Source: Nitrospirota bacterium
GTDB taxonomy: Bacteria > Nitrospirota > UBA9217
Assembly: GCA_963663225.1 (NCBI GenBank)
Contig: OY760142.1
Coordinates: 384,001-448,000, forward strand
Length of the DNA stretch: 64,000 nucleotides
Direction of reading: 5' to 3'
The position numbers were made by a program, and so were the translations under genes. Shown here in pieces: positions 1 to 64,000 of this stretch (positions within the stretch are counted from its first letter, which is position 1; the number at the start of each line of letters is the position of its first letter). The notes under the pieces were generated by a model. That model did no database searches and was not told where the DNA came from. It worked only from the letters and a program-made list of their open reading frames with translations.

Positions 1-1
1 T

Positions 2-742
2 ACCAAATGGAAAGCAGCACTTGTCGGAGCATCGCCGGACAAAGATATTGCGGTTCTTAAAATTTCCGCCCCCGCGGATAAACTGAGCCCCATCCCTCTT
101 GGTGATTCTAACAATCTTCTTGTCGGCCAGAAAGTCTTTGCAATCGGGAACCCTTTCGGACTTGACCAGACAATGACGTCCGGCATCGTAAGCGCCTTGG
201 GACGGGAAATCCAGTCCGCGAACGGCAGAACAATACAGGGAATGATCCAGACCGACGCGGCGATCAATCCCGGGAATTCCGGCGGTCCATTGCTAGACAG
301 CGCGGGGCGACTCATCGGCGTCAACACCGCCATCTATAGCCCGTCAGGCGCCAGCGCTGGCATCGGCTTCGCTGTTCCCGTCGAGATTGTAAACCGGGTC
401 GTTCCTGAGCTCATCCGATACGGAAGAGTCAGCAAACCGGGCATCGGAATAACTATTGCTCACCCCAGCCTCGCAGAACGGCTAAATGTTCAAGGCGTTC
501 TCATACTCAATGTCCAGAAAGGTACGAGCGCTGAAGCGGCCGGCCTCAGAGGAACACGGCAGCGGGGTGCCGATATCATCCTCGGCGACATAATCGTGAG
601 CGTAAACGATAAACCGGTGATGTCCTACGATACCCTGAGAAATGAATTTGACAAATACAAAATCGGCGATGCGGTAAATCTCGGGATCATCCGCGATGCC
701 AAACCAATCACCGTTCCCGTCAAACTTGAGGAAGTGCAGTAG
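2..742 (+). CDS. HtrA/DegP-family serine protease with one C-terminal PDZ domain (5' partial, runs off window)
   Basis: Frame open from base 2 (TKWKAALVGASPDKDIAVLKI...AIGNPFGLDQTMTSGIVS); catalytic Ser motif IQTDAAINPGNSGGPL; PDZ features GIGI...AAGL...GDII. Confidence 0.93.
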   Translation, partial: TKWKAALVGASPDKDIAVLKISAPADKLSPIPLGDSNNLLVGQKVFAIGNPFGLDQTMTSGIVSALGREIQSANGRTIQGMIQTDAAINPGNSGGPLLDSAGRLIGVNTAIYSPSGASAGIGFAVPVEIVNRVVPELIRYGRVSKPGIGITIAHPSLAERLNVQGVLILNVQKGTSAEAAGLRGTRQRGADIILGDIIVSVNDKPVMSYDTLRNEFDKYKIGDAVNLGIIRDAKPITVPVKLEEVQ

Positions 743-851
743 CTGCACGCTGCGGCAACGGCACAAATACTTGGTGATGCCTCATCGTCCTCCAAAAAGG
801 TGGCCGTTGCTGCAGCTTTGCCCGTAATGGCGTTTAAAACATTGCTTGCCG

Positions 852-1358
852 TCAGGAGCCTTTTTTCAGGCAGGACACAATTTCCCCCACATACATGCGA
901 TGGTAATCTTTCGCGGGATACAAGTCATGAATGCCCTGCTCCAGGAAATAACCAGGATTAATATCCTGAAAATAAAGTTTTCTGCACGCAAGCACGAGCC
1001 GCGCTTCGCCGAAATAAATAAAGCCGTCTTTTGATATCGGCGTTAAACCTGTTTCTTTCACTTTATCTGTGTCTCTCCCGGAGTTGCTCCCGCAAAAATT
1101 CAATTCTTTGCGGTATCGTTCCTCGAAAAACGAGAGGGTAAAATTCTCAGAGCGTTCCATGAACTCAAACGTATATCGTGTCGGCCGCACAAAGCAAAAG
1201 CTGACCTGCTTTTGCCAGAGAACTCCCACCCCGCCCCAACTCGCAGTCATCGTGTTAAACGACTGTTGCGTGCCTGCGGTAATCAGCATCCAGTCCTTAC
1301 CTATCAGTTTAAAGGGATTATCAATCAATTGCTCCGGCTTCGATTCTATAAAATTCAT
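852..1358 (-). CDS. Flavin reductase-like (flavoredoxin) family protein
   Basis: WMLITAG...NTMTASWG...VRPTRYT...SGRDTDK...YHRMYVGEI; start placed at MNFIESK with AAGGAAG RBS. Confidence 0.85.
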   Translation of the reverse strand: MNFIESKPEQLIDNPFKLIGKDWMLITAGTQQSFNTMTASWGGVGVLWQKQVSFCFVRPTRYTFEFMERSENFTLSFFEERYRKELNFCGSNSGRDTDKVKETGLTPISKDGFIYFGEARLVLACRKLYFQDINPGYFLEQGIHDLYPAKDYHRMYVGEIVSCLKKGS

Positions 1359-1430
1359 TTTTCTTCCTTTCTTTTGCAATAGTATTTTGAGTGAAGCATT
1401 TTATAACAGCCTTCCCTGCCGTAAGACGCA

Positions 1431-2075
1431 TCAACTGCTCACCAGTCGAGCTCCCATCTCGAAAGCTTTTCGGCAGTCTTGTGGAAACACCTCTCTGCGC
1501 CGTTCCGCTTTTTTCTCGGGATCAAAGCGGTCGGCCACATATTTCGAGTAGTCCTCAAATTGGCAGGTATCACAGCTTGTAAGAGTTTCTGCTGATCCAA
1601 ACAACAATTGCAGCACCATTGCAGCGCGTTGAAAGTTTTGATCGTACCCCCACTCCCTCATTACAGCCTCCGGAACATTCATCGTATATACAAACCCGGT
1701 TTTAATTTTCCGCGGAAACAGTGTTTTCGGGGGATCAGTATACATCAGGTAAGGAAACTGTAACCGCTCAAGAAAAGATCTCATTTCACCGGTGGCGCTC
1801 CCGAAATAGACCGGGGAACCGAGTATCAGAGCATCGATTTCCTCGATCTTTTTGAAAACCGTCGTCAGGTCGTCCTGTACCGCGCATTTTCCGTAACTTT
1901 TGTGTCCCCTCGTCTTGCAGGCAAAACAACTGATGCATCCTTTGTACGAAAGATCGTACAGATGAATAAGCTCCGTTTCAGCCCCTCGCGAAGCAGCTCC
2001 TTCAAGACTTTGTTGCAAAAGAGTGGCCGTGTTCCATTTTTTCCTCGGACTGCCGTTTATCGCCATAACTTTCAT
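1431..2075 (-). CDS. Flavodoxin-like iron-sulfur flavoprotein / NADPH-dependent FMN reductase
   Basis: NGSPRKKWNT FMN loop; CISCFAC...C cluster motif; GSPVYFG. Confidence 0.88.
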   Translation of the reverse strand: MKVMAINGSPRKKWNTATLLQQSLEGAASRGAETELIHLYDLSYKGCISCFACKTRGHKSYGKCAVQDDLTTVFKKIEEIDALILGSPVYFGSATGEMRSFLERLQFPYLMYTDPPKTLFPRKIKTGFVYTMNVPEAVMREWGYDQNFQRAAMVLQLLFGSAETLTSCDTCQFEDYSKYVADRFDPEKKAERRREVFPQDCRKAFEMGARLVSS

Positions 2076-2141
2076 GAGTTATGCCCGCCTTTCTAGTGAT
2101 ATCCAACGTGCACATTATATAACTTTGCTCCGCGACAATTC

Positions 2142-2966
2142 CTATCTCCAGATAATCTGCGCATCCTTCCTGGGAGGCAAAAAGTGATATTTGTATTTTG
2201 GATATCCGATCATCATAATTCCAAAACTTGCGTGGCCTTCGGGAAGCGCCAAAGTCCGTTGAAGCGGCTGAGACTGCATGGAAGCCATCATAATAAATCC
2301 GGCCCAGCAGCAACCAAGGCCGAACGTGGGCGCTGTCAGATCCAGATAGGCAAGGGCAGAGGTGCAGTCGACCTGGGCCAGTCCGTAATCCTTGGGAGCA
2401 TGGGCAACAATCAGGGCCGGCGCGCCCCGTGAAATGCCGTCAAAACCCGATTCCCAAGCTGTTACGACATCAGCCAGGCGATACTTTTCCGCAATCGCTT
2501 TCTTCTCCTCAACCCAGCTGCGCATCAGATCGATAACCAGCCCGCTTATTCGCTTCACATCTTCCCGATCGTTGATTACCAGCCAATGAACCAGCTGACT
2601 GTTGCCGCCCGTCGGAGCGTATCGCGCAATCTCGATGAGCTTTTTCAATTTTTCACGCTCAATCTGTTTTCTCAGATACGTACGGATGGATCGGCGCGAT
2701 TTTAAAAAAAGCCCGGCTTGTTCCGCGCTCAGAGCCGCTTTATTTTGTACCGGAATAAAATCCTCCGCTTTCCACGCTGAGTGAGTTAATGCCCCGTGAG
2801 GACAGACCGCAACGCAGTGTCCGCATTTCACACACCGTGTTTCAGCATCAGGCACAGGCGTCGGCAGTGCAGAACCGTCTTTTTGTTCGATAAGCCTTAA
2901 AGGACATTCTTCGACACAGGCACCGTCTTTTTTGCACGTTTGTTCATTAATTGTAAAGAGCGACAT
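2142..2966 (-). CDS. Nitroreductase with N-terminal ferredoxin-like (4Fe-4S) domain
   Basis: CKKDGACVEECP and CVKCGHCVAVCP; SRRSIR, APTGGNSQ, GLGCCW nitroreductase motifs. Confidence 0.92.
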   Translation of the reverse strand: MSLFTINEQTCKKDGACVEECPLRLIEQKDGSALPTPVPDAETRCVKCGHCVAVCPHGALTHSAWKAEDFIPVQNKAALSAEQAGLFLKSRRSIRTYLRKQIEREKLKKLIEIARYAPTGGNSQLVHWLVINDREDVKRISGLVIDLMRSWVEEKKAIAEKYRLADVVTAWESGFDGISRGAPALIVAHAPKDYGLAQVDCTSALAYLDLTAPTFGLGCCWAGFIMMASMQSQPLQRTLALPEGHASFGIMMIGYPKYKYHFLPPRKDAQIIWR

Positions 2967-3075
2967 GAGAACCTCCTTGTTTGAGCCGAAAAACTACACC
3001 GCAGTGATTACCCGCTGGAGCGAGTGCGAATTTTATTGCGTCAGGCTAACATGCATAGTATACTCTGTCAAGTAG

Positions 3076-3089
3076 TTACAAAATTGTAA
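3076..3089. promoter_or_regulatory. Candidate HxlR-family operator TTACAA-aa-TTGTAA
   Basis: Perfect 6-2-6 inverted repeat in the divergent intergenic region between the nitroreductase and the HxlR gene. Confidence 0.5.
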
Positions 3090-3121
3090 TACAGTTTCAA
3101 AAAATATACTCTGGAGATATC

Positions 3122-3439
3122 ATGTCCTATAAAACATGCACTGCCGGAGATTGTTCGGTGGCAAAAACGCTGCGGATAATCGGGAGCAAGTGGACGATAC
3201 TCATCATCAGGGACCTTCTGCAGGGCACGCTTCGCTTCGGTGAGTTAAGAAAATCTCTGGACGGGGTGAGTCCTAAAACTCTGTCCGAACGACTTAAATC
3301 GCTCGAAAAAGAAGGCATCCTCGTCAAAAAAATCTATCCGGAAGTTCCACCCCGTGTCGAGTATTCCCTGACGAAGCGGGGAAAGAATCTTGCCAGCGTC
3401 ATCCAGAGCATGAAAGCGTGGGGAGACAAGATAAGCTGA
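3122..3439 (+). CDS. HxlR-family winged-helix transcriptional regulator
   Basis: C-SV..TL.IIGSKW...RFGEL...SPKTLSERLKSLE...YPEVPPRVEYSLT; GGAG RBS. Confidence 0.95.
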   Translation: MSYKTCTAGDCSVAKTLRIIGSKWTILIIRDLLQGTLRFGELRKSLDGVSPKTLSERLKSLEKEGILVKKIYPEVPPRVEYSLTKRGKNLASVIQSMKAWGDKIS

Positions 3440-3560
3440 TATTAATAGACGTCTTTTTGTTATTTCAGCTTACCGATACTGTCCTGTGAAGCGGTCTGGC
3501 TCTCATGCAGTATTTACCGCAAAAATAAGACAAATTCGCGGCGGCTCCAATGAAAAGATC

Positions 3561-4715
3561 TCATGCCGTTATGACGGCCACTTCTTCACGAAGCCGTTTG
3601 GGTGAAGTGGTCGATCTGGCCAGCTGTTTTATCACGCCCAGTCGCAGCAATGCCTCGCGGAATTCTTTTTGCTGGTTATTCGTTATTACAACAACCGGGA
3701 TATTCTTGTACCGGTCCACGGTCGGCAAAAACTGCAGGAGGTAATAATTGGGATCAGCATTGTTTTCAATCATCAGAATAATACAGGAAATATCCACGCC
3801 TTTTCGGAGAGACGAAACGGCCTCTTCAAAGCTTGAGATCTCTATGACCTTATAGTCTCCGCCAATCAGTTCCTGCGAGTAGAAACGCACGTCACGACCG
3901 GCCTCGTGAGCGGAACCTACCAAAAGCAGTTTTTTCTGTTTATCGAGACCTTTCTCTTCTATTCGCTGACTAACGTATCTCCTGATCAATGCAAGGTCTT
4001 TTTCCCGGATATTCATAAATCTGACGCCTGCCCCTACTCCCGAGATCAGATATTGAACAACTGCATCTGTTGCGATTGTGGTTCCTGATACAGGAAATTG
4101 TATCGAGATGCGGTCCCCGTTCTGAAATGGCCGCCCGCTCAGGAAAAACATGCCCCCTTCGCTGACATCAACTCCCTTGGCGGACTCCGATTCGTTGATC
4201 AGTATTTGTTCTCCATATCCGACCCTGGTTTTGCGAAGGTACCGATTTTCGATTTCCTCTATCTGGACGCCAATCTTTGCTGCGAATGCGGCAACTTTTT
4301 CAGCATGCGCGTTGAAGGTAGAGCTCATTTGTATCAAAAATTCACGCAGTTCGTCATTGGCATCTTGCAAAGCATTAATGAGATATTTTTCCGACTGACT
4401 GCATTCAACAGCATAAATCCGGCCGATCAGTGCCGGAAGGTCCAACTTCATGTTTCTCAAATTCGCAACCGTTTCCAAAAGGCTGTTGATTTCGGACAAA
4501 TTAATTTGGATTTCCTTGAACACCTTGGGCGCCGCCTGAATAATCCGCCGTTCCATTTGTACAAGCTGGACATGAGATTCTTCTTCAAAATGGAGCTCGA
4601 GGAAAAAATCGGCCGCCTCTTTGTTCAATTGATGGTCATCATGCAGCTTTTTGTAAAGCGAAGATACCTCGGATTCTACCCGTTCGAGCAAATCAAGCAC
4701 CTTATAGATATCCAT
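3561..4715 (-). CDS. Ferritin/rubrerythrin-like + PilZ-like + degenerate receiver domain protein
   Basis: N-terminal ExxE..Y..EEESH helices; DVSEGG and GAGVRF PilZ-type motifs; C-terminal REC-like fold (LLLV...IPVVVIT...P) without the acidic pocket. Confidence 0.7.
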   Translation of the reverse strand: MDIYKVLDLLERVESEVSSLYKKLHDDHQLNKEAADFFLELHFEEESHVQLVQMERRIIQAAPKVFKEIQINLSEINSLLETVANLRNMKLDLPALIGRIYAVECSQSEKYLINALQDANDELREFLIQMSSTFNAHAEKVAAFAAKIGVQIEEIENRYLRKTRVGYGEQILINESESAKGVDVSEGGMFFLSGRPFQNGDRISIQFPVSGTTIATDAVVQYLISGVGAGVRFMNIREKDLALIRRYVSQRIEEKGLDKQKKLLLVGSAHEAGRDVRFYSQELIGGDYKVIEISSFEEAVSSLRKGVDISCIILMIENNADPNYYLLQFLPTVDRYKNIPVVVITNNQQKEFREALLRLGVIKQLARSTTSPKRLREEVAVITA

Positions 4716-4839
4716 TTGCGTCTCCTGGGCTGCCTTGAATGGTTTTAGAAAAGACTAGGAAGCCATAAATCCGTTCGATCATTCTGAATATGAAAATATT
4801 GTAGCATTAAATTCAAGCAACGTGAACCTGCATATCGTC

Positions 4840-4879
4840 AAAAAACAAGGGTGGAACCATTTTGGGTTCCACCCTTGTT
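4840..4879 (-). terminator. Intrinsic terminator after the secreted hydrolase
   Basis: 15-bp stem AACAAGGGTGGAACC/GGTTCCACCCTTGTT ending in a T-run on the minus strand. Confidence 0.8.
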
Positions 4880-4904
4880 GTATCCATGGTACAAAAAATC
4901 GTTT

Positions 4905-6413
4905 TTACTTTCCGACAGATGAATGAATGGCGTCCTTGAGGGTCTGTTCGGCGTCCTCGGGCAGGATATATCCCGCCTTTAAGTCATCAAACGTGGCCTT
5001 GAAAACTTCGTACATATACTTATGGTGATTTGGATAGAGGCTGTCAAGGACGATATCAGTAAATGGCTGAGTGTAGCCCCAGCGGCTGCATGTCCCCGGC
5101 CCGGCATTGGTGCCGGCGCTCACCGTGGTTGGAACTTCGACTTGCGGAAGACGAAGCCCCCCGACAGCGTTCCCGTAACTGTCTCGTTCAAGAACGGTTG
5201 GAGGTCCAAACGACGTAACCTCGATTGGCGGCGCCGCAGGTATCGGCGTGCCGGTTTTCACCCAATGAATAAGATGTTTCAGCCCAGCGCCGAATGCATA
5301 GTGGAACGGAATCTTGCTGCCGACCGGCTGGTAGGTGCAGTTGACCAGAGCGTCCTCCACGGCCGATCCATTGTCGCGGCGTTCCAGAAATACCCGACTT
5401 TGATATGATTGATAGTCATTATGCGACGTGCCTGTTACTTCCCATGTTACAAAGAACTGGTCATCGGGGCGGCGCACTCTGGCTTCGCTGCCCTGCACAT
5501 CGAACTCCGACAGCACTTTCCATACCGGAACCACAAGATCCGTACGGATACGGACACCCAGATCCCCATGAAGTGCAAATCCGTCTATTACCCGTGCCAG
5601 CGGCTCGACGTTATTTACATACGTCGATAACTGTGACGCGGACTGGGAATGCCCCATGGCAATGAAGATGCCGTGTTTTGCATGGCTGTCACGATGATGA
5701 CATTTTTCCTCACAGGTAAAGTGGTGCCATCCGAATGAATGCCGGCATTTATCAAACAGACCTCCAAGCGGATCAATTCCCACCGGACTACGGAGGGACT
5801 GCACGGCCTGCGATAAAATGTCATACGCGAGGGCATCGTTTGTTATGGTTGTACCGTCTGCAAGATGATCGACTACCAAAGACCCATAGCGAGTCGGGTT
5901 CCAGGTCTTCAAATAATTTACACCGATGCGCTGCACAGAAACACCGACCCAGGCGTGACCGCTGCGAAGAATGTAGTCATAAACCTGGAACCACGAATTC
6001 TCCATGTCCCAGCCGTTCGTGACATTTTGCCATTCGAAAATGACTACACCGCTGAAGTGCGCCGAATGCGCCGGCCTGCGAACAACGATCCTGGTTTTGT
6101 AAGGATGTCCGCTGTCCTGGATAGTGGCATCCTTTCCCGTTCCGTTGCCCGTTGCCGTCACCGAGGAAATGATATAGCGGTTGGCTGTGCCTTCGATAAA
6201 AAATTCCTGCTCTACATATCCCCGCGCCTTAAGATCGAACTGAGATGCAAAGAAGGGATAATTCCGTGATGGGTCTCCGGGGGTCGCGGTTGCGGGAATC
6301 GGTCCGGTAACGGTTGGATTCGGGACGGCCGCTGCGACATCAACTGCATTAATAGTGGCTACCAGGCAAAAAGAAACTGCAACCATGAAGCATACAATAA
6401 ATAACTTCTTCAT
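4905..6413 (-). CDS. Secreted alpha/beta-hydrolase domain protein
   Basis: Signal peptide; GYVEQEFFIEG, YKTRIVVRRP, VIFEWQNV, nucleophile motif GHSQSA, GTSH, GNAVGGLRLP; AAGGAGG RBS. Confidence 0.8.
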   Translation of the reverse strand: MKKLFIVCFMVAVSFCLVATINAVDVAAAVPNPTVTGPIPATATPGDPSRNYPFFASQFDLKARGYVEQEFFIEGTANRYIISSVTATGNGTGKDATIQDSGHPYKTRIVVRRPAHSAHFSGVVIFEWQNVTNGWDMENSWFQVYDYILRSGHAWVGVSVQRIGVNYLKTWNPTRYGSLVVDHLADGTTITNDALAYDILSQAVQSLRSPVGIDPLGGLFDKCRHSFGWHHFTCEEKCHHRDSHAKHGIFIAMGHSQSASQLSTYVNNVEPLARVIDGFALHGDLGVRIRTDLVVPVWKVLSEFDVQGSEARVRRPDDQFFVTWEVTGTSHNDYQSYQSRVFLERRDNGSAVEDALVNCTYQPVGSKIPFHYAFGAGLKHLIHWVKTGTPIPAAPPIEVTSFGPPTVLERDSYGNAVGGLRLPQVEVPTTVSAGTNAGPGTCSRWGYTQPFTDIVLDSLYPNHHKYMYEVFKATFDDLKAGYILPEDAEQTLKDAIHSSVGK

Positions 6414-6851
6414 ACATTTCCCTCCTTAAAGAGCATCATTCGGGTTAATGAATCATGTTATTTATTCGCTATCGATCCGGTTCACCTCCCCTCCTAGCAT
6501 AGATTTCAATGAAAAACCACCATTGAAAGAAGATGGAGAACGATCCTTGGACAGACATGCTTCAACACAGAAAAGATATTTTCCGGGGAGATGAAACGGC
6601 TTCTTAGATGTCAGAATGTTGCATGATAGTATCGTTATGTATTAATCATGCTTTTCGGTTAAAGTCAATACGACTAAGGTAACAATTTTATACAAAAAAC
6701 TTAGTTTTATAGCTATTTACTTTGACAAACTGTATAGCTCATCTGATAGAGGGGGTTCCGTGCCGCAGAAATTGCATAGTATTGGATTAGGGAAGCAGGT
6801 GCAGTATGAATCCTGGAGTTTCCGTGTTTCAGAAGCAAGCTCAAGAACATT

Positions 6852-9413
6852 TCAACCGGTATGGTCAGCATTATTCAATATTTCTCGAATCTTTGAAGAA
6901 AAATCGTAGATAGAAAACGGCTTCTGAATAAAATCAACACCCTTCTCAACCACACCCTGGTGAGTGATTATATCAGCCGTGTAGCCGGACATAAAAAGAC
7001 ACTTGAGGTTCGGATGCACGGACAAGAGCCGTCCGGACAGCTCTTTTCCATTCATCTCAGGCATCACGACGTCGGTTATAAGCATCTGAATTCCACCGGT
7101 ATGCGCTTCCGCCAGGCGGAGGGCTTCGCTTGGGATGCTCGCAGTCAGAACCGTGTATCCCAGCGCTTCAAGTATTGTTTTGCCAAGGTTCAAAAGACTG
7201 GCATCGTCCTCAACCAGAAGAATGGTTTCGGTTCCGCCGACGGCAATTTGCTTTATTCCTGCCTGCCCCTGCAACGTTTTGCTTGTGTCCCTGGGAAGGT
7301 AAATCGCAAAGCTCGTCCCCTTGCCTGGCTCGCTGTAGACATTTATGAACCCTTTATTTTGCTTCACAATGCCGTAGACCGTTGAAAGTCCCAGACCTGT
7401 TCCCAGACCCACGCCCTTGGTCGTAAAAAACGGTTCAAATATTCTGGACTGCGTTTCCTTATCCATGCCGCTGCCGCTATCAGTAATGGTGAGTTTCACA
7501 TAATCCCCGGGTGCGGCATCCGGGTTATGGACACGATATCCTTCATCAACTGCGGCAATTTCCGTCTGAATAGTGATCTTCCCGACTCCAGCAATGGCGT
7601 CCCGGGCATTGACGCACAGATTCGCCAATATCTGGTCAACCTGGCTAGGGTCCATTTTTACCTGGACCAGACCTGCACCGGGCCGCCAAATCAGTGTAAT
7701 ATCCTCGCCGATAAGCCGCCTCAGCATTTTGAGTATTCCTTCCACCACCTCGTTTACGTCGAGTATCTTTGGAACAATTGTCTGCCTGCGGGCAAAGGCC
7801 AGCAACTGGCGGGTAAGTCCAGCAGAATGCTCGGCCGCCTTGCGGATTTCATGCAGCTTATCAAACAGGGGATCGCGAGGGTCCATATCGGCAAGAATCA
7901 TCTCTGCATGGCCGATAATGATTCCGAGCATATTGTTGAAATCGTGGGCCACTCCTCCCGCAAGGCGTCCAACTGACTCCAGTTTCTGCACCTGGTTTAA
8001 TTGCTCCTGGAGCTTCAAACGTTCATTCTCGCTCTGTTTGCGCTCGGTGATGTCCTCGGTAAAAATGACAATTCCGCCGACCTGCTTCTCCGATGTCCAC
8101 CAGGGATGAATTTCCCAGCGAAGCAGCTGAATTGACCCGTCCGCGCGTTCGAACGGGTCTCCATCGGCTTGCACCACTTCTCCGTTAAGGCCCCTTCGGT
8201 GAGCTTGTTTCCAGCGGTCGGGAATTTCAGGAAAAATATCATAGTGCGACTGTCCCAGCAGATCGCGGTCGCCCAGCTTGTAATCGGAACGCCAGCGGTT
8301 GCTTACCGCGATATAGCGCATCTCCGAATCAAACATAGCCAGCGAGGCAGGGGCATATTCGATAAATAGTTGCAACCGTTCCCTGCTTTCGTGCAGCAAT
8401 GCTTCCGCGCGTTTTCGTTCGGTTATGTCGGTGTGCGTGCCGGTCATTCTCAGCGCACGGCCTTTCTCGTCACGTTTCGATATCTTGCCGCGGGTGAGAA
8501 CCCAAAGATATTTTCCTGATTTGGTTTTGAGGCGCTGTTCGATGCGAAAGAGAGTCGAGCGCCCGCTCAAGTGGTCATTCAGGGCCTTTGTAGTGGCAGG
8601 GAGATCGTCCGGATGGACTCTCTGGCGCCAGGAAGTCACGTCAGTAAGAAACTCCGTTTCCCGGTATCCGAACATTTCATAGCCGCGAGGGCTCAGGAAA
8701 ATGGCATTGGTATTGAGGTCCACGTCCCAGATCGCATCATTGGCTCCTTCCATGGCGAACTTGAGCCGTTCTTCACTGGCTTGCAGGCCAGCCACTGCGC
8801 GGTTCCGCGCCTCTGTGACGCGGAAGACGGTAATACCCAGCGTCGCAAGCAGCACGGCGGCTATGCTGAGCGCAAGAGTGAACCGATGATCGAGGCGGGT
8901 TGATAACTCCCTCAGCTGGCGTTGCGATGCGGCATCAAGGAGACTTGCTTCGCGTTCCAATGCACTGAATGCAATCCGCAGCGACACTGCCTGCTTTGAT
9001 GCAGGCGCTTTCGCTTTCCTCCACTCATCCAAACTACTCCGAAACTTGTTGACGTTTTTGCGAAAAGTAGCAGCGGCTGTTACGTCAGTGAATTCAAGAT
9101 TGGCAAGAGCGCGTTCGAATGAACTGACCGACTGCTGCAGTAACGCCACCCCTTGTTCCCGGTCAAAGGGAGAGCCCGCATCATTGGCAAGACTCGTATG
9201 GAGGAATCCCTGTTCCAATTCTATCAGGGCCTGTCGGATATTTCCCAGATTGGCCGCAGCGTGCCGGAGTTCCTGGCGATACTGATAATGCAGCCAAATC
9301 ACCAGAATGAACACGAGCAAGCACAGAAGCATGGTCCCCCATGTCCACCAGCGATAATCGGAAAATCTTCGGGGACGGACTGATGCTTCAATATCAACGC
9401 CGTGCGTTGTCAT
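6852..9413 (-). CDS. Membrane hybrid histidine kinase (2 TM, 2 PAS, HisKA, HATPase, REC)
   Basis: LAGGVAHDFNN H-box; NLCVNARDA; FEPFFTTKG.G.GTGLGL; REC LLVEDD...ITDVVMP. Confidence 0.95.
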   Translation of the reverse strand: MTTHGVDIEASVRPRRFSDYRWWTWGTMLLCLLVFILVIWLHYQYRQELRHAAANLGNIRQALIELEQGFLHTSLANDAGSPFDREQGVALLQQSVSSFERALANLEFTDVTAAATFRKNVNKFRSSLDEWRKAKAPASKQAVSLRIAFSALEREASLLDAASQRQLRELSTRLDHRFTLALSIAAVLLATLGITVFRVTEARNRAVAGLQASEERLKFAMEGANDAIWDVDLNTNAIFLSPRGYEMFGYRETEFLTDVTSWRQRVHPDDLPATTKALNDHLSGRSTLFRIEQRLKTKSGKYLWVLTRGKISKRDEKGRALRMTGTHTDITERKRAEALLHESRERLQLFIEYAPASLAMFDSEMRYIAVSNRWRSDYKLGDRDLLGQSHYDIFPEIPDRWKQAHRRGLNGEVVQADGDPFERADGSIQLLRWEIHPWWTSEKQVGGIVIFTEDITERKQSENERLKLQEQLNQVQKLESVGRLAGGVAHDFNNMLGIIIGHAEMILADMDPRDPLFDKLHEIRKAAEHSAGLTRQLLAFARRQTIVPKILDVNEVVEGILKMLRRLIGEDITLIWRPGAGLVQVKMDPSQVDQILANLCVNARDAIAGVGKITIQTEIAAVDEGYRVHNPDAAPGDYVKLTITDSGSGMDKETQSRIFEPFFTTKGVGLGTGLGLSTVYGIVKQNKGFINVYSEPGKGTSFAIYLPRDTSKTLQGQAGIKQIAVGGTETILLVEDDASLLNLGKTILEALGYTVLTASIPSEALRLAEAHTGGIQMLITDVVMPEMNGKELSGRLLSVHPNLKCLFMSGYTADIITHQGVVEKGVDFIQKPFSIYDFSSKIREILNNADHTG

Positions 9414-10267
9414 CGGGAGAGAACCTCCTTGAGCGTAATGAGACCGGGCAGCTCAGCTTCTGTAAAACCATATTTGGCAACCAGGGCGCGATGCTCAGGA
9501 CTGCCAACGTAGGTTTTCAACGCTGTGTTCCATGCGGACAGCAGCTGGTGGTCTTTTTTTCGGAAAGCAAACGCACCATAGCCAAAATGACTGCTTTCAG
9601 CAGGCTCCTCAAACGGTCGGACCGCTTCGGTCCGGCCCAGTTGATACCGGAGCGCCATCCACTGCACGGTGGGCGATGACAGAGACAAACAGTCGGCAAG
9701 ACCATGCTCAACAGCCGCACGTCCGGTAAGAGCATCTGGCACAATCACCAGCCTTGATTTCGGCAGGCCCATTCGGAGCAAGAGGGTTTCTTCAACCGCA
9801 CCGGAAAGTGCTGCTACTTTTACTCCGGCTTGCATAACAGCCTGTTGGTAGGAATGCAGTTGCAGCGGATTGCCTTTACGAACCAGCAAACCCGGTTTTA
9901 CATGGAAGGTCGGTTCTGAAAAACCCACGTGCTTCGCCCGTTCTGGAGTAATGAACAACCCTGAGGCAATTACGTCAATGCGACCGGCTTCCAGCGCAGG
10001 TATAAGAGCATCGAATTCCAGCTGCTGCCATTCGATACGGCCGATTCCCAACTGCGCGACGATTATTTTTGCAATTTCCGGCGACTCGCCCGTAACCGCT
10101 CCCTCGGAAGACAAAAAAGCATATGGAGCCTCGACAGCATAGCCGATCCGGATCGTTCCTTGTTGCAGAAAATCCGATAAGGAATTATCTGTCCTGAGCT
10201 GAAACACGAGGATGGCAAGAACAGCAACCGCTGCGATAGCAAGTAATATGTTTTTCGGCTTACGCAT
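9410..10267 (-). CDS. EhuB-like (ectoine/amino-acid family 3) solute-binding protein
   Basis: IRIGYAVEAPYAF...TGESPE...LIPALEAGRIDVIASGLFITPER...FSEP, GYGAFAFRK; N-terminal hydrophobic anchor; ATGA overlap with the kinase start. Confidence 0.8.
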   Translation of the reverse strand: MRKPKNILLAIAAVAVLAILVFQLRTDNSLSDFLQQGTIRIGYAVEAPYAFLSSEGAVTGESPEIAKIIVAQLGIGRIEWQQLEFDALIPALEAGRIDVIASGLFITPERAKHVGFSEPTFHVKPGLLVRKGNPLQLHSYQQAVMQAGVKVAALSGAVEETLLLRMGLPKSRLVIVPDALTGRAAVEHGLADCLSLSSPTVQWMALRYQLGRTEAVRPFEEPAESSHFGYGAFAFRKKDHQLLSAWNTALKTYVGSPEHRALVAKYGFTEAELPGLITLKEVLSR

Positions 10268-10666
10268 GCCTGCTGCATACTCCTGAACATTCCTAACAGT
10301 TGGACGATCAGGTCCAGATTCTTAGTTTTCTAAATCGGGTTCCTATTTTACTGAAGAGGAAAGGACAAAAAAATTACATAAATTACCAACCATATATTGA
10401 AATCAGCACGGAAGAGTAAATTAACCCGTAGGTGCGCAGCCAACGTTTTTCAAAAACAACATTAGTTACAAATACAACTTATAGAATGTCATAATTATAG
10501 CACTGTTCATGCTTAAGTCTTTGAGATGGAATGAAAATTTGTTCAATTCCATGTTGTTTTCGTTACTATAATTGCCCTTTTTGCAACTTTATGTTACTAT
10601 CAATATACTTTAGAAATATTTTTTTCAACAGGATGCCTGAGCGATTGTCTCCAAGAAGGAATTTAC

Positions 10667-13459
10667 ATGGCGGGTTATAAACTTCTGGATCTGATAGATA
10701 TGAACCAAGTTCAGCTGTTGCTGGAACGGCTGTATAAAATCTATCCCTGCACTTCGGCTATTATCGACAATGAAGGCACGATACTCGCCTCCGTAGGAGG
10801 AGAGGAACTCTGCTCGCTCTTTCATAGAACGAATAAAGAAGCCGAAAGAGTATGCATTAAGAGCGACCAATATTCAAGCAGTTGTCTTTCCAAGGCCAAT
10901 CCGGCAGTAATCTATCAATGTCCGCACGGGCTGATTGACAGCGCGTTACCCATAATTATTGATGGCAACAACGTGGGTAGTTTTTTTACAGGTCAACTTT
11001 TTTTCGAAGAACCTGATCTTGACTTCTTTAAAAAGCAGGCTTCACGATACGGCTTCGATGAAAAATCGTATCTCGATGCAGTGAAAAAAGTCCCGATCTG
11101 GACCAGAGAAAAACTGGACACGTATCTGTCTTTTTCCAACACTTTGATAGAGATACTCATCAGCATAGCCGTGAAGAATCTCAAGTCCTTTGAACTAACC
11201 AAAAAAAATCAGGAGAGCGAACACCGGCTCCAAACCTTTCTCCAGACAGCCATGGAAGGCTTCTGCTTGTTGGATAGACAGGGACATATTCTCCAAGCTA
11301 ATGAATCCTATTGCCGCATGAACGGTTACAGCCTCCAGGAACTGCTCACAATGCGCATTTCTGATATCGAAATCAATGAAAACCCCGCAGAGACTGAAGC
11401 GCATCTTCGGGAAATCCAGACCAAGGGCAAAGTCCGGTTCGAAACCAGGCACAAGCGCAAAGACGGCAGCACGTACGACATCGAAGTCAGCACACAATAC
11501 CAACCCGCAGACAATGGGTTGTTTTATACATTTCTTCGTGACATTACAAAGCGTAAACAGGCTGAAAATGACGTGCGATACAAAAATCTCCTCTTATCGA
11601 CGCAACAGGAAGCGTCAATCGACGGCATCCTGGTCGTAGATGAAAATAACCGAGTCATCTCATGCAATAAACGGTTTTCAGCCATGTGGGGAGTTCCGCA
11701 AAAGCTGATCGACGACAAGGATGATACTCCTGTTCTGGAATTTGTTGCTGCCCAGGTGGTTGATAACCGATCATTCCTGCAAAAAGTTCACTACCTCTAC
11801 GAGCACAAGGAACTGACCAGCGAAGACGAGTTGTCACTTAAGAACGGTCGCGTCTTTGAACGCTACTCTGCGCCGATATTTGAATCGGACAATAGATATT
11901 TGGGCCGCGTCTGGTATTTTCATGATATTACCAATCGAAAAGAGACGGAACGAGCGCTGCGGGAAAGCGAAAAGCGCTTCGCAACGATATTCCACGCCAG
12001 TCCGACACCTATCGGCATCAGCCGCATGCGGGACGGTCAGTTCATAGACGTCAACACGTCCTTTACAAATTTATGCGGCTACTGCCGTGAAGAAATCATC
12101 GGCCATACTTCAGACGAACTACAGTTATGGCAGTACACGAATCGCGCACAATGGTTTAATAAACTGTGGGAAAAGAAGCATCTTCAAAATATCGAAGCTG
12201 GAATCCGCCGCAAAACCGGAGAAATCCGGAACGTGCTGGCTTCCTTTGAGCTGATTGAACTGGGCGGTGAACTCAGTATTCTGGGAATTCTGATCGACAT
12301 CACCGAACATCGAAAATTGGAACAAGAAATTATAAAAAACCAAAAACTCGAAAATATCGGGACATTGGCCGGTGGGATCGCCCATGATTTTAACAACCTG
12401 CTGCAGGCGGTTTCGGGTTATATTTCTCTTGCGAAGCTGACGTGTGATGACAAACAAAAAAGCCTGTCTGCGCTTGATGAGGCCGAGAAGGCATTGCACA
12501 TGTCGGTAAAATTGACGAACCAGCTGCTTACTTTTTCGAAAGGCGGAAAACCCGTAAAGAAAGCCGTTGATCTCCGCCCGCTCATTGAAAACGCGGCAAA
12601 ATTTGCCTTGAGCGGAGCCCGAACAAACACTCGCATTCATATTGCTCATGATCTCTGGTCGGCCGATGCGGACGAAGGACAGATCAATCAGGTAATTCAG
12701 AATATTGTTCTGAATGCCGACCAGGCCATGCCTGAAGGCGGACAGGTGGAGATCACCGCCCGCAATCTTCAAAGTCCTGGTTCCGGACTGCCGCAGGTTC
12801 TGAAACCTGACAACTATGTCCAAATCTCCATCAGAGACACCGGGACCGGTATAGACGGAGAAAATATTACTAAGATATTCGACCCTTACTTCACCACAAA
12901 AGAAAAAGGAAGCGGACTGGGACTCGCAACATCGTATTCCATTATCAAACATCACAGTGGAATGATTGATGTGGACTCAGAAGTGGGCAAAGGGACAACA
13001 TTCACCATTTACCTTCCTGCCGCGACGGGAACCAAACAAGAGGAAACGGCAGACGTTCCGGCTGCGGCGCCCGGGCGCACCACCGGACGGTTGCTCATTA
13101 TGGATGACGAACCGGCTGTTCTCGCCATTGCAGGAAAGCTTGTCGAATCGCTGGGGCATACAGCAGAATTTGCATCACAAGGCAAAGAAGCTATCGAAAA
13201 ATATCTGGAAGCGCACCGTTCAGGACGTCCGTTCCATGCCGTGATTCTCGATCTTACCGTCCGCGGAGGGATGGGAGGCGCCGAAACCCTGCAGAAGCTG
13301 CTTGCGTTCGACCCCAAGGTGACGGCAGTCGTATCCAGCGGATATTCTGACGACGCTAACATAGCGGACTATCGGGCGCACGGATTCAAGGCCTTCCTCA
13401 AGAAACCGTATACAAGGAATGAACTGCAACAAACACTCAACGTGCTGTTGAAGGAGTAG
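10667..13459 (+). CDS. Soluble hybrid histidine kinase (PocR sensor, 3 PAS, HisKA, HATPase, REC)
   Basis: PocR Cys triad LCSLFHR...C..SD...YQCPHGL...GQ; AHDFNN; GSGLGL; REC MDDE...ILDLTV. Confidence 0.93.
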   Translation: MAGYKLLDLIDMNQVQLLLERLYKIYPCTSAIIDNEGTILASVGGEELCSLFHRTNKEAERVCIKSDQYSSSCLSKANPAVIYQCPHGLIDSALPIIIDGNNVGSFFTGQLFFEEPDLDFFKKQASRYGFDEKSYLDAVKKVPIWTREKLDTYLSFSNTLIEILISIAVKNLKSFELTKKNQESEHRLQTFLQTAMEGFCLLDRQGHILQANESYCRMNGYSLQELLTMRISDIEINENPAETEAHLREIQTKGKVRFETRHKRKDGSTYDIEVSTQYQPADNGLFYTFLRDITKRKQAENDVRYKNLLLSTQQEASIDGILVVDENNRVISCNKRFSAMWGVPQKLIDDKDDTPVLEFVAAQVVDNRSFLQKVHYLYEHKELTSEDELSLKNGRVFERYSAPIFESDNRYLGRVWYFHDITNRKETERALRESEKRFATIFHASPTPIGISRMRDGQFIDVNTSFTNLCGYCREEIIGHTSDELQLWQYTNRAQWFNKLWEKKHLQNIEAGIRRKTGEIRNVLASFELIELGGELSILGILIDITEHRKLEQEIIKNQKLENIGTLAGGIAHDFNNLLQAVSGYISLAKLTCDDKQKSLSALDEAEKALHMSVKLTNQLLTFSKGGKPVKKAVDLRPLIENAAKFALSGARTNTRIHIAHDLWSADADEGQINQVIQNIVLNADQAMPEGGQVEITARNLQSPGSGLPQVLKPDNYVQISIRDTGTGIDGENITKIFDPYFTTKEKGSGLGLATSYSIIKHHSGMIDVDSEVGKGTTFTIYLPAATGTKQEETADVPAAAPGRTTGRLLIMDDEPAVLAIAGKLVESLGHTAEFASQGKEAIEKYLEAHRSGRPFHAVILDLTVRGGMGGAETLQKLLAFDPKVTAVVSSGYSDDANIADYRAHGFKAFLKKPYTRNELQQTLNVLLKE

Positions 13460-13485
13460 TCGTTTGCGTCAGTCCTGGAGTTTTT

Positions 13486-14856
13486 TCATCTTACCTTGCC
13501 TCTCGCCAGCGATGCAATGATGCCGATACAGCACAGAAATGCAAAAATATAACATGCCGTTTTCATACTCTGCAGAAAGAGCGGATGCTGCTCCGGCGTG
13601 ATGCGCATGCCGCCCATCAAAACTGCAATAATAACCATAACGATCCCCATACTGAACATCTGCCCTACCAGCCGCATTGTTCCGAGCGTCGCCGATCCCA
13701 CGCTGTAAAACCGCTTTTCGATGGAAGTCATGACTGCGTTTGTATTTGGCGATGCAAACAAGGCGAATCCGAACCCCAGCAGCATAAGACCGGCAATGAG
13801 AACCGCAATGCTTGTCTCCGCGCTAAGAAAGGAAAAAGAGAACAGCCCCGCCAGGGTAAACGCCATGCCGATGGATGCCACAATCCTCGGTTCTATCCTG
13901 TCGGAAAGCCGTCCGGCCAACGGAGAAAAAAGCGCCATGACTATGGGCTGTGATACGAGTACCAGACCGGCTAGTTGCGGCGAAAAGCCTTTGATGTATT
14001 GAAGGTAAAGGCTCATGAGAAATGTTACGGCAAACGTGGCGCTGTAGTGTATGAGGGCGGCAAGATTGGAAAAGGCAAACGGCACATTGCGAATAAACAG
14101 ATTCATATTCATAAGCGGGCTTGCCGTTTTCCGTTCCCATTGTACAAACAGAACAGCCCCGACGACTCCTGCCGCAGCAAAGCTTTTTCCCGGCAAGGAA
14201 GGAAGAAGCGAGAGCCCGTACATCAGTGAAGCAAGAGTGGCGCCGTATAAGAGGGCCCCGAGAATGTCAAACTTTTCCCCGCGCGCCTCGGCCCATTCAA
14301 TTTTCAGCTTCAGTGAAATAAGACAAATTAAAAAAAAGCCCAGCGGCACATGCACAAGAAAAATGCTGCGCCATCCGAACTGATCTGTGAGGAAACCGCC
14401 CAGGACCGGTCCGAGAGAAAGTCCAAGATACGTGGCAGCGACGCTGATTCCGAGTACGCGGCCGCGTTCCTCGATCGGAAAGACGGATGTCAAAATTGCC
14501 ATCCCTGTACCGAATATCATCGCGCTTCCGAGTCCCTGCACGAGCCGGAGAGCAATAAGGGTCGCAGCAGACGGCGCAACCGCGATGAAAAGAGACGAGA
14601 GGCTGAAAATCCATATTCCGCAGGTGAATATTTTTTTTCTTCCGAAGATATCCGCCATCCTTCCCAGAGGAACGAGAAAAATTGCCGCCGCCATCAGGAA
14701 CGACGTCGGGACCCAGCTCATGAGGATCGCATCCATCTGAAATTCCGCGCTGATAGCGGGAAGGGCGATATTGATTGATGACCCCATGAATGGGGTAAGA
14801 AATGCAGAAAGCGTGGCGATGAGAAGAGCGGTGTTCTTGATTGATGAATTATCCAC
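13486..14856 (-). CDS. MFS drug efflux-type transporter (DHA2-like)
   Basis: GRMADIFGRKK motif A, RLVQGLG, GPVLGG motif C; GTG start. Confidence 0.9.
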   Translation of the reverse strand: MDNSSIKNTALLIATLSAFLTPFMGSSINIALPAISAEFQMDAILMSWVPTSFLMAAAIFLVPLGRMADIFGRKKIFTCGIWIFSLSSLFIAVAPSAATLIALRLVQGLGSAMIFGTGMAILTSVFPIEERGRVLGISVAATYLGLSLGPVLGGFLTDQFGWRSIFLVHVPLGFFLICLISLKLKIEWAEARGEKFDILGALLYGATLASLMYGLSLLPSLPGKSFAAAGVVGAVLFVQWERKTASPLMNMNLFIRNVPFAFSNLAALIHYSATFAVTFLMSLYLQYIKGFSPQLAGLVLVSQPIVMALFSPLAGRLSDRIEPRIVASIGMAFTLAGLFSFSFLSAETSIAVLIAGLMLLGFGFALFASPNTNAVMTSIEKRFYSVGSATLGTMRLVGQMFSMGIVMVIIAVLMGGMRITPEQHPLFLQSMKTACYIFAFLCCIGIIASLARGKVR

Positions 14857-15061
14857 AGAAAGTTACCATCCGGCATGCTTGCCATCGGATAATCGAGCTA
14901 TAAATGGTTCAGTCTGCTCGGAATGCCGTACGTGTTGAAGAGTTTTTTTAGTTGTCATTTTTACAGAGGCGCAATTTTTAAAAGTGTACTATTTCAAGAA
15001 CGTAAAAGCAAGGTTTCGTATCGTCTTGTTTGCTGCAGGCGGCCAGCACATTTAAAAAACA

Positions 15062-16225
15062 TTATGTACAACTTTTTGATTGGCGAAGCAATAGTGCGAC
15101 GAAGCAACCCAGAAAGATTGCGGCTCCTGTGCTGATAATACCGACCGAGAACAGTTTGGCGTCTGCAAGCACACCGATGATACCGGGGACAACACCTCCG
15201 CCAAACAAAAACCCGATAGGAACTGCAAGAGAGACAGCAAGGTTCCGCGACTGCGGCGGCGCAATCGCGGAAAGCATTGAGAAACCGGCGGGGAAAAAAC
15301 ATACTGATAACAGCGGCTGCAAAAAAATCACCGGTGGAATCCACTCAGCTGAAGCCACGCCCAGTATGCTCGTCATTATGCCCGTATAAAGAAAAATAAA
15401 TATCATGGCTGTACGCGCCCCCAGCCGGTCGATAACCGGGCCGGCAAGAAAGACAATCGCAATCGTGGGGATGCGGGAGAGGGCAACGAAGGAATTTGCC
15501 TCCGGTGGACTGAAGCCCAGTTCGGTGACGAGATACAATGGAAGCATGCTGTATATGCCGATAGTCGAGCTAATGGCCAGACAAAACAGAATAACCATGA
15601 TCCAGAATGCCGGCTGAGCAAACAGGGTCCCTACTGTCCGGGGATGCGGAATTTCTCCTCTCAATCGGCTGTCTTTACATGACAGGTGCAGCAAGCATCC
15701 CGCGATCAGAGCCAGCACCCCAAGAATGCCCAGGGCTGTTCGCCAGGTGAACCACTGGAGAACGCCTATCGCGAACAGCGGTGCAACCACAAAAGCCAGA
15801 TTCGGAGCGGTTTCATGAACGGCAAATGCTTTTCCCCAGTTTTGCCTATCTACACAGGTGCTGATGGTGGCCACGCCTGAAGGGAGATAAACGCCTGTTG
15901 CCAAACCCAACAGAAACAAAGCAGCATTTATGACAGAAAACGTGGACAAAACAGCAAGAAGCATCAGGGTGCAACCCAGCAGCAGGCAGGAAAAAACAAT
16001 TGTTCTGTGATGGTTGATCTTTGACGAAAGAAACCCCGATCCGACAAGTCCGAGAAAATAACCCGCGGATATGAATACGAAGAAAGAGCCTGACTGGCTG
16101 TGGGCCATGTTCAGATCGTTTTCAACAGCCGGCAGCAAAGGCCCCAATATTATACGGGATAGAAAATTAATAAAAAAAATCGCCGTCAGCATGAGCAGGA
16201 CGGGCAGGCAGGGGGTATTAAGCAT
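15062..16225 (-). CDS. MFS transporter
   Basis: About 12 hydrophobic segments, GPVIDRLGAR repeat motif; start reassigned to MLNTP because the longer ORF overlaps the upstream gene. Confidence 0.82.
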   Translation of the reverse strand: MLNTPCLPVLLMLTAIFFINFLSRIILGPLLPAVENDLNMAHSQSGSFFVFISAGYFLGLVGSGFLSSKINHHRTIVFSCLLLGCTLMLLAVLSTFSVINAALFLLGLATGVYLPSGVATISTCVDRQNWGKAFAVHETAPNLAFVVAPLFAIGVLQWFTWRTALGILGVLALIAGCLLHLSCKDSRLRGEIPHPRTVGTLFAQPAFWIMVILFCLAISSTIGIYSMLPLYLVTELGFSPPEANSFVALSRIPTIAIVFLAGPVIDRLGARTAMIFIFLYTGIMTSILGVASAEWIPPVIFLQPLLSVCFFPAGFSMLSAIAPPQSRNLAVSLAVPIGFLFGGGVVPGIIGVLADAKLFSVGIISTGAAIFLGCFVALLLRQSKSCT

Positions 16226-16230
16226 ACAGG

Positions 16231-16635
16231 TCAGTCCGCACGGCTGCGCTTGAACCAGGCCGCGCCTTCGCTGGTCAGGAGCCAGTAAAAAGCGACCGCA
16301 TCTATCAGCATGGTCGACAACGAAATGCTCCAGCTGTAAAACGGACCGCTGAAAAAAGCCGCAGCGTCCCGGAACGTTGATAATACCCCCAGAATATAGA
16401 AAGCAAAGTTTACCATCCGGGCCCAGTTGTATCTTTGTGACGTTAAGTAAATCAGAGCTGCAGACAGTCCGAAAGTAAAAATCATGACTGACCATGTGGT
16501 CCAGCCCGGCAGTTCCGGCGTCAGGGACCCGAAGGCCCACGGAAGAGAGCTCAGTATCCCCAAAGCCAGGGAGGCCCATAAAAGCCGTATGGCCCAGGTG
16601 ACTTTATTCGGGATTTTGACGTGGTTATCAATCAT
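16231..16635 (-). CDS. Hypothetical 4-TM membrane protein
   Basis: Four hydrophobic segments, NWAR and AWF motifs; ends 5 nt before the MFS start. Confidence 0.65.
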   Translation of the reverse strand: MIDNHVKIPNKVTWAIRLLWASLALGILSSLPWAFGSLTPELPGWTTWSVMIFTFGLSAALIYLTSQRYNWARMVNFAFYILGVLSTFRDAAAFFSGPFYSWSISLSTMLIDAVAFYWLLTSEGAAWFKRSRAD

Positions 16636-17031
16636 GAGAAATTTTCCTCGCAAATGTTAATACGCCCATGGAACAGGCCGGTTCCTTTCTATGCAGGCTG
16701 TGAACCATCTTCCGGTTGCGACGATTTTCTGGAAGTCAAAATATATACTTGATCAGGTAGGATGTCAATAATGTCAATGAACACGTGGTTATTACGCCGT
16801 AATAAGTTTCAAAACATATGCTTTGTTCCGGAGTCTGTAGTTTTATGGGAGCAGCACGAGAAGGGTTGCGCAGGAATAGCGCAATCGGTTTTAAACACTA
16901 GGCCATGGCAAAAACCACGAATAAAAATCATTTCATTCCTGATTTTTGCGTGTTTTTACAAAAGCGCATCACGAAAAAAATGCCTGCATGCAGGATCAGC
17001 AAGCGTTTTTTTATACAGACGCTGTCCCAAC

Positions 17032-17322
17032 TTATGCGACGATTACCTCGTAAAAAACCGCGGAAGGACTGCCGTTGAACAAAGCGCCGGTACGCTTACC
17101 GGCTTCAGCGTGGATGGGGCTGTCATGCATGATAATAAAAGCCTCCCGGTCCTCAAACTCCACGATAGCTGCATAATTGCCTTCTTTCACGGGTTTGAGC
17201 AAACGCCGGCCGATAAAACCTTTGAATTTGGCAAATTCTTTGTTTGTCAGGGCAAACCACTCCTTGAATTCGGCGTCTTTTCCTTCTTTCAGCGAAGGGA
17301 ACTCAGCAATAACGACAAACAT
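17032..17322 (-). CDS. Antibiotic biosynthesis monooxygenase (ABM/Dabb) family protein
   Basis: MFVVIAEF...GKDAEF...GFIGRRLL...Y....F...EAF...H.S..H; GGAG RBS. Confidence 0.8.
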   Translation of the reverse strand: MFVVIAEFPSLKEGKDAEFKEWFALTNKEFAKFKGFIGRRLLKPVKEGNYAAIVEFEDREAFIIMHDSPIHAEAGKRTGALFNGSPSAVFYEVIVA

Positions 17323-17391
17323 GATTGGGTCTCCTTCCATCTGCTCCTTGAACAGCCATGGTGGCCGTCGCAGCAGCCGGTTTCACGAATC

Positions 17392-17834
17392 TCACGCCTT
17401 TGATCGAAGATATTCTCCAATAAGCAGCGAGGCAGGATATAAAACTTCTTCTTCTGTCTGTGCGTGCAGCATAATCTTTTCAGCCAGATGAACGAATGCG
17501 TTTTTTTCTCGAGTTTTGCTGCTTCCATAAGCCTGTGAAGTTCTATGCCGATGGCCTTGTGCTCGGAATGCATGTGGTCCAAATCTTTTTTAAGTTTGTC
17601 GGTCATATGTAAAACGCTTTCCTTGTCCGGTGGAAACTCCCCTCTCGCCAGTTTTGCCAGCAAGCCCAGCGGAGGAAGCGCATATTCCTCTTCTTTTAAA
17701 AAATGCGGATGAAGCACCCTCGCAACGGACTGGGCGGCAAAGCCGGTTTTATCGCCCGATCGGGTCGCTGCTACGAGTTCTGCGTGAAGCTCCTGATGTT
17801 CGCTGGCAAGCGATTGGGGTGTTTTGAGTACCAT
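17392..17834 (-). pseudogene. Hemerythrin-like (HHE) protein interrupted by a frameshift in an A7 run
   Basis: EHQELH, HPHFLKEEEYALP, HSEH in frame 0; the continuation NAFVHLAEKIMLHAQTEEEVLYP...TGA lies in the -1 frame after the T7 run at 17501-17507; one added A gives a 147-aa ORF. Confidence 0.78.
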
Positions 17835-17897
17835 GTTATTTTCTCCTTTGCGATACAGGGTAACAGCAAAAAATTATTACGACCGCCTGCGGTGCAT

Positions 17898-20210
17898 TTA
17901 TCGCGAGGTTTCTTTATTACTATCATGACGGTATTGCGCTCCCGAATCCGGAGAATTCAGGTGCACGCCGACGGCGATGGCCATCGGCAGAACTCCAAAA
18001 AGTATGAAAATAAGGTCCGCAGGCATGCGGAGCCATTCAAGCACTTGCATAAACCCCGTATGCAAGAATTCAGGGCTTCTTGCATGCCAGTAACCGTTTT
18101 TCAGAACGTCCACAAACTGCAGCACGCCGCCGGGAAACAGATTCGTCATCACCATCAGGGCCAATCCGCCGTTAAGGCCCCAGAAAGAGATGCGGACGTA
18201 CCGCTCCAGTTTTCCCCATTCGGCATTGCTTGATGTCTGGCGGAGAGCAAAAACCAGCAATGCCATGGCCAGCATGCCAAAAACCCCCATCAAAGCAGCA
18301 TGACCATGGTTCGGCGTCAGGATGGTGCCCACTTCGAAGTAACTCACAATGGGCAGATTGATGAGAAAACCGAATATTCCTGCACCGATAAAGTTCCAGA
18401 CTCCGACAGCGATCAAAAAGTAAAAGGTCCATTTATGTGGAATGACTATTTCTTCCTCGCACAGGCCGCACTTTGAGCGCGTCAACTTGACGAAATCCCA
18501 GGCGTCAAGCGTGAGCAGCGTAAGCGGCACGACTTCCATTGCCGAGAACACCGCGGCAAGAGCCATGTTGATATTCGATTGCCCTGTCCAGTACCAGTGA
18601 TGCCCCGTGCCGATGATGCCGCTCCCGAGATAGAGAATGGCATCGAGATACACGACACGCGCCGCCGTCTGATGTGAAACGATGCCCAGAAGATAAAATA
18701 TGACGGCCACCATTACCGTCGCGAACACCTCGAAAAATCCCTCGACCCAGAGATGGATTATCCAGAACCGCCAGGTGTCCACCACGGAAAAATGCGTTGT
18801 GCTCGTGAAGAACATCGCCGGCATGTAAAACAGGGGAATTGCAAACGCCGCGTAGAGAAAGAGCAAAGAAATCTCTCTCCGCTCAGTGTCCCGGAGCGCT
18901 GGTGAAATGCTCCTGTAAAGCAGCAGGAACCAGACCACAAAACCGACTGCCAGCAAAATCTGCCAGGCGCGGCCGAGATCAAGATATTCCCACCCCTGAT
19001 GTCCGAACCAGAACCAGAACGTGCCGAGGAGCTGGTTGATTCCGAGAATTTCTCCCAGCATGCTCCCCGCAACCACAACCACCAGGGCGCCGAACAGAAA
19101 ATTGACTCCCCATCGCTGGCCCAAAGGCTCTTTACCGCCCAGGGCCGGTGCAAGGAACAGTCCGCCGGCGATGTACGCCGTCGCTATCCAGAAGATCGCG
19201 GCCTGGAGATGCCAGGTGCGGAGAATATTGCTGGGGAGAAGCGTGGACAGATCAATACCAAAGAAACTTCCGGGATCTACCCGATAATGAGCAGTCGCGC
19301 CACCGACAAGCGTCTGGAACAAAAAAAGCAGCATGACGACGCCGAAATATTTTACAGTTGCCTTTTGTCCCGGCAAGACAGCCCCTCCGGGGATCATCTG
19401 CGGATGAATATGACCGCCTTTTTTCTTCCATCCGAGAAAATCAAATTTTCCGAATGCAAAAAGTACGGCGGCTGTCGCGGCAAGCAGCGCAATGAGACTC
19501 AGGGCGCTCCAGAGAACTGCGTCGACGCTCGGTGAATTGCCGACAGCGGGTTCATAGGGGAAATTGTTTGTATACGAATATAGTTTGCCGGGGCGGTTTG
19601 CCGCGGATGCCCAGGCGGTCCAGGCAAAAAACGCCGTGAGCTGGCGAAGTTCGACGGGGTCGGTTATGTATTTTGCGGGTAAACCGGCACTCGCGACAGG
19701 CTGTGAAAAATACGCGGTCCACGCGGAGAGCTGATCGTGGTAGGAATCGGATTCAATATCCGTAAACAGCAGCATTCCGGACTGAGGATCATATCTGTTT
19801 TGCTTCAGCAGCTGCTGCACTTCCGCGGCGACGACCTCCTGATCCATCACGGAAGAGTATTGCGAAAGTATAGTGGATCGTTTTTGTGCAATTACTTTCC
19901 CAGCATGCGCGGCCAGCGAATGCAGATACTCCGCTGAAAAATCCGGTCCAAGATAGGCGCCATGTCCCCAGATTGTCCCGTTTTCCATCAGTCCATACTT
20001 GAGGAATACCTGTTGGCCTGCCATGATGTCTTCTCTGGTAAAAACAGATTGGCCAGTAGCGCGTATGACTTTTTCCGGGACAGGCGGAGCGTCTTCACCG
20101 ACTTTTGTTGCAAGCCAGATCAAGACTGAAAAACACACAATCAACACCAGAATAAGAGAATTTTTCCACCACGACGAGAGTGGTTCTTCTGCGCCCGCAT
20201 GTTCATTCAT
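17898..20210 (-). CDS. norB: Quinol-dependent nitric oxide reductase (qNOR)
   Basis: GTIWGHGAYLGPDFSA, YTNNFP, RTWHLQ, QGWEYLDLGR, HLWVEGFFEVF, GTGHHWYW, HGHAALMG, GYWHARS, RMPADLIF. Confidence 0.95.
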   Translation of the reverse strand: MNEHAGAEEPLSSWWKNSLILVLIVCFSVLIWLATKVGEDAPPVPEKVIRATGQSVFTREDIMAGQQVFLKYGLMENGTIWGHGAYLGPDFSAEYLHSLAAHAGKVIAQKRSTILSQYSSVMDQEVVAAEVQQLLKQNRYDPQSGMLLFTDIESDSYHDQLSAWTAYFSQPVASAGLPAKYITDPVELRQLTAFFAWTAWASAANRPGKLYSYTNNFPYEPAVGNSPSVDAVLWSALSLIALLAATAAVLFAFGKFDFLGWKKKGGHIHPQMIPGGAVLPGQKATVKYFGVVMLLFLFQTLVGGATAHYRVDPGSFFGIDLSTLLPSNILRTWHLQAAIFWIATAYIAGGLFLAPALGGKEPLGQRWGVNFLFGALVVVVAGSMLGEILGINQLLGTFWFWFGHQGWEYLDLGRAWQILLAVGFVVWFLLLYRSISPALRDTERREISLLFLYAAFAIPLFYMPAMFFTSTTHFSVVDTWRFWIIHLWVEGFFEVFATVMVAVIFYLLGIVSHQTAARVVYLDAILYLGSGIIGTGHHWYWTGQSNINMALAAVFSAMEVVPLTLLTLDAWDFVKLTRSKCGLCEEEIVIPHKWTFYFLIAVGVWNFIGAGIFGFLINLPIVSYFEVGTILTPNHGHAALMGVFGMLAMALLVFALRQTSSNAEWGKLERYVRISFWGLNGGLALMVMTNLFPGGVLQFVDVLKNGYWHARSPEFLHTGFMQVLEWLRMPADLIFILFGVLPMAIAVGVHLNSPDSGAQYRHDSNKETSR

Positions 20211-20267
20211 GACCGTGACCCTTTAGTAAATTTTCCTTCTGATGGAAGGAGCGGTGAGATTACACGA

Positions 20268-20726
20268 TTATTTCCCGACGATCTTTAACCAGTTGAAATC
20301 CGCTTTCCTGATATTGCCGGGAATATCCTTGCTCCATTTTTCATACGCCGCTTTGCTGCAGTTCAGATAAAGCTTGCCGTTTACGATCTTCCACACCTCC
20401 GGATCGGTTTTGGCCTTTCGTCCCTCCGACATGGCCCAGGCGCAGTAACCATCGTACTGCGGGGCGTATGCCTCCGGTGCAGCCGCGAACGCAATCCTGT
20501 TTTCTTGTGTTGAAAAAAGCCATGTCATGTCGTGCCATTGAAAGGTGAATGTTTCATTGCCCTTTACTGCCTGGCCCGATTTAAAATAGGCAACGGTGTC
20601 ATATCCCTGTATGGCCATGTCATCTGCCGACGACTTCCCGATAGCAATATTACCCGCCCCGGTCAGCAAAATGAACGCGGTTGAAAAACTCAATAGAATC
20701 AGATTGGCTGCTTTCAAAGAGTCCAT
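20268..20726 (-). CDS. Secreted YHS-domain protein
   Basis: Signal peptide; AIQGYDTVAYF, W.F....N...F...PEAYAPQYDGYCAWAM, DP..WKIVNGKLYLN. Confidence 0.88.
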   Translation of the reverse strand: MDSLKAANLILLSFSTAFILLTGAGNIAIGKSSADDMAIQGYDTVAYFKSGQAVKGNETFTFQWHDMTWLFSTQENRIAFAAAPEAYAPQYDGYCAWAMSEGRKAKTDPEVWKIVNGKLYLNCSKAAYEKWSKDIPGNIRKADFNWLKIVGK

Positions 20727-20919
20727 ATCGCGCTGCTCCTTTTGTTGCAGGATTTAACAGGGTTTGTAAATTTTTGTTTTAAGCTTATTATAGAACAAAA
20801 TGGAAAATAAAAGACATCGGCAAGGTCAAATGATTTGATTGCGGGTAAACACAGGCATGATAAAATTTCCACCCATCCGAGCGCCGCACTGAATAAAAAA
20901 CGGCGCCCGGATCCGGCAG

Positions 20920-22125
20920 CTATTTCAGTTCGGTTTTAAACATCTTTCTGGCCGCGGCCAGCCGATCATCGAGATCAGGCCCCTCCAGTTCAGCGGAAAC
21001 CTTCTGAAGGAAATCAGGAATGTTTACGTTCTGCGGGCACTTCTCCAGGCACGAACCGCACGCGCTGCACTCTGATGCGAATCCCGCCTCTCCGTTGCTC
21101 AACATGCCGCTCGCCGAAATAGTATAAAGAAATTTCGCTTCTTCCACGTTGCCGAACATATGCATTTTATTGTACAGGTCAAAGCACTTTGGAATCTGAA
21201 CGCCTGATGGACAGGGCATGCAATATCCGCAGCCTGTACATCCTATCGGCATCAACTCAAGATATCTTCGGCTTACGCGGTCTACCAGCGCCAACTCTTC
21301 TTTGGACAGGGAGTTTGGATGCGCCTCATCAGCGATGGCCAGATTTTGCTTGATATGAGCCTCCTCATTCATACCGGAGAGAACCACGGTCACCTCCGGA
21401 TGGTTCCACACCCAGCGAAGAGCCCACTCCACAGGGGAACGTCTGATCCTGGCCAAATTCCAGATGTCCGCGATGGCGGGAGGCGGCGTGGGGAGACTGA
21501 GATTTCCTCCCCGCAAAGGTTCCATGACTATCACGCCCAGATTCCTGGCAGCGGCATATTTCAGGCCTTCGATCCCAGCCTGAAATTTCTGGTCGAGATA
21601 ATTGTACTGTATCTGACAAAAAATCCAGGGATACTCATCAACAATGCGCTTGAAATCCACCAGTTCCCCGTGAAAGGAAAAACCAGCATTAACGATGCGG
21701 CCATCTTGCTGCGCTTTCTCTAGAAAATCAAAGATGCCGTGCGTCTTCACCGTATCCCATAAAGCGCCATCAAGCGCATGAACAAGATAATAATCGATTT
21801 GATCAATTCCCAGTTTTTCCATTTGCGTGGCCAGGTAGCGGTCCATGTCGCCGCGGCCGTTAATTATCCACGAAGGCAGCTTGGTTGCCACCTTGACCCT
21901 GTCACGGTACCTGTCTTTCAAGGCTTTTCCGAGCAACGGTTCGCTTTCGCCCCCATGGTACGGCCATGCGGTATCAACGTAGTTTACACCGTTATCGATT
22001 GCGTAGCGTATCTGGTTGATCGCTCTTTCTTCATCGATCTTTCCCGCTTTCATGGGAAGCCTCATACAGCCGAATCCAAGTATGGAAAGTGAATCTCCGT
22101 TTTTCGGTACTGTTCTGTATTGCAT
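20920..22125 (-). CDS. Aldo/keto reductase with C-terminal 4Fe-4S domain
   Basis: LGFGCMRLP, NYVDTAWPYHGGESE, GFSFH, MEPLRGG; CTGCGYCMPCP and CSACGSCLEKCP. Confidence 0.93.
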   Translation of the reverse strand: MQYRTVPKNGDSLSILGFGCMRLPMKAGKIDEERAINQIRYAIDNGVNYVDTAWPYHGGESEPLLGKALKDRYRDRVKVATKLPSWIINGRGDMDRYLATQMEKLGIDQIDYYLVHALDGALWDTVKTHGIFDFLEKAQQDGRIVNAGFSFHGELVDFKRIVDEYPWIFCQIQYNYLDQKFQAGIEGLKYAAARNLGVIVMEPLRGGNLSLPTPPPAIADIWNLARIRRSPVEWALRWVWNHPEVTVVLSGMNEEAHIKQNLAIADEAHPNSLSKEELALVDRVSRRYLELMPIGCTGCGYCMPCPSGVQIPKCFDLYNKMHMFGNVEEAKFLYTISASGMLSNGEAGFASECSACGSCLEKCPQNVNIPDFLQKVSAELEGPDLDDRLAAARKMFKTELK

Positions 22126-22202
22126 GTTTTTTCTCCTGTTTTTCATGTCCTTGAGTGAAGAACAAATACGACCACCGGCATACGTAAGCTTCCAGCAGCC
22201 CG

Positions 22203-22508
22203 CTATGCTTCCGTTAGCACCTTAAGGGTGCGTTCCTCGACCAGGTCTTTTACTTTGTCCCGGTACGTCAGCATATGAGGCGCTTTAAGATGCCGGTGGA
22301 GCGCTTCGAGGCTTTCCCATTTTTCGATAATCGTAATCAGTTGCGGGTCGAGTCCTTGCGTCGGCAGCTTCGAGTCGATATCGGCTGTCGGCATGTATTC
22401 CAGACATCCCTTCTCAGCCCTGACTGTAGGCACATTGGCCTTGCATATTTCCAGAAATTCCGGTATTTTTCCGGATTTAATGCGGATTGATGCAATAACA
22501 CTGATCAT
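22203..22508 (-). CDS. Putative quinol monooxygenase (ABM family)
   Basis: VRAEKGCLEY...IEKWESLEAL..HL.APHM; AAGGAG RBS. Confidence 0.88.
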   Translation of the reverse strand: MISVIASIRIKSGKIPEFLEICKANVPTVRAEKGCLEYMPTADIDSKLPTQGLDPQLITIIEKWESLEALHRHLKAPHMLTYRDKVKDLVEERTLKVLTEA

Positions 22509-22539
22509 AGTGGTTCTCCTTGTATCGTTGGAGCAGTCA

Positions 22540-22986
22540 CTACCGGGATATTGACAAATCAGATTCTCTCAGCTGCTTTGTGTATCGTTGTCCGTCTACT
22601 TTCTCCAGTTCGATTTGCGCTTCAACACCAAAAGTCATTCCACCGGCGCTCGACATATCATCGATTGACAAGGTCGGCAGTTTTGCTGAGTTGGTGATTG
22701 CATACGTTGAATGAGGCGAAGAACAATAGTAAAGTTGATTTCCTCTTCCACTGTTCATCAGGTTACAAATCCATCCTCTCGGAAAAAAAGCATGCGTGAC
22801 CCTGCCCCCTGTCAAAGAAACCTCAACTCCAACAATTTTTTCTCCGGGATTCATTGCAAAAGCCGGAATTTTCACCAAAAGCTGTTTATATCTGACGGAA
22901 TGATCCGCGGCATTTCCCGCCTGATGTCCGAATAATAAAATTGCGAAGACGACAATTACGAATAAGCGCGAGTTGGTTTGTCGCAT
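22540..22986 (-). CDS. Hypothetical secreted protein
   Basis: Signal-peptide-like N-terminus, 148 aa, AAGG RBS; no family recognised. Confidence 0.6.
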   Translation of the reverse strand: MRQTNSRLFVIVVFAILLFGHQAGNAADHSVRYKQLLVKIPAFAMNPGEKIVGVEVSLTGGRVTHAFFPRGWICNLMNSGRGNQLYYCSSPHSTYAITNSAKLPTLSIDDMSSAGGMTFGVEAQIELEKVDGQRYTKQLRESDLSISR

Positions 22987-23175
22987 TGCTATTCCTTTCG
23001 AGATTTTTCCAACTATATCATAATACTAATAATTCGGATAGTGCTTATCATAGGAAATGTTCATTTACCAAGACAATGTATTTTCTTCCGGGTTTTGCTG
23101 CCGTTCCTGCAATCAGATATTCGCTCATTGCTCTGAATCCTCTTCAACATCTTCTCACCTGAATATTTAATACAA

Positions 23176-23850
23176 ATGTTTTTGTCAAGAAACATTGCTT
23201 GTGATAAAATTCAACAGTGGGTCAACGTTGTAAAAGCACGCTGGAGGAAATTCTTGCTCTATCCGGTCATATCGTTAATTTTCGCTCTTGCAATCCTTCC
23301 GTTCGCAGCAGGCATCCTTCCCCTGGTTCATTTTACGTCTGAAAAAATCGACGTGCACGTTTATTCCGAAGAAGTACGCGTTGATGGTCGCTATTTTTAC
23401 AGGAACCCGTTTCCTTTTCCCGTGATGCAGGGTTTTTCCATCCCTTTTCCGACTGACAAGGACCACCCGGAACCATTTGTTGTTCAAGCAGAACGTTTAA
23501 CACCCGCAAGGGAAGCACTCAACCTAAGACGGTTTTTCGACAAAACAGGGTTTGAAGTATATTTCTCCGCCCATGAAGAAATTGAAGTAACGGTATCATA
23601 CCACCAGAAAAGCGGAACCGGCAACGCCACCTATATTCTCACCACCACGCGCCCGTGGGGAAAGCCCCTTGACCACGGAGTTTACACGATCTTTTCGCAC
23701 GGTACCGTTATCATATCGTCAAACTATCCATTCAATCTCGACAACAATATACCGGGTTTTCATATGAGCAATTTTATGCCGGAAAAAGACTGGCAATTTG
23801 CCTGGAGGAGAACAAATGACAAAGAGTCCCGCAGTTATGCAGTTTTTTAA
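23176..23850 (+). CDS. Hypothetical membrane-anchored protein (DUF4424-like beta domain); start uncertain
   Basis: TM followed by F.SEKIDV...Y.YRN...FP and YILTTTRPWGKPL; overlaps the next gene. Confidence 0.55.
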   Translation: MFLSRNIACDKIQQWVNVVKARWRKFLLYPVISLIFALAILPFAAGILPLVHFTSEKIDVHVYSEEVRVDGRYFYRNPFPFPVMQGFSIPFPTDKDHPEPFVVQAERLTPAREALNLRRFFDKTGFEVYFSAHEEIEVTVSYHQKSGTGNATYILTTTRPWGKPLDHGVYTIFSHGTVIISSNYPFNLDNNIPGFHMSNFMPEKDWQFAWRRTNDKESRSYAVF

Positions 23851-24610
23851 CCTGCTTCTGTCCGCTTTCTTTCTTGTGTTTGCGACCGCCGCCCCTGCAT
23901 TCGCAAACAACGCTCCCGGGCCGCTCGCGATAGTGTCGCTCCTGTCACTGGTGATTCTGATTGTGGCGCTGACGTTTGCAGGCGGCGGCTACCGCGTATA
24001 TAAGCGGCTGCAGGAAACTAAATATACCTCGAAGCTGAGACGCACTATCATGAATGTCATGGAATTTATCGCCGGCGTTGCATTATTTTTTGTCGGCGCC
24101 TTCCTGTCCGTTTTCGGCATCCTGGGTTTTTCTCTATACGCAATCGCTCGGGGAATAAAAATGTTGAAGTGGGCACGGGAAGCCGGAAAAGACGGGGAAA
24201 CACCGGCCCATCTTGAAGGGGCAAATTCCAAAAGACTGAAGCAGGCCGGCATCATGCTGATTGTTTTTACTCTTCTTGTCCTCGGCTATTCGATGCTCCA
24301 CCTCGATGAAGTGACCGGAGTTGCCCCTTATAAAAAGAAAGGGCATGCTGCAGTTCTGAACGATGAGGTAAAGAAAGCGTACAGCGCCGCGCAAGTGCAT
24401 CTCAAGGAAAATCCAAAAGCAGAAATTGTTACCTGCGCCGATATGGAGAAAGCGGGCTACACACCTTCCTACAAAGGGACGGTCAATTGCTTTTCGGACA
24501 TGACCGTTTCCTCCGGGGAGATACGAATGACCGGGCCGCAATCGTGGGAGCTCAAGAAACCGGTTGCGAGCATGACTTTTTCCGGCGAGTTCTCTCCGGC
24601 GGAGCCTTGA
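23816..24610 (+). CDS. Hypothetical polytopic membrane protein with pilin-like C-terminal domain
   Basis: GGAGGAG RBS; signal-like N-terminus (APAFAN), several TMs, C-terminal soluble domain with two Cys. Confidence 0.65.
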   Translation: MTKSPAVMQFFNLLLSAFFLVFATAAPAFANNAPGPLAIVSLLSLVILIVALTFAGGGYRVYKRLQETKYTSKLRRTIMNVMEFIAGVALFFVGAFLSVFGILGFSLYAIARGIKMLKWAREAGKDGETPAHLEGANSKRLKQAGIMLIVFTLLVLGYSMLHLDEVTGVAPYKKKGHAAVLNDEVKKAYSAAQVHLKENPKAEIVTCADMEKAGYTPSYKGTVNCFSDMTVSSGEIRMTGPQSWELKKPVASMTFSGEFSPAEP

Positions 24611-24611
24611 G

Positions 24612-24640
24612 TGTTCTCCGCTTGGCGGAGCAGTTTTTTT
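24612..24640 (+). terminator. Intrinsic terminator
   Basis: CTCCGC-ttg-GCGGAG stem followed by T7. Confidence 0.65.
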
Positions 24641-24676
24641 ATCGCAGTGGCTGAGGGTTACTGAATATTCAAATGA

Positions 24677-25750
24677 TTATTTTTCCTTCTTGAATTGCCT
24701 GCGGATGTCCTCATAATATTTTTTAGCGCAATCCGGACATAAGCCATGCGTAAATTCAGCTTCGGATTTATCGGAAATATAGGCTTCAATCTGGCTCCAA
24801 TAGCCCTTGTCATCCTTTATTTTTTTGCAGGATGCGCAGATAGGCAACAAGCCGCTTAATTGTTTCACCTTGGCAAGCGATTCCTGAAGTTCATGAACAA
24901 GCTTTTCGCGCTGTTCTTCCGCTTTTTTGCGTTCTGATATTTCTTCCAGCAACTTTGTATTTGAGTTCTCCAGTTCTGACGCGGCCAGCTGCAGGGCGGT
25001 TTCTCTTCGGTGCAGTTGTCGTCCCGCAAAAAATAAACCGGCAAGCCCTACACACCACAGCAAAAAATGGCCACTGGACAATCCGGTGATTCTGGATTGT
25101 TCAATGGCTCTCAGGGGCCCCATGGGGACGGAAGCGCTTATGCCTCCTCGAATATTTCCTTCTTGATACCCCTGGTGCGCATGACACGGAAGACATGATT
25201 TTTCGGTCACCAACGGGCGCATCAACCGCATGTATTCCCTGTTGTCGATCAAATCAAGGGAATATACTTCTTTCTTCCCCTGCGCAAATTCCACAAGAGC
25301 TTTTGTTTCCCAGCTGTCTGCCTTGTTTTCCGGACGGATAGGGTTCAAGCTCGTAATATGTCCGAGGATGCCCTGTTCCTGCTGCAGCAGTTCGTGGGAT
25401 TGGCGTGTCATGTACGCCGGATTTATCATGGTCAGCTTCCGGCCTGATTGTGTCGTAACGTCACGTTCAGGAATATCTGTTAGATAAGGATTACCCGGGG
25501 TATTCCTGGTCCGCGGTACGTATACCCCGCCATGCAGAGCGTTCCAGCGGCGGTAAATCACATCTTTCGTGAAAGCCACCCGCGCTTCGATAATCGCAAG
25601 CTCAAGAATCTGCCGCTTCAGATGGAGTATGTTCCATGCCGCAGAAAATACAATTATCACAGTCCATACCGCTGACAGTATCCAGAGATACCGTTTTATC
25701 TCAAATGAGTACTTGCTCTTCTTTTTATCAAGAAGCATCAGCCGCCTCAT
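24677..25750 (-). CDS. DUF3365 (Tll0287-like) c-type heme sensor with coiled coil and C-terminal four-Cys module
   Basis: RRWNALHGGVYV, NPAYMTRQ, TSLNPIRPEN..D.WE, CLPCH heme motif, GGIS; tail LLPICASCKKI...W..IE.Y....FTHGLCPDC. Confidence 0.85.
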   Translation of the reverse strand: MRRLMLLDKKKSKYSFEIKRYLWILSAVWTVIIVFSAAWNILHLKRQILELAIIEARVAFTKDVIYRRWNALHGGVYVPRTRNTPGNPYLTDIPERDVTTQSGRKLTMINPAYMTRQSHELLQQEQGILGHITSLNPIRPENKADSWETKALVEFAQGKKEVYSLDLIDNREYMRLMRPLVTEKSCLPCHAHQGYQEGNIRGGISASVPMGPLRAIEQSRITGLSSGHFLLWCVGLAGLFFAGRQLHRRETALQLAASELENSNTKLLEEISERKKAEEQREKLVHELQESLAKVKQLSGLLPICASCKKIKDDKGYWSQIEAYISDKSEAEFTHGLCPDCAKKYYEDIRRQFKKEK

Positions 25751-25935
25751 ACTTATTGCCTATAGTTAGCATTGGGTGTTTTTTATATTGTATCATTGTG
25801 GATCAATTTTTTTTGGACTTTAATCACTGTGCAAGCTTAACATCGGCAATTCGGAATACTCAGGCAGCATACAATTCTTTCACTACCGGAGAAAAATTGG
25901 ACCGGGAATTTCACCATAGCATTCATCTCCTTTGA

Positions 25936-25964
25936 TTGCCCTCTTTTTTTCTTTATGTTATGAT
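25936..25964 (+). promoter_or_regulatory. Candidate sigma70 promoter for the B12 radical SAM gene
   Basis: TTGCCC-N17-TATGAT with extended -10 TG, about 40 nt upstream of the ATG. Confidence 0.5.
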
Positions 25965-26004
25965 GAACAAACATTGCCAGTAAGACATCGTTTGGGAGAA
26001 TTTT

Positions 26005-27837
26005 ATGATACGAGTGGTCCTCAATGTTTTGCCGCCCTCGAGAATCGACACCCCTTCTGCCGCGTTATCCACACTCAAGTCATTCCTGAAGCACCATGCG
26101 ATTGATGCAACGATTGTTTATTGGAACATTCTTCTTGACCGGCTCCTTCCCTCTTTTGAAAGAAATACCGACGAGACCCATTTCGAGTTGCTTCCATACC
26201 TCTACCTGATTTCTGATACGTATCAGGACGAAATCAAGAAGAGCAAAGCAAATGCCGTAATGAAAGCACAGCTGCCGTTCTCCGATATTCTAAACGACCG
26301 GAGCGATTTTTTTGCCCGGGCCAACGATATCCTGGAAGCTGCGTTTTCAACAGAATTTTCCCAGGAGATATATGCCGGTCAAATGCTTTTCGGAATATCC
26401 TGCAAATATGAGCAATGGATTCCCGGCATAATCCTCGCGAACCACCTAAAAAAACGTTTCCCTCATGCAAAAACCGTGATTGGAGGACTCAGAAACCGGG
26501 ACAAAGCAGAAGCTGTCATGAAAATATGCGGCGATTTCGATTTTGCCATATGGGGAGAGGGAGAATATCCGCTCTTGACGCTTTGCCGGGCTCTCGATAA
26601 AAAGACAGACGAATTTACGTCCGTCCCACGGTTGATCTTTCGCGAAAACGGTACCCTATTGTCTTCAGACACGGACGCAAGTGATTTCTCCGACATGAAC
26701 GACAGAATATTTCCTGACTATGATGATTACTTCCGCTGTCTCGAAACGTCGCGCAGAAAGAACTTTCCCGTTATCCTCCCTCTTGAATCCAGCCGGGGGT
26801 GCACCTGGAACGCGTGCAAATTCTGCGTTTACGCAGAAGGGTACAGGTGCAGAAAAAAGGATCCGGCAGTATTGGAAGAGGAAATTAGGCATCTGCTGGG
26901 CAAATACAAGACACCATATTTTGCCTTCATGGACAACGATATCGTGGCGAATGACCACGCAAGGCTCGACAAAATTCTTGACGCTCTCATTGCGATAAAA
27001 AAGGACTGCAATATTCACTTCATCGCCGAAGTGATACCTAAAAATTTTACCGCAGCAACCATGAAAAAACTTTCCCAGGCGGGACTGAACAGGATTCATT
27101 TCGGCTATGAGGCGCTTGCGAACTCGTTGCTGAAGAAGCTCGGGAAAAAGACCAACTTTTCGGACAATCTGCTTTTTGTCAAACTGGCGCTCAAATACCT
27201 AATCAAGCTTCCGTCGGCAAACATCATATGCGGCGCCGTGGGCGAGGAAGATCACGATATTCTTGAAAGCATCGACAATTTGCACTTTTTAAGGTTTTAC
27301 TTTGACAAAAACTTTTTCGTCCATAATATCATCCCCCTGCGTGTTGCCCAGCATTCCGATTTTTACAACCTGATCCCGAAGGAAACCCTCCTCAAATGGA
27401 ACGCGAATCCGATTTTCCACTTATTGCCGGATGACATGCTGGAGGGCATTGACCGTTTTTCGCTCTTCGATTTCAGCGCTGAACAGAATTTCATGTGGGA
27501 AATGTTTACAAAGATAAACACCTTTTACTATAATCACAACTATCGCTATAGCATTTCACGACAGGACGGTGCCATCATCTATAGCGAATACTTCGACGGT
27601 GATCTGGCCACACGGTTCGGGCTAAGCGACTTGGAATATCAGATCCTGCTGGAAACCAATTCAAACATACTGAATTGGAAGGAGCTAATCGGAGGTTTTC
27701 GGCTGAGGAACAATGTTCCGGTGGATGAATGTGCGGTGCGCATTGCTCTTGATCGTTTGAAAGAAAAACATTTAATCTATTTTGGCGACAACTATCATGC
27801 AATCATATCAGTCATTGACACCGATCAAACCTTTTGA
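26005..27837 (+). CDS. Cobalamin-binding radical SAM enzyme (RiPP-maturation C-methyltransferase type)
   Basis: PSAALSTLKSFL...VYWN N-terminus, VIGG and GEGE B12-domain motifs, PDYDDY, ESSRGCTWNACKFC cluster motif, FMDN, GYEAL; helical wHTH-like C-terminus. Confidence 0.88.
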   Translation: MIRVVLNVLPPSRIDTPSAALSTLKSFLKHHAIDATIVYWNILLDRLLPSFERNTDETHFELLPYLYLISDTYQDEIKKSKANAVMKAQLPFSDILNDRSDFFARANDILEAAFSTEFSQEIYAGQMLFGISCKYEQWIPGIILANHLKKRFPHAKTVIGGLRNRDKAEAVMKICGDFDFAIWGEGEYPLLTLCRALDKKTDEFTSVPRLIFRENGTLLSSDTDASDFSDMNDRIFPDYDDYFRCLETSRRKNFPVILPLESSRGCTWNACKFCVYAEGYRCRKKDPAVLEEEIRHLLGKYKTPYFAFMDNDIVANDHARLDKILDALIAIKKDCNIHFIAEVIPKNFTAATMKKLSQAGLNRIHFGYEALANSLLKKLGKKTNFSDNLLFVKLALKYLIKLPSANIICGAVGEEDHDILESIDNLHFLRFYFDKNFFVHNIIPLRVAQHSDFYNLIPKETLLKWNANPIFHLLPDDMLEGIDRFSLFDFSAEQNFMWEMFTKINTFYYNHNYRYSISRQDGAIIYSEYFDGDLATRFGLSDLEYQILLETNSNILNWKELIGGFRLRNNVPVDECAVRIALDRLKEKHLIYFGDNYHAIISVIDTDQTF

Positions 27838-29180
27838 AGATAAAAATTCTTGATCGGCCTGCTAAGCACAAAGAACAGCGCCAGCACCGAATATATGATG
27901 AAAATGAAAAAAAAGATCAATAATATGTTTTTGTTCAATAGATCAATAACAATGCCGCTTCCTGCCAGAGAAAGAGGAACGAGGCCACCGTTGATTGAAT
28001 CCAGCGTTCCAAAAACCCTCCCCCGCAGCTCTTCGGGAATCACTTTTTGTTTGATCGACGTATTGATCAGACGCGAAACCGCCATGCATACGGAAATGAG
28101 TGAAAGCAGCCCGAACACAAGGTAGACATTCATGGAAAACGAAAGAAATAAAAATAATATCGCTTCAAGAATGAATACTCCGCATATCACTATATAATTT
28201 TGTTTTTCCGTTGTCTTCAGCATACCGTAGACAAAATACCCCGCGATGGAACTCATCGTCAGAATGCTTAGGAGATATCCGTAGTAGGCTTCCCCAAGCT
28301 TCATCACATCTTCAACAAGAAAAGGCAGCATTATCATCACGGCCGGAAAAAACAGATTGGACAGTGTGTAAACGATCGTCTGGTTCCTCAAGCCCTTGTT
28401 CGCCCAGATAAAAAGGAGTCCTTCTTTAACATCCTTGATAAAGCTTCGATACGAAGTTGAATATCTTTTCTCTGAGTCCTTCTGCTCCAGAGTGATGAAC
28501 AAACTCGAAAATGCCGCAGACAGATACGTTATGCCGTTCAGCAGGAACGCCAGGGTCCCTCCAAAAGCGCTGAAGAATACTCCACCCAGCGCGTTGCCGA
28601 TCATTGCCAGCAAACCGCTCGAACCCTGCAGCAAGGAATTGCCCTTCTGGATTTTGTCAATCTTGAGAATGAGCGGAATGATTGAGTAGAGGGCGGCGTT
28701 GAAAGCCGAGTCGATGATCCCCATGCACAGGGTCACGCAGAACACGATATAGAGCGTGAAGGGAAACGACGAGGAAAAATGAAATTGCGCCACTCCGATA
28801 TCGATCATCTTCAGGCCGAAAAAGTAATCCAGGCTGAATATGAACAGCAGAACCATAAGAATGCTTCGAAGAAAATAACTCCAGATGATCACTGTTTTTC
28901 TGGATGTTTTGTCGACCAGCGTCCCAGCAAATGGACCCAGCAGCACCCATGGAAGGAACGCCAGCAGTTCCACAACGCCGATGATGGTTGCCGACCCGGT
29001 TATTTTCTTCAGGTACAGGACAAGGACAACATAATAGAGCGTGCTGCCGAAAAACGCGGCGCTCTGGCCGGCGAAGAAGAGGGTGAAATTCCTGTTGAAC
29101 AATCTGTCGGAAGGCTTGGTCAAGGTATCTATACGCGTTTTTAAAGTCCGTTTCGTTATTTTTTGATGAATGTACCGCAC
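27825..29180 (-). CDS. MFS exporter (DHA3/macrolide-efflux-like); start uncertain
   Basis: LFNRNF...GQ, GPFAGTLVDK.SRK, KEGL.FI, PEELRGRVFG; overlaps the 3' end of the rSAM gene. Confidence 0.9.
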   Translation of the reverse strand: MRYIHQKITKRTLKTRIDTLTKPSDRLFNRNFTLFFAGQSAAFFGSTLYYVVLVLYLKKITGSATIIGVVELLAFLPWVLLGPFAGTLVDKTSRKTVIIWSYFLRSILMVLLFIFSLDYFFGLKMIDIGVAQFHFSSSFPFTLYIVFCVTLCMGIIDSAFNAALYSIIPLILKIDKIQKGNSLLQGSSGLLAMIGNALGGVFFSAFGGTLAFLLNGITYLSAAFSSLFITLEQKDSEKRYSTSYRSFIKDVKEGLLFIWANKGLRNQTIVYTLSNLFFPAVMIMLPFLVEDVMKLGEAYYGYLLSILTMSSIAGYFVYGMLKTTEKQNYIVICGVFILEAILFLFLSFSMNVYLVFGLLSLISVCMAVSRLINTSIKQKVIPEELRGRVFGTLDSINGGLVPLSLAGSGIVIDLLNKNILLIFFFIFIIYSVLALFFVLSRPIKNFYLQKV

Positions 29181-30340
29181 GTACGCGGAACATCAGCGGG
29201 ATGCGCCAGTTTGTGCTCGATGAATCGTTTCGCAATCAATTCGGTGATTTCGACGTTCTTGTCCATCAGCGCGCGCAGTGTCACCTGCGAAGTGCAGAAT
29301 GATCCCATGAAATTCGTGTCCGTCACCGGCGACAACGCGCAGTATTCTCCACAAATGGGCAGTGCGCTGCATTTTGTGCAGGTATCATTGTAGTATGAAT
29401 TCGGCGTCTCGCACAGTTCGATGGCTTTCGCCGCCCCGTCTAGGTAGGCAGGCAGGTCTTTTGCTTTCGCGATGGGGCCGGTTATACCGGCAAAAAAGCT
29501 GCATGGATAAATATATCCGTCCGCGGCTACATAGGCCGAAAAAAGACCTGCCCTGCACATCTGTGGCTTCGGCAAAGCGTGATAGTCAGAATTGCACAGA
29601 ACATTATTGTGATACAGGTGGAACTTGTTCAAAATAATGGTCTCTCGCGTGTTGAAATCAAACTGCGAAGCCAGAAATGCTGACTCGAACTCCGATTCAG
29701 CTCTGAGCATCGGCGGAATCTGCGAAGCCTGATGCCCCCTTCCCTCGCTCGAAACATAATTAACGCGGTAAAACCGAATCCCTTGTTTGTTGAAGAATTT
29801 GATGGTGGACGGCAGTATCCGCAGAGACTCCACGGTACCCACGACGAGCGCCGATATTTTAAATCCGTTTTCGGACAACGTAACGATATTGTCCCGTCTT
29901 TTTGCCGAAAGCAATCCCGGGTCAGGCAGTTCCCCGTCATAATGAATTGAAAAGTGCACGTTGTATTTTTTGAACAGATCTATGATCGCGGGTGGCAGGA
30001 TTGAGATGTTCGTCTGAACCGAGTACTCGAGTGCCTGGCCGGTTCTTTCCAGGTAGCGGTCCACCGCCTTAAAAAACGTTTCATACCATTTGACCGATAC
30101 CAGCAGGGGTTCTCCGCCGGAAAATACCACCACGCCCAGTTTTCCGTTGCTTAACTGCAGGAGCTTGATGACTGTTTCGGCTGTTTCCAGCGGATCTACT
30201 ATTTCTTCCTTTTCACCTTTCGGTGTTGCGGAAACGTTGCAGGCATCCTGGAAACAATATTCGCATGAAAGGTTACAGCCTGTAATAAGCTGGAACGTCA
30301 CACTGTTGAGATCTGCGAACGTGGGGGTAATCGTTGTCAT
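29156..30340 (-). CDS. Radical SAM/SPASM peptide-maturase-like enzyme
   Basis: CNLSCEYC, FSGGEPLL, QTN; complete SPASM pattern C-x12-G-x4-C ... CxxC-x5-C-x3-C ... C; AAGGA RBS. Confidence 0.92.
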   Translation of the reverse strand: MTTITPTFADLNSVTFQLITGCNLSCEYCFQDACNVSATPKGEKEEIVDPLETAETVIKLLQLSNGKLGVVVFSGGEPLLVSVKWYETFFKAVDRYLERTGQALEYSVQTNISILPPAIIDLFKKYNVHFSIHYDGELPDPGLLSAKRRDNIVTLSENGFKISALVVGTVESLRILPSTIKFFNKQGIRFYRVNYVSSEGRGHQASQIPPMLRAESEFESAFLASQFDFNTRETIILNKFHLYHNNVLCNSDYHALPKPQMCRAGLFSAYVAADGYIYPCSFFAGITGPIAKAKDLPAYLDGAAKAIELCETPNSYYNDTCTKCSALPICGEYCALSPVTDTNFMGSFCTSQVTLRALMDKNVEITELIAKRFIEHKLAHPADVPRTCGTFIKK

Positions 30341-30385
30341 TTGGTAATATCCTTACTTGTTTACGGAGTGGAAACGGCATGCAGA

Positions 30386-30423
30386 CCTGCTACGATATTA
30401 TCCTTTGATAACACCGCAGCAGG
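30386..30423 (-). promoter_or_regulatory. 17-bp RNA hairpin between precursor and maturase
   Basis: Minus strand CCTGCTGCGGTGTTATC-aaag-GATAATATCGTAGCAGG pairs fully with three G-U wobbles (A-C mismatches on plus); no U-tail. Confidence 0.7.
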
Positions 30424-30445
30424 GGATTCTTTGAAAAACGTGGGT

Positions 30446-30643
30446 TTACTTGTTGGGGCAATAATTGGCGTAAGCACAGCAGCAGCCGCATTCCGACTCG
30501 ATTGATGCCGTCGCAGGCCTTCGCAGCGTGCTCAACATGTCGCCGAGTACTTCTTTCGATGCGTTCCACTCCGTTGCCACATACTGCTCTGCCAGATGTT
30601 CGGGTACATCATAAATGCGTCCAGACTTGTTCATCAATAACAT
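30446..30643 (-). CDS. Putative RiPP precursor peptide (65 aa, Cys/Tyr-rich C-terminal core)
   Basis: GAGGAGG RBS, own promoter, directly upstream of rSAM/SPASM; ends ESECGCCCAYANYCPNK. Confidence 0.85.
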   Translation of the reverse strand: MLLMNKSGRIYDVPEHLAEQYVATEWNASKEVLGDMLSTLRRPATASIESECGCCCAYANYCPNK

Positions 30644-30702
30644 ACTGTCCTCCTCATATAGTAGTCGTATGCTTGGGTTATTTTGCCGTTTTCTTCTTTT
30701 AC

Positions 30703-30731
30703 ACTCTAAAACTTTCCCGCCTTGTTGTCAA
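30703..30731 (-). promoter_or_regulatory. Sigma70 promoter of the precursor operon
   Basis: TTGACA-N17-TAGAGT on the minus strand, about 60 nt upstream of the ATG. Confidence 0.7.
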
Positions 30732-30778
30732 GAAAAAATACTCCTGAACAAATAAAAAAGGTCATCATTGAACTCATT

Positions 30779-31174
30779 CTATTGCAATTCCGATATCTGA
30801 TCGACCGACAAATCGCACGTCGCAACCCATGGTGAAAAATGCATCGTACATTCCATCGATCCGGAGATTTCCACATGCCTGCCTTCCAGTTTCGATGCCT
30901 GATTCTTTGCCATGGCGGACAGGATAAGATTCAAAGCGGATACAGTCCGTTCAGATTTGGATCCTTTGGCAAACACAATCGGTTTGTCCAGTCTCAAACC
31001 ATATCCGCTTTTAGGGAGAGCCTGAGATGCGCTATTTTCATCCGTATGCACCGGTTGCATGCAATGGATGGTTCCGGTCACCCGAGTATCCTTGCGCACT
31101 TCCGAATCTGCGAATGATGGATAAGGAAAGCTCTGTATCACAACCGCAATTATTACTGCGAACAAAATGTTCAT
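30779..31174 (-). CDS. Hypothetical secreted protein (possibly OB-fold/DUF4431-like)
   Basis: Signal peptide ending SFA; VTGTI...L.LDKPI...LEGRHVEISG. Confidence 0.6.
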   Translation of the reverse strand: MNILFAVIIAVVIQSFPYPSFADSEVRKDTRVTGTIHCMQPVHTDENSASQALPKSGYGLRLDKPIVFAKGSKSERTVSALNLILSAMAKNQASKLEGRHVEISGSMECTMHFSPWVATCDLSVDQISELQ

Positions 31175-31261
31175 TCAGGAGTCATCCTTGCTTCCGCTTT
31201 GTTTGTACGGTCCATACTGCCGGCGCTTAAATTTTCCTTGTTCCGTGAGCATGTCGTGCAG

Positions 31262-32992
31262 CTATTTCATTTTCAACCCATCACGGTCAGGATCCGTCTT
31301 CACCGCGGACTTTGTTTTCACGTCAAGCAGTTCGGACATTTCAACAAGCCGGATGAATTCCGCCCGATAACCCTCGATGTCGGCGCCTTTGGCGGCCCGG
31401 GCCATTTTTTGTATGTCAGCATAATTCGCGTTTCCTTTATGCTCGGAGTCCCTCAACAGCATGCTCCATTCCGCCACGCTGGCCGCAAACCGAATATTTT
31501 CACTGGCATTGTCGAATGAAACTGAGACGCTTGGTATCTTGCTGACAAGCTCGGAGCTTACGTCGCTGTCCGGTTTCTTGTAGCGGAAACGGATTGTAGC
31601 AAGATCGGTGCTCGTGCGGGCGGCATCCTTGATCTGAACCGTCTGGTAAGTCAATTCCTGCTTCCCGGCCTCGTTCTCTGCCGGTACTATCTCATACAAT
31701 GCCGTAACCGAATGGCCTGATCCGAGTTCTCCGGCGTCTTTTTTGTCATCCGCGAATTCTTCAGCCCGCATCATCCGCTTCTCGTATCCGATCAACCGAT
31801 AGGACTTGACCCTGGCAGGGTTGAATTCCACCTGAAGTTTCACATCCTTTGCAATAGTCAGCAGTGTCCCGCCGAACTGTGATACCAGGACCTTTTTGGC
31901 TTCGAGCAGGTTGTCTATATACGCGTAATTACCGTTCCCTTTGTCGGCAAGTTTCTGCATTTTGGAATCCTTGTAGTTCCCCATGCCGTAGCCAAGCACG
32001 CTCAGAAATATATTATCTTTGCGTTTTTCTTCAATCAATCGCTCCATCTCGGCGTCGCTTGACGCTCCGACGTTGAAATCGCCGTCCGTGGCCAGGATCA
32101 CCCTGTTGTTGCCGCCTTTGATGAAGTTTTCCTTCGCGACCCGGTATGCCAGTTGAATTCCCTCCCCGCCAGCGGTGCTTCCTCCCGCCCCAAGACTGTC
32201 AAGGGCCTCCAGTATTCTGAGCTTGTTCTCACCGCTTGTCGAAGGCAGCACGAGACCCGCCCGGCCGGCATAGACGACAATGGCGACTTTGTCCTGGGAC
32301 CGCAGCTGTCCCACCAGCATTTTGAAGGACTTTACAAGGAGCGGCAGTTTGTTTTCATCCGCCATGGAACCGGAGACATCGATCAGAAAAACTAGGTTGG
32401 CAGGGGGCAGCTTTTCCATCGGAATTCGTACCCCTTGAAGCCCGATCAGCAACAGTTTGTTTCCCGACTTCCAGGGGGAATCGGTCAACTCAGTGGTGAA
32501 AGAGAACGGCACATCGCCCGTAGGCTGAGGATAGTGGTAAGTAAAGTAATTGATCAATTCCTCGCTCCGCACGGCGTCTGCCGGAGGAAGCTTTCCGGAA
32601 TTTATGAAACGCCGGACATTGGTGTAGGAGGCGGTATCAACATCAATGGAAAATGTGGACAACGGGTTTTTGAGTGTTTCCAAGAATGTATTTTCATTGA
32701 CCCTATCGTAACTTTCGGTATTAAACGCGGGTGCGGAAAAGGCTTGATACGGCGCCATGGTTGTCGGCATTGGCATCCGCCGGACCTCCACCATCATCTC
32801 TCTTTTTTCGAGCGATTTGGCAACATGGGCCTTTGACGGTGGCTGCGATTCCTGGATATTCAACACCTCTTTCTTGCTGCATCCGGTCTGGAGCAGAAGT
32901 ACTGCGGAGAGAGCGCATATAATATTGAGATAATTCTGGAACCGAAGAGAACGTGTCTTTTTTATAATCCATTCCAAAATACAGTTAGTCAT
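31262..32992 (-). CDS. YfbK-like VWA-domain lipoprotein
   Basis: Lipobox LQTGC; PLSTFSIDVDTASY; MIDAS DVSGS; GGSTAG; ATDGDFNVG; EFNPA.V..YRLIGYE. Confidence 0.92.
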   Translation of the reverse strand: MTNCILEWIIKKTRSLRFQNYLNIICALSAVLLLQTGCSKKEVLNIQESQPPSKAHVAKSLEKREMMVEVRRMPMPTTMAPYQAFSAPAFNTESYDRVNENTFLETLKNPLSTFSIDVDTASYTNVRRFINSGKLPPADAVRSEELINYFTYHYPQPTGDVPFSFTTELTDSPWKSGNKLLLIGLQGVRIPMEKLPPANLVFLIDVSGSMADENKLPLLVKSFKMLVGQLRSQDKVAIVVYAGRAGLVLPSTSGENKLRILEALDSLGAGGSTAGGEGIQLAYRVAKENFIKGGNNRVILATDGDFNVGASSDAEMERLIEEKRKDNIFLSVLGYGMGNYKDSKMQKLADKGNGNYAYIDNLLEAKKVLVSQFGGTLLTIAKDVKLQVEFNPARVKSYRLIGYEKRMMRAEEFADDKKDAGELGSGHSVTALYEIVPAENEAGKQELTYQTVQIKDAARTSTDLATIRFRYKKPDSDVSSELVSKIPSVSVSFDNASENIRFAASVAEWSMLLRDSEHKGNANYADIQKMARAAKGADIEGYRAEFIRLVEMSELLDVKTKSAVKTDPDRDGLKMK

Positions 32993-33285
32993 ATTCTTTT
33001 CTCCTTATTATTTTTTTATTTCATTAGACAGGATGGGGTCAAAAAAGTTCCCGAAAATTTATGGTAAATTAGCATTGCATACGACAAACAGCAAGGTAAA
33101 ATTCACCAAAAGCCACACCACGAACGTCGGCGATTTGTCACATAAGCGTTATATATCTTATCGTTCTAATAAGGTAATAACTTTAGCGTTTTGCCGACAA
33201 AGGGGTGCGTTGAGAAAATTAAATCAGTTAGTTTTAGGATTGAAAAACCGGCTGCTTTATGCGATAGTGAAAATGGTCTGAATCA

Positions 33286-33720
33286 ATGCAAGCATTGCTG
33301 CCTGATAGAACGTACATTGCCGAACTTCGGCGCCCTTGGAAGCTTGCCACTTTCGCGCTCGGGATGATGTGGCTTCTATACGGTGCGTTAAACTACGACA
33401 TCTCCGACTGGGATGTCGGCATCAGCGTGTTAATGGGGGTGCTCACATATCTTTGCGCGCCCTGGAGCGTACAGGTCATTCTGTTTTCCCTGCGCCACCG
33501 CCAAAAGCACTGGCTGTTGTGGATTGCGGCCGCGCTAGTGGTTGCCCTGTTCGTCATTGACGGTGTTTATTGCGTGTATCACACAATGGCCGGGAACCAG
33601 ATGCTCCGTCTTGAAAATTTTTGCGCGTCATCCGCCCTTTACTTCCTGGCAGGGACAATCTGGCTCTACCGAGGCTCTCTCAGGGACTTTGTGCGTGAAA
33701 TGAAATACTGCAATAAATAA
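33286..33720 (+). CDS. Hypothetical membrane protein
   Basis: Hydrophobic segments; RPWKL, DWDVGIS.LM..LTYL.APW. Confidence 0.7.
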   Translation: MQALLPDRTYIAELRRPWKLATFALGMMWLLYGALNYDISDWDVGISVLMGVLTYLCAPWSVQVILFSLRHRQKHWLLWIAAALVVALFVIDGVYCVYHTMAGNQMLRLENFCASSALYFLAGTIWLYRGSLRDFVREMKYCNK

Positions 33721-33850
33721 TTTTTTAGTAAACCTCATGAGTTAAGGGATTGGAGTCAGTATTGTTCCTTGATCATGAGCCAAATAGCCAGATTATACGA
33801 CAAACTAATTCCATAGCGTATCAGCGATTACAGGAAAAAGGAGATATGAG

Positions 33851-35107
33851 ATGCGAAAGCTTTTTTTAGGCACCTTGTTTCTGGCACTGGCAACAATGGT
33901 ATTGTGTGTAGCATCCAACGGTTATTGCAAAACGGACACAGCTACACCAAAGCTCATCAAAAAATCCGACAAGGGGAAACTATATGCCCTTAACGGCGTA
34001 AAAATGCTGGTTTTGTCCGGCACGTTTAACGAGATGGGCCGCCAGTATGGTGCATTGCTCGGCAGCGAAATCTCCGGGCTTTATGAAACGGCAATCGAGA
34101 AATCCTTTATTAAAAACGGACTGTTTTCACAAGAAGAACTTTACGGGTTTGCGGCAAGCATTTTTAAGACCCTGCCCATGAGACAGAAGGAACTTATCCG
34201 GGGGATATCATCAGCAAGCGGTCTCAAGCAGGAAAAAGTCATTTTGGCCGCAAATATAGTTACGGTTCAGATATTAGCGCGCAAAAAGTTCGGCGGCAAC
34301 ACAAACGCCTGCACCTCACTTGCGGTCTGGGGAAAATATACTGATGATGAGAAGACCTTGACGGCAAGAAACTACGATTTCCCACACATTTTTCGTGAAA
34401 TGGCAAAAGAGTATGCGGTAATTATCGTCTTTAAACCATCTGACGGATCAAATGCGGTTGCCGGGATCGGCTTTGCAGGAACCATTTCTTTTATCGACGC
34501 GCTGAATGACAAAGGAATTTATATTGAGGCCAACAACGCGGCGGATTCGGCCGGATTGGTCATGTTTAACGCGAGAACGGAAGCGACGACACAGGTTGTG
34601 AATATTCTTTTTGACGCAACCGACAGTGAGGAATTCAACAGCTTGATGAACAGCACCCGATTCAGCTACTCTGCCATTCTTATGGCGGCTGACAGCAGCA
34701 CGGCGCGGTATTACGAGATCGCCAGTTGGGATATTCACAAAAGAGATTCCGCGGGCGTCCCGATAATCGCCGCCGGGAACCAGTTTAACGACCCGGCATG
34801 GGGCATTCTGTCGCTGCCGAGTCCTGCAGCATGGTATTCCTCTTTAAGGGAAAGCAATCTTATAAATCTGGCGAAAAACCGGCATGCCGCTGTTGACGCA
34901 AAACACATGATGTCCATACTGGACGCACCGTTTTATAACGAAGATGGAACTGTCGGCAAAGGTGTATCTGTTTTAAAGAAAAACCCCAAGGATGATGAGG
35001 TCACGGTCTGGCAGGTTGTTACGCATCCGGCAAGTCTGGAGATGTGGGTACGGTTTCCTATGCTGAGCGACTGGATCTTTATTGATCTAAAAAAATGGTT
35101 TCATTAA
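33851..35107 (+). CDS. Secreted C45-family Ntn hydrolase/peptidase
   Basis: Signal peptide; LSGTF.EMGRQYG; autoprocessing site ACTSLAVWG; ARNYDF; ALNDKGI. Confidence 0.88.
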   Translation: MRKLFLGTLFLALATMVLCVASNGYCKTDTATPKLIKKSDKGKLYALNGVKMLVLSGTFNEMGRQYGALLGSEISGLYETAIEKSFIKNGLFSQEELYGFAASIFKTLPMRQKELIRGISSASGLKQEKVILAANIVTVQILARKKFGGNTNACTSLAVWGKYTDDEKTLTARNYDFPHIFREMAKEYAVIIVFKPSDGSNAVAGIGFAGTISFIDALNDKGIYIEANNAADSAGLVMFNARTEATTQVVNILFDATDSEEFNSLMNSTRFSYSAILMAADSSTARYYEIASWDIHKRDSAGVPIIAAGNQFNDPAWGILSLPSPAAWYSSLRESNLINLAKNRHAAVDAKHMMSILDAPFYNEDGTVGKGVSVLKKNPKDDEVTVWQVVTHPASLEMWVRFPMLSDWIFIDLKKWFH

Positions 35108-35140
35108 ATATCATTAATTGAATAATTGAGGTGATGCCGC

Positions 35141-35482
35141 ATGGAAATCAAGGAACTTTACAAAGCCCTTCTTTCAAAACAAACTTGGGTGCGCGTCGAT
35201 GAGCTGATGTCGTCCTGGGGAAAAAGCAGGAAAAAGAAGGATACGGGGAAAAATAAGAATAAAAAGAAGAAAGTTGTGCCGCCGAAGATCGAAGCGTCAC
35301 CCAAGGAAGACAAATTGCCCAAAACCATTGCTTTTATCTTGGCAGCATGTATTCTTCTGTCGGGCCTGCTGTTTTTTGTAAGCGTGTTTCCACTTGCGGT
35401 CAGAATTGCATTGCTTGTCCTGTTTGTTGTATTCATTTTTTTACCGAGCGGCATGGTCCATATTTTACAAAACCGCGAGTAA
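35141..35482 (+). CDS. Hypothetical 2-TM protein with Lys-rich tract
   Basis: GAGGTG RBS; KSRKKKDTGKNKNKKKK followed by two TMs. Confidence 0.6.
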   Translation: MEIKELYKALLSKQTWVRVDELMSSWGKSRKKKDTGKNKNKKKKVVPPKIEASPKEDKLPKTIAFILAACILLSGLLFFVSVFPLAVRIALLVLFVVFIFLPSGMVHILQNRE

Positions 35483-35549
35483 GGTAACTGTTCAGACAAT
35501 TTGTAATTTTCATTGGAATCAGCCTGTTTGCAATTCTGCATACCATGGT

Positions 35550-36308
35550 TCACAGGAATATGCCGCCGGATGCTTCAATGCGCTGCCCGTTTACCCACCG
35601 GCACTCGTCGGACAGCAGCAATGCGATCATATCACCGATATCGTCCGGGAGCCCGACCCGGCCGAGTGCGGTCTGTGAGGCGATGAAAGCATTGATTTCC
35701 GGATTATCACGCACTGCGCCACCGCCAAAATCGGTCTCAATGGCGCCGGGAGCCAGTACATTCACCGCAATGTGTCGAGGAGCAAGCTCCTTAGCAAGGT
35801 ATCTGGTCAGGACCTCAACCCCACCCTTCATAGTCGCATAAGCCGAATAACCAGGGAACGAGAAGCGTGCAAGCCCTGACGAAATATTGAGGATGCGGCC
35901 GCCATCCGATATCAAAGGCAGCAGTCTCTGGGTCAGGAAGTACACTCCTTTCAGGTGTACATTCATGAGTTCATCAAACTGCGCTTCAGTTGTTTTCGCA
36001 AATTCAGCATGAACGCCCATGCCTGCGTTGTTCAGAAGAAAATTGAATTGTTTGCGCTTCCACCTGCTTTCCAGCAATTCTTTTACCGTTTCGGCAAAAG
36101 TGGAAAAGCTGGAGACCTGGCCCGAATCCAGCTGCAGAGCAACTGCCTGGGCGCCTGATTTCCTGGCGCGGGAAACTACAGCGTCGGCGGCCCCGGCGTC
36201 TTTTTTATAGGTCAGGATCACATCCACTCCTTTGGCCGCAAGCTTCAGAGCAGCATTTGCACCGAGTCCTCTGCTTCCTCCGGTAATAACCGCAATCTTT
36301 TTTTCCAT
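35550..36308 (-). CDS. Short-chain dehydrogenase/reductase
   Basis: TGGSRGLG, NNAG, YATMK, APGAIETDF; GGAG RBS at MEKK. Confidence 0.95.
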   Translation of the reverse strand: MEKKIAVITGGSRGLGANAALKLAAKGVDVILTYKKDAGAADAVVSRARKSGAQAVALQLDSGQVSSFSTFAETVKELLESRWKRKQFNFLLNNAGMGVHAEFAKTTEAQFDELMNVHLKGVYFLTQRLLPLISDGGRILNISSGLARFSFPGYSAYATMKGGVEVLTRYLAKELAPRHIAVNVLAPGAIETDFGGGAVRDNPEINAFIASQTALGRVGLPDDIGDMIALLLSDECRWVNGQRIEASGGIFL

Positions 36309-36379
36309 GTTCGCAACTCCCTTTTTGACAGTCACACCTGCTTTTACACCGGCTGCCGGCTTACGCTCTCGAACCAGAG

Positions 36380-36886
36380 CTACTCAGTTCCGGTTTTTTT
36401 AAACAATTCCGGATACAACTGTTTTTTACACTCATCGCAAATACCATGAGAAAAGCGTGCATCTGAATGTTCGGAAATGAAAGTCTCCATCTGTTGCCAT
36501 CGGCCGTCCAGATTGCGCACCTTTTTGCAAGCGCTGCATGTAGGCAGGATTCCTCTGAGCACCTTGACCTCGCGAGTCAATGATGCAACATGATTCACCA
36601 TGTAGGCAATGCCGATAAGAACACCTATTCTGATGACGGCATTGACGAGGATTATAGAAAAATCAATAGTAGGTTCCCATAAAAAATATCGTTCTATTAT
36701 TCGTCCGGCTGGCAGCAGAAAGGCGAGTATGATCCCCCATTTTATTCCGCTATACCACGAAGATAGGATAACAGGAACAACGAAGACTATAGGAAATTCA
36801 ATGTCGGGTCCTGTTGCATAGTCAGCAACCAGAACAATGATACTGAGAACTATCCAGTATAAGGGATAGAGCCGTTTATTTTTCAA
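36380..36886 (-). CDS. Membrane protein (4 TM) with C-terminal four-Cys module
   Basis: TM bundle then LRGILPTCSACKKVR...W..ME.FI..HS...FSHGICDEC; TTG start with GAGG upstream. Confidence 0.75.
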   Translation of the reverse strand: MKNKRLYPLYWIVLSIIVLVADYATGPDIEFPIVFVVPVILSSWYSGIKWGIILAFLLPAGRIIERYFLWEPTIDFSIILVNAVIRIGVLIGIAYMVNHVASLTREVKVLRGILPTCSACKKVRNLDGRWQQMETFISEHSDARFSHGICDECKKQLYPELFKKTGTE

Positions 36887-37086
36887 GAAGAGAGGCCTCC
36901 TGAATGATAGGTATCATCAATATTACATCAAGTATAGCACCTTGATGCACGCTTTGGGCTTCAGGGCATTTATACCGGTTAATTCTGCCAAGGCCATAGA
37001 TACGGCCAGGTGAAACAGACGTTATTTTCTGAATATAGATGCTATTACAAAGTTCCGCGCGCTTCGTGGGGTTTTTTCCGAGAGGG

Positions 37087-37434
37087 TTAGATTCGGGTTT
37101 CGACATATTCTTTCAGTGCCGAGGCGTTATTAAAGCGGTCATCCTTGGCCCCGAACAGCAGCGTCACGGTGCCTTTTCGCGCATCGTTTGCAATCCTGTT
37201 CAGCAAGTCTTGCTTACCTTCCAGCTCTAAAAAAAACCGTCTCTTGAATTCACTCCATTTTTTTGGATCATGGCTGAACCACGTTCTGAGCTCATTGCTT
37301 GGCGCAATATTTTTCATCCACTCATCGATTTTTACATTCTCCTTTTTGAGTCCTCTCGGCCACAACCGGTCAATGAGTATTCGTTCGCCATCGGCTTTTG
37401 ACCACGGTTCATACACGCGTTTGATCTTCAACAT
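37087..37434 (-). CDS. DUF488 (YeaO-like) family protein
   Basis: IKRVYE...DG.RILIDRLWPRG...APS.ELR.WF.HDP...NNA..L; GGAGG RBS. Confidence 0.92.
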   Translation of the reverse strand: MLKIKRVYEPWSKADGERILIDRLWPRGLKKENVKIDEWMKNIAPSNELRTWFSHDPKKWSEFKRRFFLELEGKQDLLNRIANDARKGTVTLLFGAKDDRFNNASALKEYVETRI

Positions 37435-37655
37435 AACCGCCTCCTCCGGCCACATATGTTTTTTAATACGAACTACCGGGATGAGATTCCGCCAGAACAA
37501 ACAAATGCTATGTACTCATTATAAGACAAAATGAATTATTAAGCGTATGTTCGCTTTTTTATGGATCGACTAAAGTATGATGAAGAAAAACATATAAAGC
37601 GCTTATCAGAAAAACTTGGTTTTACCAGTCCCCTACAATACATCCCATCACCATG

Positions 37656-38255
37656 CTACGCTTCCCGGGTCCCGTACTTGATCGACCCCTTTCCTTCGAT
37701 GGAATAGATAAAACGCTCGACTGCGTTCAGCAGTTCATCATAGGCAGAGATCATATGAAAAGACTCCTGTATCTTTTCACGGATATGAAGCATGATAACA
37801 TCGGTTTTGATGCTGCGGATGCTTTTTCTCGTCATTACTTCCTTTTCTTCTCTTGTTGAAGCAGCGTAGCGGTTTCCATTCTCTCTCCGGTAAAAATACA
37901 AATACACCAGTACCCACAACTGGGTCATATCGTAAAAGAACTCGAGAAATGGATGGTAGCTGTATTGCTCTCTGATTTTTGCCTCCACTTCTTTCGTTTT
38001 GTCCGGTATGGAAGGAAACACTTTGATCAATATCCCTTCTTCAAAATCTTCATAGAAGAAAGGTGTATCCGCCAACCCCTGATGTCCGCAGTGCGGGCAC
38101 CGGACAACGTTGAATTCCCAACGAAATATTCTTTCCCTCACTTCAGGTGATTTTGAAACATCCACCCATGTGGCAACCCGTGCCTCATATTTTTTTCTGC
38201 AATATTTGCAAATGAATGTGTTCATCTTATATTCATTAAATGCATGTGCTGACAT
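37656..38255 (-). CDS. CpXC-domain (two CxxC) protein
   Basis: CKYC...VDV...CPHCG...PFFYED. Confidence 0.75.
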   Translation of the reverse strand: MSAHAFNEYKMNTFICKYCRKKYEARVATWVDVSKSPEVRERIFRWEFNVVRCPHCGHQGLADTPFFYEDFEEGILIKVFPSIPDKTKEVEAKIREQYSYHPFLEFFYDMTQLWVLVYLYFYRRENGNRYAASTREEKEVMTRKSIRSIKTDVIMLHIREKIQESFHMISAYDELLNAVERFIYSIEGKGSIKYGTREA

Positions 38256-38488
38256 GTGCGACCCCTCGATCCTCAGGCATTTAAAAGCCGGAATTTTAAC
38301 GTCTCAAACAGACATAATAGGTCTCTCGCGCGCAGATATACAGTAAGCGCGTCACAGTTCATATTTCTGCGACGTGGTATAAATCTCTCAGACTTATTGC
38401 GTGCGGAACCATGCAGCGCTTCGGAATCAATGCGCTGTTCGGCTAAAGTATGCGCCGTAGTGTTGGTGGAGATAGTTTGGTGAGATGG

Positions 38489-38737
38489 CTATGCCGGCGG
38501 GGCACGGGGCGCTGCAGATGCGGGGAGCGCTATCGGCAGCTTGCAGAGGCCTTCAAGCGAAGCGGACATCCTGAGCCCAAGCTGCAGGGCCTCGAAATCA
38601 TGCGTCGCATTTATAATGGCGATGAACTGGTCAAACGCATCATAGAGGTTGCCTTTTTTCAATGTCGCATCGGTCACAGGTACAAATGCGACAACGAAAC
38701 ATATGGCAATAAAAATTGTTGTAAGTCTTTTTATCAT
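38489..38737 (-). CDS. Small exported protein ending in RAPP (candidate arrest/leader peptide)
   Basis: MIKR plus hydrophobic core, signal-like; C-terminus PASAAPRAPPA*; TTGTAA-N18-TACTAT upstream. Confidence 0.6.
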   Translation of the reverse strand: MIKRLTTIFIAICFVVAFVPVTDATLKKGNLYDAFDQFIAIINATHDFEALQLGLRMSASLEGLCKLPIALPASAAPRAPPA

Positions 38738-39065
38738 ACTATCTCTTGCCGGCAATGCTGACCGAGCGTTCATTTATAGTAATACTGCGCGCAGGGATAT
38801 TACAAGCCTTTTTTAGACACGCTGATAATCAATAGGTTTAATTTTTTGTTTCGTACGCATCGCCATCCGGGAAATTTCCAACTCATTTTTTGCATAATTT
38901 AATCTTAATTTCACATATTTGTAACATTCCAGGTTAATAATGTTATCTATTTAAATTGAAACACTCTGAAAGGTCTCTCCAAATTAGACAATTTTTTAAC
39001 TCCTCATGAGCATCCTGTTCTTTATACTAGCAATGAGAACCAACGAAAACGAAAGGACAATCGTT

Positions 39066-39650
39066 ATGAGGTCATGGCTTTATATCGTTTTTTTACTCTG
39101 CTGCCTGTTCTTGAGTCCGGCAATTGCGGAAGAAGCCTCGCCGGATTTGAACAGAATTTTAACGCTCGACGTGATAATCGAACCAGTCAAGACTACGGAC
39201 AATGTGCCCGGGGTGAAGGCAAGCTTTTGCGTAAAATCCACGCCTGAGCGCATCTGGTCGGTGCTTACGGGTTATAACGATTTTCCCCGAATCTATACAG
39301 GGTTAAAAAAAGCAAGTGTCCTCACGAGCAGCAAGATCGGAGCCGAGGTAAGGTACTTATATTCGATTAATTTTTTGGGAATATTCAATAAAGAATTGAA
39401 TGTTGTATTAAGCGACCAATATTCATCATCTCACCGACGAATATCATGGGAGCGCGTATCAGGCGATCTGGAACGACTTGAAGGAAGCTGGGAAATTGTT
39501 GATACCCAGAAAAGCGGAACATATCTTCTCGTGTACCGCTCCTACGTCAAGGCGCCATGGTACGTCCCTGAAAATTTGGTTCGCTCCAGAATAATGAATG
39601 CGATTAAAGAAATGGCTCGCTCTATTCGCACTTGGGTAGAAAGAAGCTGA
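39066..39650 (+). CDS. Secreted SRPBCC/START-fold (polyketide cyclase-like) protein
   Basis: Signal peptide; PERIWSVLT.Y..FP, ISW..VSGDL..LEGSW. Confidence 0.8.
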   Translation: MRSWLYIVFLLCCLFLSPAIAEEASPDLNRILTLDVIIEPVKTTDNVPGVKASFCVKSTPERIWSVLTGYNDFPRIYTGLKKASVLTSSKIGAEVRYLYSINFLGIFNKELNVVLSDQYSSSHRRISWERVSGDLERLEGSWEIVDTQKSGTYLLVYRSYVKAPWYVPENLVRSRIMNAIKEMARSIRTWVERS

Positions 39651-40039
39651 AGTATACGTCTGTATATCCACAAACTATCCTTTTTCAACGTAACGACATT
39701 TTCCGATATCGAAACCCGACCAAAAAGCAAGTTCTGAAATCAGACTTTCCGGGACAATAATTAAGGGGGCAGGCACTTTATCCCTTTCCAATACACAGCG
39801 CAAATCCACATTTCTGGTCATTTTGGAGTAAAAAATGCCAGTATATTCATCAAAATTATTACATTTCTGCTATTATACTCATTATAATGCTTTGGTATTA
39901 TCATAATATTGCCAACTTGAGCATGAATTGAAATATAACATATTGAAAATATTATATTTTTATTCCGATATTTCAAACAAATGCCATTATCATTCCTTGA
40001 AAAACGAGATTGTCAGATTTTTTGTAAGAGAATTCAGAC

Positions 40040-40906
40040 ATGAGTACATCACCAGCAAAAAAAAGATTAAGTTTTCTGAGCAAGCATATAGCCCTTAAAA
40101 CAATTGAAGATTTCATGTTTTTTGAGTTTGACGGGAAACTGCTTGCACAGTTGGATCAGAAAAAAAATTTCATCCTCAGACACGAATTTCAAGAAATTAT
40201 CTGGCTGAAACAAGGGACAGCGAAATGCTATTTAGATGGGGAACGCACGACCATTTCTTCCAAGTCTCTAATCATTATTCCAAAAGGGAGAGTTCACCGG
40301 TTTATTGCGTCGCATGACTCCAAAGGTTTTGTCATCCGGTTCAACGACGAATTTCTGCCGAAGTCATCATACATGCTTTTCAGCCAATTGGGCTGGAAAT
40401 CAAATATTCTATTGCCGACTGAAGAATCGTCCATCCTCACTACTTACTTCACTCTTATAGAACATGAGTCGCGGCAAACAAGAGCTATTAATAAAACGAC
40501 TCTCGTATATCTGCTCCAAACGCTTATTGCTAAAATTGAAGATCTGTGGCCATATCCCGTGGTTCGAATACCGAAAGTACGCTCTCAATCGCAAGAACTC
40601 TGGAATCGGTTTAATATTCTTATTGAACGTGAATTTAAGAATCAGCATTCAGTAAGCTACTTTACAAAAGAATTAGGGATTTCCCGGCAAAAGTTGAATT
40701 CCGTGCTGAAGCATATGACAGGCATGACAGCGGCGAACATAATTGACAACCGTCTCATTCTGCAGGCCAAAAGACTTATTATTTTTTCAAACTTAACAAT
40801 TAAAGAAATCGCATTTGACCTCGGTTTCGAAGAACATTCCTATTTTACTAAGGTCTTCAAAAAAATAACCGGCTATACACCCTCCGAATACAAAAAAATA
40901 ATCTAA
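40040..40906 (+). CDS. AraC-family transcriptional regulator
   Basis: Cupin N-terminus (RHEFQEIIW..QG, GRVH); IKEIAFDLGF...SYFTKVFKK.TG.TP. Confidence 0.93.
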   Translation: MSTSPAKKRLSFLSKHIALKTIEDFMFFEFDGKLLAQLDQKKNFILRHEFQEIIWLKQGTAKCYLDGERTTISSKSLIIIPKGRVHRFIASHDSKGFVIRFNDEFLPKSSYMLFSQLGWKSNILLPTEESSILTTYFTLIEHESRQTRAINKTTLVYLLQTLIAKIEDLWPYPVVRIPKVRSQSQELWNRFNILIEREFKNQHSVSYFTKELGISRQKLNSVLKHMTGMTAANIIDNRLILQAKRLIIFSNLTIKEIAFDLGFEEHSYFTKVFKKITGYTPSEYKKII

Positions 40907-41147
40907 ACCAAAACTACCAGCATTTTCTCAAAAAATATTATCATACTTATATTAAACGGGTATAAAGTAGCAATTATTGCAAGGAAGCCAAGAGCTTAGC
41001 TTCCTGTTGAGATAACTTGCACAATGCAACACCGGGTTGCACACAGCACTCTGTACTACTATGAACAAAATAAATAAAACGCTATTTCAACCAGTTTTCT
41101 AAAATATTGAAAATAATTTCGATACCAATATTAGAAAGCAGTTTAAT

Positions 41148-41182
41148 AAAAGGCTCTCCTGAGGGAGAGCCTTTTTCTTTTT
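41148..41182 (+). terminator. Intrinsic (possibly bidirectional) terminator
   Basis: AAAAGGCTCTCC-tgag-GGAGAGCCTTTT followed by T-rich tract. Confidence 0.8.
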
Positions 41183-41367
41183 GACCCATAATGCGAACAC
41201 CAATTCAAAGGAACCTGGTGTGCAGTTCGCTTTTCCGGATATCAATAAAATATGCGCATTTATTCCAGCAGTTAAACATATGCACTGTGGTTTAAAAAAC
41301 AGATAGTGGGCATTCTTTAACCAACACCTGCGAAAGTTGTTTCTTAGTAAACCGTAAAGGAGATGCC

Positions 41368-43893
41368 ATGAACTCTGGTCTGAATAAGGAGAATCGTTTA
41401 GCGATAGGGCAAACAGTAGGTTTCTATTTAGTCTTCACCGTAGCATGGATATACCTATTCGACGACATCATGGGGTTGTTCATACAGGATCCCGTCGTTT
41501 TAACCCGTTTCTCTTTTTTAAAGTGTCTTCTTTATATAATGATAACCGGCGGGTTCCTCTATCGACTCCTGTCCAGGTCTGCAGCAAACCGCCATTTCGC
41601 GGAACAGGAATTGCGCGAAAGCAACGACCGTTATTATTCTTTGTTTAATCACATGCTGAGTGGATTTGCTTCTTGTAAACTCCTCTATGATGACAAAAAT
41701 CAGCCGGTAGACTTCCTATTTATCAGTGTTAACGATGCCGCTGAAAAACTGACCGGACTTAAAAACCCAACCGGCAAAACAGCCTCCGAGATAATTCCCA
41801 GACACAACGAACTGAACCGCGACCTGTTCGAAATGTACGTCAGAGTCGCGTCGACAGGAAAACCGGAGAGTGTTGAGAAAGAAATCAAACCTCTCGGAAT
41901 TTGGCTTTCTCTTTCGGCTTACAGTACGGAACGAAATTTCTTTGTTATTATTTTCGACAATATAACCGAACGTATACTGGTGGAAGCCTCGCTCAGAAAA
42001 AGCCTGGGAATATTTCTGCAATTGACCTGCAATATCCATGACGTCTTTTGGATATCATCGATAGATTTCTCCGAGATAGTTTACGTCAGTTCCGCGTACG
42101 AAACAATATGGGGCCGCACATGTGGCAGCTTATATAACGACCCCAAATCTTTTCTTGATTCGCTGCACCCCGAAGACAAGGGCAGAACCATAGCTTCTCT
42201 CAAAGAAAACAGGGAACAGGAATATTTTGAAATTGAATACAGAATTCTGCGACCTGATAAGGCAGTCCGCTGGATACGGCAGCAGTTATTCCGAGTAAAA
42301 AATTCGGCGGGGATCCCCTACCGCTTTACCGGGCTTGCTGAAGACGTAACAGCCCGCAAACAAATGGAGATGGACCTGCTCGTGAGCGAAGGACGTCTCA
42401 AACTGGCTGCAACTGCCGGGCGCTTAGGCATCTGGGATGTGGACATCCAGACCGGTCGTTTAATCTGGGATGACAGAATGTATGAGATTTATGGAATCTC
42501 AAGGAATTCATTCGCCGGAACCATCGAAGCCTGGGAAAAAGTGCTCCATGCTGATGATCGCGAGCAAGCCATACAGCAAGGCCGGAAGGTCGGCGAAAAG
42601 AGTAATGATTATGAGACAGAATTCCGCATTTTGCACCCAAACGGTAATGTAAGGCATATCAAAGCGAACGGAACTGTGATCAGGGACGCTGAAGGCAAGC
42701 CAGTTCGGGTGATCGGAATAAACCGCGACATTACCGAAGAGAAAAACCTGGAATCAAATCTACGCCAGGCACAAAAAATGGGACTGGTCGGCAGACTGGC
42801 CGGAGGCGTAGCGCATGACTTCAACAATATACTCACCGCGATAATCAGTTATGGAAACCTTATCGATATGCGGCTTGATGAGCCAGAGCGTGTACAACAT
42901 TATGCCAAACAGATTATCGCCACATCTGAAAAAGCGGCGGATCTCACCCGGGGATTGCTTGCTTTCAGCAGACAGCAGACCATAAATCCCATACCAATCG
43001 ATATAAACAAAATTGTTGTAAATATGCAGGAGATTTTGGAGAGAGTTATCGGCGAAGACATTAAATTTAAAGTCAGGACGTTGAGTCATGATCTAATTGT
43101 AATGTCTGACAAAAGCCAGATAGAACAGGTCTTGATGAATCTTGCAACAAACGCACGCGATGCCATGCCCGAGGGAGGAACCTTGACGATCACCACCGAT
43201 GAAGGCGAAATAAATGAGCGATTCATACGGGCCCATCAATACGGCGCAGCCGGAAGATATGCGATCATTTCGGTCGCGGACAACGGAGTGGGAATGGATA
43301 AGATAACAGCTGAGCAGATATTCGAACCTTTTTACACGACAAAAGAGGTCGGCAAAGGCACCGGGCTCGGCCTGTCGATAGTCTACGGGACGGTCAAACA
43401 GCATAACGGCTTTATCAACGTCTACAGCGAACCGGGCATAGGAACCACCGTAAAAATATATCTGCCTCTGTTTGAAAGCGCCACGCCATCTGCACACACG
43501 AGGTCATACACTGAAGTATGCAAGGGCACAGAAACAGTTCTTCTTGTCGAAGATGATGAAGTGGTGCGAAATATTACGAAGTCAATGCTGGAAGAATTGG
43601 GATATAACATCATAGAAGCCGTTGACGGGGAACAGGCAATTAAACTGTTTCACAAAAACAAAGACAACATTCAGCTTGTCATATCCGATATGATTATGCC
43701 GAAGCTCAGCGGAAAAGATGTTCATCGCGAACTCAAAAAGATGAAACCGGGCATAAAAATATTATATATGAGCGGATATGCTGTTGATATGCTCGGATTG
43801 CCTGAGGAGGAAAAAGCAAGCTTCATTTCAAAACCGTTCGGACCTGATGCAATTTCAGCAAAAATTCGGGATGTCCTGGCTGAACGTGAATAA
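41368..43893 (+). CDS. Membrane hybrid histidine kinase (2 TM, 3 PAS, HisKA, HATPase, REC)
   Basis: AHDFNN, NLATNARDAM, GKGTGLGL, REC VEDD...ISDMIMP. Confidence 0.95.
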   Translation: MNSGLNKENRLAIGQTVGFYLVFTVAWIYLFDDIMGLFIQDPVVLTRFSFLKCLLYIMITGGFLYRLLSRSAANRHFAEQELRESNDRYYSLFNHMLSGFASCKLLYDDKNQPVDFLFISVNDAAEKLTGLKNPTGKTASEIIPRHNELNRDLFEMYVRVASTGKPESVEKEIKPLGIWLSLSAYSTERNFFVIIFDNITERILVEASLRKSLGIFLQLTCNIHDVFWISSIDFSEIVYVSSAYETIWGRTCGSLYNDPKSFLDSLHPEDKGRTIASLKENREQEYFEIEYRILRPDKAVRWIRQQLFRVKNSAGIPYRFTGLAEDVTARKQMEMDLLVSEGRLKLAATAGRLGIWDVDIQTGRLIWDDRMYEIYGISRNSFAGTIEAWEKVLHADDREQAIQQGRKVGEKSNDYETEFRILHPNGNVRHIKANGTVIRDAEGKPVRVIGINRDITEEKNLESNLRQAQKMGLVGRLAGGVAHDFNNILTAIISYGNLIDMRLDEPERVQHYAKQIIATSEKAADLTRGLLAFSRQQTINPIPIDINKIVVNMQEILERVIGEDIKFKVRTLSHDLIVMSDKSQIEQVLMNLATNARDAMPEGGTLTITTDEGEINERFIRAHQYGAAGRYAIISVADNGVGMDKITAEQIFEPFYTTKEVGKGTGLGLSIVYGTVKQHNGFINVYSEPGIGTTVKIYLPLFESATPSAHTRSYTEVCKGTETVLLVEDDEVVRNITKSMLEELGYNIIEAVDGEQAIKLFHKNKDNIQLVISDMIMPKLSGKDVHRELKKMKPGIKILYMSGYAVDMLGLPEEEKASFISKPFGPDAISAKIRDVLAERE

Positions 43894-44063
43894 TTCGTGC
43901 CGGCAGAGACATGTGCGAAGTATCCGGAAGATACTGCTGCCATCCAAAAAACCGGAAGCTCGATGTAGCGCATTCTCGTTCAGAACTGATAATATTCACA
44001 CCTGATTTCAGATACAGGTCCGGACCAATCGCGATACTTCATTAAAAGCTCAACGATGTCATC

Positions 44064-45311
44064 TCAATGGCCGTATTTTTCAGCGATGAATGCCTCTATG
44101 GTCTGGGCGCTCTTTTTTGAAAAATGAACAGCCTCAACGACGGTCTTGGCCCCGGTCACCACGTCGCCGGACGCGAAAACGCCTTCGCGCGTGGTCCTGC
44201 CGTGCTCATCCGTAAGAACCAGTCCGAACCTGTTTGTTTGTATGCCGCCGGTTGTTGAAACAATGTTGGCGCGGGGCCTCTGACTTACCGCAATGATGAC
44301 CGAATCAGCCTGAAACAACTCTTCCGTCCCTTCAATTTTTTCAATCGTGATATTTCCTGCTTCATCTTTTCTTTCTGCAGTAGATGCAAGAATAACCCCG
44401 TCCTCAACAATCTCGACCGGCACCTTGAAAAATTCGAACCTCGCCCCATCTATCTTGGCGTACTCGATTTCGAGAGGCTCAGCCGTCATGGTATCAGGAC
44501 TATGCCGGTAAATGATACTGACATCTTCGGCCGTCTTTCGAAGGGCGGTGCGCGCCACGTCAATGGCCACATTTCCCGCTCCTATAATTGCGATTTTTTT
44601 CCCGAGATCAAAGGCATCAGGGTTTTTCAGATAGTTTATAGCATAATGGACGTGACCGAGGCTCTCACCTTTGATACGCAGAGGGTTTGGGTTCCAAATC
44701 CCGGTTCCGATAAACGCAGCCTTATATCCGTCGCGAAACAGATCATCAAGCGTGAGGACAGGGCCGATAAGCGTGTTGGGACGAATCTTTATGCCGATTC
44801 TGAGAAGAATTTCCCGGTACTTGTCGAGCAGGTATTTCGGCAGCCGGTAATCAGGAATTCCGAAACGCATAATGCCGCCCACCTTGTCCTCGGATTCGAA
44901 TATCGTAATATCATATCCATGAAAAGCGAGTATGATGGCGACGGTAATGCCCGCCGGGCCGGAACCGATGATTGCCACCTTCTTGTTTTTGTTCTTTTTG
45001 CTTTTGTTCTCGACTTTATCGAGAAAATAGTATGAGATGTAGTATTCTATCGAACTTATCTGGATCGCATTGCCTGCTTTTGCAAGAACGCAGTTCTTTT
45101 CGCACAGCCTCTCGACAGGGCAGATCAGGGCGCATATGACTGAGAGAGGATTATTGACAAAAAGCATTTCGCCTGCCTCCTTGATCCGGTCTTCAAGCAG
45201 CTTTTGAATCATGGTTGGAATCTCCGTTTTTACCGGACAGCCCCGGTCGCGGCAGGGAGGCACCTTGCACTGCAGACATCTTTTCGCCTCTTCAATTATA
45301 TGCTTTGCCAT
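44064..45311 (-). CDS. GltD-like Fe-S/FAD NAD(P)-dependent oxidoreductase
   Basis: EAKRCLQC...C....CP, C..ICP....CE..C, GSGPAG, FGIP.YRLP, GAGNVAID, GD.VTG. Confidence 0.9.
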   Translation of the reverse strand: MAKHIIEEAKRCLQCKVPPCRDRGCPVKTEIPTMIQKLLEDRIKEAGEMLFVNNPLSVICALICPVERLCEKNCVLAKAGNAIQISSIEYYISYYFLDKVENKSKKNKNKKVAIIGSGPAGITVAIILAFHGYDITIFESEDKVGGIMRFGIPDYRLPKYLLDKYREILLRIGIKIRPNTLIGPVLTLDDLFRDGYKAAFIGTGIWNPNPLRIKGESLGHVHYAINYLKNPDAFDLGKKIAIIGAGNVAIDVARTALRKTAEDVSIIYRHSPDTMTAEPLEIEYAKIDGARFEFFKVPVEIVEDGVILASTAERKDEAGNITIEKIEGTEELFQADSVIIAVSQRPRANIVSTTGGIQTNRFGLVLTDEHGRTTREGVFASGDVVTGAKTVVEAVHFSKKSAQTIEAFIAEKYGH

Positions 45312-45754
45312 ATGCCCTTCCTTTATTAGAGGAATGATGAAAATATTTGCTTAACCAAATCCAATTTCCGATTTCACTCATTAATATAATAGCGTGTTTT
45401 TTATGAAACTGAGGGTACCTCTAACGACGAGATACCCCCAGTTTCATTACAAATATAGTGTTTAGATTTCTGATTCCTAAGGAGCAGAAATCAATGTCTT
45501 TATAGAATCCGTCGAAACCAGTATTTCACTTGTCTTATGCAAATTAACGGTATTTGCCAACAGATTGATCTTCTGGATGTTTTTTTTGAACTCCGTTAGA
45601 AAATCGTTAAGAAATTGTCCTTAAATAGTGCAGGGGTTACAGTTTTATCTGTAATTGCTTGGTGCGGTGCGCATCCGCTGATGACATTGGACAAGAAAAA
45701 GCATATAGTTAGATCATAATATATTGTAATCTTATTCTATAAGGAGTGTAACGT

Positions 45755-46615
45755 ATGTCGAAAAAAATATCGATTTCCCCGACTGGCTTTTCTCATACGA
45801 TGCTTCCAGTTGTGAATAAACCTGTATTTCGCATGGGTGTTGCCGGCTCCTATGGCATTGACTCAGCTGATATCAGATGGGCCGCTGATCAGGGGGTCAA
45901 TTACTGGGTATGGGGGAGAGGTTTCAGCAAAGTCACAGACGGAATCAGGGAGGTTATTAAACGCGATCGCGAAATCCACGTGGTTGGCTTGCTCGGGTGG
46001 GGATACTTCGGCTGGCAAGTGAGGCGCAGCGTCGAACATGCTCTGCGCATACTTGATACCGACTACTTGGATATTTTTAAGCTGGGATGGCTTGGCGTAT
46101 CGTCGATTTACAGCAAGGGAATAATAAACACCCTTCTCAAGCTCAAGCAAGAAGGTAAGATACTAAGCATTGGTACCAGCATCCATGACCGGAAGAGGGC
46201 CGGCAGTCTCGCGTCAGATTCCGAAATCGATCTCTTGATGATTCGATACAATGCAAAACACCCGGGAGCTGAACAGGATATCTTTCCCTACCTCTCAACC
46301 CGAAAACCAGCGGTAGTCAGTTATACGGCATTGGCTTGGGGGCAGTTGATCAGGCCTGTACGAGGAATCGTCATGCCAGCCTGGCCTGGCAGTGAGGGCT
46401 TCAATGGTCCGCCTCTTTCTCCTGAACTGTGTTACCGGTTTGTTTTGACTAATCCGAATGTGCATGTTGTACTGACCGGGCCTCAAAACCGGGCTCAGCT
46501 CAGTCAGAATATTTATGCATTAAGGCAAGGGCCATTGGAATTGGCTGAAATGAACTGGATCAGGCAGTATGGTCAATTGGTCAAATCAAAGAAAAGACTC
46601 GATTATGTAAAGTAG
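45755..46615 (+). CDS. Aldo/keto reductase-like protein
   Basis: L..LDTDYLDIF, LKQEGKI..IG.S.H, IRYN, YRFVLTNP.VHVVLTGP; AAGGAG RBS. Confidence 0.8.
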   Translation: MSKKISISPTGFSHTMLPVVNKPVFRMGVAGSYGIDSADIRWAADQGVNYWVWGRGFSKVTDGIREVIKRDREIHVVGLLGWGYFGWQVRRSVEHALRILDTDYLDIFKLGWLGVSSIYSKGIINTLLKLKQEGKILSIGTSIHDRKRAGSLASDSEIDLLMIRYNAKHPGAEQDIFPYLSTRKPAVVSYTALAWGQLIRPVRGIVMPAWPGSEGFNGPPLSPELCYRFVLTNPNVHVVLTGPQNRAQLSQNIYALRQGPLELAEMNWIRQYGQLVKSKKRLDYVK

Positions 46616-46766
46616 TCGCAACTATCTATGGCAAAATTGAAAGCCATGCTTTTTTCTGTTGTCTTACGAGAAATGAGCGTGAGTAATTTAAAATATAAAG
46701 ACAGAGCAGCCGCTCTTCTTTGAAGAACCCGATTCTACACCTGATACAATAACTGGGAGGAGGTCA

Positions 46767-46845
46767 GGGCTACAGCAAATGCTGTAACCCCTTGAGTGAA
46801 TTGATAGTGGGAGCTATTTGAACCGATGGCCTTCAGGTTATAAGC
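46767..46845 (-). repeat. Strongly decayed tRNA-fMet 3' fragment plus hairpin (att-like copy 1)
   Basis: Minus strand GCTTATAACCTGAAGGCCATCGGTTCAAATAGCTCCCACTATCA then AAGGGGTTACAGC-attt-GCTGTAGCCC; similar to 48648-48727. Confidence 0.65.
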
Positions 46846-47037
46846 GCGCTAAACGGTAGTTTTACAAAATCTTGATTTGCGCCTGGTTTCCCGTTTTGCA
46901 TTCATAATCAGCTAGTTGCCAGCCTTACGATGTTTTGCCCATATTGATAATTGCGTCTTTTTTGATATTTTTTATCACATTCATATTTATATTTTTTTAC
47001 ACAAACTGCCAACTCCTTCACATCGGCATTAACAGAC

Positions 47038-47247
47038 CTACCTTTTTACCGTCACGACCGACATAGGGGTCGTACCTGGGCTGAAGTTGCCGGTAAATGA
47101 CAATGTACCGCTAACAGTATTTGAGTAACCATTCGCCGCATAGAGGAACTTGCCGCTCGGATCTACGGTTACTGAATACTGTAAAGAAAGTTTCTTTTCA
47201 TTGAGTTTGTCTCCTGTAAACACCGCATACGTTTCCTCTCCGTTCAC
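47038..47247 (-). pseudogene. Internally deleted beta-propeller paralog remnant
   Basis: YSVTVDPSGKFLYAANGYSNTVS nearly matches a repeat unit of the adjacent gene and is fused to a terminal-blade-like segment. Confidence 0.6.
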
Positions 47248-47263
47248 CTTCTATTCCGCTGGC

Positions 47264-48382
47264 CTATTTTTTCCCTGTCGCAATAAAAACTGGACATACA
47301 CCAGCACTGTAGTTGGCACTAAGTGACAACGCTCCGGTAAAATTATTTATTTGATAGAGAGAAACAGTACCTGCGTAATTCGCTACATAGACGAACGTGC
47401 CGATTGGGTCTATGGTGGTTATGGAAATAGGATATGTACCAGCGCTAAAAGGGCTCCCGGTAATTTCTGTTAATGCACCGGTTGCGGAGTCTATCCTATA
47501 CGCCGAAATATTATTTGAATTAAAATTCGCTACATAGACGAACGTGCCGGTCGGGTCTACGGTTACTGATTGAGGAGACGTACCGGCGCTAAATGGGCTG
47601 CCGGTAATTGCTGTTAATGCACCGGTTGTGGAGTCTATCGCGTACGCGGAAACAGTATTTGGACCAGCATTCGCCACATAGACGAACTTGCCGCTCGGGT
47701 CTACGGTTACTGAATATGGACTATCTCCAGTGCTAAACGGACTGCCGGTAATTGCTGTCAATGCACCGGTTGTGGAATTTATCGTATACGCGGAAATATT
47801 ATTTGAGTCATAATTCGCCGCATAGACGAACTTGCCGCTCGGGTCTACGGTTATTGACCGAGGACCATTTCCAGCACTAAACGGACTGCTGGTAATTGCT
47901 GTTAATGCACCGGTTGTGGAATTTATCGTATACGCGGAAATATTACTTGTTAAAGCATTTCCTACATAGAGGAACTTGCCGGTCGGGTCTACGGTTACTG
48001 AATGAGGGTTAGTATAAGCACCAGCATCAAACGGGCTCCCAGTAATTTCTGTTAATGCGCCGGTTGTGGAATTTATCGTATACGCGGAAATATTATTTGT
48101 GCCCAAGTTCGCCACATAGACGAACTTGCCGGTCGGGTCTACGATTACTGATTGAGGAATCATACCAGCGCTAAACGGACTGCCGGTAATTGCTGTTAAT
48201 GCACCGGTTTTGGAATTTATCGTATACGCGGAAATATTATATGAGTCTTGATTCGCCACATAGGCAAAATATTTTGAACTGCTGCTGGTACTGCTGCTGG
48301 TACTACCGCCGCCGTTGCTGCAGCTTAATATGCCGATTAAAACAAAAATACCAATAAGGCTGTAGAGAAAGTTTTTTTTCAT
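47264..48382 (-). CDS. Lactonase-type 7-bladed beta-propeller lipoprotein with near-identical internal repeats
   Basis: Lipobox ILSC, Gly/Ser linker, ~47-aa repeats YVAN....NISAYTINSTTGALTAITGSPFSAG..P.SVTVDP.GKF. Confidence 0.9.
   Translation of the reverse strand: MKKNFLYSLIGIFVLIGILSCSNGGGSTSSSTSSSSKYFAYVANQDSYNISAYTINSKTGALTAITGSPFSAGMIPQSVIVDPTGKFVYVANLGTNNISAYTINSTTGALTEITGSPFDAGAYTNPHSVTVDPTGKFLYVGNALTSNISAYTINSTTGALTAITSSPFSAGNGPRSITVDPSGKFVYAANYDSNNISAYTINSTTGALTAITGSPFSTGDSPYSVTVDPSGKFVYVANAGPNTVSAYAIDSTTGALTAITGSPFSAGTSPQSVTVDPTGTFVYVANFNSNNISAYRIDSATGALTEITGSPFSAGTYPISITTIDPIGTFVYVANYAGTVSLYQINNFTGALSLSANYSAGVCPVFIATGKK
47320..48265. repeat. ~141-nt tandem repeat array (6-7 units) inside the propeller gene
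   Basis: Recurring GGTAATTGCTGTTAATGCACCGGTTGTGGAATTTATCGTATACGCGGAAA and CATAGACGAACTTGCCG.TCGGGTCTACGGTTACTGA. Confidence 0.9.
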
Positions 48383-48647
48383 TGAGCTTATCCCCTTTTT
48401 TCAGCTCCCCTATTCAAAATTAGCTTCTGGCAAAGCTGTGCAGAGCTATAATACCGTTACATTTGCTATATTACCATAGTATTACAGATATGCTTAACAA
48501 AAATATTCTTTTCTTAATATTTTTATAAGTGTTGCAATTTGTTGATTTGAGGCGTTTTCGTTAGCTATTACTGGTGAATTTGGAGAAAAGGTAACTTATT
48601 TTAGAAAAAGCTATGGGGATTTACACAGAGGTAACACATCAAAAGAA

Positions 48648-48727
48648 AAGGAGCTACAGCAAAAGCTGTAACCCCTTGAATTGATTGGTAGCGGGGGCCT
48701 TTGAACCGACGACCTTCGGGTTATGAG
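48648..48727 (-). repeat. tRNA-fMet 3' half (anticodon loop to CCA, 3-nt deletion) plus hairpin (att-like copy 2)
   Basis: Minus strand CTCATAACCCGAAGGTCGTCGGTTCAAA---GGCCCCCGCTACCA matches the 3' half of initiator tRNA-Met; 5' half absent; followed by AAGGGGTTACAGC-tttt-GCTGTAGCTCCTT. Confidence 0.8.
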
Positions 48728-48908
48728 TTCTGCTTAAAATGCTAATATTTTAGCGCAATATCAATACGTTATAATATTTTGGTGGAATTTACTTACACTT
48801 TTAATGCCATTTTATTATATGAATTTTTATATTTTTTTTTGTGTTTCGTTGTTGTGCTTTATTTACTAAAAGCGAAACATAAAAATGCAATTAATACCTA
48901 TCCTGAAT

Positions 48909-49969
48909 TGACCTTCCCCCAGTTATTGTACCAAGTGTAGAGTCGGACTTTTTCATATTTTTGATCTGAATTGCTTCTGGGGCCGGAGGCCAGTAACCCA
49001 GAGCACTATGTGGACGGATCTGATTATACTCTTTATACTCTCGCCGCCACATCTCACTCAAGACTTCTGCCTCTCTTATTGTCGTAAATATCTCTCGATT
49101 GAGAAGTTCATCCCGCAGTTTTCCGTTGAACGATTTGATGTAGCCGTTTTCCCAGGGGCTGCCTGGTTAAATAAAAAAGGTTTTGACCCCGACTCTGGAC
49201 AACCACTCCCGAACTGCCGTTGTCGTAAACTCCGAACCGTGATCAGAACGTATATGCTTGGGTACTCCTCGCATGATGAACAGATTGTAAAGCTGACTCA
49301 AAAAATCCTGGGCCGTAAGATGCCTGTTTACTACGATACTTAAATACTCCATTGTGAATTCGTCAATAATATTCAGTATGCGGATTGGACTGCCATTGGC
49401 AAGCCTCGCAGCCACAAAATCATAGCTCCAAATATGGTCTTTGTACTGAAGGCGAAGCCTGATGCAGGAGCCGTCATTAAGCCAGAGTCTATCGCGTTTC
49501 GGAGATGATCGTTAAATATTTTTGTGTTGATCTCGACTGACCTATAGTTCGGCAAACGCGCCGTTCTGAATACCAGAGGACTTGACGCACATGCTCTACG
49601 GCCCGGCCCCTACTGGCCGGGCTCAAAAGTTTCACTTCGTTACCTCGTTCAATATCTGATTGTCAATGAAAAGGTCGGTCACCAGCTTCCGGAGGCGGGT
49701 ATTCTCCTTCTCCAGATCCTTCATCCGTTTGGCCTCCGCTATCTGCATACTGCCATATAACTTGCGCCACCGATAAAACGTTACATCCGTCTTCTTGCAC
49801 ACCTTCCACAAAAGATGCGCCTTTGCTCAAGAGGAGCTCTGCCTCTCTGAGCATTCCCGACGATTTGCTCGTGGGTATACCTCATTCTCTCATCCATGAT
49901 TGCTCTCCCACTGGTTTATGTCACCATAGGTCCGACTCTCTGAGTGGTACTGTTTTCTGGGAGAGGTCA
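48909..49969 (-). mobile_element. Decayed IS3-family insertion sequence
   Basis: TG...CA ends with ~40-bp imperfect IRs (TGACCT...GTACCA...AGAGTCGGAC); OrfA remnant EQIVGMLREAE; OrfB remnants ILNIIDEFT, IRSDHGSEF, PGSPWENG..ERFNG split by frameshifts. Confidence 0.9.
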
Positions 49970-50009
49970 GTTTTGATCCTGGGATTCAAGTAGTTTTTTC
50001 ACCACTTTC

Positions 50010-50513
50010 TTATCCCGACGCTTCAGCTATATTCTGCTGATTTGTTTTTATCACGATGAGTTCGTCAAGACAAAACACTTTATCGATATCGAGAAGGAGA
50101 ATAAAACCATCACCTCGTTTTCCCATGCCTTTAATAAAGTCATTATTAACTTGGGAGCCGACCTTTGGATTCGGTCTGAAATCATCTGGCCCAAGATCAA
50201 TTACCTCTTGTACGGAATCTGCAAGCATTCCGACTATGATACTATCTCCGCTCAGAATAACCTCGCTTATAATAATGCATGTGTTTACCGTTTGTTCTGT
50301 CTTACTCATCTCGAATTTGAGCCTAAGATCTATAACTGGTACGACGCTACCTCGAAGATTTATTACTCCTCGCATGTAATCAGGAGTTCTCGGCACCTTA
50401 GTAACCGTTGTAAAATCCAGAACTTCTCGCACTTTCGCGATGTCAATGGCAAATACTTCTTGATCAAGCTTAAATGTTAAGTACTGGTCTATAGTTGTGG
50501 TAGATACGTCCAT
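50010..50513 (-). CDS. cheW: Chemotaxis adaptor CheW
   Basis: QYLTFKL..EVFAIDI..VREV, P.YMRGVINLRGSVVPVIDLR, G.LADSV.EV. Confidence 0.96.
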   Translation of the reverse strand: MDVSTTTIDQYLTFKLDQEVFAIDIAKVREVLDFTTVTKVPRTPDYMRGVINLRGSVVPVIDLRLKFEMSKTEQTVNTCIIISEVILSGDSIIVGMLADSVQEVIDLGPDDFRPNPKVGSQVNNDFIKGMGKRGDGFILLLDIDKVFCLDELIVIKTNQQNIAEASG

Positions 50514-50589
50514 AATTCTCTCCTTTTGAGATATCGAAAGGACCAGATCCATCCATCGTATATCTTGTGTTTGCCCTTACTCGAAAAAC

Positions 50590-52299
50590 TCAGAATTTTT
50601 CGAACTCAGCATCCCTTGAATCTCCATTACTCTTAGGCATGCTGATTACGGCGCCTGCTGGTTGAATTTGAGCTCGAGCTGGCACTTTTATACCAGTATC
50701 AGCTATTTTGACAATTTCCTTGTTCGTACTGGTAATGATAGATGTATCTTCTATTTTTTTTCTAGCCCCTAATTTCAGCTTTTTGTCGGCAGCATTGTCG
50801 ATATTAAAAAAAGAAATCGTATTCAACAACTGTTCCGATTGAGAAGAAAGTTCTTCTGCCGTAGACGCCATTTCCTCAGCCGCACCGGCATTTTGTTGTA
50901 TCACTTGATTTAACTGCTGTATAGCAGAATTAATCTGATCCGAACCGCTCGATTGCTCCTTTGATGCAGCATTTATTTCTTGCACAAGTTCAGCCGTTTT
51001 CTGAATATCCGGTACTAACTTTGTCAACATCTCACCAGCTTTTTCTGCGACTTCGACGCTGTTTGTAGACAGAGTACTGATTTCAGCTGCGGCCACTTGG
51101 CTACGTTCTGCTAGTTTTCTGACCTCCGATGCAACGACTGCAAACCCCTTTCCATGTTCTCCTGCTCTGGCCGCTTCTATGGCGGCATTCAACGCCAGTA
51201 GATTCGTCTGACGAGCTATTTCTTCGATGATTGCTATCTTGCTGGCTATATTCTTCATTGCTTCCACTGTTTCTGACACAGCCTTGCCGCTTTCCTTGGC
51301 ATCTTCTGCGCTTTTTAATGCTATCTTTTCAGTCTGTTGTGCATTTTCAGAATTCTGCTTGATCGTTGCGTTCATTTCTTCTACTGAAGATGAAGCCTCT
51401 TCCGCTGCAGCTGCTTGCTCAGTTGTACCTTGGGACATTTGTTCAGAACCTGCTGAAAGTTGTTGACTGCCAGAGGCTACATTATCGGCTGCAGTCTTTA
51501 CATCAGTCGTCACCAGTTTCAGCTTATCGACCATATCATTCATCGCGGCTGATAGTTGACCTATTTCATCTTTTCGTGCTATATCTATTTTTTGCATAAG
51601 ATCGCCCTTGGCGACAGCACTCGCGAAATCAACTCCCTTCTTAAGCGGTGCACTGATCATTCGGGATATAAAAACTCCTAATACAACAGCAACAATCAGA
51701 CCGACAAGAGTAACGGCTATTATTGTTTTCGTGACGAAACTTGATAACGCGGCATCAGCCTCTTTTGCTTGGCTTCCAACTTTTCGCTTCATATCAACCA
51801 TTTTAGCTATAGCATCATTCTCGGCTTTCGCGAGAGCAACAACTTCTCCGTTCATAAGTGCGTATGCTTCTGCTTTTTTCCCGTCCAAGGCGAGCCCTTC
51901 TAGCCTTTCGAATACAGGAGCATAATTACCTCTGGCATGAACGTATTCGTCAAATATTGCTTGACCTTCTTTAGTCAAAATAGTTTTTTGAAAACTATCT
52001 GATGCCTTAGTCATTGCATCCCTGTTGGCTTGCAGCTTGTCTCTTAGTTTTTTCCTCTCCTCTGACGTGTTTGCCTGAACCAAATCCCGCACATTAACTC
52101 TCAACATCTGGAATTCCGTTGATATAGTGACCAAGTCGCTTATTGGTACGGTAACGTGTGTGTATAACCTATCTCCTGAATCTTCCAATTTTTTTATGTT
52201 AATTACTCCAATCACACCAATCAATGTTCCGATCAAGGCAACTGCAATAAAACCGCCCAAAAGCTTAACACTTACTTTCATATTTTCGAACCACTTCAC
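50590..52299 (-). CDS. Methyl-accepting chemotaxis protein (4HB sensor, HAMP)
   Basis: Two TMs, [41 protein letters not shown]-terminal pentapeptide EFEKF; GAGGAGG RBS with GTG start. Confidence 0.96.
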
Positions 52300-52644
52300 G
52301 ATATACCTCCTCTGAAATATTGTTTAATCAATGATATAAAGAACGACTTTTCAATTTTTAGTACCGATATGCCACCTCCCCTCGTTGACAGAGTCTTTTC
52401 GTGCTTTGTTAACGCTGCAAGATTAAATACCGAGCATCAAATTCAGCATCTTTAATACGAGCAGCCTTTCCATCACGCATTATACGTTCATAAATAATTC
52501 AAGTTTTTAAAGACATCTAGCGTTAATCATGTCAACTAAATAATCAGGTTATACTCGTCATCATTTTATAAATATCGTCGAGGTAATCTTCCTTGATATC
52601 TCAAATCATTAAGAGCGATGTTTTTATTTGTATGATTTTGAATA

Positions 52645-53010
52645 TCATCTTACAAACCTTTTTACCACATCCATAAGCTGCTCAGGTTTAAAGGGTTTAA
52701 CGACCCAACCGCTTACTCCGACATTCCTGGCTTCTAACTTTTTTTCTTCCTGAGATTCGGTAGTCAACATGACAATTGGCATAAACTTGTGGGCTACCAT
52801 GCCTCGGACTTGCTTAATGAGGGCGATCCCGTCCATCTCGGGCATATTTAAATCGGTAATTATCATATCAATTTTGGTGTTATCCAATTTTGTAATTGCA
52901 TCTTTTCCACTATCTGCCATGACAACATCATAACCTGCGTCTTTAAGCGCAAAATTTACAAGCTGCCTCATAGAAGCCGAATCATCAACGACTAAAAAAG
53001 TTTTCGACAT
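52645..53010 (-). CDS. cheY: Chemotaxis response regulator CheY
   Basis: LVVDDS, ITDLNMPEMDG, MLTTES, GWVVKPF. Confidence 0.93.
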   Translation of the reverse strand: MSKTFLVVDDSASMRQLVNFALKDAGYDVVMADSGKDAITKLDNTKIDMIITDLNMPEMDGIALIKQVRGMVAHKFMPIVMLTTESQEEKKLEARNVGVSGWVVKPFKPEQLMDVVKRFVR

Positions 53011-53032
53011 ATTGCCTTTCTCCGTTATCCCT

Positions 53033-54184
53033 TTACGACTCTGCAAGTGTTCTATTCATAACAGATCGTTCCGATTCCATGGTGTACAAATCTCTTAGCC
53101 AAAACGCCGAGTCATTGACACTTCGATCAGAAGACTGAAATCGAACTGCCGTCAGCTTTTTAACCATTTTCTCAGAATCTTCCCTGAATTTAGTTAGCGC
53201 CTCGATTACATGTTCAATGCGTTGTTTTGTAATATCTTGAAACTGCATTGAAACAACGATATCGCTGATATCCTTTGCAAGATTTTTTGTCTCCGTTGTA
53301 AGCTCATTTAATTTCATCTGCGTATCTTTAATGGCGTCATTAATTCTAGTTAAGGCGTCTTCAACCGCCAGATCAGCTTCTGCCACGCGCTTACTGCTGG
53401 AAGTGACTCCGAATTCGCTTTTTTGCAATGCAATTTTCAAATCACTACCAATTTTAATTATCGTATTTCTAATCCGATTTGCAGCATCGTTTGAGCGTTC
53501 AGACAATTTTCGTACTTCTTCCGCAACAACACCAAATCCTTTGCCAGAATCTCCTGCTCGTGCTGCCTCTATGGCTGCATTTAAAGCCAGAAGATTTGTT
53601 TGTTGTGCAATATATTCTATATCTGTTACAATCTCGCAAATTTCTTCTGCATCATCCGTCATGACTTTCATGTTCTGCATCGTTTCTGCAGTTATCACCT
53701 TTATTTCTTCCATATCCCTAAGAACTTTTTTGAATGCTTTTTTCGCAACTTCTATAAATGCGCCCTCTTTCGCTGTTCCAACAAAAATGCTGAATGCATC
53801 AGAAGCCTTTGATGCATGGCTCCGTGCTCGCTCCACCATATTCATAAATTTCCCACCCATATCTAGAGCGGCTTGTTCTGTCTGCGAGGAAACCTCTTTA
53901 AGTTGATTCGCTAAAACTGGTACTAATTGATTCCTATCTTTAAGATGATAGGCAATGGGATGTACGACCTGTATCAATTCATCAAACATTTCTTTTTGCT
54001 CTTTTTTAAGTCTTCCTTCTACGTCTTTCAAAATTTTTTTTATTTTCACATAAGCAATACACATAAATCCGCAGGTTACAGTTACAAGTACGATTAACCG
54101 TAACAGCCTATGCTCGATTAAGGACATTAATGCAATGGATAGTAAAATTAAAAATGCATAAATCATAGGTTGAAGTTTAGTCAT
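53033..54184 (-). CDS. Short MCP-like protein with C-terminal QFQD..KQ (CheZ-like) motif
   Basis: [20 protein letters not shown] hairpin tip; [14 protein letters not shown]; YTMESER tail. Confidence 0.85.
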
Positions 54185-54249
54185 AGATAAAAAATTCCTC
54201 TTTCTATATTATTGACGCACGATGCAGCCGATTTTATCAATTGAGTCTT

Positions 54250-54276
54250 TTATCGGTATCGATTTTTTTAACTTTA
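54250..54276 (-). promoter_or_regulatory. Sigma28 (FliA) promoter for the chemotaxis cassette
   Basis: TAAA-N15-ACCGATAA, one mismatch to TAAA-N15-GCCGATAA, about 65 nt upstream of the MCP-like gene. Confidence 0.75.
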
Positions 54277-54428
54277 GTTTTTGGATTAAATATTAGTATT
54301 TAAATACTTTTTTGAAGGAAAACTTGATTAGCCGTGTAGGGACAACTTATACATATTGTAAGGAATATTTGATAGCGGGTCAGAGTTGATGATTGTCTTG
54401 AAAGATATTAATTTAATAATCTAGGCAA

Positions 54429-55109
54429 CTAGAGTTGAAACAAACTAACTAACGTACCAATGGATACTAAGCTATGCTCTATGGCAAACTTGATTAGCCC
54501 CGGGATACCTTTGACACCTAATTTTTTCATCATGCGACTGCGATAGGTTTCGACGGTTTTTTGTGAAATTGAAAGTTTCTTCGCAATTTCAGCATTTGTG
54601 TCTTCTTTGACCACAAGTCTAAGAATTTCTTTTTCACGAAAGCTGAGCCGGCTGACCGGGCTAACGTCAGCATAGCCCTCTGGAACAGAAATATGTGTTT
54701 CGATTATTTTGTCAGCTATTTTTTTACTGAGATAGCGCTTGCCAGCAAAGACTTCTCTTAGCGCTAAAATTAGTTCAGCGCTAGATGATTCTTTCGATAA
54801 AAGTCCATTTGCTCCTGCCCGAAGTGTTTGAGAAATGTATTCACTAGAATCATATGCAGAAAATACTATAACTTTTATTAAAGGGTATTTTCTCTTCAAC
54901 AAGCGTGTGGTTTCTATTCCATTTAAACGAGGCATTACTATGTCCATAATGATAATATCTGGTATAGTCGGGCAAAGTTTATTTACCATTTCTATGACTT
55001 CACTACCATCTGATGCCTCTCCCACTATCTTTATATCTCGCTCAGCGCCTAAGAGCAGCCGCAAGCCTTCCCGAACAACAGCATGATCATCTACAATTAT
55101 TATATCCAT
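54429..55109 (-). CDS. NarL/LuxR-family response regulator
   Basis: IVDDHAVVREGL, IMDIVMP, LS.REKEIL, NAEIA..LSIS.KTVETYRSRMMKKL. Confidence 0.93.
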   Translation of the reverse strand: MDIIIVDDHAVVREGLRLLLGAERDIKIVGEASDGSEVIEMVNKLCPTIPDIIIMDIVMPRLNGIETTRLLKRKYPLIKVIVFSAYDSSEYISQTLRAGANGLLSKESSSAELILALREVFAGKRYLSKKIADKIIETHISVPEGYADVSPVSRLSFREKEILRLVVKEDTNAEIAKKLSISQKTVETYRSRMMKKLGVKGIPGLIKFAIEHSLVSIGTLVSLFQL

Positions 55110-55222
55110 AATTATCAATGTCCCGTTTATTCTAAAGAATAGTTGTTTTTCGAGAACAAATACTTTTATATTCTGCATAAAGAACGACTTACGCTAAACA
55201 AATGATAAAATATAGGAGAACT

Positions 55223-57619
55223 TTATGCATCCAAGTTTTCCCTTATTTTTTTCAGTAATTCTTGCGGTTCAAAAGGTTTTGAAATAAAAACAAAGTCTTT
55301 AATTGCTGTCCCTCTTTCATTAAGAATGTTACCGGTATAACCACTCATAAATATCGCCTTTATGGTAGGGTTTATCTTCTTGATGATTTCATAAACTTCC
55401 TTTCCGTTTTTTCTCGGCATAGTAACATCAAGAATAAGTAATTGAATTATTTTATTACTCTCTTTATATTTTTTTACCGCTTCTTCACCGTCTGCCGCTT
55501 TTATAACTTTATAACCGTATTCCTCTAGAATGTACTTTGTGTAATTCATGACAGCCGGCTCGTCTTCTGCAAGCAATATTGTCTCTGTGCCTCCTAATAA
55601 AATAGGAAGCTGAACCGGCTCATCTTTTTCTATTTCCGCCTCAATTAGGGGTAAAAATATGCTAAAAACGGTTCCTTTATTGATACTGCTGCTTACACCT
55701 ATAAAACCGTTATGCTGCTTGACTATACCGTATACTATTGAAAGTCCTAGTCCCGTTCCTTTTCCCACCTCTTTCGTAGTAAAAAACGGATCGAATATTT
55801 TTTTTAAAATATTATCCTCGATACCTGTTCCTGTGTCACTGACGGTAATGAGTCCATACTTACCTACTTTTCCGAACTCATTTTTCTGTATAAATTCATC
55901 ATCGATCATCTCTTTTCGTACTTCTATAAGCAGTTGGCCTCCATTTGGCATAGCATCACGCGCGTTAGTTGCAAGATTCAACAGGACCTGCTCTATCTGT
56001 CCACTGTCAGCCAATACTGTTATATTCTCACTTTGAAGCAATCCCGTTTTTAAATCGATATCTTCACCAATCGCCCGAGATATAAAGCTGATTATTTTTT
56101 CTATTACACTGTTGAGATCTACTGGCTTTGGATTTATTATTTGTTTTCTACTGAAAGCGAGAAGGCTCTTTGTCAGTTGAGCTGCTCGATTTGAAGCTAC
56201 AAGAATTTGCTCTATATTCCGTTTAAGAGACTCATCCTTGATTTTTATTTGCAGAATGCTGGAAAAACCGATAATCGCCGTCAAAATATTGTTGAAGTCG
56301 TGAGCAATTCCGCCTGCAAGAATACCGATTGATTCCATTTTTTGCGAGTGATAAAGTTGTTGCTCAAGTTTTATCTTTTCTGTTATATCATTCAAAATTT
56401 CTATTGTATACATGATGTTATTGGACGCATCCCTAATCGGATATGATCTTACATCCAGATATGTCGTATCAGTATCATTTTTTGAATATGCATGAACCGT
56501 TGTGGCCGGATCACCCGTATTGAATGTGTGCATTACAGCGCAAACTTTCCCACAGTCTCCACAGGGTCTTTTAGTTTTTAGATACACCTCATAGCAGTTT
56601 TTACCTATAACTTCCTCTCGTGATGATTCGACCAATTCGCAATAGGCACGGTTTGCAGTAACAATTTTGTAATCCTGATCAACGACCACCAGGCATTCGC
56701 CCATACCTTCAAATATGCTACTGAGGAAATGTATCGTTCTACGATTTTCAGTCACATCCTCAACAATACAAGCTATACGGTAATATTCGCCCTCTGCATC
56801 CTTGATTAAAGTTCGCTTGAATTTCACCCATCTCAGCATACCATTGTAATGAATGATCCGGCAGTATTTTTCAGCAACTTCTTCTCTGTTTTCATTAATA
56901 TCGTACAAAATGGGTTCGCGATCTTCTGTATGGATGCAATTCAACCATATTTTAGGATTTTCATAACAGGCTTGCGCAAAAATTCCGAAAATCTTCTCAA
57001 ATCTCGGGCTCACATACAACATTCTTTCTGAATTTAATGATATTAATAAAAATGCAGCATCGGTGCTCGCTGCTAGTTGGTGAAAACGATTTTTACTCTC
57101 TCTAAGTTCTTGTTCGATCCGTCTTCGTTCGACTATTTCTGTTGCTAGCATCTCTTTAACTTTGGCAAGGTCGTGAGATTGCAAAAAAGGTTGCGGCTCA
57201 GATTCCTCTTGGCTACTCTTGTGGACAGATTCTGTGAATGAATCGCTTTCGCTTTTCTCGATAAGGCATTCAAACCATTTCAATTTTCCTGATTCGTCGT
57301 ATTTCTGGTTCGCTATTAGCCAACACCAGATAACGTTTCCAGTCTTTGTCTTCATAGCTATTCTTTTCTTTTTTAGTGAGCCACAACGCTTCAGTTCTTC
57401 AATTGCAACTTCTCTGTCCCGCGGATTATCGTACAGGTTACATGAAGAAATATACAATAACTCTTTTGCGGAATCGTACCCCAAGAGTCGAGCTATACTT
57501 TGATTCGCACAGACGATTCTTGAATTGGCAACTTCGTTTTTATAATAACCAATTTTCATATCGTCTATAAACTTATCGATATGCGCAGGAATGTAATCGT
57601 TAGTGTTTTCTTCAGGCAT
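55223..57619 (-). CDS. Soluble hybrid histidine kinase (3 PAS, HisKA, HATPase, REC)
   Basis: AHDFNN, NLATNARDAM, GKGTGLGL, REC AEDE...ILDVTMP. Confidence 0.94.
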   Translation of the reverse strand: MPEENTNDYIPAHIDKFIDDMKIGYYKNEVANSRIVCANQSIARLLGYDSAKELLYISSCNLYDNPRDREVAIEELKRCGSLKKKRIAMKTKTGNVIWCWLIANQKYDESGKLKWFECLIEKSESDSFTESVHKSSQEESEPQPFLQSHDLAKVKEMLATEIVERRRIEQELRESKNRFHQLAASTDAAFLLISLNSERMLYVSPRFEKIFGIFAQACYENPKIWLNCIHTEDREPILYDINENREEVAEKYCRIIHYNGMLRWVKFKRTLIKDAEGEYYRIACIVEDVTENRRTIHFLSSIFEGMGECLVVVDQDYKIVTANRAYCELVESSREEVIGKNCYEVYLKTKRPCGDCGKVCAVMHTFNTGDPATTVHAYSKNDTDTTYLDVRSYPIRDASNNIMYTIEILNDITEKIKLEQQLYHSQKMESIGILAGGIAHDFNNILTAIIGFSSILQIKIKDESLKRNIEQILVASNRAAQLTKSLLAFSRKQIINPKPVDLNSVIEKIISFISRAIGEDIDLKTGLLQSENITVLADSGQIEQVLLNLATNARDAMPNGGQLLIEVRKEMIDDEFIQKNEFGKVGKYGLITVSDTGTGIEDNILKKIFDPFFTTKEVGKGTGLGLSIVYGIVKQHNGFIGVSSSINKGTVFSIFLPLIEAEIEKDEPVQLPILLGGTETILLAEDEPAVMNYTKYILEEYGYKVIKAADGEEAVKKYKESNKIIQLLILDVTMPRKNGKEVYEIIKKINPTIKAIFMSGYTGNILNERGTAIKDFVFISKPFEPQELLKKIRENLDA

Positions 57620-57728
57620 AAACCACTCTCTTGTTTTCCTATTTTGATTAAATTAGGAATAAGATAATAGCAATCTACCCAACGTTATCGTCCAATCGTT
57701 TTGCCAGCAATCTTTGCAAAATATCTAT

Positions 57729-57749
57729 ATAGTTGGTAATACCAACTAT
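57729..57749. promoter_or_regulatory. Perfect palindrome, candidate MarR-type operator
   Basis: ATAGTTGGTA-a-TACCAACTAT (10-1-10) between the MarR stop and the kinase start. Confidence 0.55.
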
Positions 57750-57764
57750 TATGCCAAAAAAAAA

Positions 57765-58196
57765 TTACTTTATTAAATTTTCGTGAGCTTTATGTAAGAC
57801 CTTATTGCATATTTCCATTTCTTGCTCTGTAATCCCTCTCCGCAACTGCTGAAAGATCTTTTCCGCCAAAATTATTACTCCATGTATTACGCTCTCACCT
57901 CGCTTCGTAATATAAATGATTTTTTCTCGGCCATCCAAGGAGTTTTTCTTGCGGAGTATAAGTTTTTGAGATTCTAAGCCAACCGCAAGATGAGCCATTG
58001 TTGTTTTATCTTTGAACAGCTTCTGAGCGAGCTCCCACTGCGATTGACCGTTTTGCTCCCATACCTGAACTAGAACCGATATGTGCTCAGCCGTAATTTT
58101 GTAGCTATGTTGTGTCAATTCTTGGTTTAACTTCTTCTGAAAAGCCCTTGATAAAAGAGTTGCCTGAATAGTAATCGATCCTTTAGTTGTATACAT
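57765..58196 (-). CDS. MarR-family transcriptional regulator
   Basis: IT.E...VL...W...G.SQ.ELA....KDKTT, DGREKIIYITKRG. Confidence 0.9.
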   Translation of the reverse strand: MYTTKGSITIQATLLSRAFQKKLNQELTQHSYKITAEHISVLVQVWEQNGQSQWELAQKLFKDKTTMAHLAVGLESQKLILRKKNSLDGREKIIYITKRGESVIHGVIILAEKIFQQLRRGITEQEMEICNKVLHKAHENLIK

Positions 58197-58603
58197 TAAA
58201 TATACCTTTTTGTGCAGTTTTATGCAACAAAAAATTGCAAAAAATCACCTCGCAACATACTGATTTTATGGAGATAACTCAGGTATTTCGCTAAAAGTAT
58301 CTATTTATTTAACATTCGAGACACTTAAGCTTTTTCTGAATATTACCTGCTTTTTTACTCCAAAAGCTGTTCGCTAAATTTCTGTCCATCTGGGGTTCAA
58401 TTTAATTGGGGAAAAAATGAAGATAAGGTACGATAAAAAAGTTTAAATTCGCGAAATTATACACTTAAGGTGTGCATAACAAAAGGGCTTTTTTTTGATA
58501 TGTTTTCAATTTTAATAATCGGCTTCAAATAAGATAATACGGCTTTCTAGTCATTTACTTGTCATGTACTAATATCTACGCTGAAGGAGGCCTTAACCGC
58601 AAA

Positions 58604-59251
58604 TTAATCTTTAAATATATATTGAAAATTCGTAGCCGCTAGCAAATCTCCCATATTCGATTCGATGTGATTTCTCATTTTTTTTTCGGCCATTGCCGGA
58701 TTTTCAGCCAAAATGGCGTCAATTATCTCTATATGCTCTTCCAAAGAACGATTTATCCGTCCCGGAATATAGCCGGCCGGATTTAAAAGTCGTATGCTCT
58801 GATTGTCAAGCTTATTCATAATGCCTATCAGACGTTTATTTCCAGTCGAATCAATTATAAGCCGGTGGAGATCGTGGATATCATTGGTGTACACTTGTTT
58901 TTTTTGTTCAAGTAATTTAACTGTAATCTTTCTGATTTCCTTGACTTTTTCTTTTTCAATCCGTTTCACACACACTGACGCTGCAAAAGGTTCAAAAAGA
59001 AGCCGTAACTGAAAAATTTCATAAATATCTACAGGTGAAATGGTGGTCACTATGGCGCGATTATTGATAACAGTAATTAATCCTTCGGATTCGAGCCGGA
59101 TGAGTGCTTCGCGAACTGGTGTGCGGCTCATATTAAGGTTATCCACTATCCACTTTTCCGTAACAGGGGAACCAGGCTTTAATTCAGATTTAAAAATGGC
59201 ATTCCTTATGTAATCGTAAGCGACTTGACCGTTATTTGATGTTTTCCGCAA
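58604..59251 (-). CDS. GntR-family (FCD) transcriptional regulator
   Basis: AYDYIR..I....LKPG..V.E, MSRTPVREAL..LE.EGL, LH..I....GN..L, EH..I..AI; AGGAG RBS with TTG start. Confidence 0.92.
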   Translation of the reverse strand: MRKTSNNGQVAYDYIRNAIFKSELKPGSPVTEKWIVDNLNMSRTPVREALIRLESEGLITVINNRAIVTTISPVDIYEIFQLRLLFEPFAASVCVKRIEKEKVKEIRKITVKLLEQKKQVYTNDIHDLHRLIIDSTGNKRLIGIMNKLDNQSIRLLNPAGYIPGRINRSLEEHIEIIDAILAENPAMAEKKMRNHIESNMGDLLAATNFQYIFKD

Positions 59252-59279
59252 GATAATCTCCTACTATATAAATACCATA

Positions 59280-59318
59280 AATAAAAATCCCCAATCTTCA
59301 TAATCAAGATTGGGGATT
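59280..59318 (-). terminator. Intrinsic terminator between riboswitch and GntR gene (likely expression platform)
   Basis: AATCCCCAATCTT-gattatg-AAGATTGGGGATT then TTTATTT on the minus strand. Confidence 0.8.
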
Positions 59319-59374
59319 AATCGACAAAAACGTTAATCCACACAACATCTCAACGCCGAAGAGTGTGTGAAAAC

Positions 59375-59540
59375 ATAAAGGCCGGTCTTCTGGCTTTCCC
59401 TTCTCTACTTACCTTCCCAGCCTTGTTCCAAGCCAGTGATAAGAGCATAGCAGAGAACTTTGATCCCCTACTGCGGGATCGGGATTACAGCGGCGGGTCC
59501 GCTCCCGATTCTCACGGGATTCCCATAACCTAAATGTCGT
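59375..59540 (-). ncRNA. Cobalamin riboswitch
   Basis: Minus strand AGGTTATGGGAA-TCCCGTGAGAATCGGGA-GCGGACCCGCCGCTGTAA...CACTGG...CTGGGAAGGT...AAGCCAGAAGACCGGCC (B12 box), elements in canonical order. Confidence 0.92.
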
Positions 59541-59556
59541 AAAACATATTTATAAT

Positions 59557-59585
59557 TTTATAACATAAAACGGCTCAAAAGTCAA
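59557..59585 (-). promoter_or_regulatory. Sigma70 promoter upstream of the riboswitch
   Basis: TTGACT-N17-TATAAA with extended -10 TG. Confidence 0.6.
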
Positions 59586-59639
59586 AGAATTCTCTCTCGA
59601 CTGAAAAGAATGATTTGACGCTTGCTGGTATTTTTCGCG

Positions 59640-60812
59640 TTAATTATTTTCGTTCAATTCCGGATATTTGATTAAAAAACTCAGCAAACACCCGATTATT
59701 GGAAGGACAATAATAAAGTGCAGTGCAGAAAGGACGCTATAATTATCCGCAATTACGCCTAAAAGAGTTACTCCCAGTCCTCCTGTTCCAATGGAAAAAC
59801 CTACCGTAAGTCCTGATGCCATGCCAATGTTGTTCGGCAGGAGGCGCTGAGCCATGGCGACAGTAATGGAAAATGAGGAAATAAGGACTACACCGAGAAT
59901 ACCGAATACAATAAACAAATAAACTCCATTGGCATAAAATATAAGTGGCAGTACGAGAGCTGTTAACGCTAATGAGACAATCATAAAGCGCTTATGGCCC
60001 CATCGGTCTGCGAGTCGTGCGCCGAGAAGCGTGCCGATAACCGAACTCAGCAGAAACACTGATACAAGTTTTCCCGCATACATCGGATCTCCCTTTAAGT
60101 AGTCCTTGTAATAAAAAGGAATATACGTTAAAAGACCGAACTGGGTCCATGATCTCATAATGACAACGCCGATAATATAAGAAAGAGCTATATAGGCTCT
60201 CCTGTTACAATTGCTTTTTATAGCAGTTTTTTTGCTTATACTATGCGCCCTCGTTGGGATTGTAATAGCTTTCCAATAAACGCTTATAAGTACTATAAAA
60301 ATAAAGGCGGGGATAATCATTACAGGAAGATATATCAGACCATAATGCGTAATTACATAAATAGTAAGAAATGGTCCGATCGCAAATCCTAGATTTCCAC
60401 CAACCGAAAATACCGATAAACCTGTGGCTATCTTTTCTCCGGTGAAATAGGAAGCGGTTTTAAAACCCTCAGGATGATAAGCAGAAATGCCGAGACCGCT
60501 AAGAAGAACAAGCATAAGAACAACGATATACTGAGAAGGAAAAATTACAAGGGAAAAACCCAATCCGGCAAAGAGGCATCCTAGTGGCAAAAAAACAGGC
60601 TTTTCTTTTTTGTCCGAAATCATGCCGAAGAACGGCTGAATAACCGACGAGGCAATGTGCGACGCAATAAGAATAAATCCGGCCATCGTATACGAAAGAT
60701 TAAGTTTATCTTTCAGAAACGGTAATACTGCGATCAAGGCTCCATTGTATATGTCCACCACGCAATGCCCAAAGGACAGCAGTATAAGCTCTTTTAGCCT
60801 GAATTTATTCAT
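59640..60812 (-). CDS. MFS transporter, Fsr (fosmidomycin resistance)-like
   Basis: GH..VD.Y, SS.IQP.FG..SD, AYHPEG, FSVGGNLGFAIGP, GARLADRWG. Confidence 0.9.
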   Translation of the reverse strand: MNKFRLKELILLSFGHCVVDIYNGALIAVLPFLKDKLNLSYTMAGFILIASHIASSVIQPFFGMISDKKEKPVFLPLGCLFAGLGFSLVIFPSQYIVVLMLVLLSGLGISAYHPEGFKTASYFTGEKIATGLSVFSVGGNLGFAIGPFLTIYVITHYGLIYLPVMIIPAFIFIVLISVYWKAITIPTRAHSISKKTAIKSNCNRRAYIALSYIIGVVIMRSWTQFGLLTYIPFYYKDYLKGDPMYAGKLVSVFLLSSVIGTLLGARLADRWGHKRFMIVSLALTALVLPLIFYANGVYLFIVFGILGVVLISSFSITVAMAQRLLPNNIGMASGLTVGFSIGTGGLGVTLLGVIADNYSVLSALHFIIVLPIIGCLLSFLIKYPELNENN

Positions 60813-60867
60813 ATAACTTTTTTGAATCTATCTAGATATCTTTTATGAGGATTTGTGTTTTTGCTTC

Positions 60868-61524
60868 TTATCCCATAGGCCATGATCCAACCATATTATG
60901 TTCCAGCTCCTGTAATTCTGCAGTTGATGATATGCAAATTCCCAAGTCATTGAGAAGTCCATCGGAAATTCCATATATCCAACCGTGAATAGTCAGTTGC
61001 TGCCTTTTATTCCATGCTGATTGAACAATTGTGGTGTTGCAGACGTTTACAACTTGCTCTATCACATTAAGCTCGCAGAGCCGGTCTAGCCGCTGATTTG
61101 GATCAGTCGTATACATTATCTTATCGGATCTTCTACGATACGTATCGCGTACATGACTCAGCCAGTTAGATAGTAAACCATGAGGACTGTTTTCTATGGC
61201 CGCCCTAATCCCTCCACAGCCATAATGCCCGCATACAATAATGTGTTTTACCTGTAAAACTTCTACTGCATACTGAATAACTGAGAGGCAATTCATATCT
61301 GAGTGAATAACCAGATTAGCTACATTGCGATGGACAAATAGTTCTCCAGGAAGCAGGCCGACTATTTCATTGGCGGGGACGCGGCTATCCGAACATCCAA
61401 TCCAGAGATATTCAGGCGATTGCTGCTCTGCCAATTTTTTGAAAAATTCAGGATTGGACTGTGTAATTTGTGTTGCCCATTGCCTGTTGTTTTCGAATAA
61501 CTGAGTTAATTTTTTCAACTGCAA
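60868..61524 (-). CDS. can: Beta-class carbonic anhydrase
   Basis: QSPEYLWIGCSDSRVP, GELFVHRNVAN, CGHYGCGG, ELNV.EQV; AGGAG RBS with TTG start. Confidence 0.95.
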   Translation of the reverse strand: MQLKKLTQLFENNRQWATQITQSNPEFFKKLAEQQSPEYLWIGCSDSRVPANEIVGLLPGELFVHRNVANLVIHSDMNCLSVIQYAVEVLQVKHIIVCGHYGCGGIRAAIENSPHGLLSNWLSHVRDTYRRRSDKIMYTTDPNQRLDRLCELNVIEQVVNVCNTTIVQSAWNKRQQLTIHGWIYGISDGLLNDLGICISSTAELQELEHNMVGSWPMG

Positions 61525-61706
61525 TACTCTCCTGTATTATCAGATAGCAAACATACCTCATGGTTTGATTTGTTTGAATCATGTACTACAAATACAGTGG
61601 ATATTACTCAGCATCCATTATAAGTAATGGTTTACTTAGTAGATTATATATTATGCTACCATTTTCTCGAAAGCCGTATTCATATTCAGGCTTTTTGTGT
61701 CTTCGT

Positions 61707-62366
61707 TCACCTCAAAATCGTGTACGTAATCGGGACTTCGATCCAGCCATTCACATGCGGCAGCGGGCCCGCACGATAGACAGTTCTGACAGATGCAGCA
61801 TCAAGGATTTTTGACCCCGAGCTTTTTATGATCTCCACCCTCTCTACATTACCCGAGTGCAACACCCAGAACCGGACCCGCACGACCCCTTCGATCCCCC
61901 GTTCACGCGCGATGCGGGGATATGTTTTCGCCCGCTCCAGCGCAGCCTGGATCAGCTGCCACTGATCAGGCGACAGAACACCGGGCCGGGAACCCGGTTC
62001 ACCGCCTGTGTCCTGTGGTATTGTTTTCGTATCTGATACGCCCTCGTTCTCTGGCGTGCCTGATGCAGCCGCTGTTGACGCAGTTACCACATGAAGGGTT
62101 TCATTCGCGTCGGCTTTTTGCAACGGTTCGGAATCGCGTACTGCGGCAGACGGTGGCCTTGACTGAATGTTCCGGGATCGGGACGCGGTCTGCTCGATTT
62201 TTCCGGCAATCTGATCTGCCCCTATGAGCGTCACCGTAATCACATTGGATTTCCCGAGCAGATGCCCGTAGTGCGCGAATGCCAGCGCGCTGCCGAACAG
62301 CAGAATATGTATTCCGAGAGAAGCAATGAGTGAGCGCTGAAATGTCATAGAATTTACTTTTAACAT
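61707..62366 (-). CDS. tonB: Energy transducer TonB
   Basis: TM with SxxxH (SLGIH); YPRIARERGIEGVV.V.F, SSG..ILD.A. Confidence 0.88.
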   Translation of the reverse strand: MLKVNSMTFQRSLIASLGIHILLFGSALAFAHYGHLLGKSNVITVTLIGADQIAGKIEQTASRSRNIQSRPPSAAVRDSEPLQKADANETLHVVTASTAAASGTPENEGVSDTKTIPQDTGGEPGSRPGVLSPDQWQLIQAALERAKTYPRIARERGIEGVVRVRFWVLHSGNVERVEIIKSSGSKILDAASVRTVYRAGPLPHVNGWIEVPITYTILR

Positions 62367-62447
62367 TATAGCCTGCAGACTGTTTTTAGCAGTCCCGGGT
62401 GAAAATGTCTTCCCGCACGATTCGTGCGGGAAGACCTATAGCCTGTT

Positions 62448-64000
62448 CTAGAATCTGACTGTCAACCCTCCATACACCTCCGTAGGTGGCATGGGATATC
62501 CTGCGGAGACGTTGTAGGACCGATTGGTAATGTTTTTGATTCCTGCGAACAAATCGGCCTTGGCATACTTCCACAATTCAACTGGTTGAAGAATCTTCAT
62601 GTCCAGCACGCCGTAGTGGCTCGTCGGGTTTGATGTCCCGAGTGATTGGACCCAGTAGTTTCTGACGTATCTGCCTTCAAGATAAATATTTGTCTTAACC
62701 TTCGGGACCGTATAGCTGATATAGCTTTTAATCTGTTCCGCGGGCGCACCGGCAACATAGTCTCCCGTGTCCAAGTCCCGTGTGTCCATTCCCGTATAAT
62801 TGACTCCCCACACCAGTGCGTCAAAGAACGTGGCTTTTGCTTCCGCTTCGAATCCCGTGATACGCGCCCTGCTGAAGTTTGTCGGTTTGTAAACAAAATT
62901 ATTGTCCGGCATCCAGACGATCAGGTTCCTTGCATGGCGTTCAAAAACCGTGAACTTGATTGAACGGCCTTTTCCCAGCGGCTGCTCAATCCCTCCTTCA
63001 TACTCCGCTGACTTCTCAGGCTTGAGGTCGGGGTTCCCGGCTGTCCAAGGCGTGGCCGGCCAGTACAAATCGTTGAACGTAGGCGCCCGGTATGATTCTC
63101 CGGCAGAGGCCCTGATGATTGTCCCGGTGGGGCCTACAAGATAACGGGCGCTCGCCTTCGGGCTGAAATTGTCCCCGAAGACCGAATGGTTGTCATATCT
63201 GCCGCCTACAACGAGAATGAATGCATCTCCGATTGAAATCTCATCCTGAAGGTACAGCGCGCGCTGCGATGCGGAGTGTTCTCCCAAAGAACCCTGCAGG
63301 GGGTCCTGGCTGTCCACATGATCAGCATGAACTTCCCCTCCCACGGTCAGAACATTTGACAGGAACGACAGAGGGGCCGTACGCCAGTTCGTCTGCAGTT
63401 CCGAGTTTATTCCGGATAGGATGTGCTTGCTGTCATCACTGAACGGGTTCTTGAACAGCATTTTGTTCCGGTACATGTTCAGCGTTGCCCGCATATCCAT
63501 ATCTTTTGTAAAGGCGCTCCGGAAGGTAAGCCCCATGTCCGCGTTCCGGTCCCATTGCCGTGCTAAGGGAGTCAGGTACGTTAAGGAACCCGGCGCTCCG
63601 TTCTCCTTTTCTATATAATTCGCGGCAAGCTCAAGCGATGTATTCGTCGAAAAGTCATACCCGATCTTCCCGCTCGTTGCTGTTTTGTCATAATCGCTGT
63701 TTACGCGATACCCGCCTGCTTTCTCCTTGTTCGCAGAGATGTTGTAGTAAAAATTTCCGATTTTGCTTCCATTCCCTGCACCGAGGGTCCAGTAGCCGTG
63801 ACTGCCGCCAGCGCTGGTTATGGATGATTCCAATCCGGTCGGTTTTTTGGTTATAATATTGATCACACCGCCGAGCGCATCCGCGCCGTACAGGGCCGAC
63901 GACGGGCCGCGCACAATCTCTATCCGCTCGATATTCTCAACCGGCACCGGCAGAATGTTCAAATCAAATCCGCCCGACTGCGACGAATTCAGCCGCCTGC
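62448..64000 (-). CDS. TonB-dependent receptor, BtuB/CirA-like (5' partial, runs off window)
   Basis: IERIEIVRGPSSALYGADALGGVINIIT, RAPTFNDLY, GNPDLKPE, C-terminal F; frame open to window edge. Confidence 0.93.
   Translation of the reverse strand, partial: RRLNSSQSGGFDLNILPVPVENIERIEIVRGPSSALYGADALGGVINIITKKPTGLESSITSAGGSHGYWTLGAGNGSKIGNFYYNISANKEKAGGYRVNSDYDKTATSGKIGYDFSTNTSLELAANYIEKENGAPGSLTYLTPLARQWDRNADMGLTFRSAFTKDMDMRATLNMYRNKMLFKNPFSDDSKHILSGINSELQTNWRTAPLSFLSNVLTVGGEVHADHVDSQDPLQGSLGEHSASQRALYLQDEISIGDAFILVVGGRYDNHSVFGDNFSPKASARYLVGPTGTIIRASAGESYRAPTFNDLYWPATPWTAGNPDLKPEKSAEYEGGIEQPLGKGRSIKFTVFERHARNLIVWMPDNNFVYKPTNFSRARITGFEAEAKATFFDALVWGVNYTGMDTRDLDTGDYVAGAPAEQIKSYISYTVPKVKTNIYLEGRYVRNYWVQSLGTSNPTSHYGVLDMKILQPVELWKYAKADLFAGIKNITNRSYNVSAGYPMPPTEVYGGLTVRF

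Follow-up and report, generated by a model that had tools for sequence, protein, structure and literature searches.

What does a compact group of genes in the 64,000-nt stretch of Nitrospirota DNA analysed here (the window) make, and does its product belong to a described peptide family? Four genes that fit in about 4.8 kb form a unit consisting of a 65-aa precursor, a radical SAM (rSAM)/SPASM enzyme, an MFS exporter and a convergent B12-type rSAM (Table 1). We consider it likely, at roughly three chances in four, that this is a laterally mobile cassette which makes a ribosomal, radical-SAM-modified peptide (RiPP), for which we infer crosslinking, methylation, leader removal, export and a role of the product.

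Table 1. Positions of the cassette features within the window.
Feature	Position	Strand	Remarks
65-aa precursor peptide	30446..30643	-	ATG at 30643; 38 homologue clusters
394-aa rSAM/SPASM enzyme, anSME-like architecture	29156..30340	-	CxxxCxxC and seven-Cys SPASM motif
MFS transporter, EntS/Mef-like (MFS_3, TIGR00900-like), 451 aa	27825..29180	-	PF07690, PF05977
610-aa predicted class-B (cobalamin-type) rSAM with C-terminal winged-helix-like domain	26005..27837	+	NCBIfam hits, fold, motif
Sigma-70-like promoter TTGACA-N17-TAGAGT, 5' of precursor gene	30703..30731	-	10/12 consensus matches
Shine-Dalgarno GAGGAGG	30649..30655	-	5 nt before ATG, read from sequence
Stem-loop, 17 pairs including G-U, 4-nt loop	30386..30423	-	22 nt past precursor stop
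Promoter-like TTGCCC-N17-TATGAT with TG, 5' of B12-type rSAM gene	25936..25964	+	9/12 matches, weak

Organisation and recurrence of the cassette

A first-pass annotation of this DNA had described a promoter, a ribosome binding site, the peptide ORF, a 17-bp hairpin, a SPASM enzyme with all seven SPASM cysteines and an overlapping MFS gene, converging with a 13-nt overlap on a 610-aa rSAM; every one of these features was found where it had been placed, with G-U pairs counted in the hairpin. The convergent overlap spans 27825-27837. With GTG at 29180 as its start codon, the MFS ORF shares 25 nt with the 3' end of the SPASM gene; alignments to homologues begin no earlier than residue 9-24, and the true start may lie downstream of this GTG. 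In a scan of 5.8 kb, 15 sites resembled promoters, whereas shuffled sequences gave 7.9 +/- 2.3, so that the promoter match is weak evidence by itself. The hairpin has a centroid energy of -26.7 kcal/mol (z = -3.45; 0/200 shuffles fold as well) and compensatory changes at 12/15 pairs among 13 selected hairpins, and is probably an attenuator or an mRNA-stabilising element.

We compared the unit with 20 related loci from Syntrophorhabdus, Syntrophus, Smithellaceae, Desulfobacterales, Syntrophobacter and NC10. A similar peptide lies immediately 5' of the SPASM gene in 19 of them, and in the twentieth the contig ends 236 nt upstream of that gene. The MFS gene is present in 14/20 loci and the convergent B12-type rSAM in 12/20, that is, in 12 of the 14 with an MFS gene, which span several orders. 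Since the MFS-containing loci L003 and L005 lack the B12-type rSAM, and L016 and L018-L020 lack the MFS gene although downstream sequence is present there, neither gene is obligatory. In the NC10 loci a different B12-domain rSAM lies directly 3' of the SPASM gene. Over 10 loci, the four genes lose identity to the window in parallel (Spearman 0.65-0.70), and beyond the cassette genes no family recurs in more than 5 of the 20. Four neighbours were considered as further members and rejected because L001, a locus of the same genus, is the only one in which they recur: a 131-aa secreted protein, a VWA/YfbK protein, a Tll0287-like sensor and a 418-aa protein at 33851-35107. In agreement with the earlier remark that the cluster holds no peptidase, the cassette and its flanks gave no match to a peptidase family, nor is a peptidase gene conserved among the related loci.

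The peptide and its enzymes

The precursor is divided into a conserved leader (residues 1-45), a variable linker (46-52) and a conserved Cys-rich core (53-64), with mean column conservation of 0.78, 0.52 and 0.83, respectively; such zoning in an alignment is typical of a precursor. Its coding sequence indicates that the peptide is translated and under purifying selection, because the gene differs from that of its nearest relative, L001, by 15 synonymous and 0 non-synonymous changes, and pS far exceeds pN against L013 (0.74 and 0.13). The leader carries the motif M-L-L-x-N-x-x-G-x-I-Y-D-V-P-E, of which G-x-I-Y-D-V-P-E is kept across phyla, and the core carries a near-invariant C-C-x4-N-[Y/W]-C-P that is kept across three phylum-level groups; NC10 peptides retain both at about 32-34% overall identity. 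An aromatic-x-Asn triplet occupies positions 58-60 in 36/38 peptides. Position 58 is Leu or Val rather than aromatic in the other two, and Cys62 is replaced by Gly or Thr in 2/38, so that fewer residues can be essential. Conservation is higher in the peptide than in its enzymes, which suggests that the product has one fixed molecular target or ligand, for example a metal, a receptor or a partner organism. A peptide profile search gave 13 matches among 1.84 billion representatives; five of these, long HEAT/NACHT proteins which align to the helical leader stretch, were discarded as spurious. The peptide matches in the ESM Atlas were all below 0.8.

The SPASM enzyme contains the rSAM motif C22-x3-C26-x2-C29 and a complete seven-Cys SPASM motif (C262-x12-G-x4-C280; C321-x2-C324-x5-C330-x3-C334; C349), with domain scores of 41 bits for PF04055 and 33.7 bits for the TIGR04085 SPASM model (cutoff 27). 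These motifs, together with the adjacent conserved precursor gene, place it by sequence among the predicted rSAM/SPASM peptide maturases at the level of the superfamily. According to PMC10288494, most RiPP rSAM maturases use an N-terminal RRE. The SPASM enzyme lacks such an extension: only 21 residues precede its cluster motif, and profiles of RRE-bearing maturases align to it only from profile positions 82-110 on. Furthermore, no PqqD-like gene was found in the cassette, in its flanks or as a recurring neighbour of the related loci. The best full-length PDB match of its profile is anSME 4K37 (E 6.6e-16, residues 21-352). Neither it nor any other enzyme of the cassette scores at the cutoff of a characterised family in NCBIfam or Pfam, so that a reaction type is not transferable by homology. 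In the ESM Atlas, the SPASM enzyme matches generic rSAM/SPASM clusters only.

The 610-aa enzyme, which the first-pass annotation had called a cobalamin-type rSAM, is class B by fold, and cobalamin binding is predicted, because its NCBIfam matches are to B12-rSAMs (best TIGR03975, 164.1 bits) and its AF2 model (pLDDT 90) gives TsrM, OxsB, MgmA, CysS and TokK as best Foldseek matches (E 5.5e-16 to 1.5e-12). It carries the motif ESSRGCTWNACKFC at residues 261-274. Two refinements can be added. Its cluster motif is C-x4-C-x2-C rather than the canonical C-x3-C-x2-C, a spacing common to 48/48 aligned homologues, and its Pfam B12-binding match is sub-threshold (13 bits, cutoff 32). The C-terminal domain (about residues 513-608), modelled alone, has a pLDDT of 82.7 and beta3-alpha3-beta2 order; Foldseek returned only weak matches to winged-helix regulators (best BlaI, E 9.2e-3, TM 0.48) and no PqqD/RRE entry, and Pfam returned nothing for this domain. 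A complex prediction of the enzyme (alignment A3) with the peptide (A1) scored 0.00, which is no verdict and counts neither way. The transporter scores above gathering for PF07690 (96.2 bits) and PF05977 (68.8 bits) and under the cutoff for TIGR00900 (181 bits, cutoff 319.6).

Comparison with known families

Sactipeptide and ranthipeptide systems (AlbA/SboA, CteB/SCIFF, PapB/freyrasin, NxxcB, QhpD/QhpC), whose chemistry is summarised in PMC10114670, resemble the cassette in having a Cys-rich precursor 5' of an rSAM/SPASM gene and maturases with three-cluster Cys motifs, and the SPASM enzyme is weakly homologous to PapB (66 bits), QhpD (55 bits) and CteB (PDB 5WGG, E 6.3e-14). However, the cassette has a B12-type rSAM and an MFS transporter in place of their usual ABC transporter and peptidase, its precursor does not match the SCIFF, SboA or PapA models, no RRE is fused or adjacent, and no equivalog cutoff is reached. 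As a chemical class, sactipeptides and ranthipeptides are characterised by a thioether between a Cys sulfur and an alpha, beta or gamma carbon. Membership in the PapB family (NF047865) was rejected, as the score is 66 bits, the cutoff is 340 and only residues 11-137 align. The SCIFF system (ScfA/ScfB) was likewise rejected, as the peptide is unmatched and ScfB is not among the matches listed; a ScfB-related orphan model gives 38.6 bits on the SPASM enzyme, against 855. The same applies to the mycofactocin and PQQ pathways, since MftC and PqqE are not among the matches listed and neither MftB/PqqD nor partner genes were found.

The SPASM enzyme and anSME are of similar size (394 and 370 aa), both lack an RRE, both have two auxiliary-cluster motifs, and residues 14-352 of 4K37 align to residues 21-352 of the SPASM enzyme. 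The substrate of anSME is a sulfatase, whereas the cassette enzyme adjoins the gene for a 65-aa peptide, together with the MFS and second rSAM genes; with 60.5 bits against 349.45 and no sulfatase in the cassette, we rejected membership in TIGR03942. Triceptide maturases (XyeB, YhhB, AmcB, GrrM/OscB, FxsB) are weak matches at 29-53 bits, none reaching its cutoff. The triceptide motif is aromatic-X-X, which the aromatic-x-Asn triplet of the peptide resembles in 36/38 cases, but the invariant Cys-Cys pair of the core has no role in triceptide chemistry, and the two peptides with Leu or Val at position 58 depart from the motif.

The B12-type enzyme shares the class-B fold with RiPP C-methyltransferases of the TIGR03975 type, which we take to include PoyB/C of proteusins and MpcB of clavusporins. 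It has 610 aa against a 606-position profile and matches over its N-terminal ~430 residues, while its C-terminal 180 residues are unmatched; membership was rejected at 164.1 against 281.85 bits, with only profile positions 1-428 of 606 covered. The C-x4-C-x2-C motif also sets it apart from these enzymes. Moreover, the cassette has no NHLP/Nif11 leader, S9 peptidase or DUF5825 partner as in B12-rSAM C-methyltransferase systems, and pairs the enzyme with a SPASM protein. A B12-rSAM is likewise paired with an MFS exporter in the clavusporin cluster, which, according to PMC10849626, comprises these two genes and a precursor and carries out a leader-dependent reaction.

An NCBIfam and Pfam scan of the peptide gave no model at cutoff and no hits, in line with the earlier statement that it fits no recognised family. 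The literature search likewise returned no description of the cassette or precursor family, which supplements of rSAM compendia may list, and the homologues carry only the database names 'hypothetical protein', 'SPASM domain-containing protein' and 'radical SAM protein'. The conserved adjacency of the peptide, the linkage of the B12-type rSAM and the lack of a fitting described family in NCBIfam, Pfam or the searched literature support the original reading as a RiPP cluster; the peptides probably represent a real, undescribed rSAM-RiPP family with a modified-peptide product.

Proposed pathway, alternatives and significance

In the pathway that we propose, one promoter would drive precursor, SPASM enzyme and MFS transporter as a single operon, and the hairpin would attenuate read-through or stabilise a short transcript, yielding more precursor than enzyme mRNA. 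The conserved leader would be recognised by the enzymes. The SPASM enzyme would then abstract a hydrogen atom in the core C-C-x4-N-[Y/W]-C-P to form one or more intramolecular crosslinks. In our preferred reading these are thioethers that join the invariant Cys-Cys pair with the Asn/aromatic pair; the alternative is an aromatic-x-Asn cyclophane. After this step, the cobalamin-type rSAM would alkylate a core residue, most likely by C-methylation. An unlinked protease would cut off the leader, and the EntS/Mef-like transporter would export the small product. A bolder version, which we hold only tentatively and regard as rather unlikely, is a new RiPP class defined by an anSME-like SPASM enzyme without RRE and a C-x4-C-x2-C cobalamin rSAM with its own C-terminal winged-helix peptide-binding domain. 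It would make one strictly conserved small product, possibly a nested bicyclic C-methylated thioether (Cys-Cys/Asn-Tyr/Trp), acting as a shared metallophore or interspecies signal and not as a bacteriocin, and would spread by lateral transfer between anaerobes, syntrophic or otherwise, that live in digesters and sediments.

Several other explanations have to be weighed. It is possible, at less than even odds, that the core is trimmed to a small functional molecule that is not an antibiotic (a metallophore, redox cofactor or interspecies signal), as in the case of PQQ, mycofactocin or methanobactin; Cys-Cys and Cys/Tyr would then serve as its ligands or redox centres, and the EntS-like transporter would secrete it. 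In its favour are a core that hardly varies over three phylum-level groups, where bacteriocin cores diversify, a transporter of the EntS/MFS_3 type, and carriers that are syntrophic or from anaerobic digesters; in addition, cassette, flanks and related loci gave neither an immunity gene nor an ABC transporter or C39 peptidase. However, the cassette has no conserved neighbour that could serve as uptake receptor, reductase or client enzyme, and a role as core cofactor is excluded by its rarity: it is carried by 1/5 genomes of the same genus, 0/19 others of the same family, 0/16 of the same phylum and 0/400 others sampled from the phylum of genome G041. This explanation departs from our preferred one in the role of the product only and shares its biosynthetic logic. 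Another explanation, that the family is already described under another name, for example in the supplementary dataset of an rSAM-RiPP atlas, appears unlikely. Large compendia do exist, PMC10288494 giving about 15,000 RRE-associated rSAMs plus a separate RiPP-RaS set, but a compendium built on RREs can be expected to overlook an enzyme that has none, NCBIfam and Pfam offer no model that fits the peptide, its homologues bear generic names only, and the literature search yielded nothing relevant.

We consider it very unlikely that the SPASM enzyme acts like anSME, oxidising a peptide Cys, for instance that of the Cys-Pro site, to a residue such as formylglycine in an intracellular small protein that is not crosslinked. 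Its best full-length matches are anSMEs (4K37; TIGR03942), it shares the absent RRE extension, and a conserved C-P stands at the end of the core. The sulfatase motif is C/S-x-P/A-x-R, however, to which the core C-P-N-[KRNT] does not conform; the TIGR03942 score is far under its cutoff (60.5 vs 349 bits), a sulfatase domain is absent, thioether and cyclophane maturases match equally weakly (PapB 66, QhpD 55, YhhB 53, AmcB 52 bits), and the conserved MFS and second rSAM would be left unexplained. Equally, the opposite strand of the B12-type rSAM, its own weak promoter-like site and its absence from L003 and L005 might be read as those of an unrelated neighbour, with a cassette of peptide, SPASM enzyme and MFS only, but this is highly improbable. 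Judged from gene order, the enzyme is no chance neighbour, because it is convergent in the same position in 12/14 MFS loci and NC10 loci have another B12-domain rSAM right after the SPASM gene; its identities also fall in step with those of the other genes, and the window and L001 keep it, although in all other loci most of the remaining neighbours are different.

Radical-SAM RiPPs are a main source of new peptide chemistry, and here two rSAM classes are paired on one very short, almost invariant core. Since the SPASM enzyme has no RRE, RRE-based mining is expected to miss the cassette, which as a small system of four genes is directly testable. To our knowledge, almost no natural products are known from such uncultured anaerobes. 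The rare and patchy occurrence of the cassette suggests lateral transfer. Record titles and the labels of two metagenome runs (X5 and X6) assign its carriers to syntrophic or anaerobic-digester lineages; in these two runs, 0.37-0.39 of the sampled words were present.

A recurrent peptide-enzyme cassette

The cassette is best read as a RiPP pathway. It had been proposed as a candidate RiPP cluster in a first-pass annotation of the sequence, and all of the features listed there could be located. The convergent 451-aa and 610-aa ORFs overlap by 13 nt, as the ORF coordinates bear out, the proposed promoter was recovered by a promoter scan, and the minus-strand sequence carries the GAGGAGG ribosome-binding site 5 nt ahead of the start codon (ATG) of the small ORF. 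The 17-bp hairpin lies, with 17 pairs, in the 105-nt spacer separating the small ORF from the 394-aa gene. The 394-aa protein has a complete seven-Cys SPASM motif with the cluster motif C22-x3-C26-x2-C29, and the motif quoted for the 610-aa protein, ESSRGCTWNACKFC, is present. The genome consists of one 3.26-Mb contig and carries the cassette in a single copy.

Coordinates of the cassette and of associated features in the window and in related loci of other genomes (L numbers)
Feature	Sequence	Position	Strand	Source
Precursor peptide ORF, 65 aa	window	30446-30643	-	six-frame ORF list
rSAM/SPASM ORF, 394 aa	window	29156-30340	-	six-frame ORF list
MFS ORF, 451 aa	window	27825-29180	-	six-frame ORF list
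B12-type rSAM ORF, 610 aa	window	26005-27837	+	six-frame ORF list
Promoter TTGACA-N17-TAGAGT	window	30731-30703	-	promoter scan
C-x4-C-x2-C motif, residues 265-274 of 610-aa enzyme	window	26797-26826
Tll0287-like protein, 357 aa	window	24677-25750	-
Aldo/keto reductase fusion	window	20920-22146	-
ABM monooxygenase-like gene, 101 aa	window	22203-22508
Segment of low G+C	window	52000-60000
B12-rSAM orthologue, broken	L004	10514-12330
Third rSAM	L003	3349-4545
Third rSAM	L005	6324-7490
Third rSAM	L006	6382-7404
Third rSAM	L017	5960-7168
Third rSAM, fragment	L016	3183-3578
Tandem precursor copies	L017	7283-7486; 7526-7732
448-aa protein	L019	8222-9937
448-aa protein	L020	7340-8686
rSAM in place of 448-aa protein	L018	1415-2443

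Scanning one genome per species with the SPASM alignment yielded 20 loci, against which the window proteins were run by tblastn. The pairing of peptide and SPASM enzyme proposed from the window recurs, with a similar peptide directly upstream of the orthologous SPASM gene in 19 of the 20 loci; the sequence of the remaining one, L018, ends 236 nt upstream. The MFS gene follows immediately downstream in 14 loci, two others (L008, L014) reach a contig edge where it would follow, and tblastn did not find it in L016 and L018-L020 despite the presence of downstream sequence. A B12-rSAM gene converges on the MFS gene in 12 of the 20 loci and, among the MFS-containing loci, is missing by tblastn only from L003 and L005. 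It is interrupted by a contig end in L015, and in L004 its match falls into three separate pieces, from either pseudogenisation by frameshift or misassembly; the peptide, SPASM enzyme and MFS transporter of L004 are all intact. Across 10 loci, all four genes lose identity to the window in step (Spearman 0.65-0.70). When all ORFs of the 20 loci were clustered, no further gene family occurred in more than five loci and no peptidase recurred, in keeping with the earlier remark that the cluster holds none.

Four loci (L003, L005, L006, L017), among them both that lack the B12-rSAM, carry an unclassified third rSAM of 340-402 aa directly upstream of the precursor. This protein has CxxxCxxC at residue 9 and a Cys-rich C-terminus, and could serve as an alternative tailoring enzyme or as an extra one. 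Three NC10 loci keep the SPASM enzyme at about 41% identity, and where the sequence allows (L019, L020) also a distant peptide (32-34% identity), whose core ends W-C-P-P-G as against Y-C-P-N. In these systems the places of the MFS and of the 610-aa enzyme are taken by other rSAMs. The SPASM gene is followed in L019 and L020 by a co-directional gene for a 448-aa protein with a B12-binding domain match and a CxxxCxxC motif, and L018 has another rSAM in place of this protein.

The precursor and the hairpin behind its gene

In line with the earlier suspicion, the precursor has no credible match in NCBIfam or Pfam. A word-indexed search returned 38 peptide clusters, every one of 50-106 aa. Searching 1.84 billion representatives with a profile brought in another six full-length peptides, more distant ones that retain G-x-I-Y-D-V-P and C-C-x4-N-[Y/W]-x-P. 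Long HEAT-repeat/NACHT proteins (P0239, P0243-P0246), which match profile residues 23-49 with 4-6 repeats each, were rejected as a helical-repeat artefact. N5, G8, Y11, D12, P14, E31 and L37 are invariant, and G53, C54, C55, N60, Y61, C62, P63 and N64 nearly so; C62 is substituted in two peptides (P0108, P0240), and residue 58 is not aromatic in two of the 38 (P0102, P0105). Mean column conservation is 0.78 over residues 1-45, 0.52 over 46-52 and 0.83 over 53-64, zones that we predict to be leader, linker and an unusually fixed core. The precursor gene differs from that of the same-genus locus L001 by 15 synonymous and 0 non-synonymous changes, whereas the identity of the enzymes to those of L001 is just 79-90%; the comparison with L013 gives a pS of 0.74 and a pN of 0.13. 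This pattern argues that the 65-aa ORF is translated and under strong purifying selection. The two tandem precursor copies of the Smithellaceae locus L017 differ slightly in linker and core.

The window hairpin has a centroid energy of -26.7 kcal/mol (z = -3.45), and none of 200 shuffles folds as well. A stem of at least 13 pairs, 11-25 nt past the precursor stop codon, is found in the window and in 12 of 19 loci examined; RNAfold gives hairpins in L007 and L014. Thirteen aligned hairpins share a 15-pair consensus with compensatory double changes in 12 of the 15 pairs, a count biased towards structure since these sequences were picked for folding. Column pair 10/37 is C-G in seven and U-A in six, and pair 12/35 is C-G in eight, G-C in three and U-A in two. 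Despite this selection of folders, the alignment clearly points to an arm sequence common to these hairpins with its differences compensated. U-rich tails follow the hairpin in L012-L014 and L016. As an attenuator or stabiliser, the hairpin could provide for a high precursor-to-enzyme ratio.

Enzymes, transporter and predicted product

The 394-aa enzyme is a radical SAM/SPASM protein by NCBIfam and Pfam and attains no NCBIfam equivalog cutoff, with scores (against cutoffs) of 66 (340) for PapB, 60.5 (349) for anSME, 59 (300) for TIGR04083, 56 (375) for CbpB, 55 (453) for QhpD and 53 (445) for the cyclophane-forming YhhB. The search for its orthologues gave roughly 57; a profile built from 32 orthologues found its best solved-structure match in anSME (4K37; full length, E 6.6e-16), but aligns over the N-terminal half only with 8VPO (a 472-aa rSAM), ChlB and CteB. 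The cluster motif lies just 21 residues from the N-terminus, and the enzyme is therefore without an N-terminal RRE, a PqqD-like domain present, according to PMC10288494, in most RiPP rSAM maturases.

For the 610-aa enzyme the top-scoring NCBIfam model was TIGR03975, a RiPP C-methyltransferase subfamily (164 bits, cutoff 281.85, aligned over positions 1-428 of the 606 in the profile), and many other B12-rSAM families matched as well. Its AlphaFold model (pLDDT 90) matches TsrM, OxsB, MgmA, CysS and TokK, and the predicted fold is that of class-B cobalamin rSAM enzymes. The cluster motif is spaced C-x4-C-x2-C instead of C-x3-C-x2-C in 48 of 48 aligned homologues; these reach as low as 32% identity, and Bacteroidota and archaeal-labelled sequences are among them. 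In structure models the C-terminal domain (residues about 495-610), ordered strand-strand-strand-helix-helix-helix-strand-strand, resembles an RRE or winged helix; Foldseek returned weak winged-helix matches and nothing better, and we raise leader recognition by this domain solely as a hypothesis. C-methylation, the default in its nearest family, is the putative reaction of this enzyme. The 451-aa transporter is an MFS protein of the MFS_1/MFS_3 (EntS/Mef-like) kind (NCBIfam, Pfam), and its presence suggests a small exported product. For the clavusporin pathway, PMC10849626 describes a B12-rSAM and an MFS that its authors postulate to export a peptide of ~21 residues.

For the predicted crosslink, the sequence leaves a choice between thioether and cyclophane. 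We favour thioethers that join the invariant Cys-Cys pair to the Asn-aromatic pair 5-7 residues downstream, because these four residues are the most conserved and because enzymes of the sacti/ranthi type rank among the best weak matches of the SPASM enzyme. Cyclophane maturases score much like the sacti/ranthi ones, however, and the aromatic-x-Asn triplet occurs in 36 of the 38 peptides, which makes such a cyclophane a real alternative to the favoured thioethers.

The cassette falls within the rSAM-modified RiPPs, which are a known kind. Neither it nor the peptide is named in the curated models, source annotations or literature searched; supplements of rSAM-RiPP compendia might list the enzymes. 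What sets it apart are a new precursor family, an RRE-less SPASM enzyme, the conserved hairpin after the precursor and a divergent B12-rSAM subfamily with the C-x4-C-x2-C motif.

Distribution and neighbouring genes

A SPASM orthologue was detected in one of five other same-genus genomes, and in none of 19 other same-family or 16 same-phylum genomes; a sample of 400 other genomes from the phylum to which the Syntrophus-labelled locus belongs gave none either. The closest relatives outside the genus come from Syntrophus and Smithellaceae MAGs, whereas the same-genus locus L001 carries the label Nitrospiraceae. The cassette is rare, patchily scattered across phyla and kept together as a gene set, which indicates that it was laterally transferred as a unit.

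Adjoining the B12-rSAM gene is a gene conserved in L001 only, whose 357-aa product combines a Tll0287-like domain (PF11845) with a membrane segment, a coiled coil and a Cys-rich C-terminal tail. Farther away, an aldo/keto reductase fused to a 4Fe-4S dicluster domain adjoins the ABM monooxygenase-like gene; in the other loci neither gene accompanies the cassette. The low-G+C segment of the window is a possible foreign island: its G+C is 0.35-0.39, compared with 0.45-0.50 outside it, and its GC skew is strongly negative.
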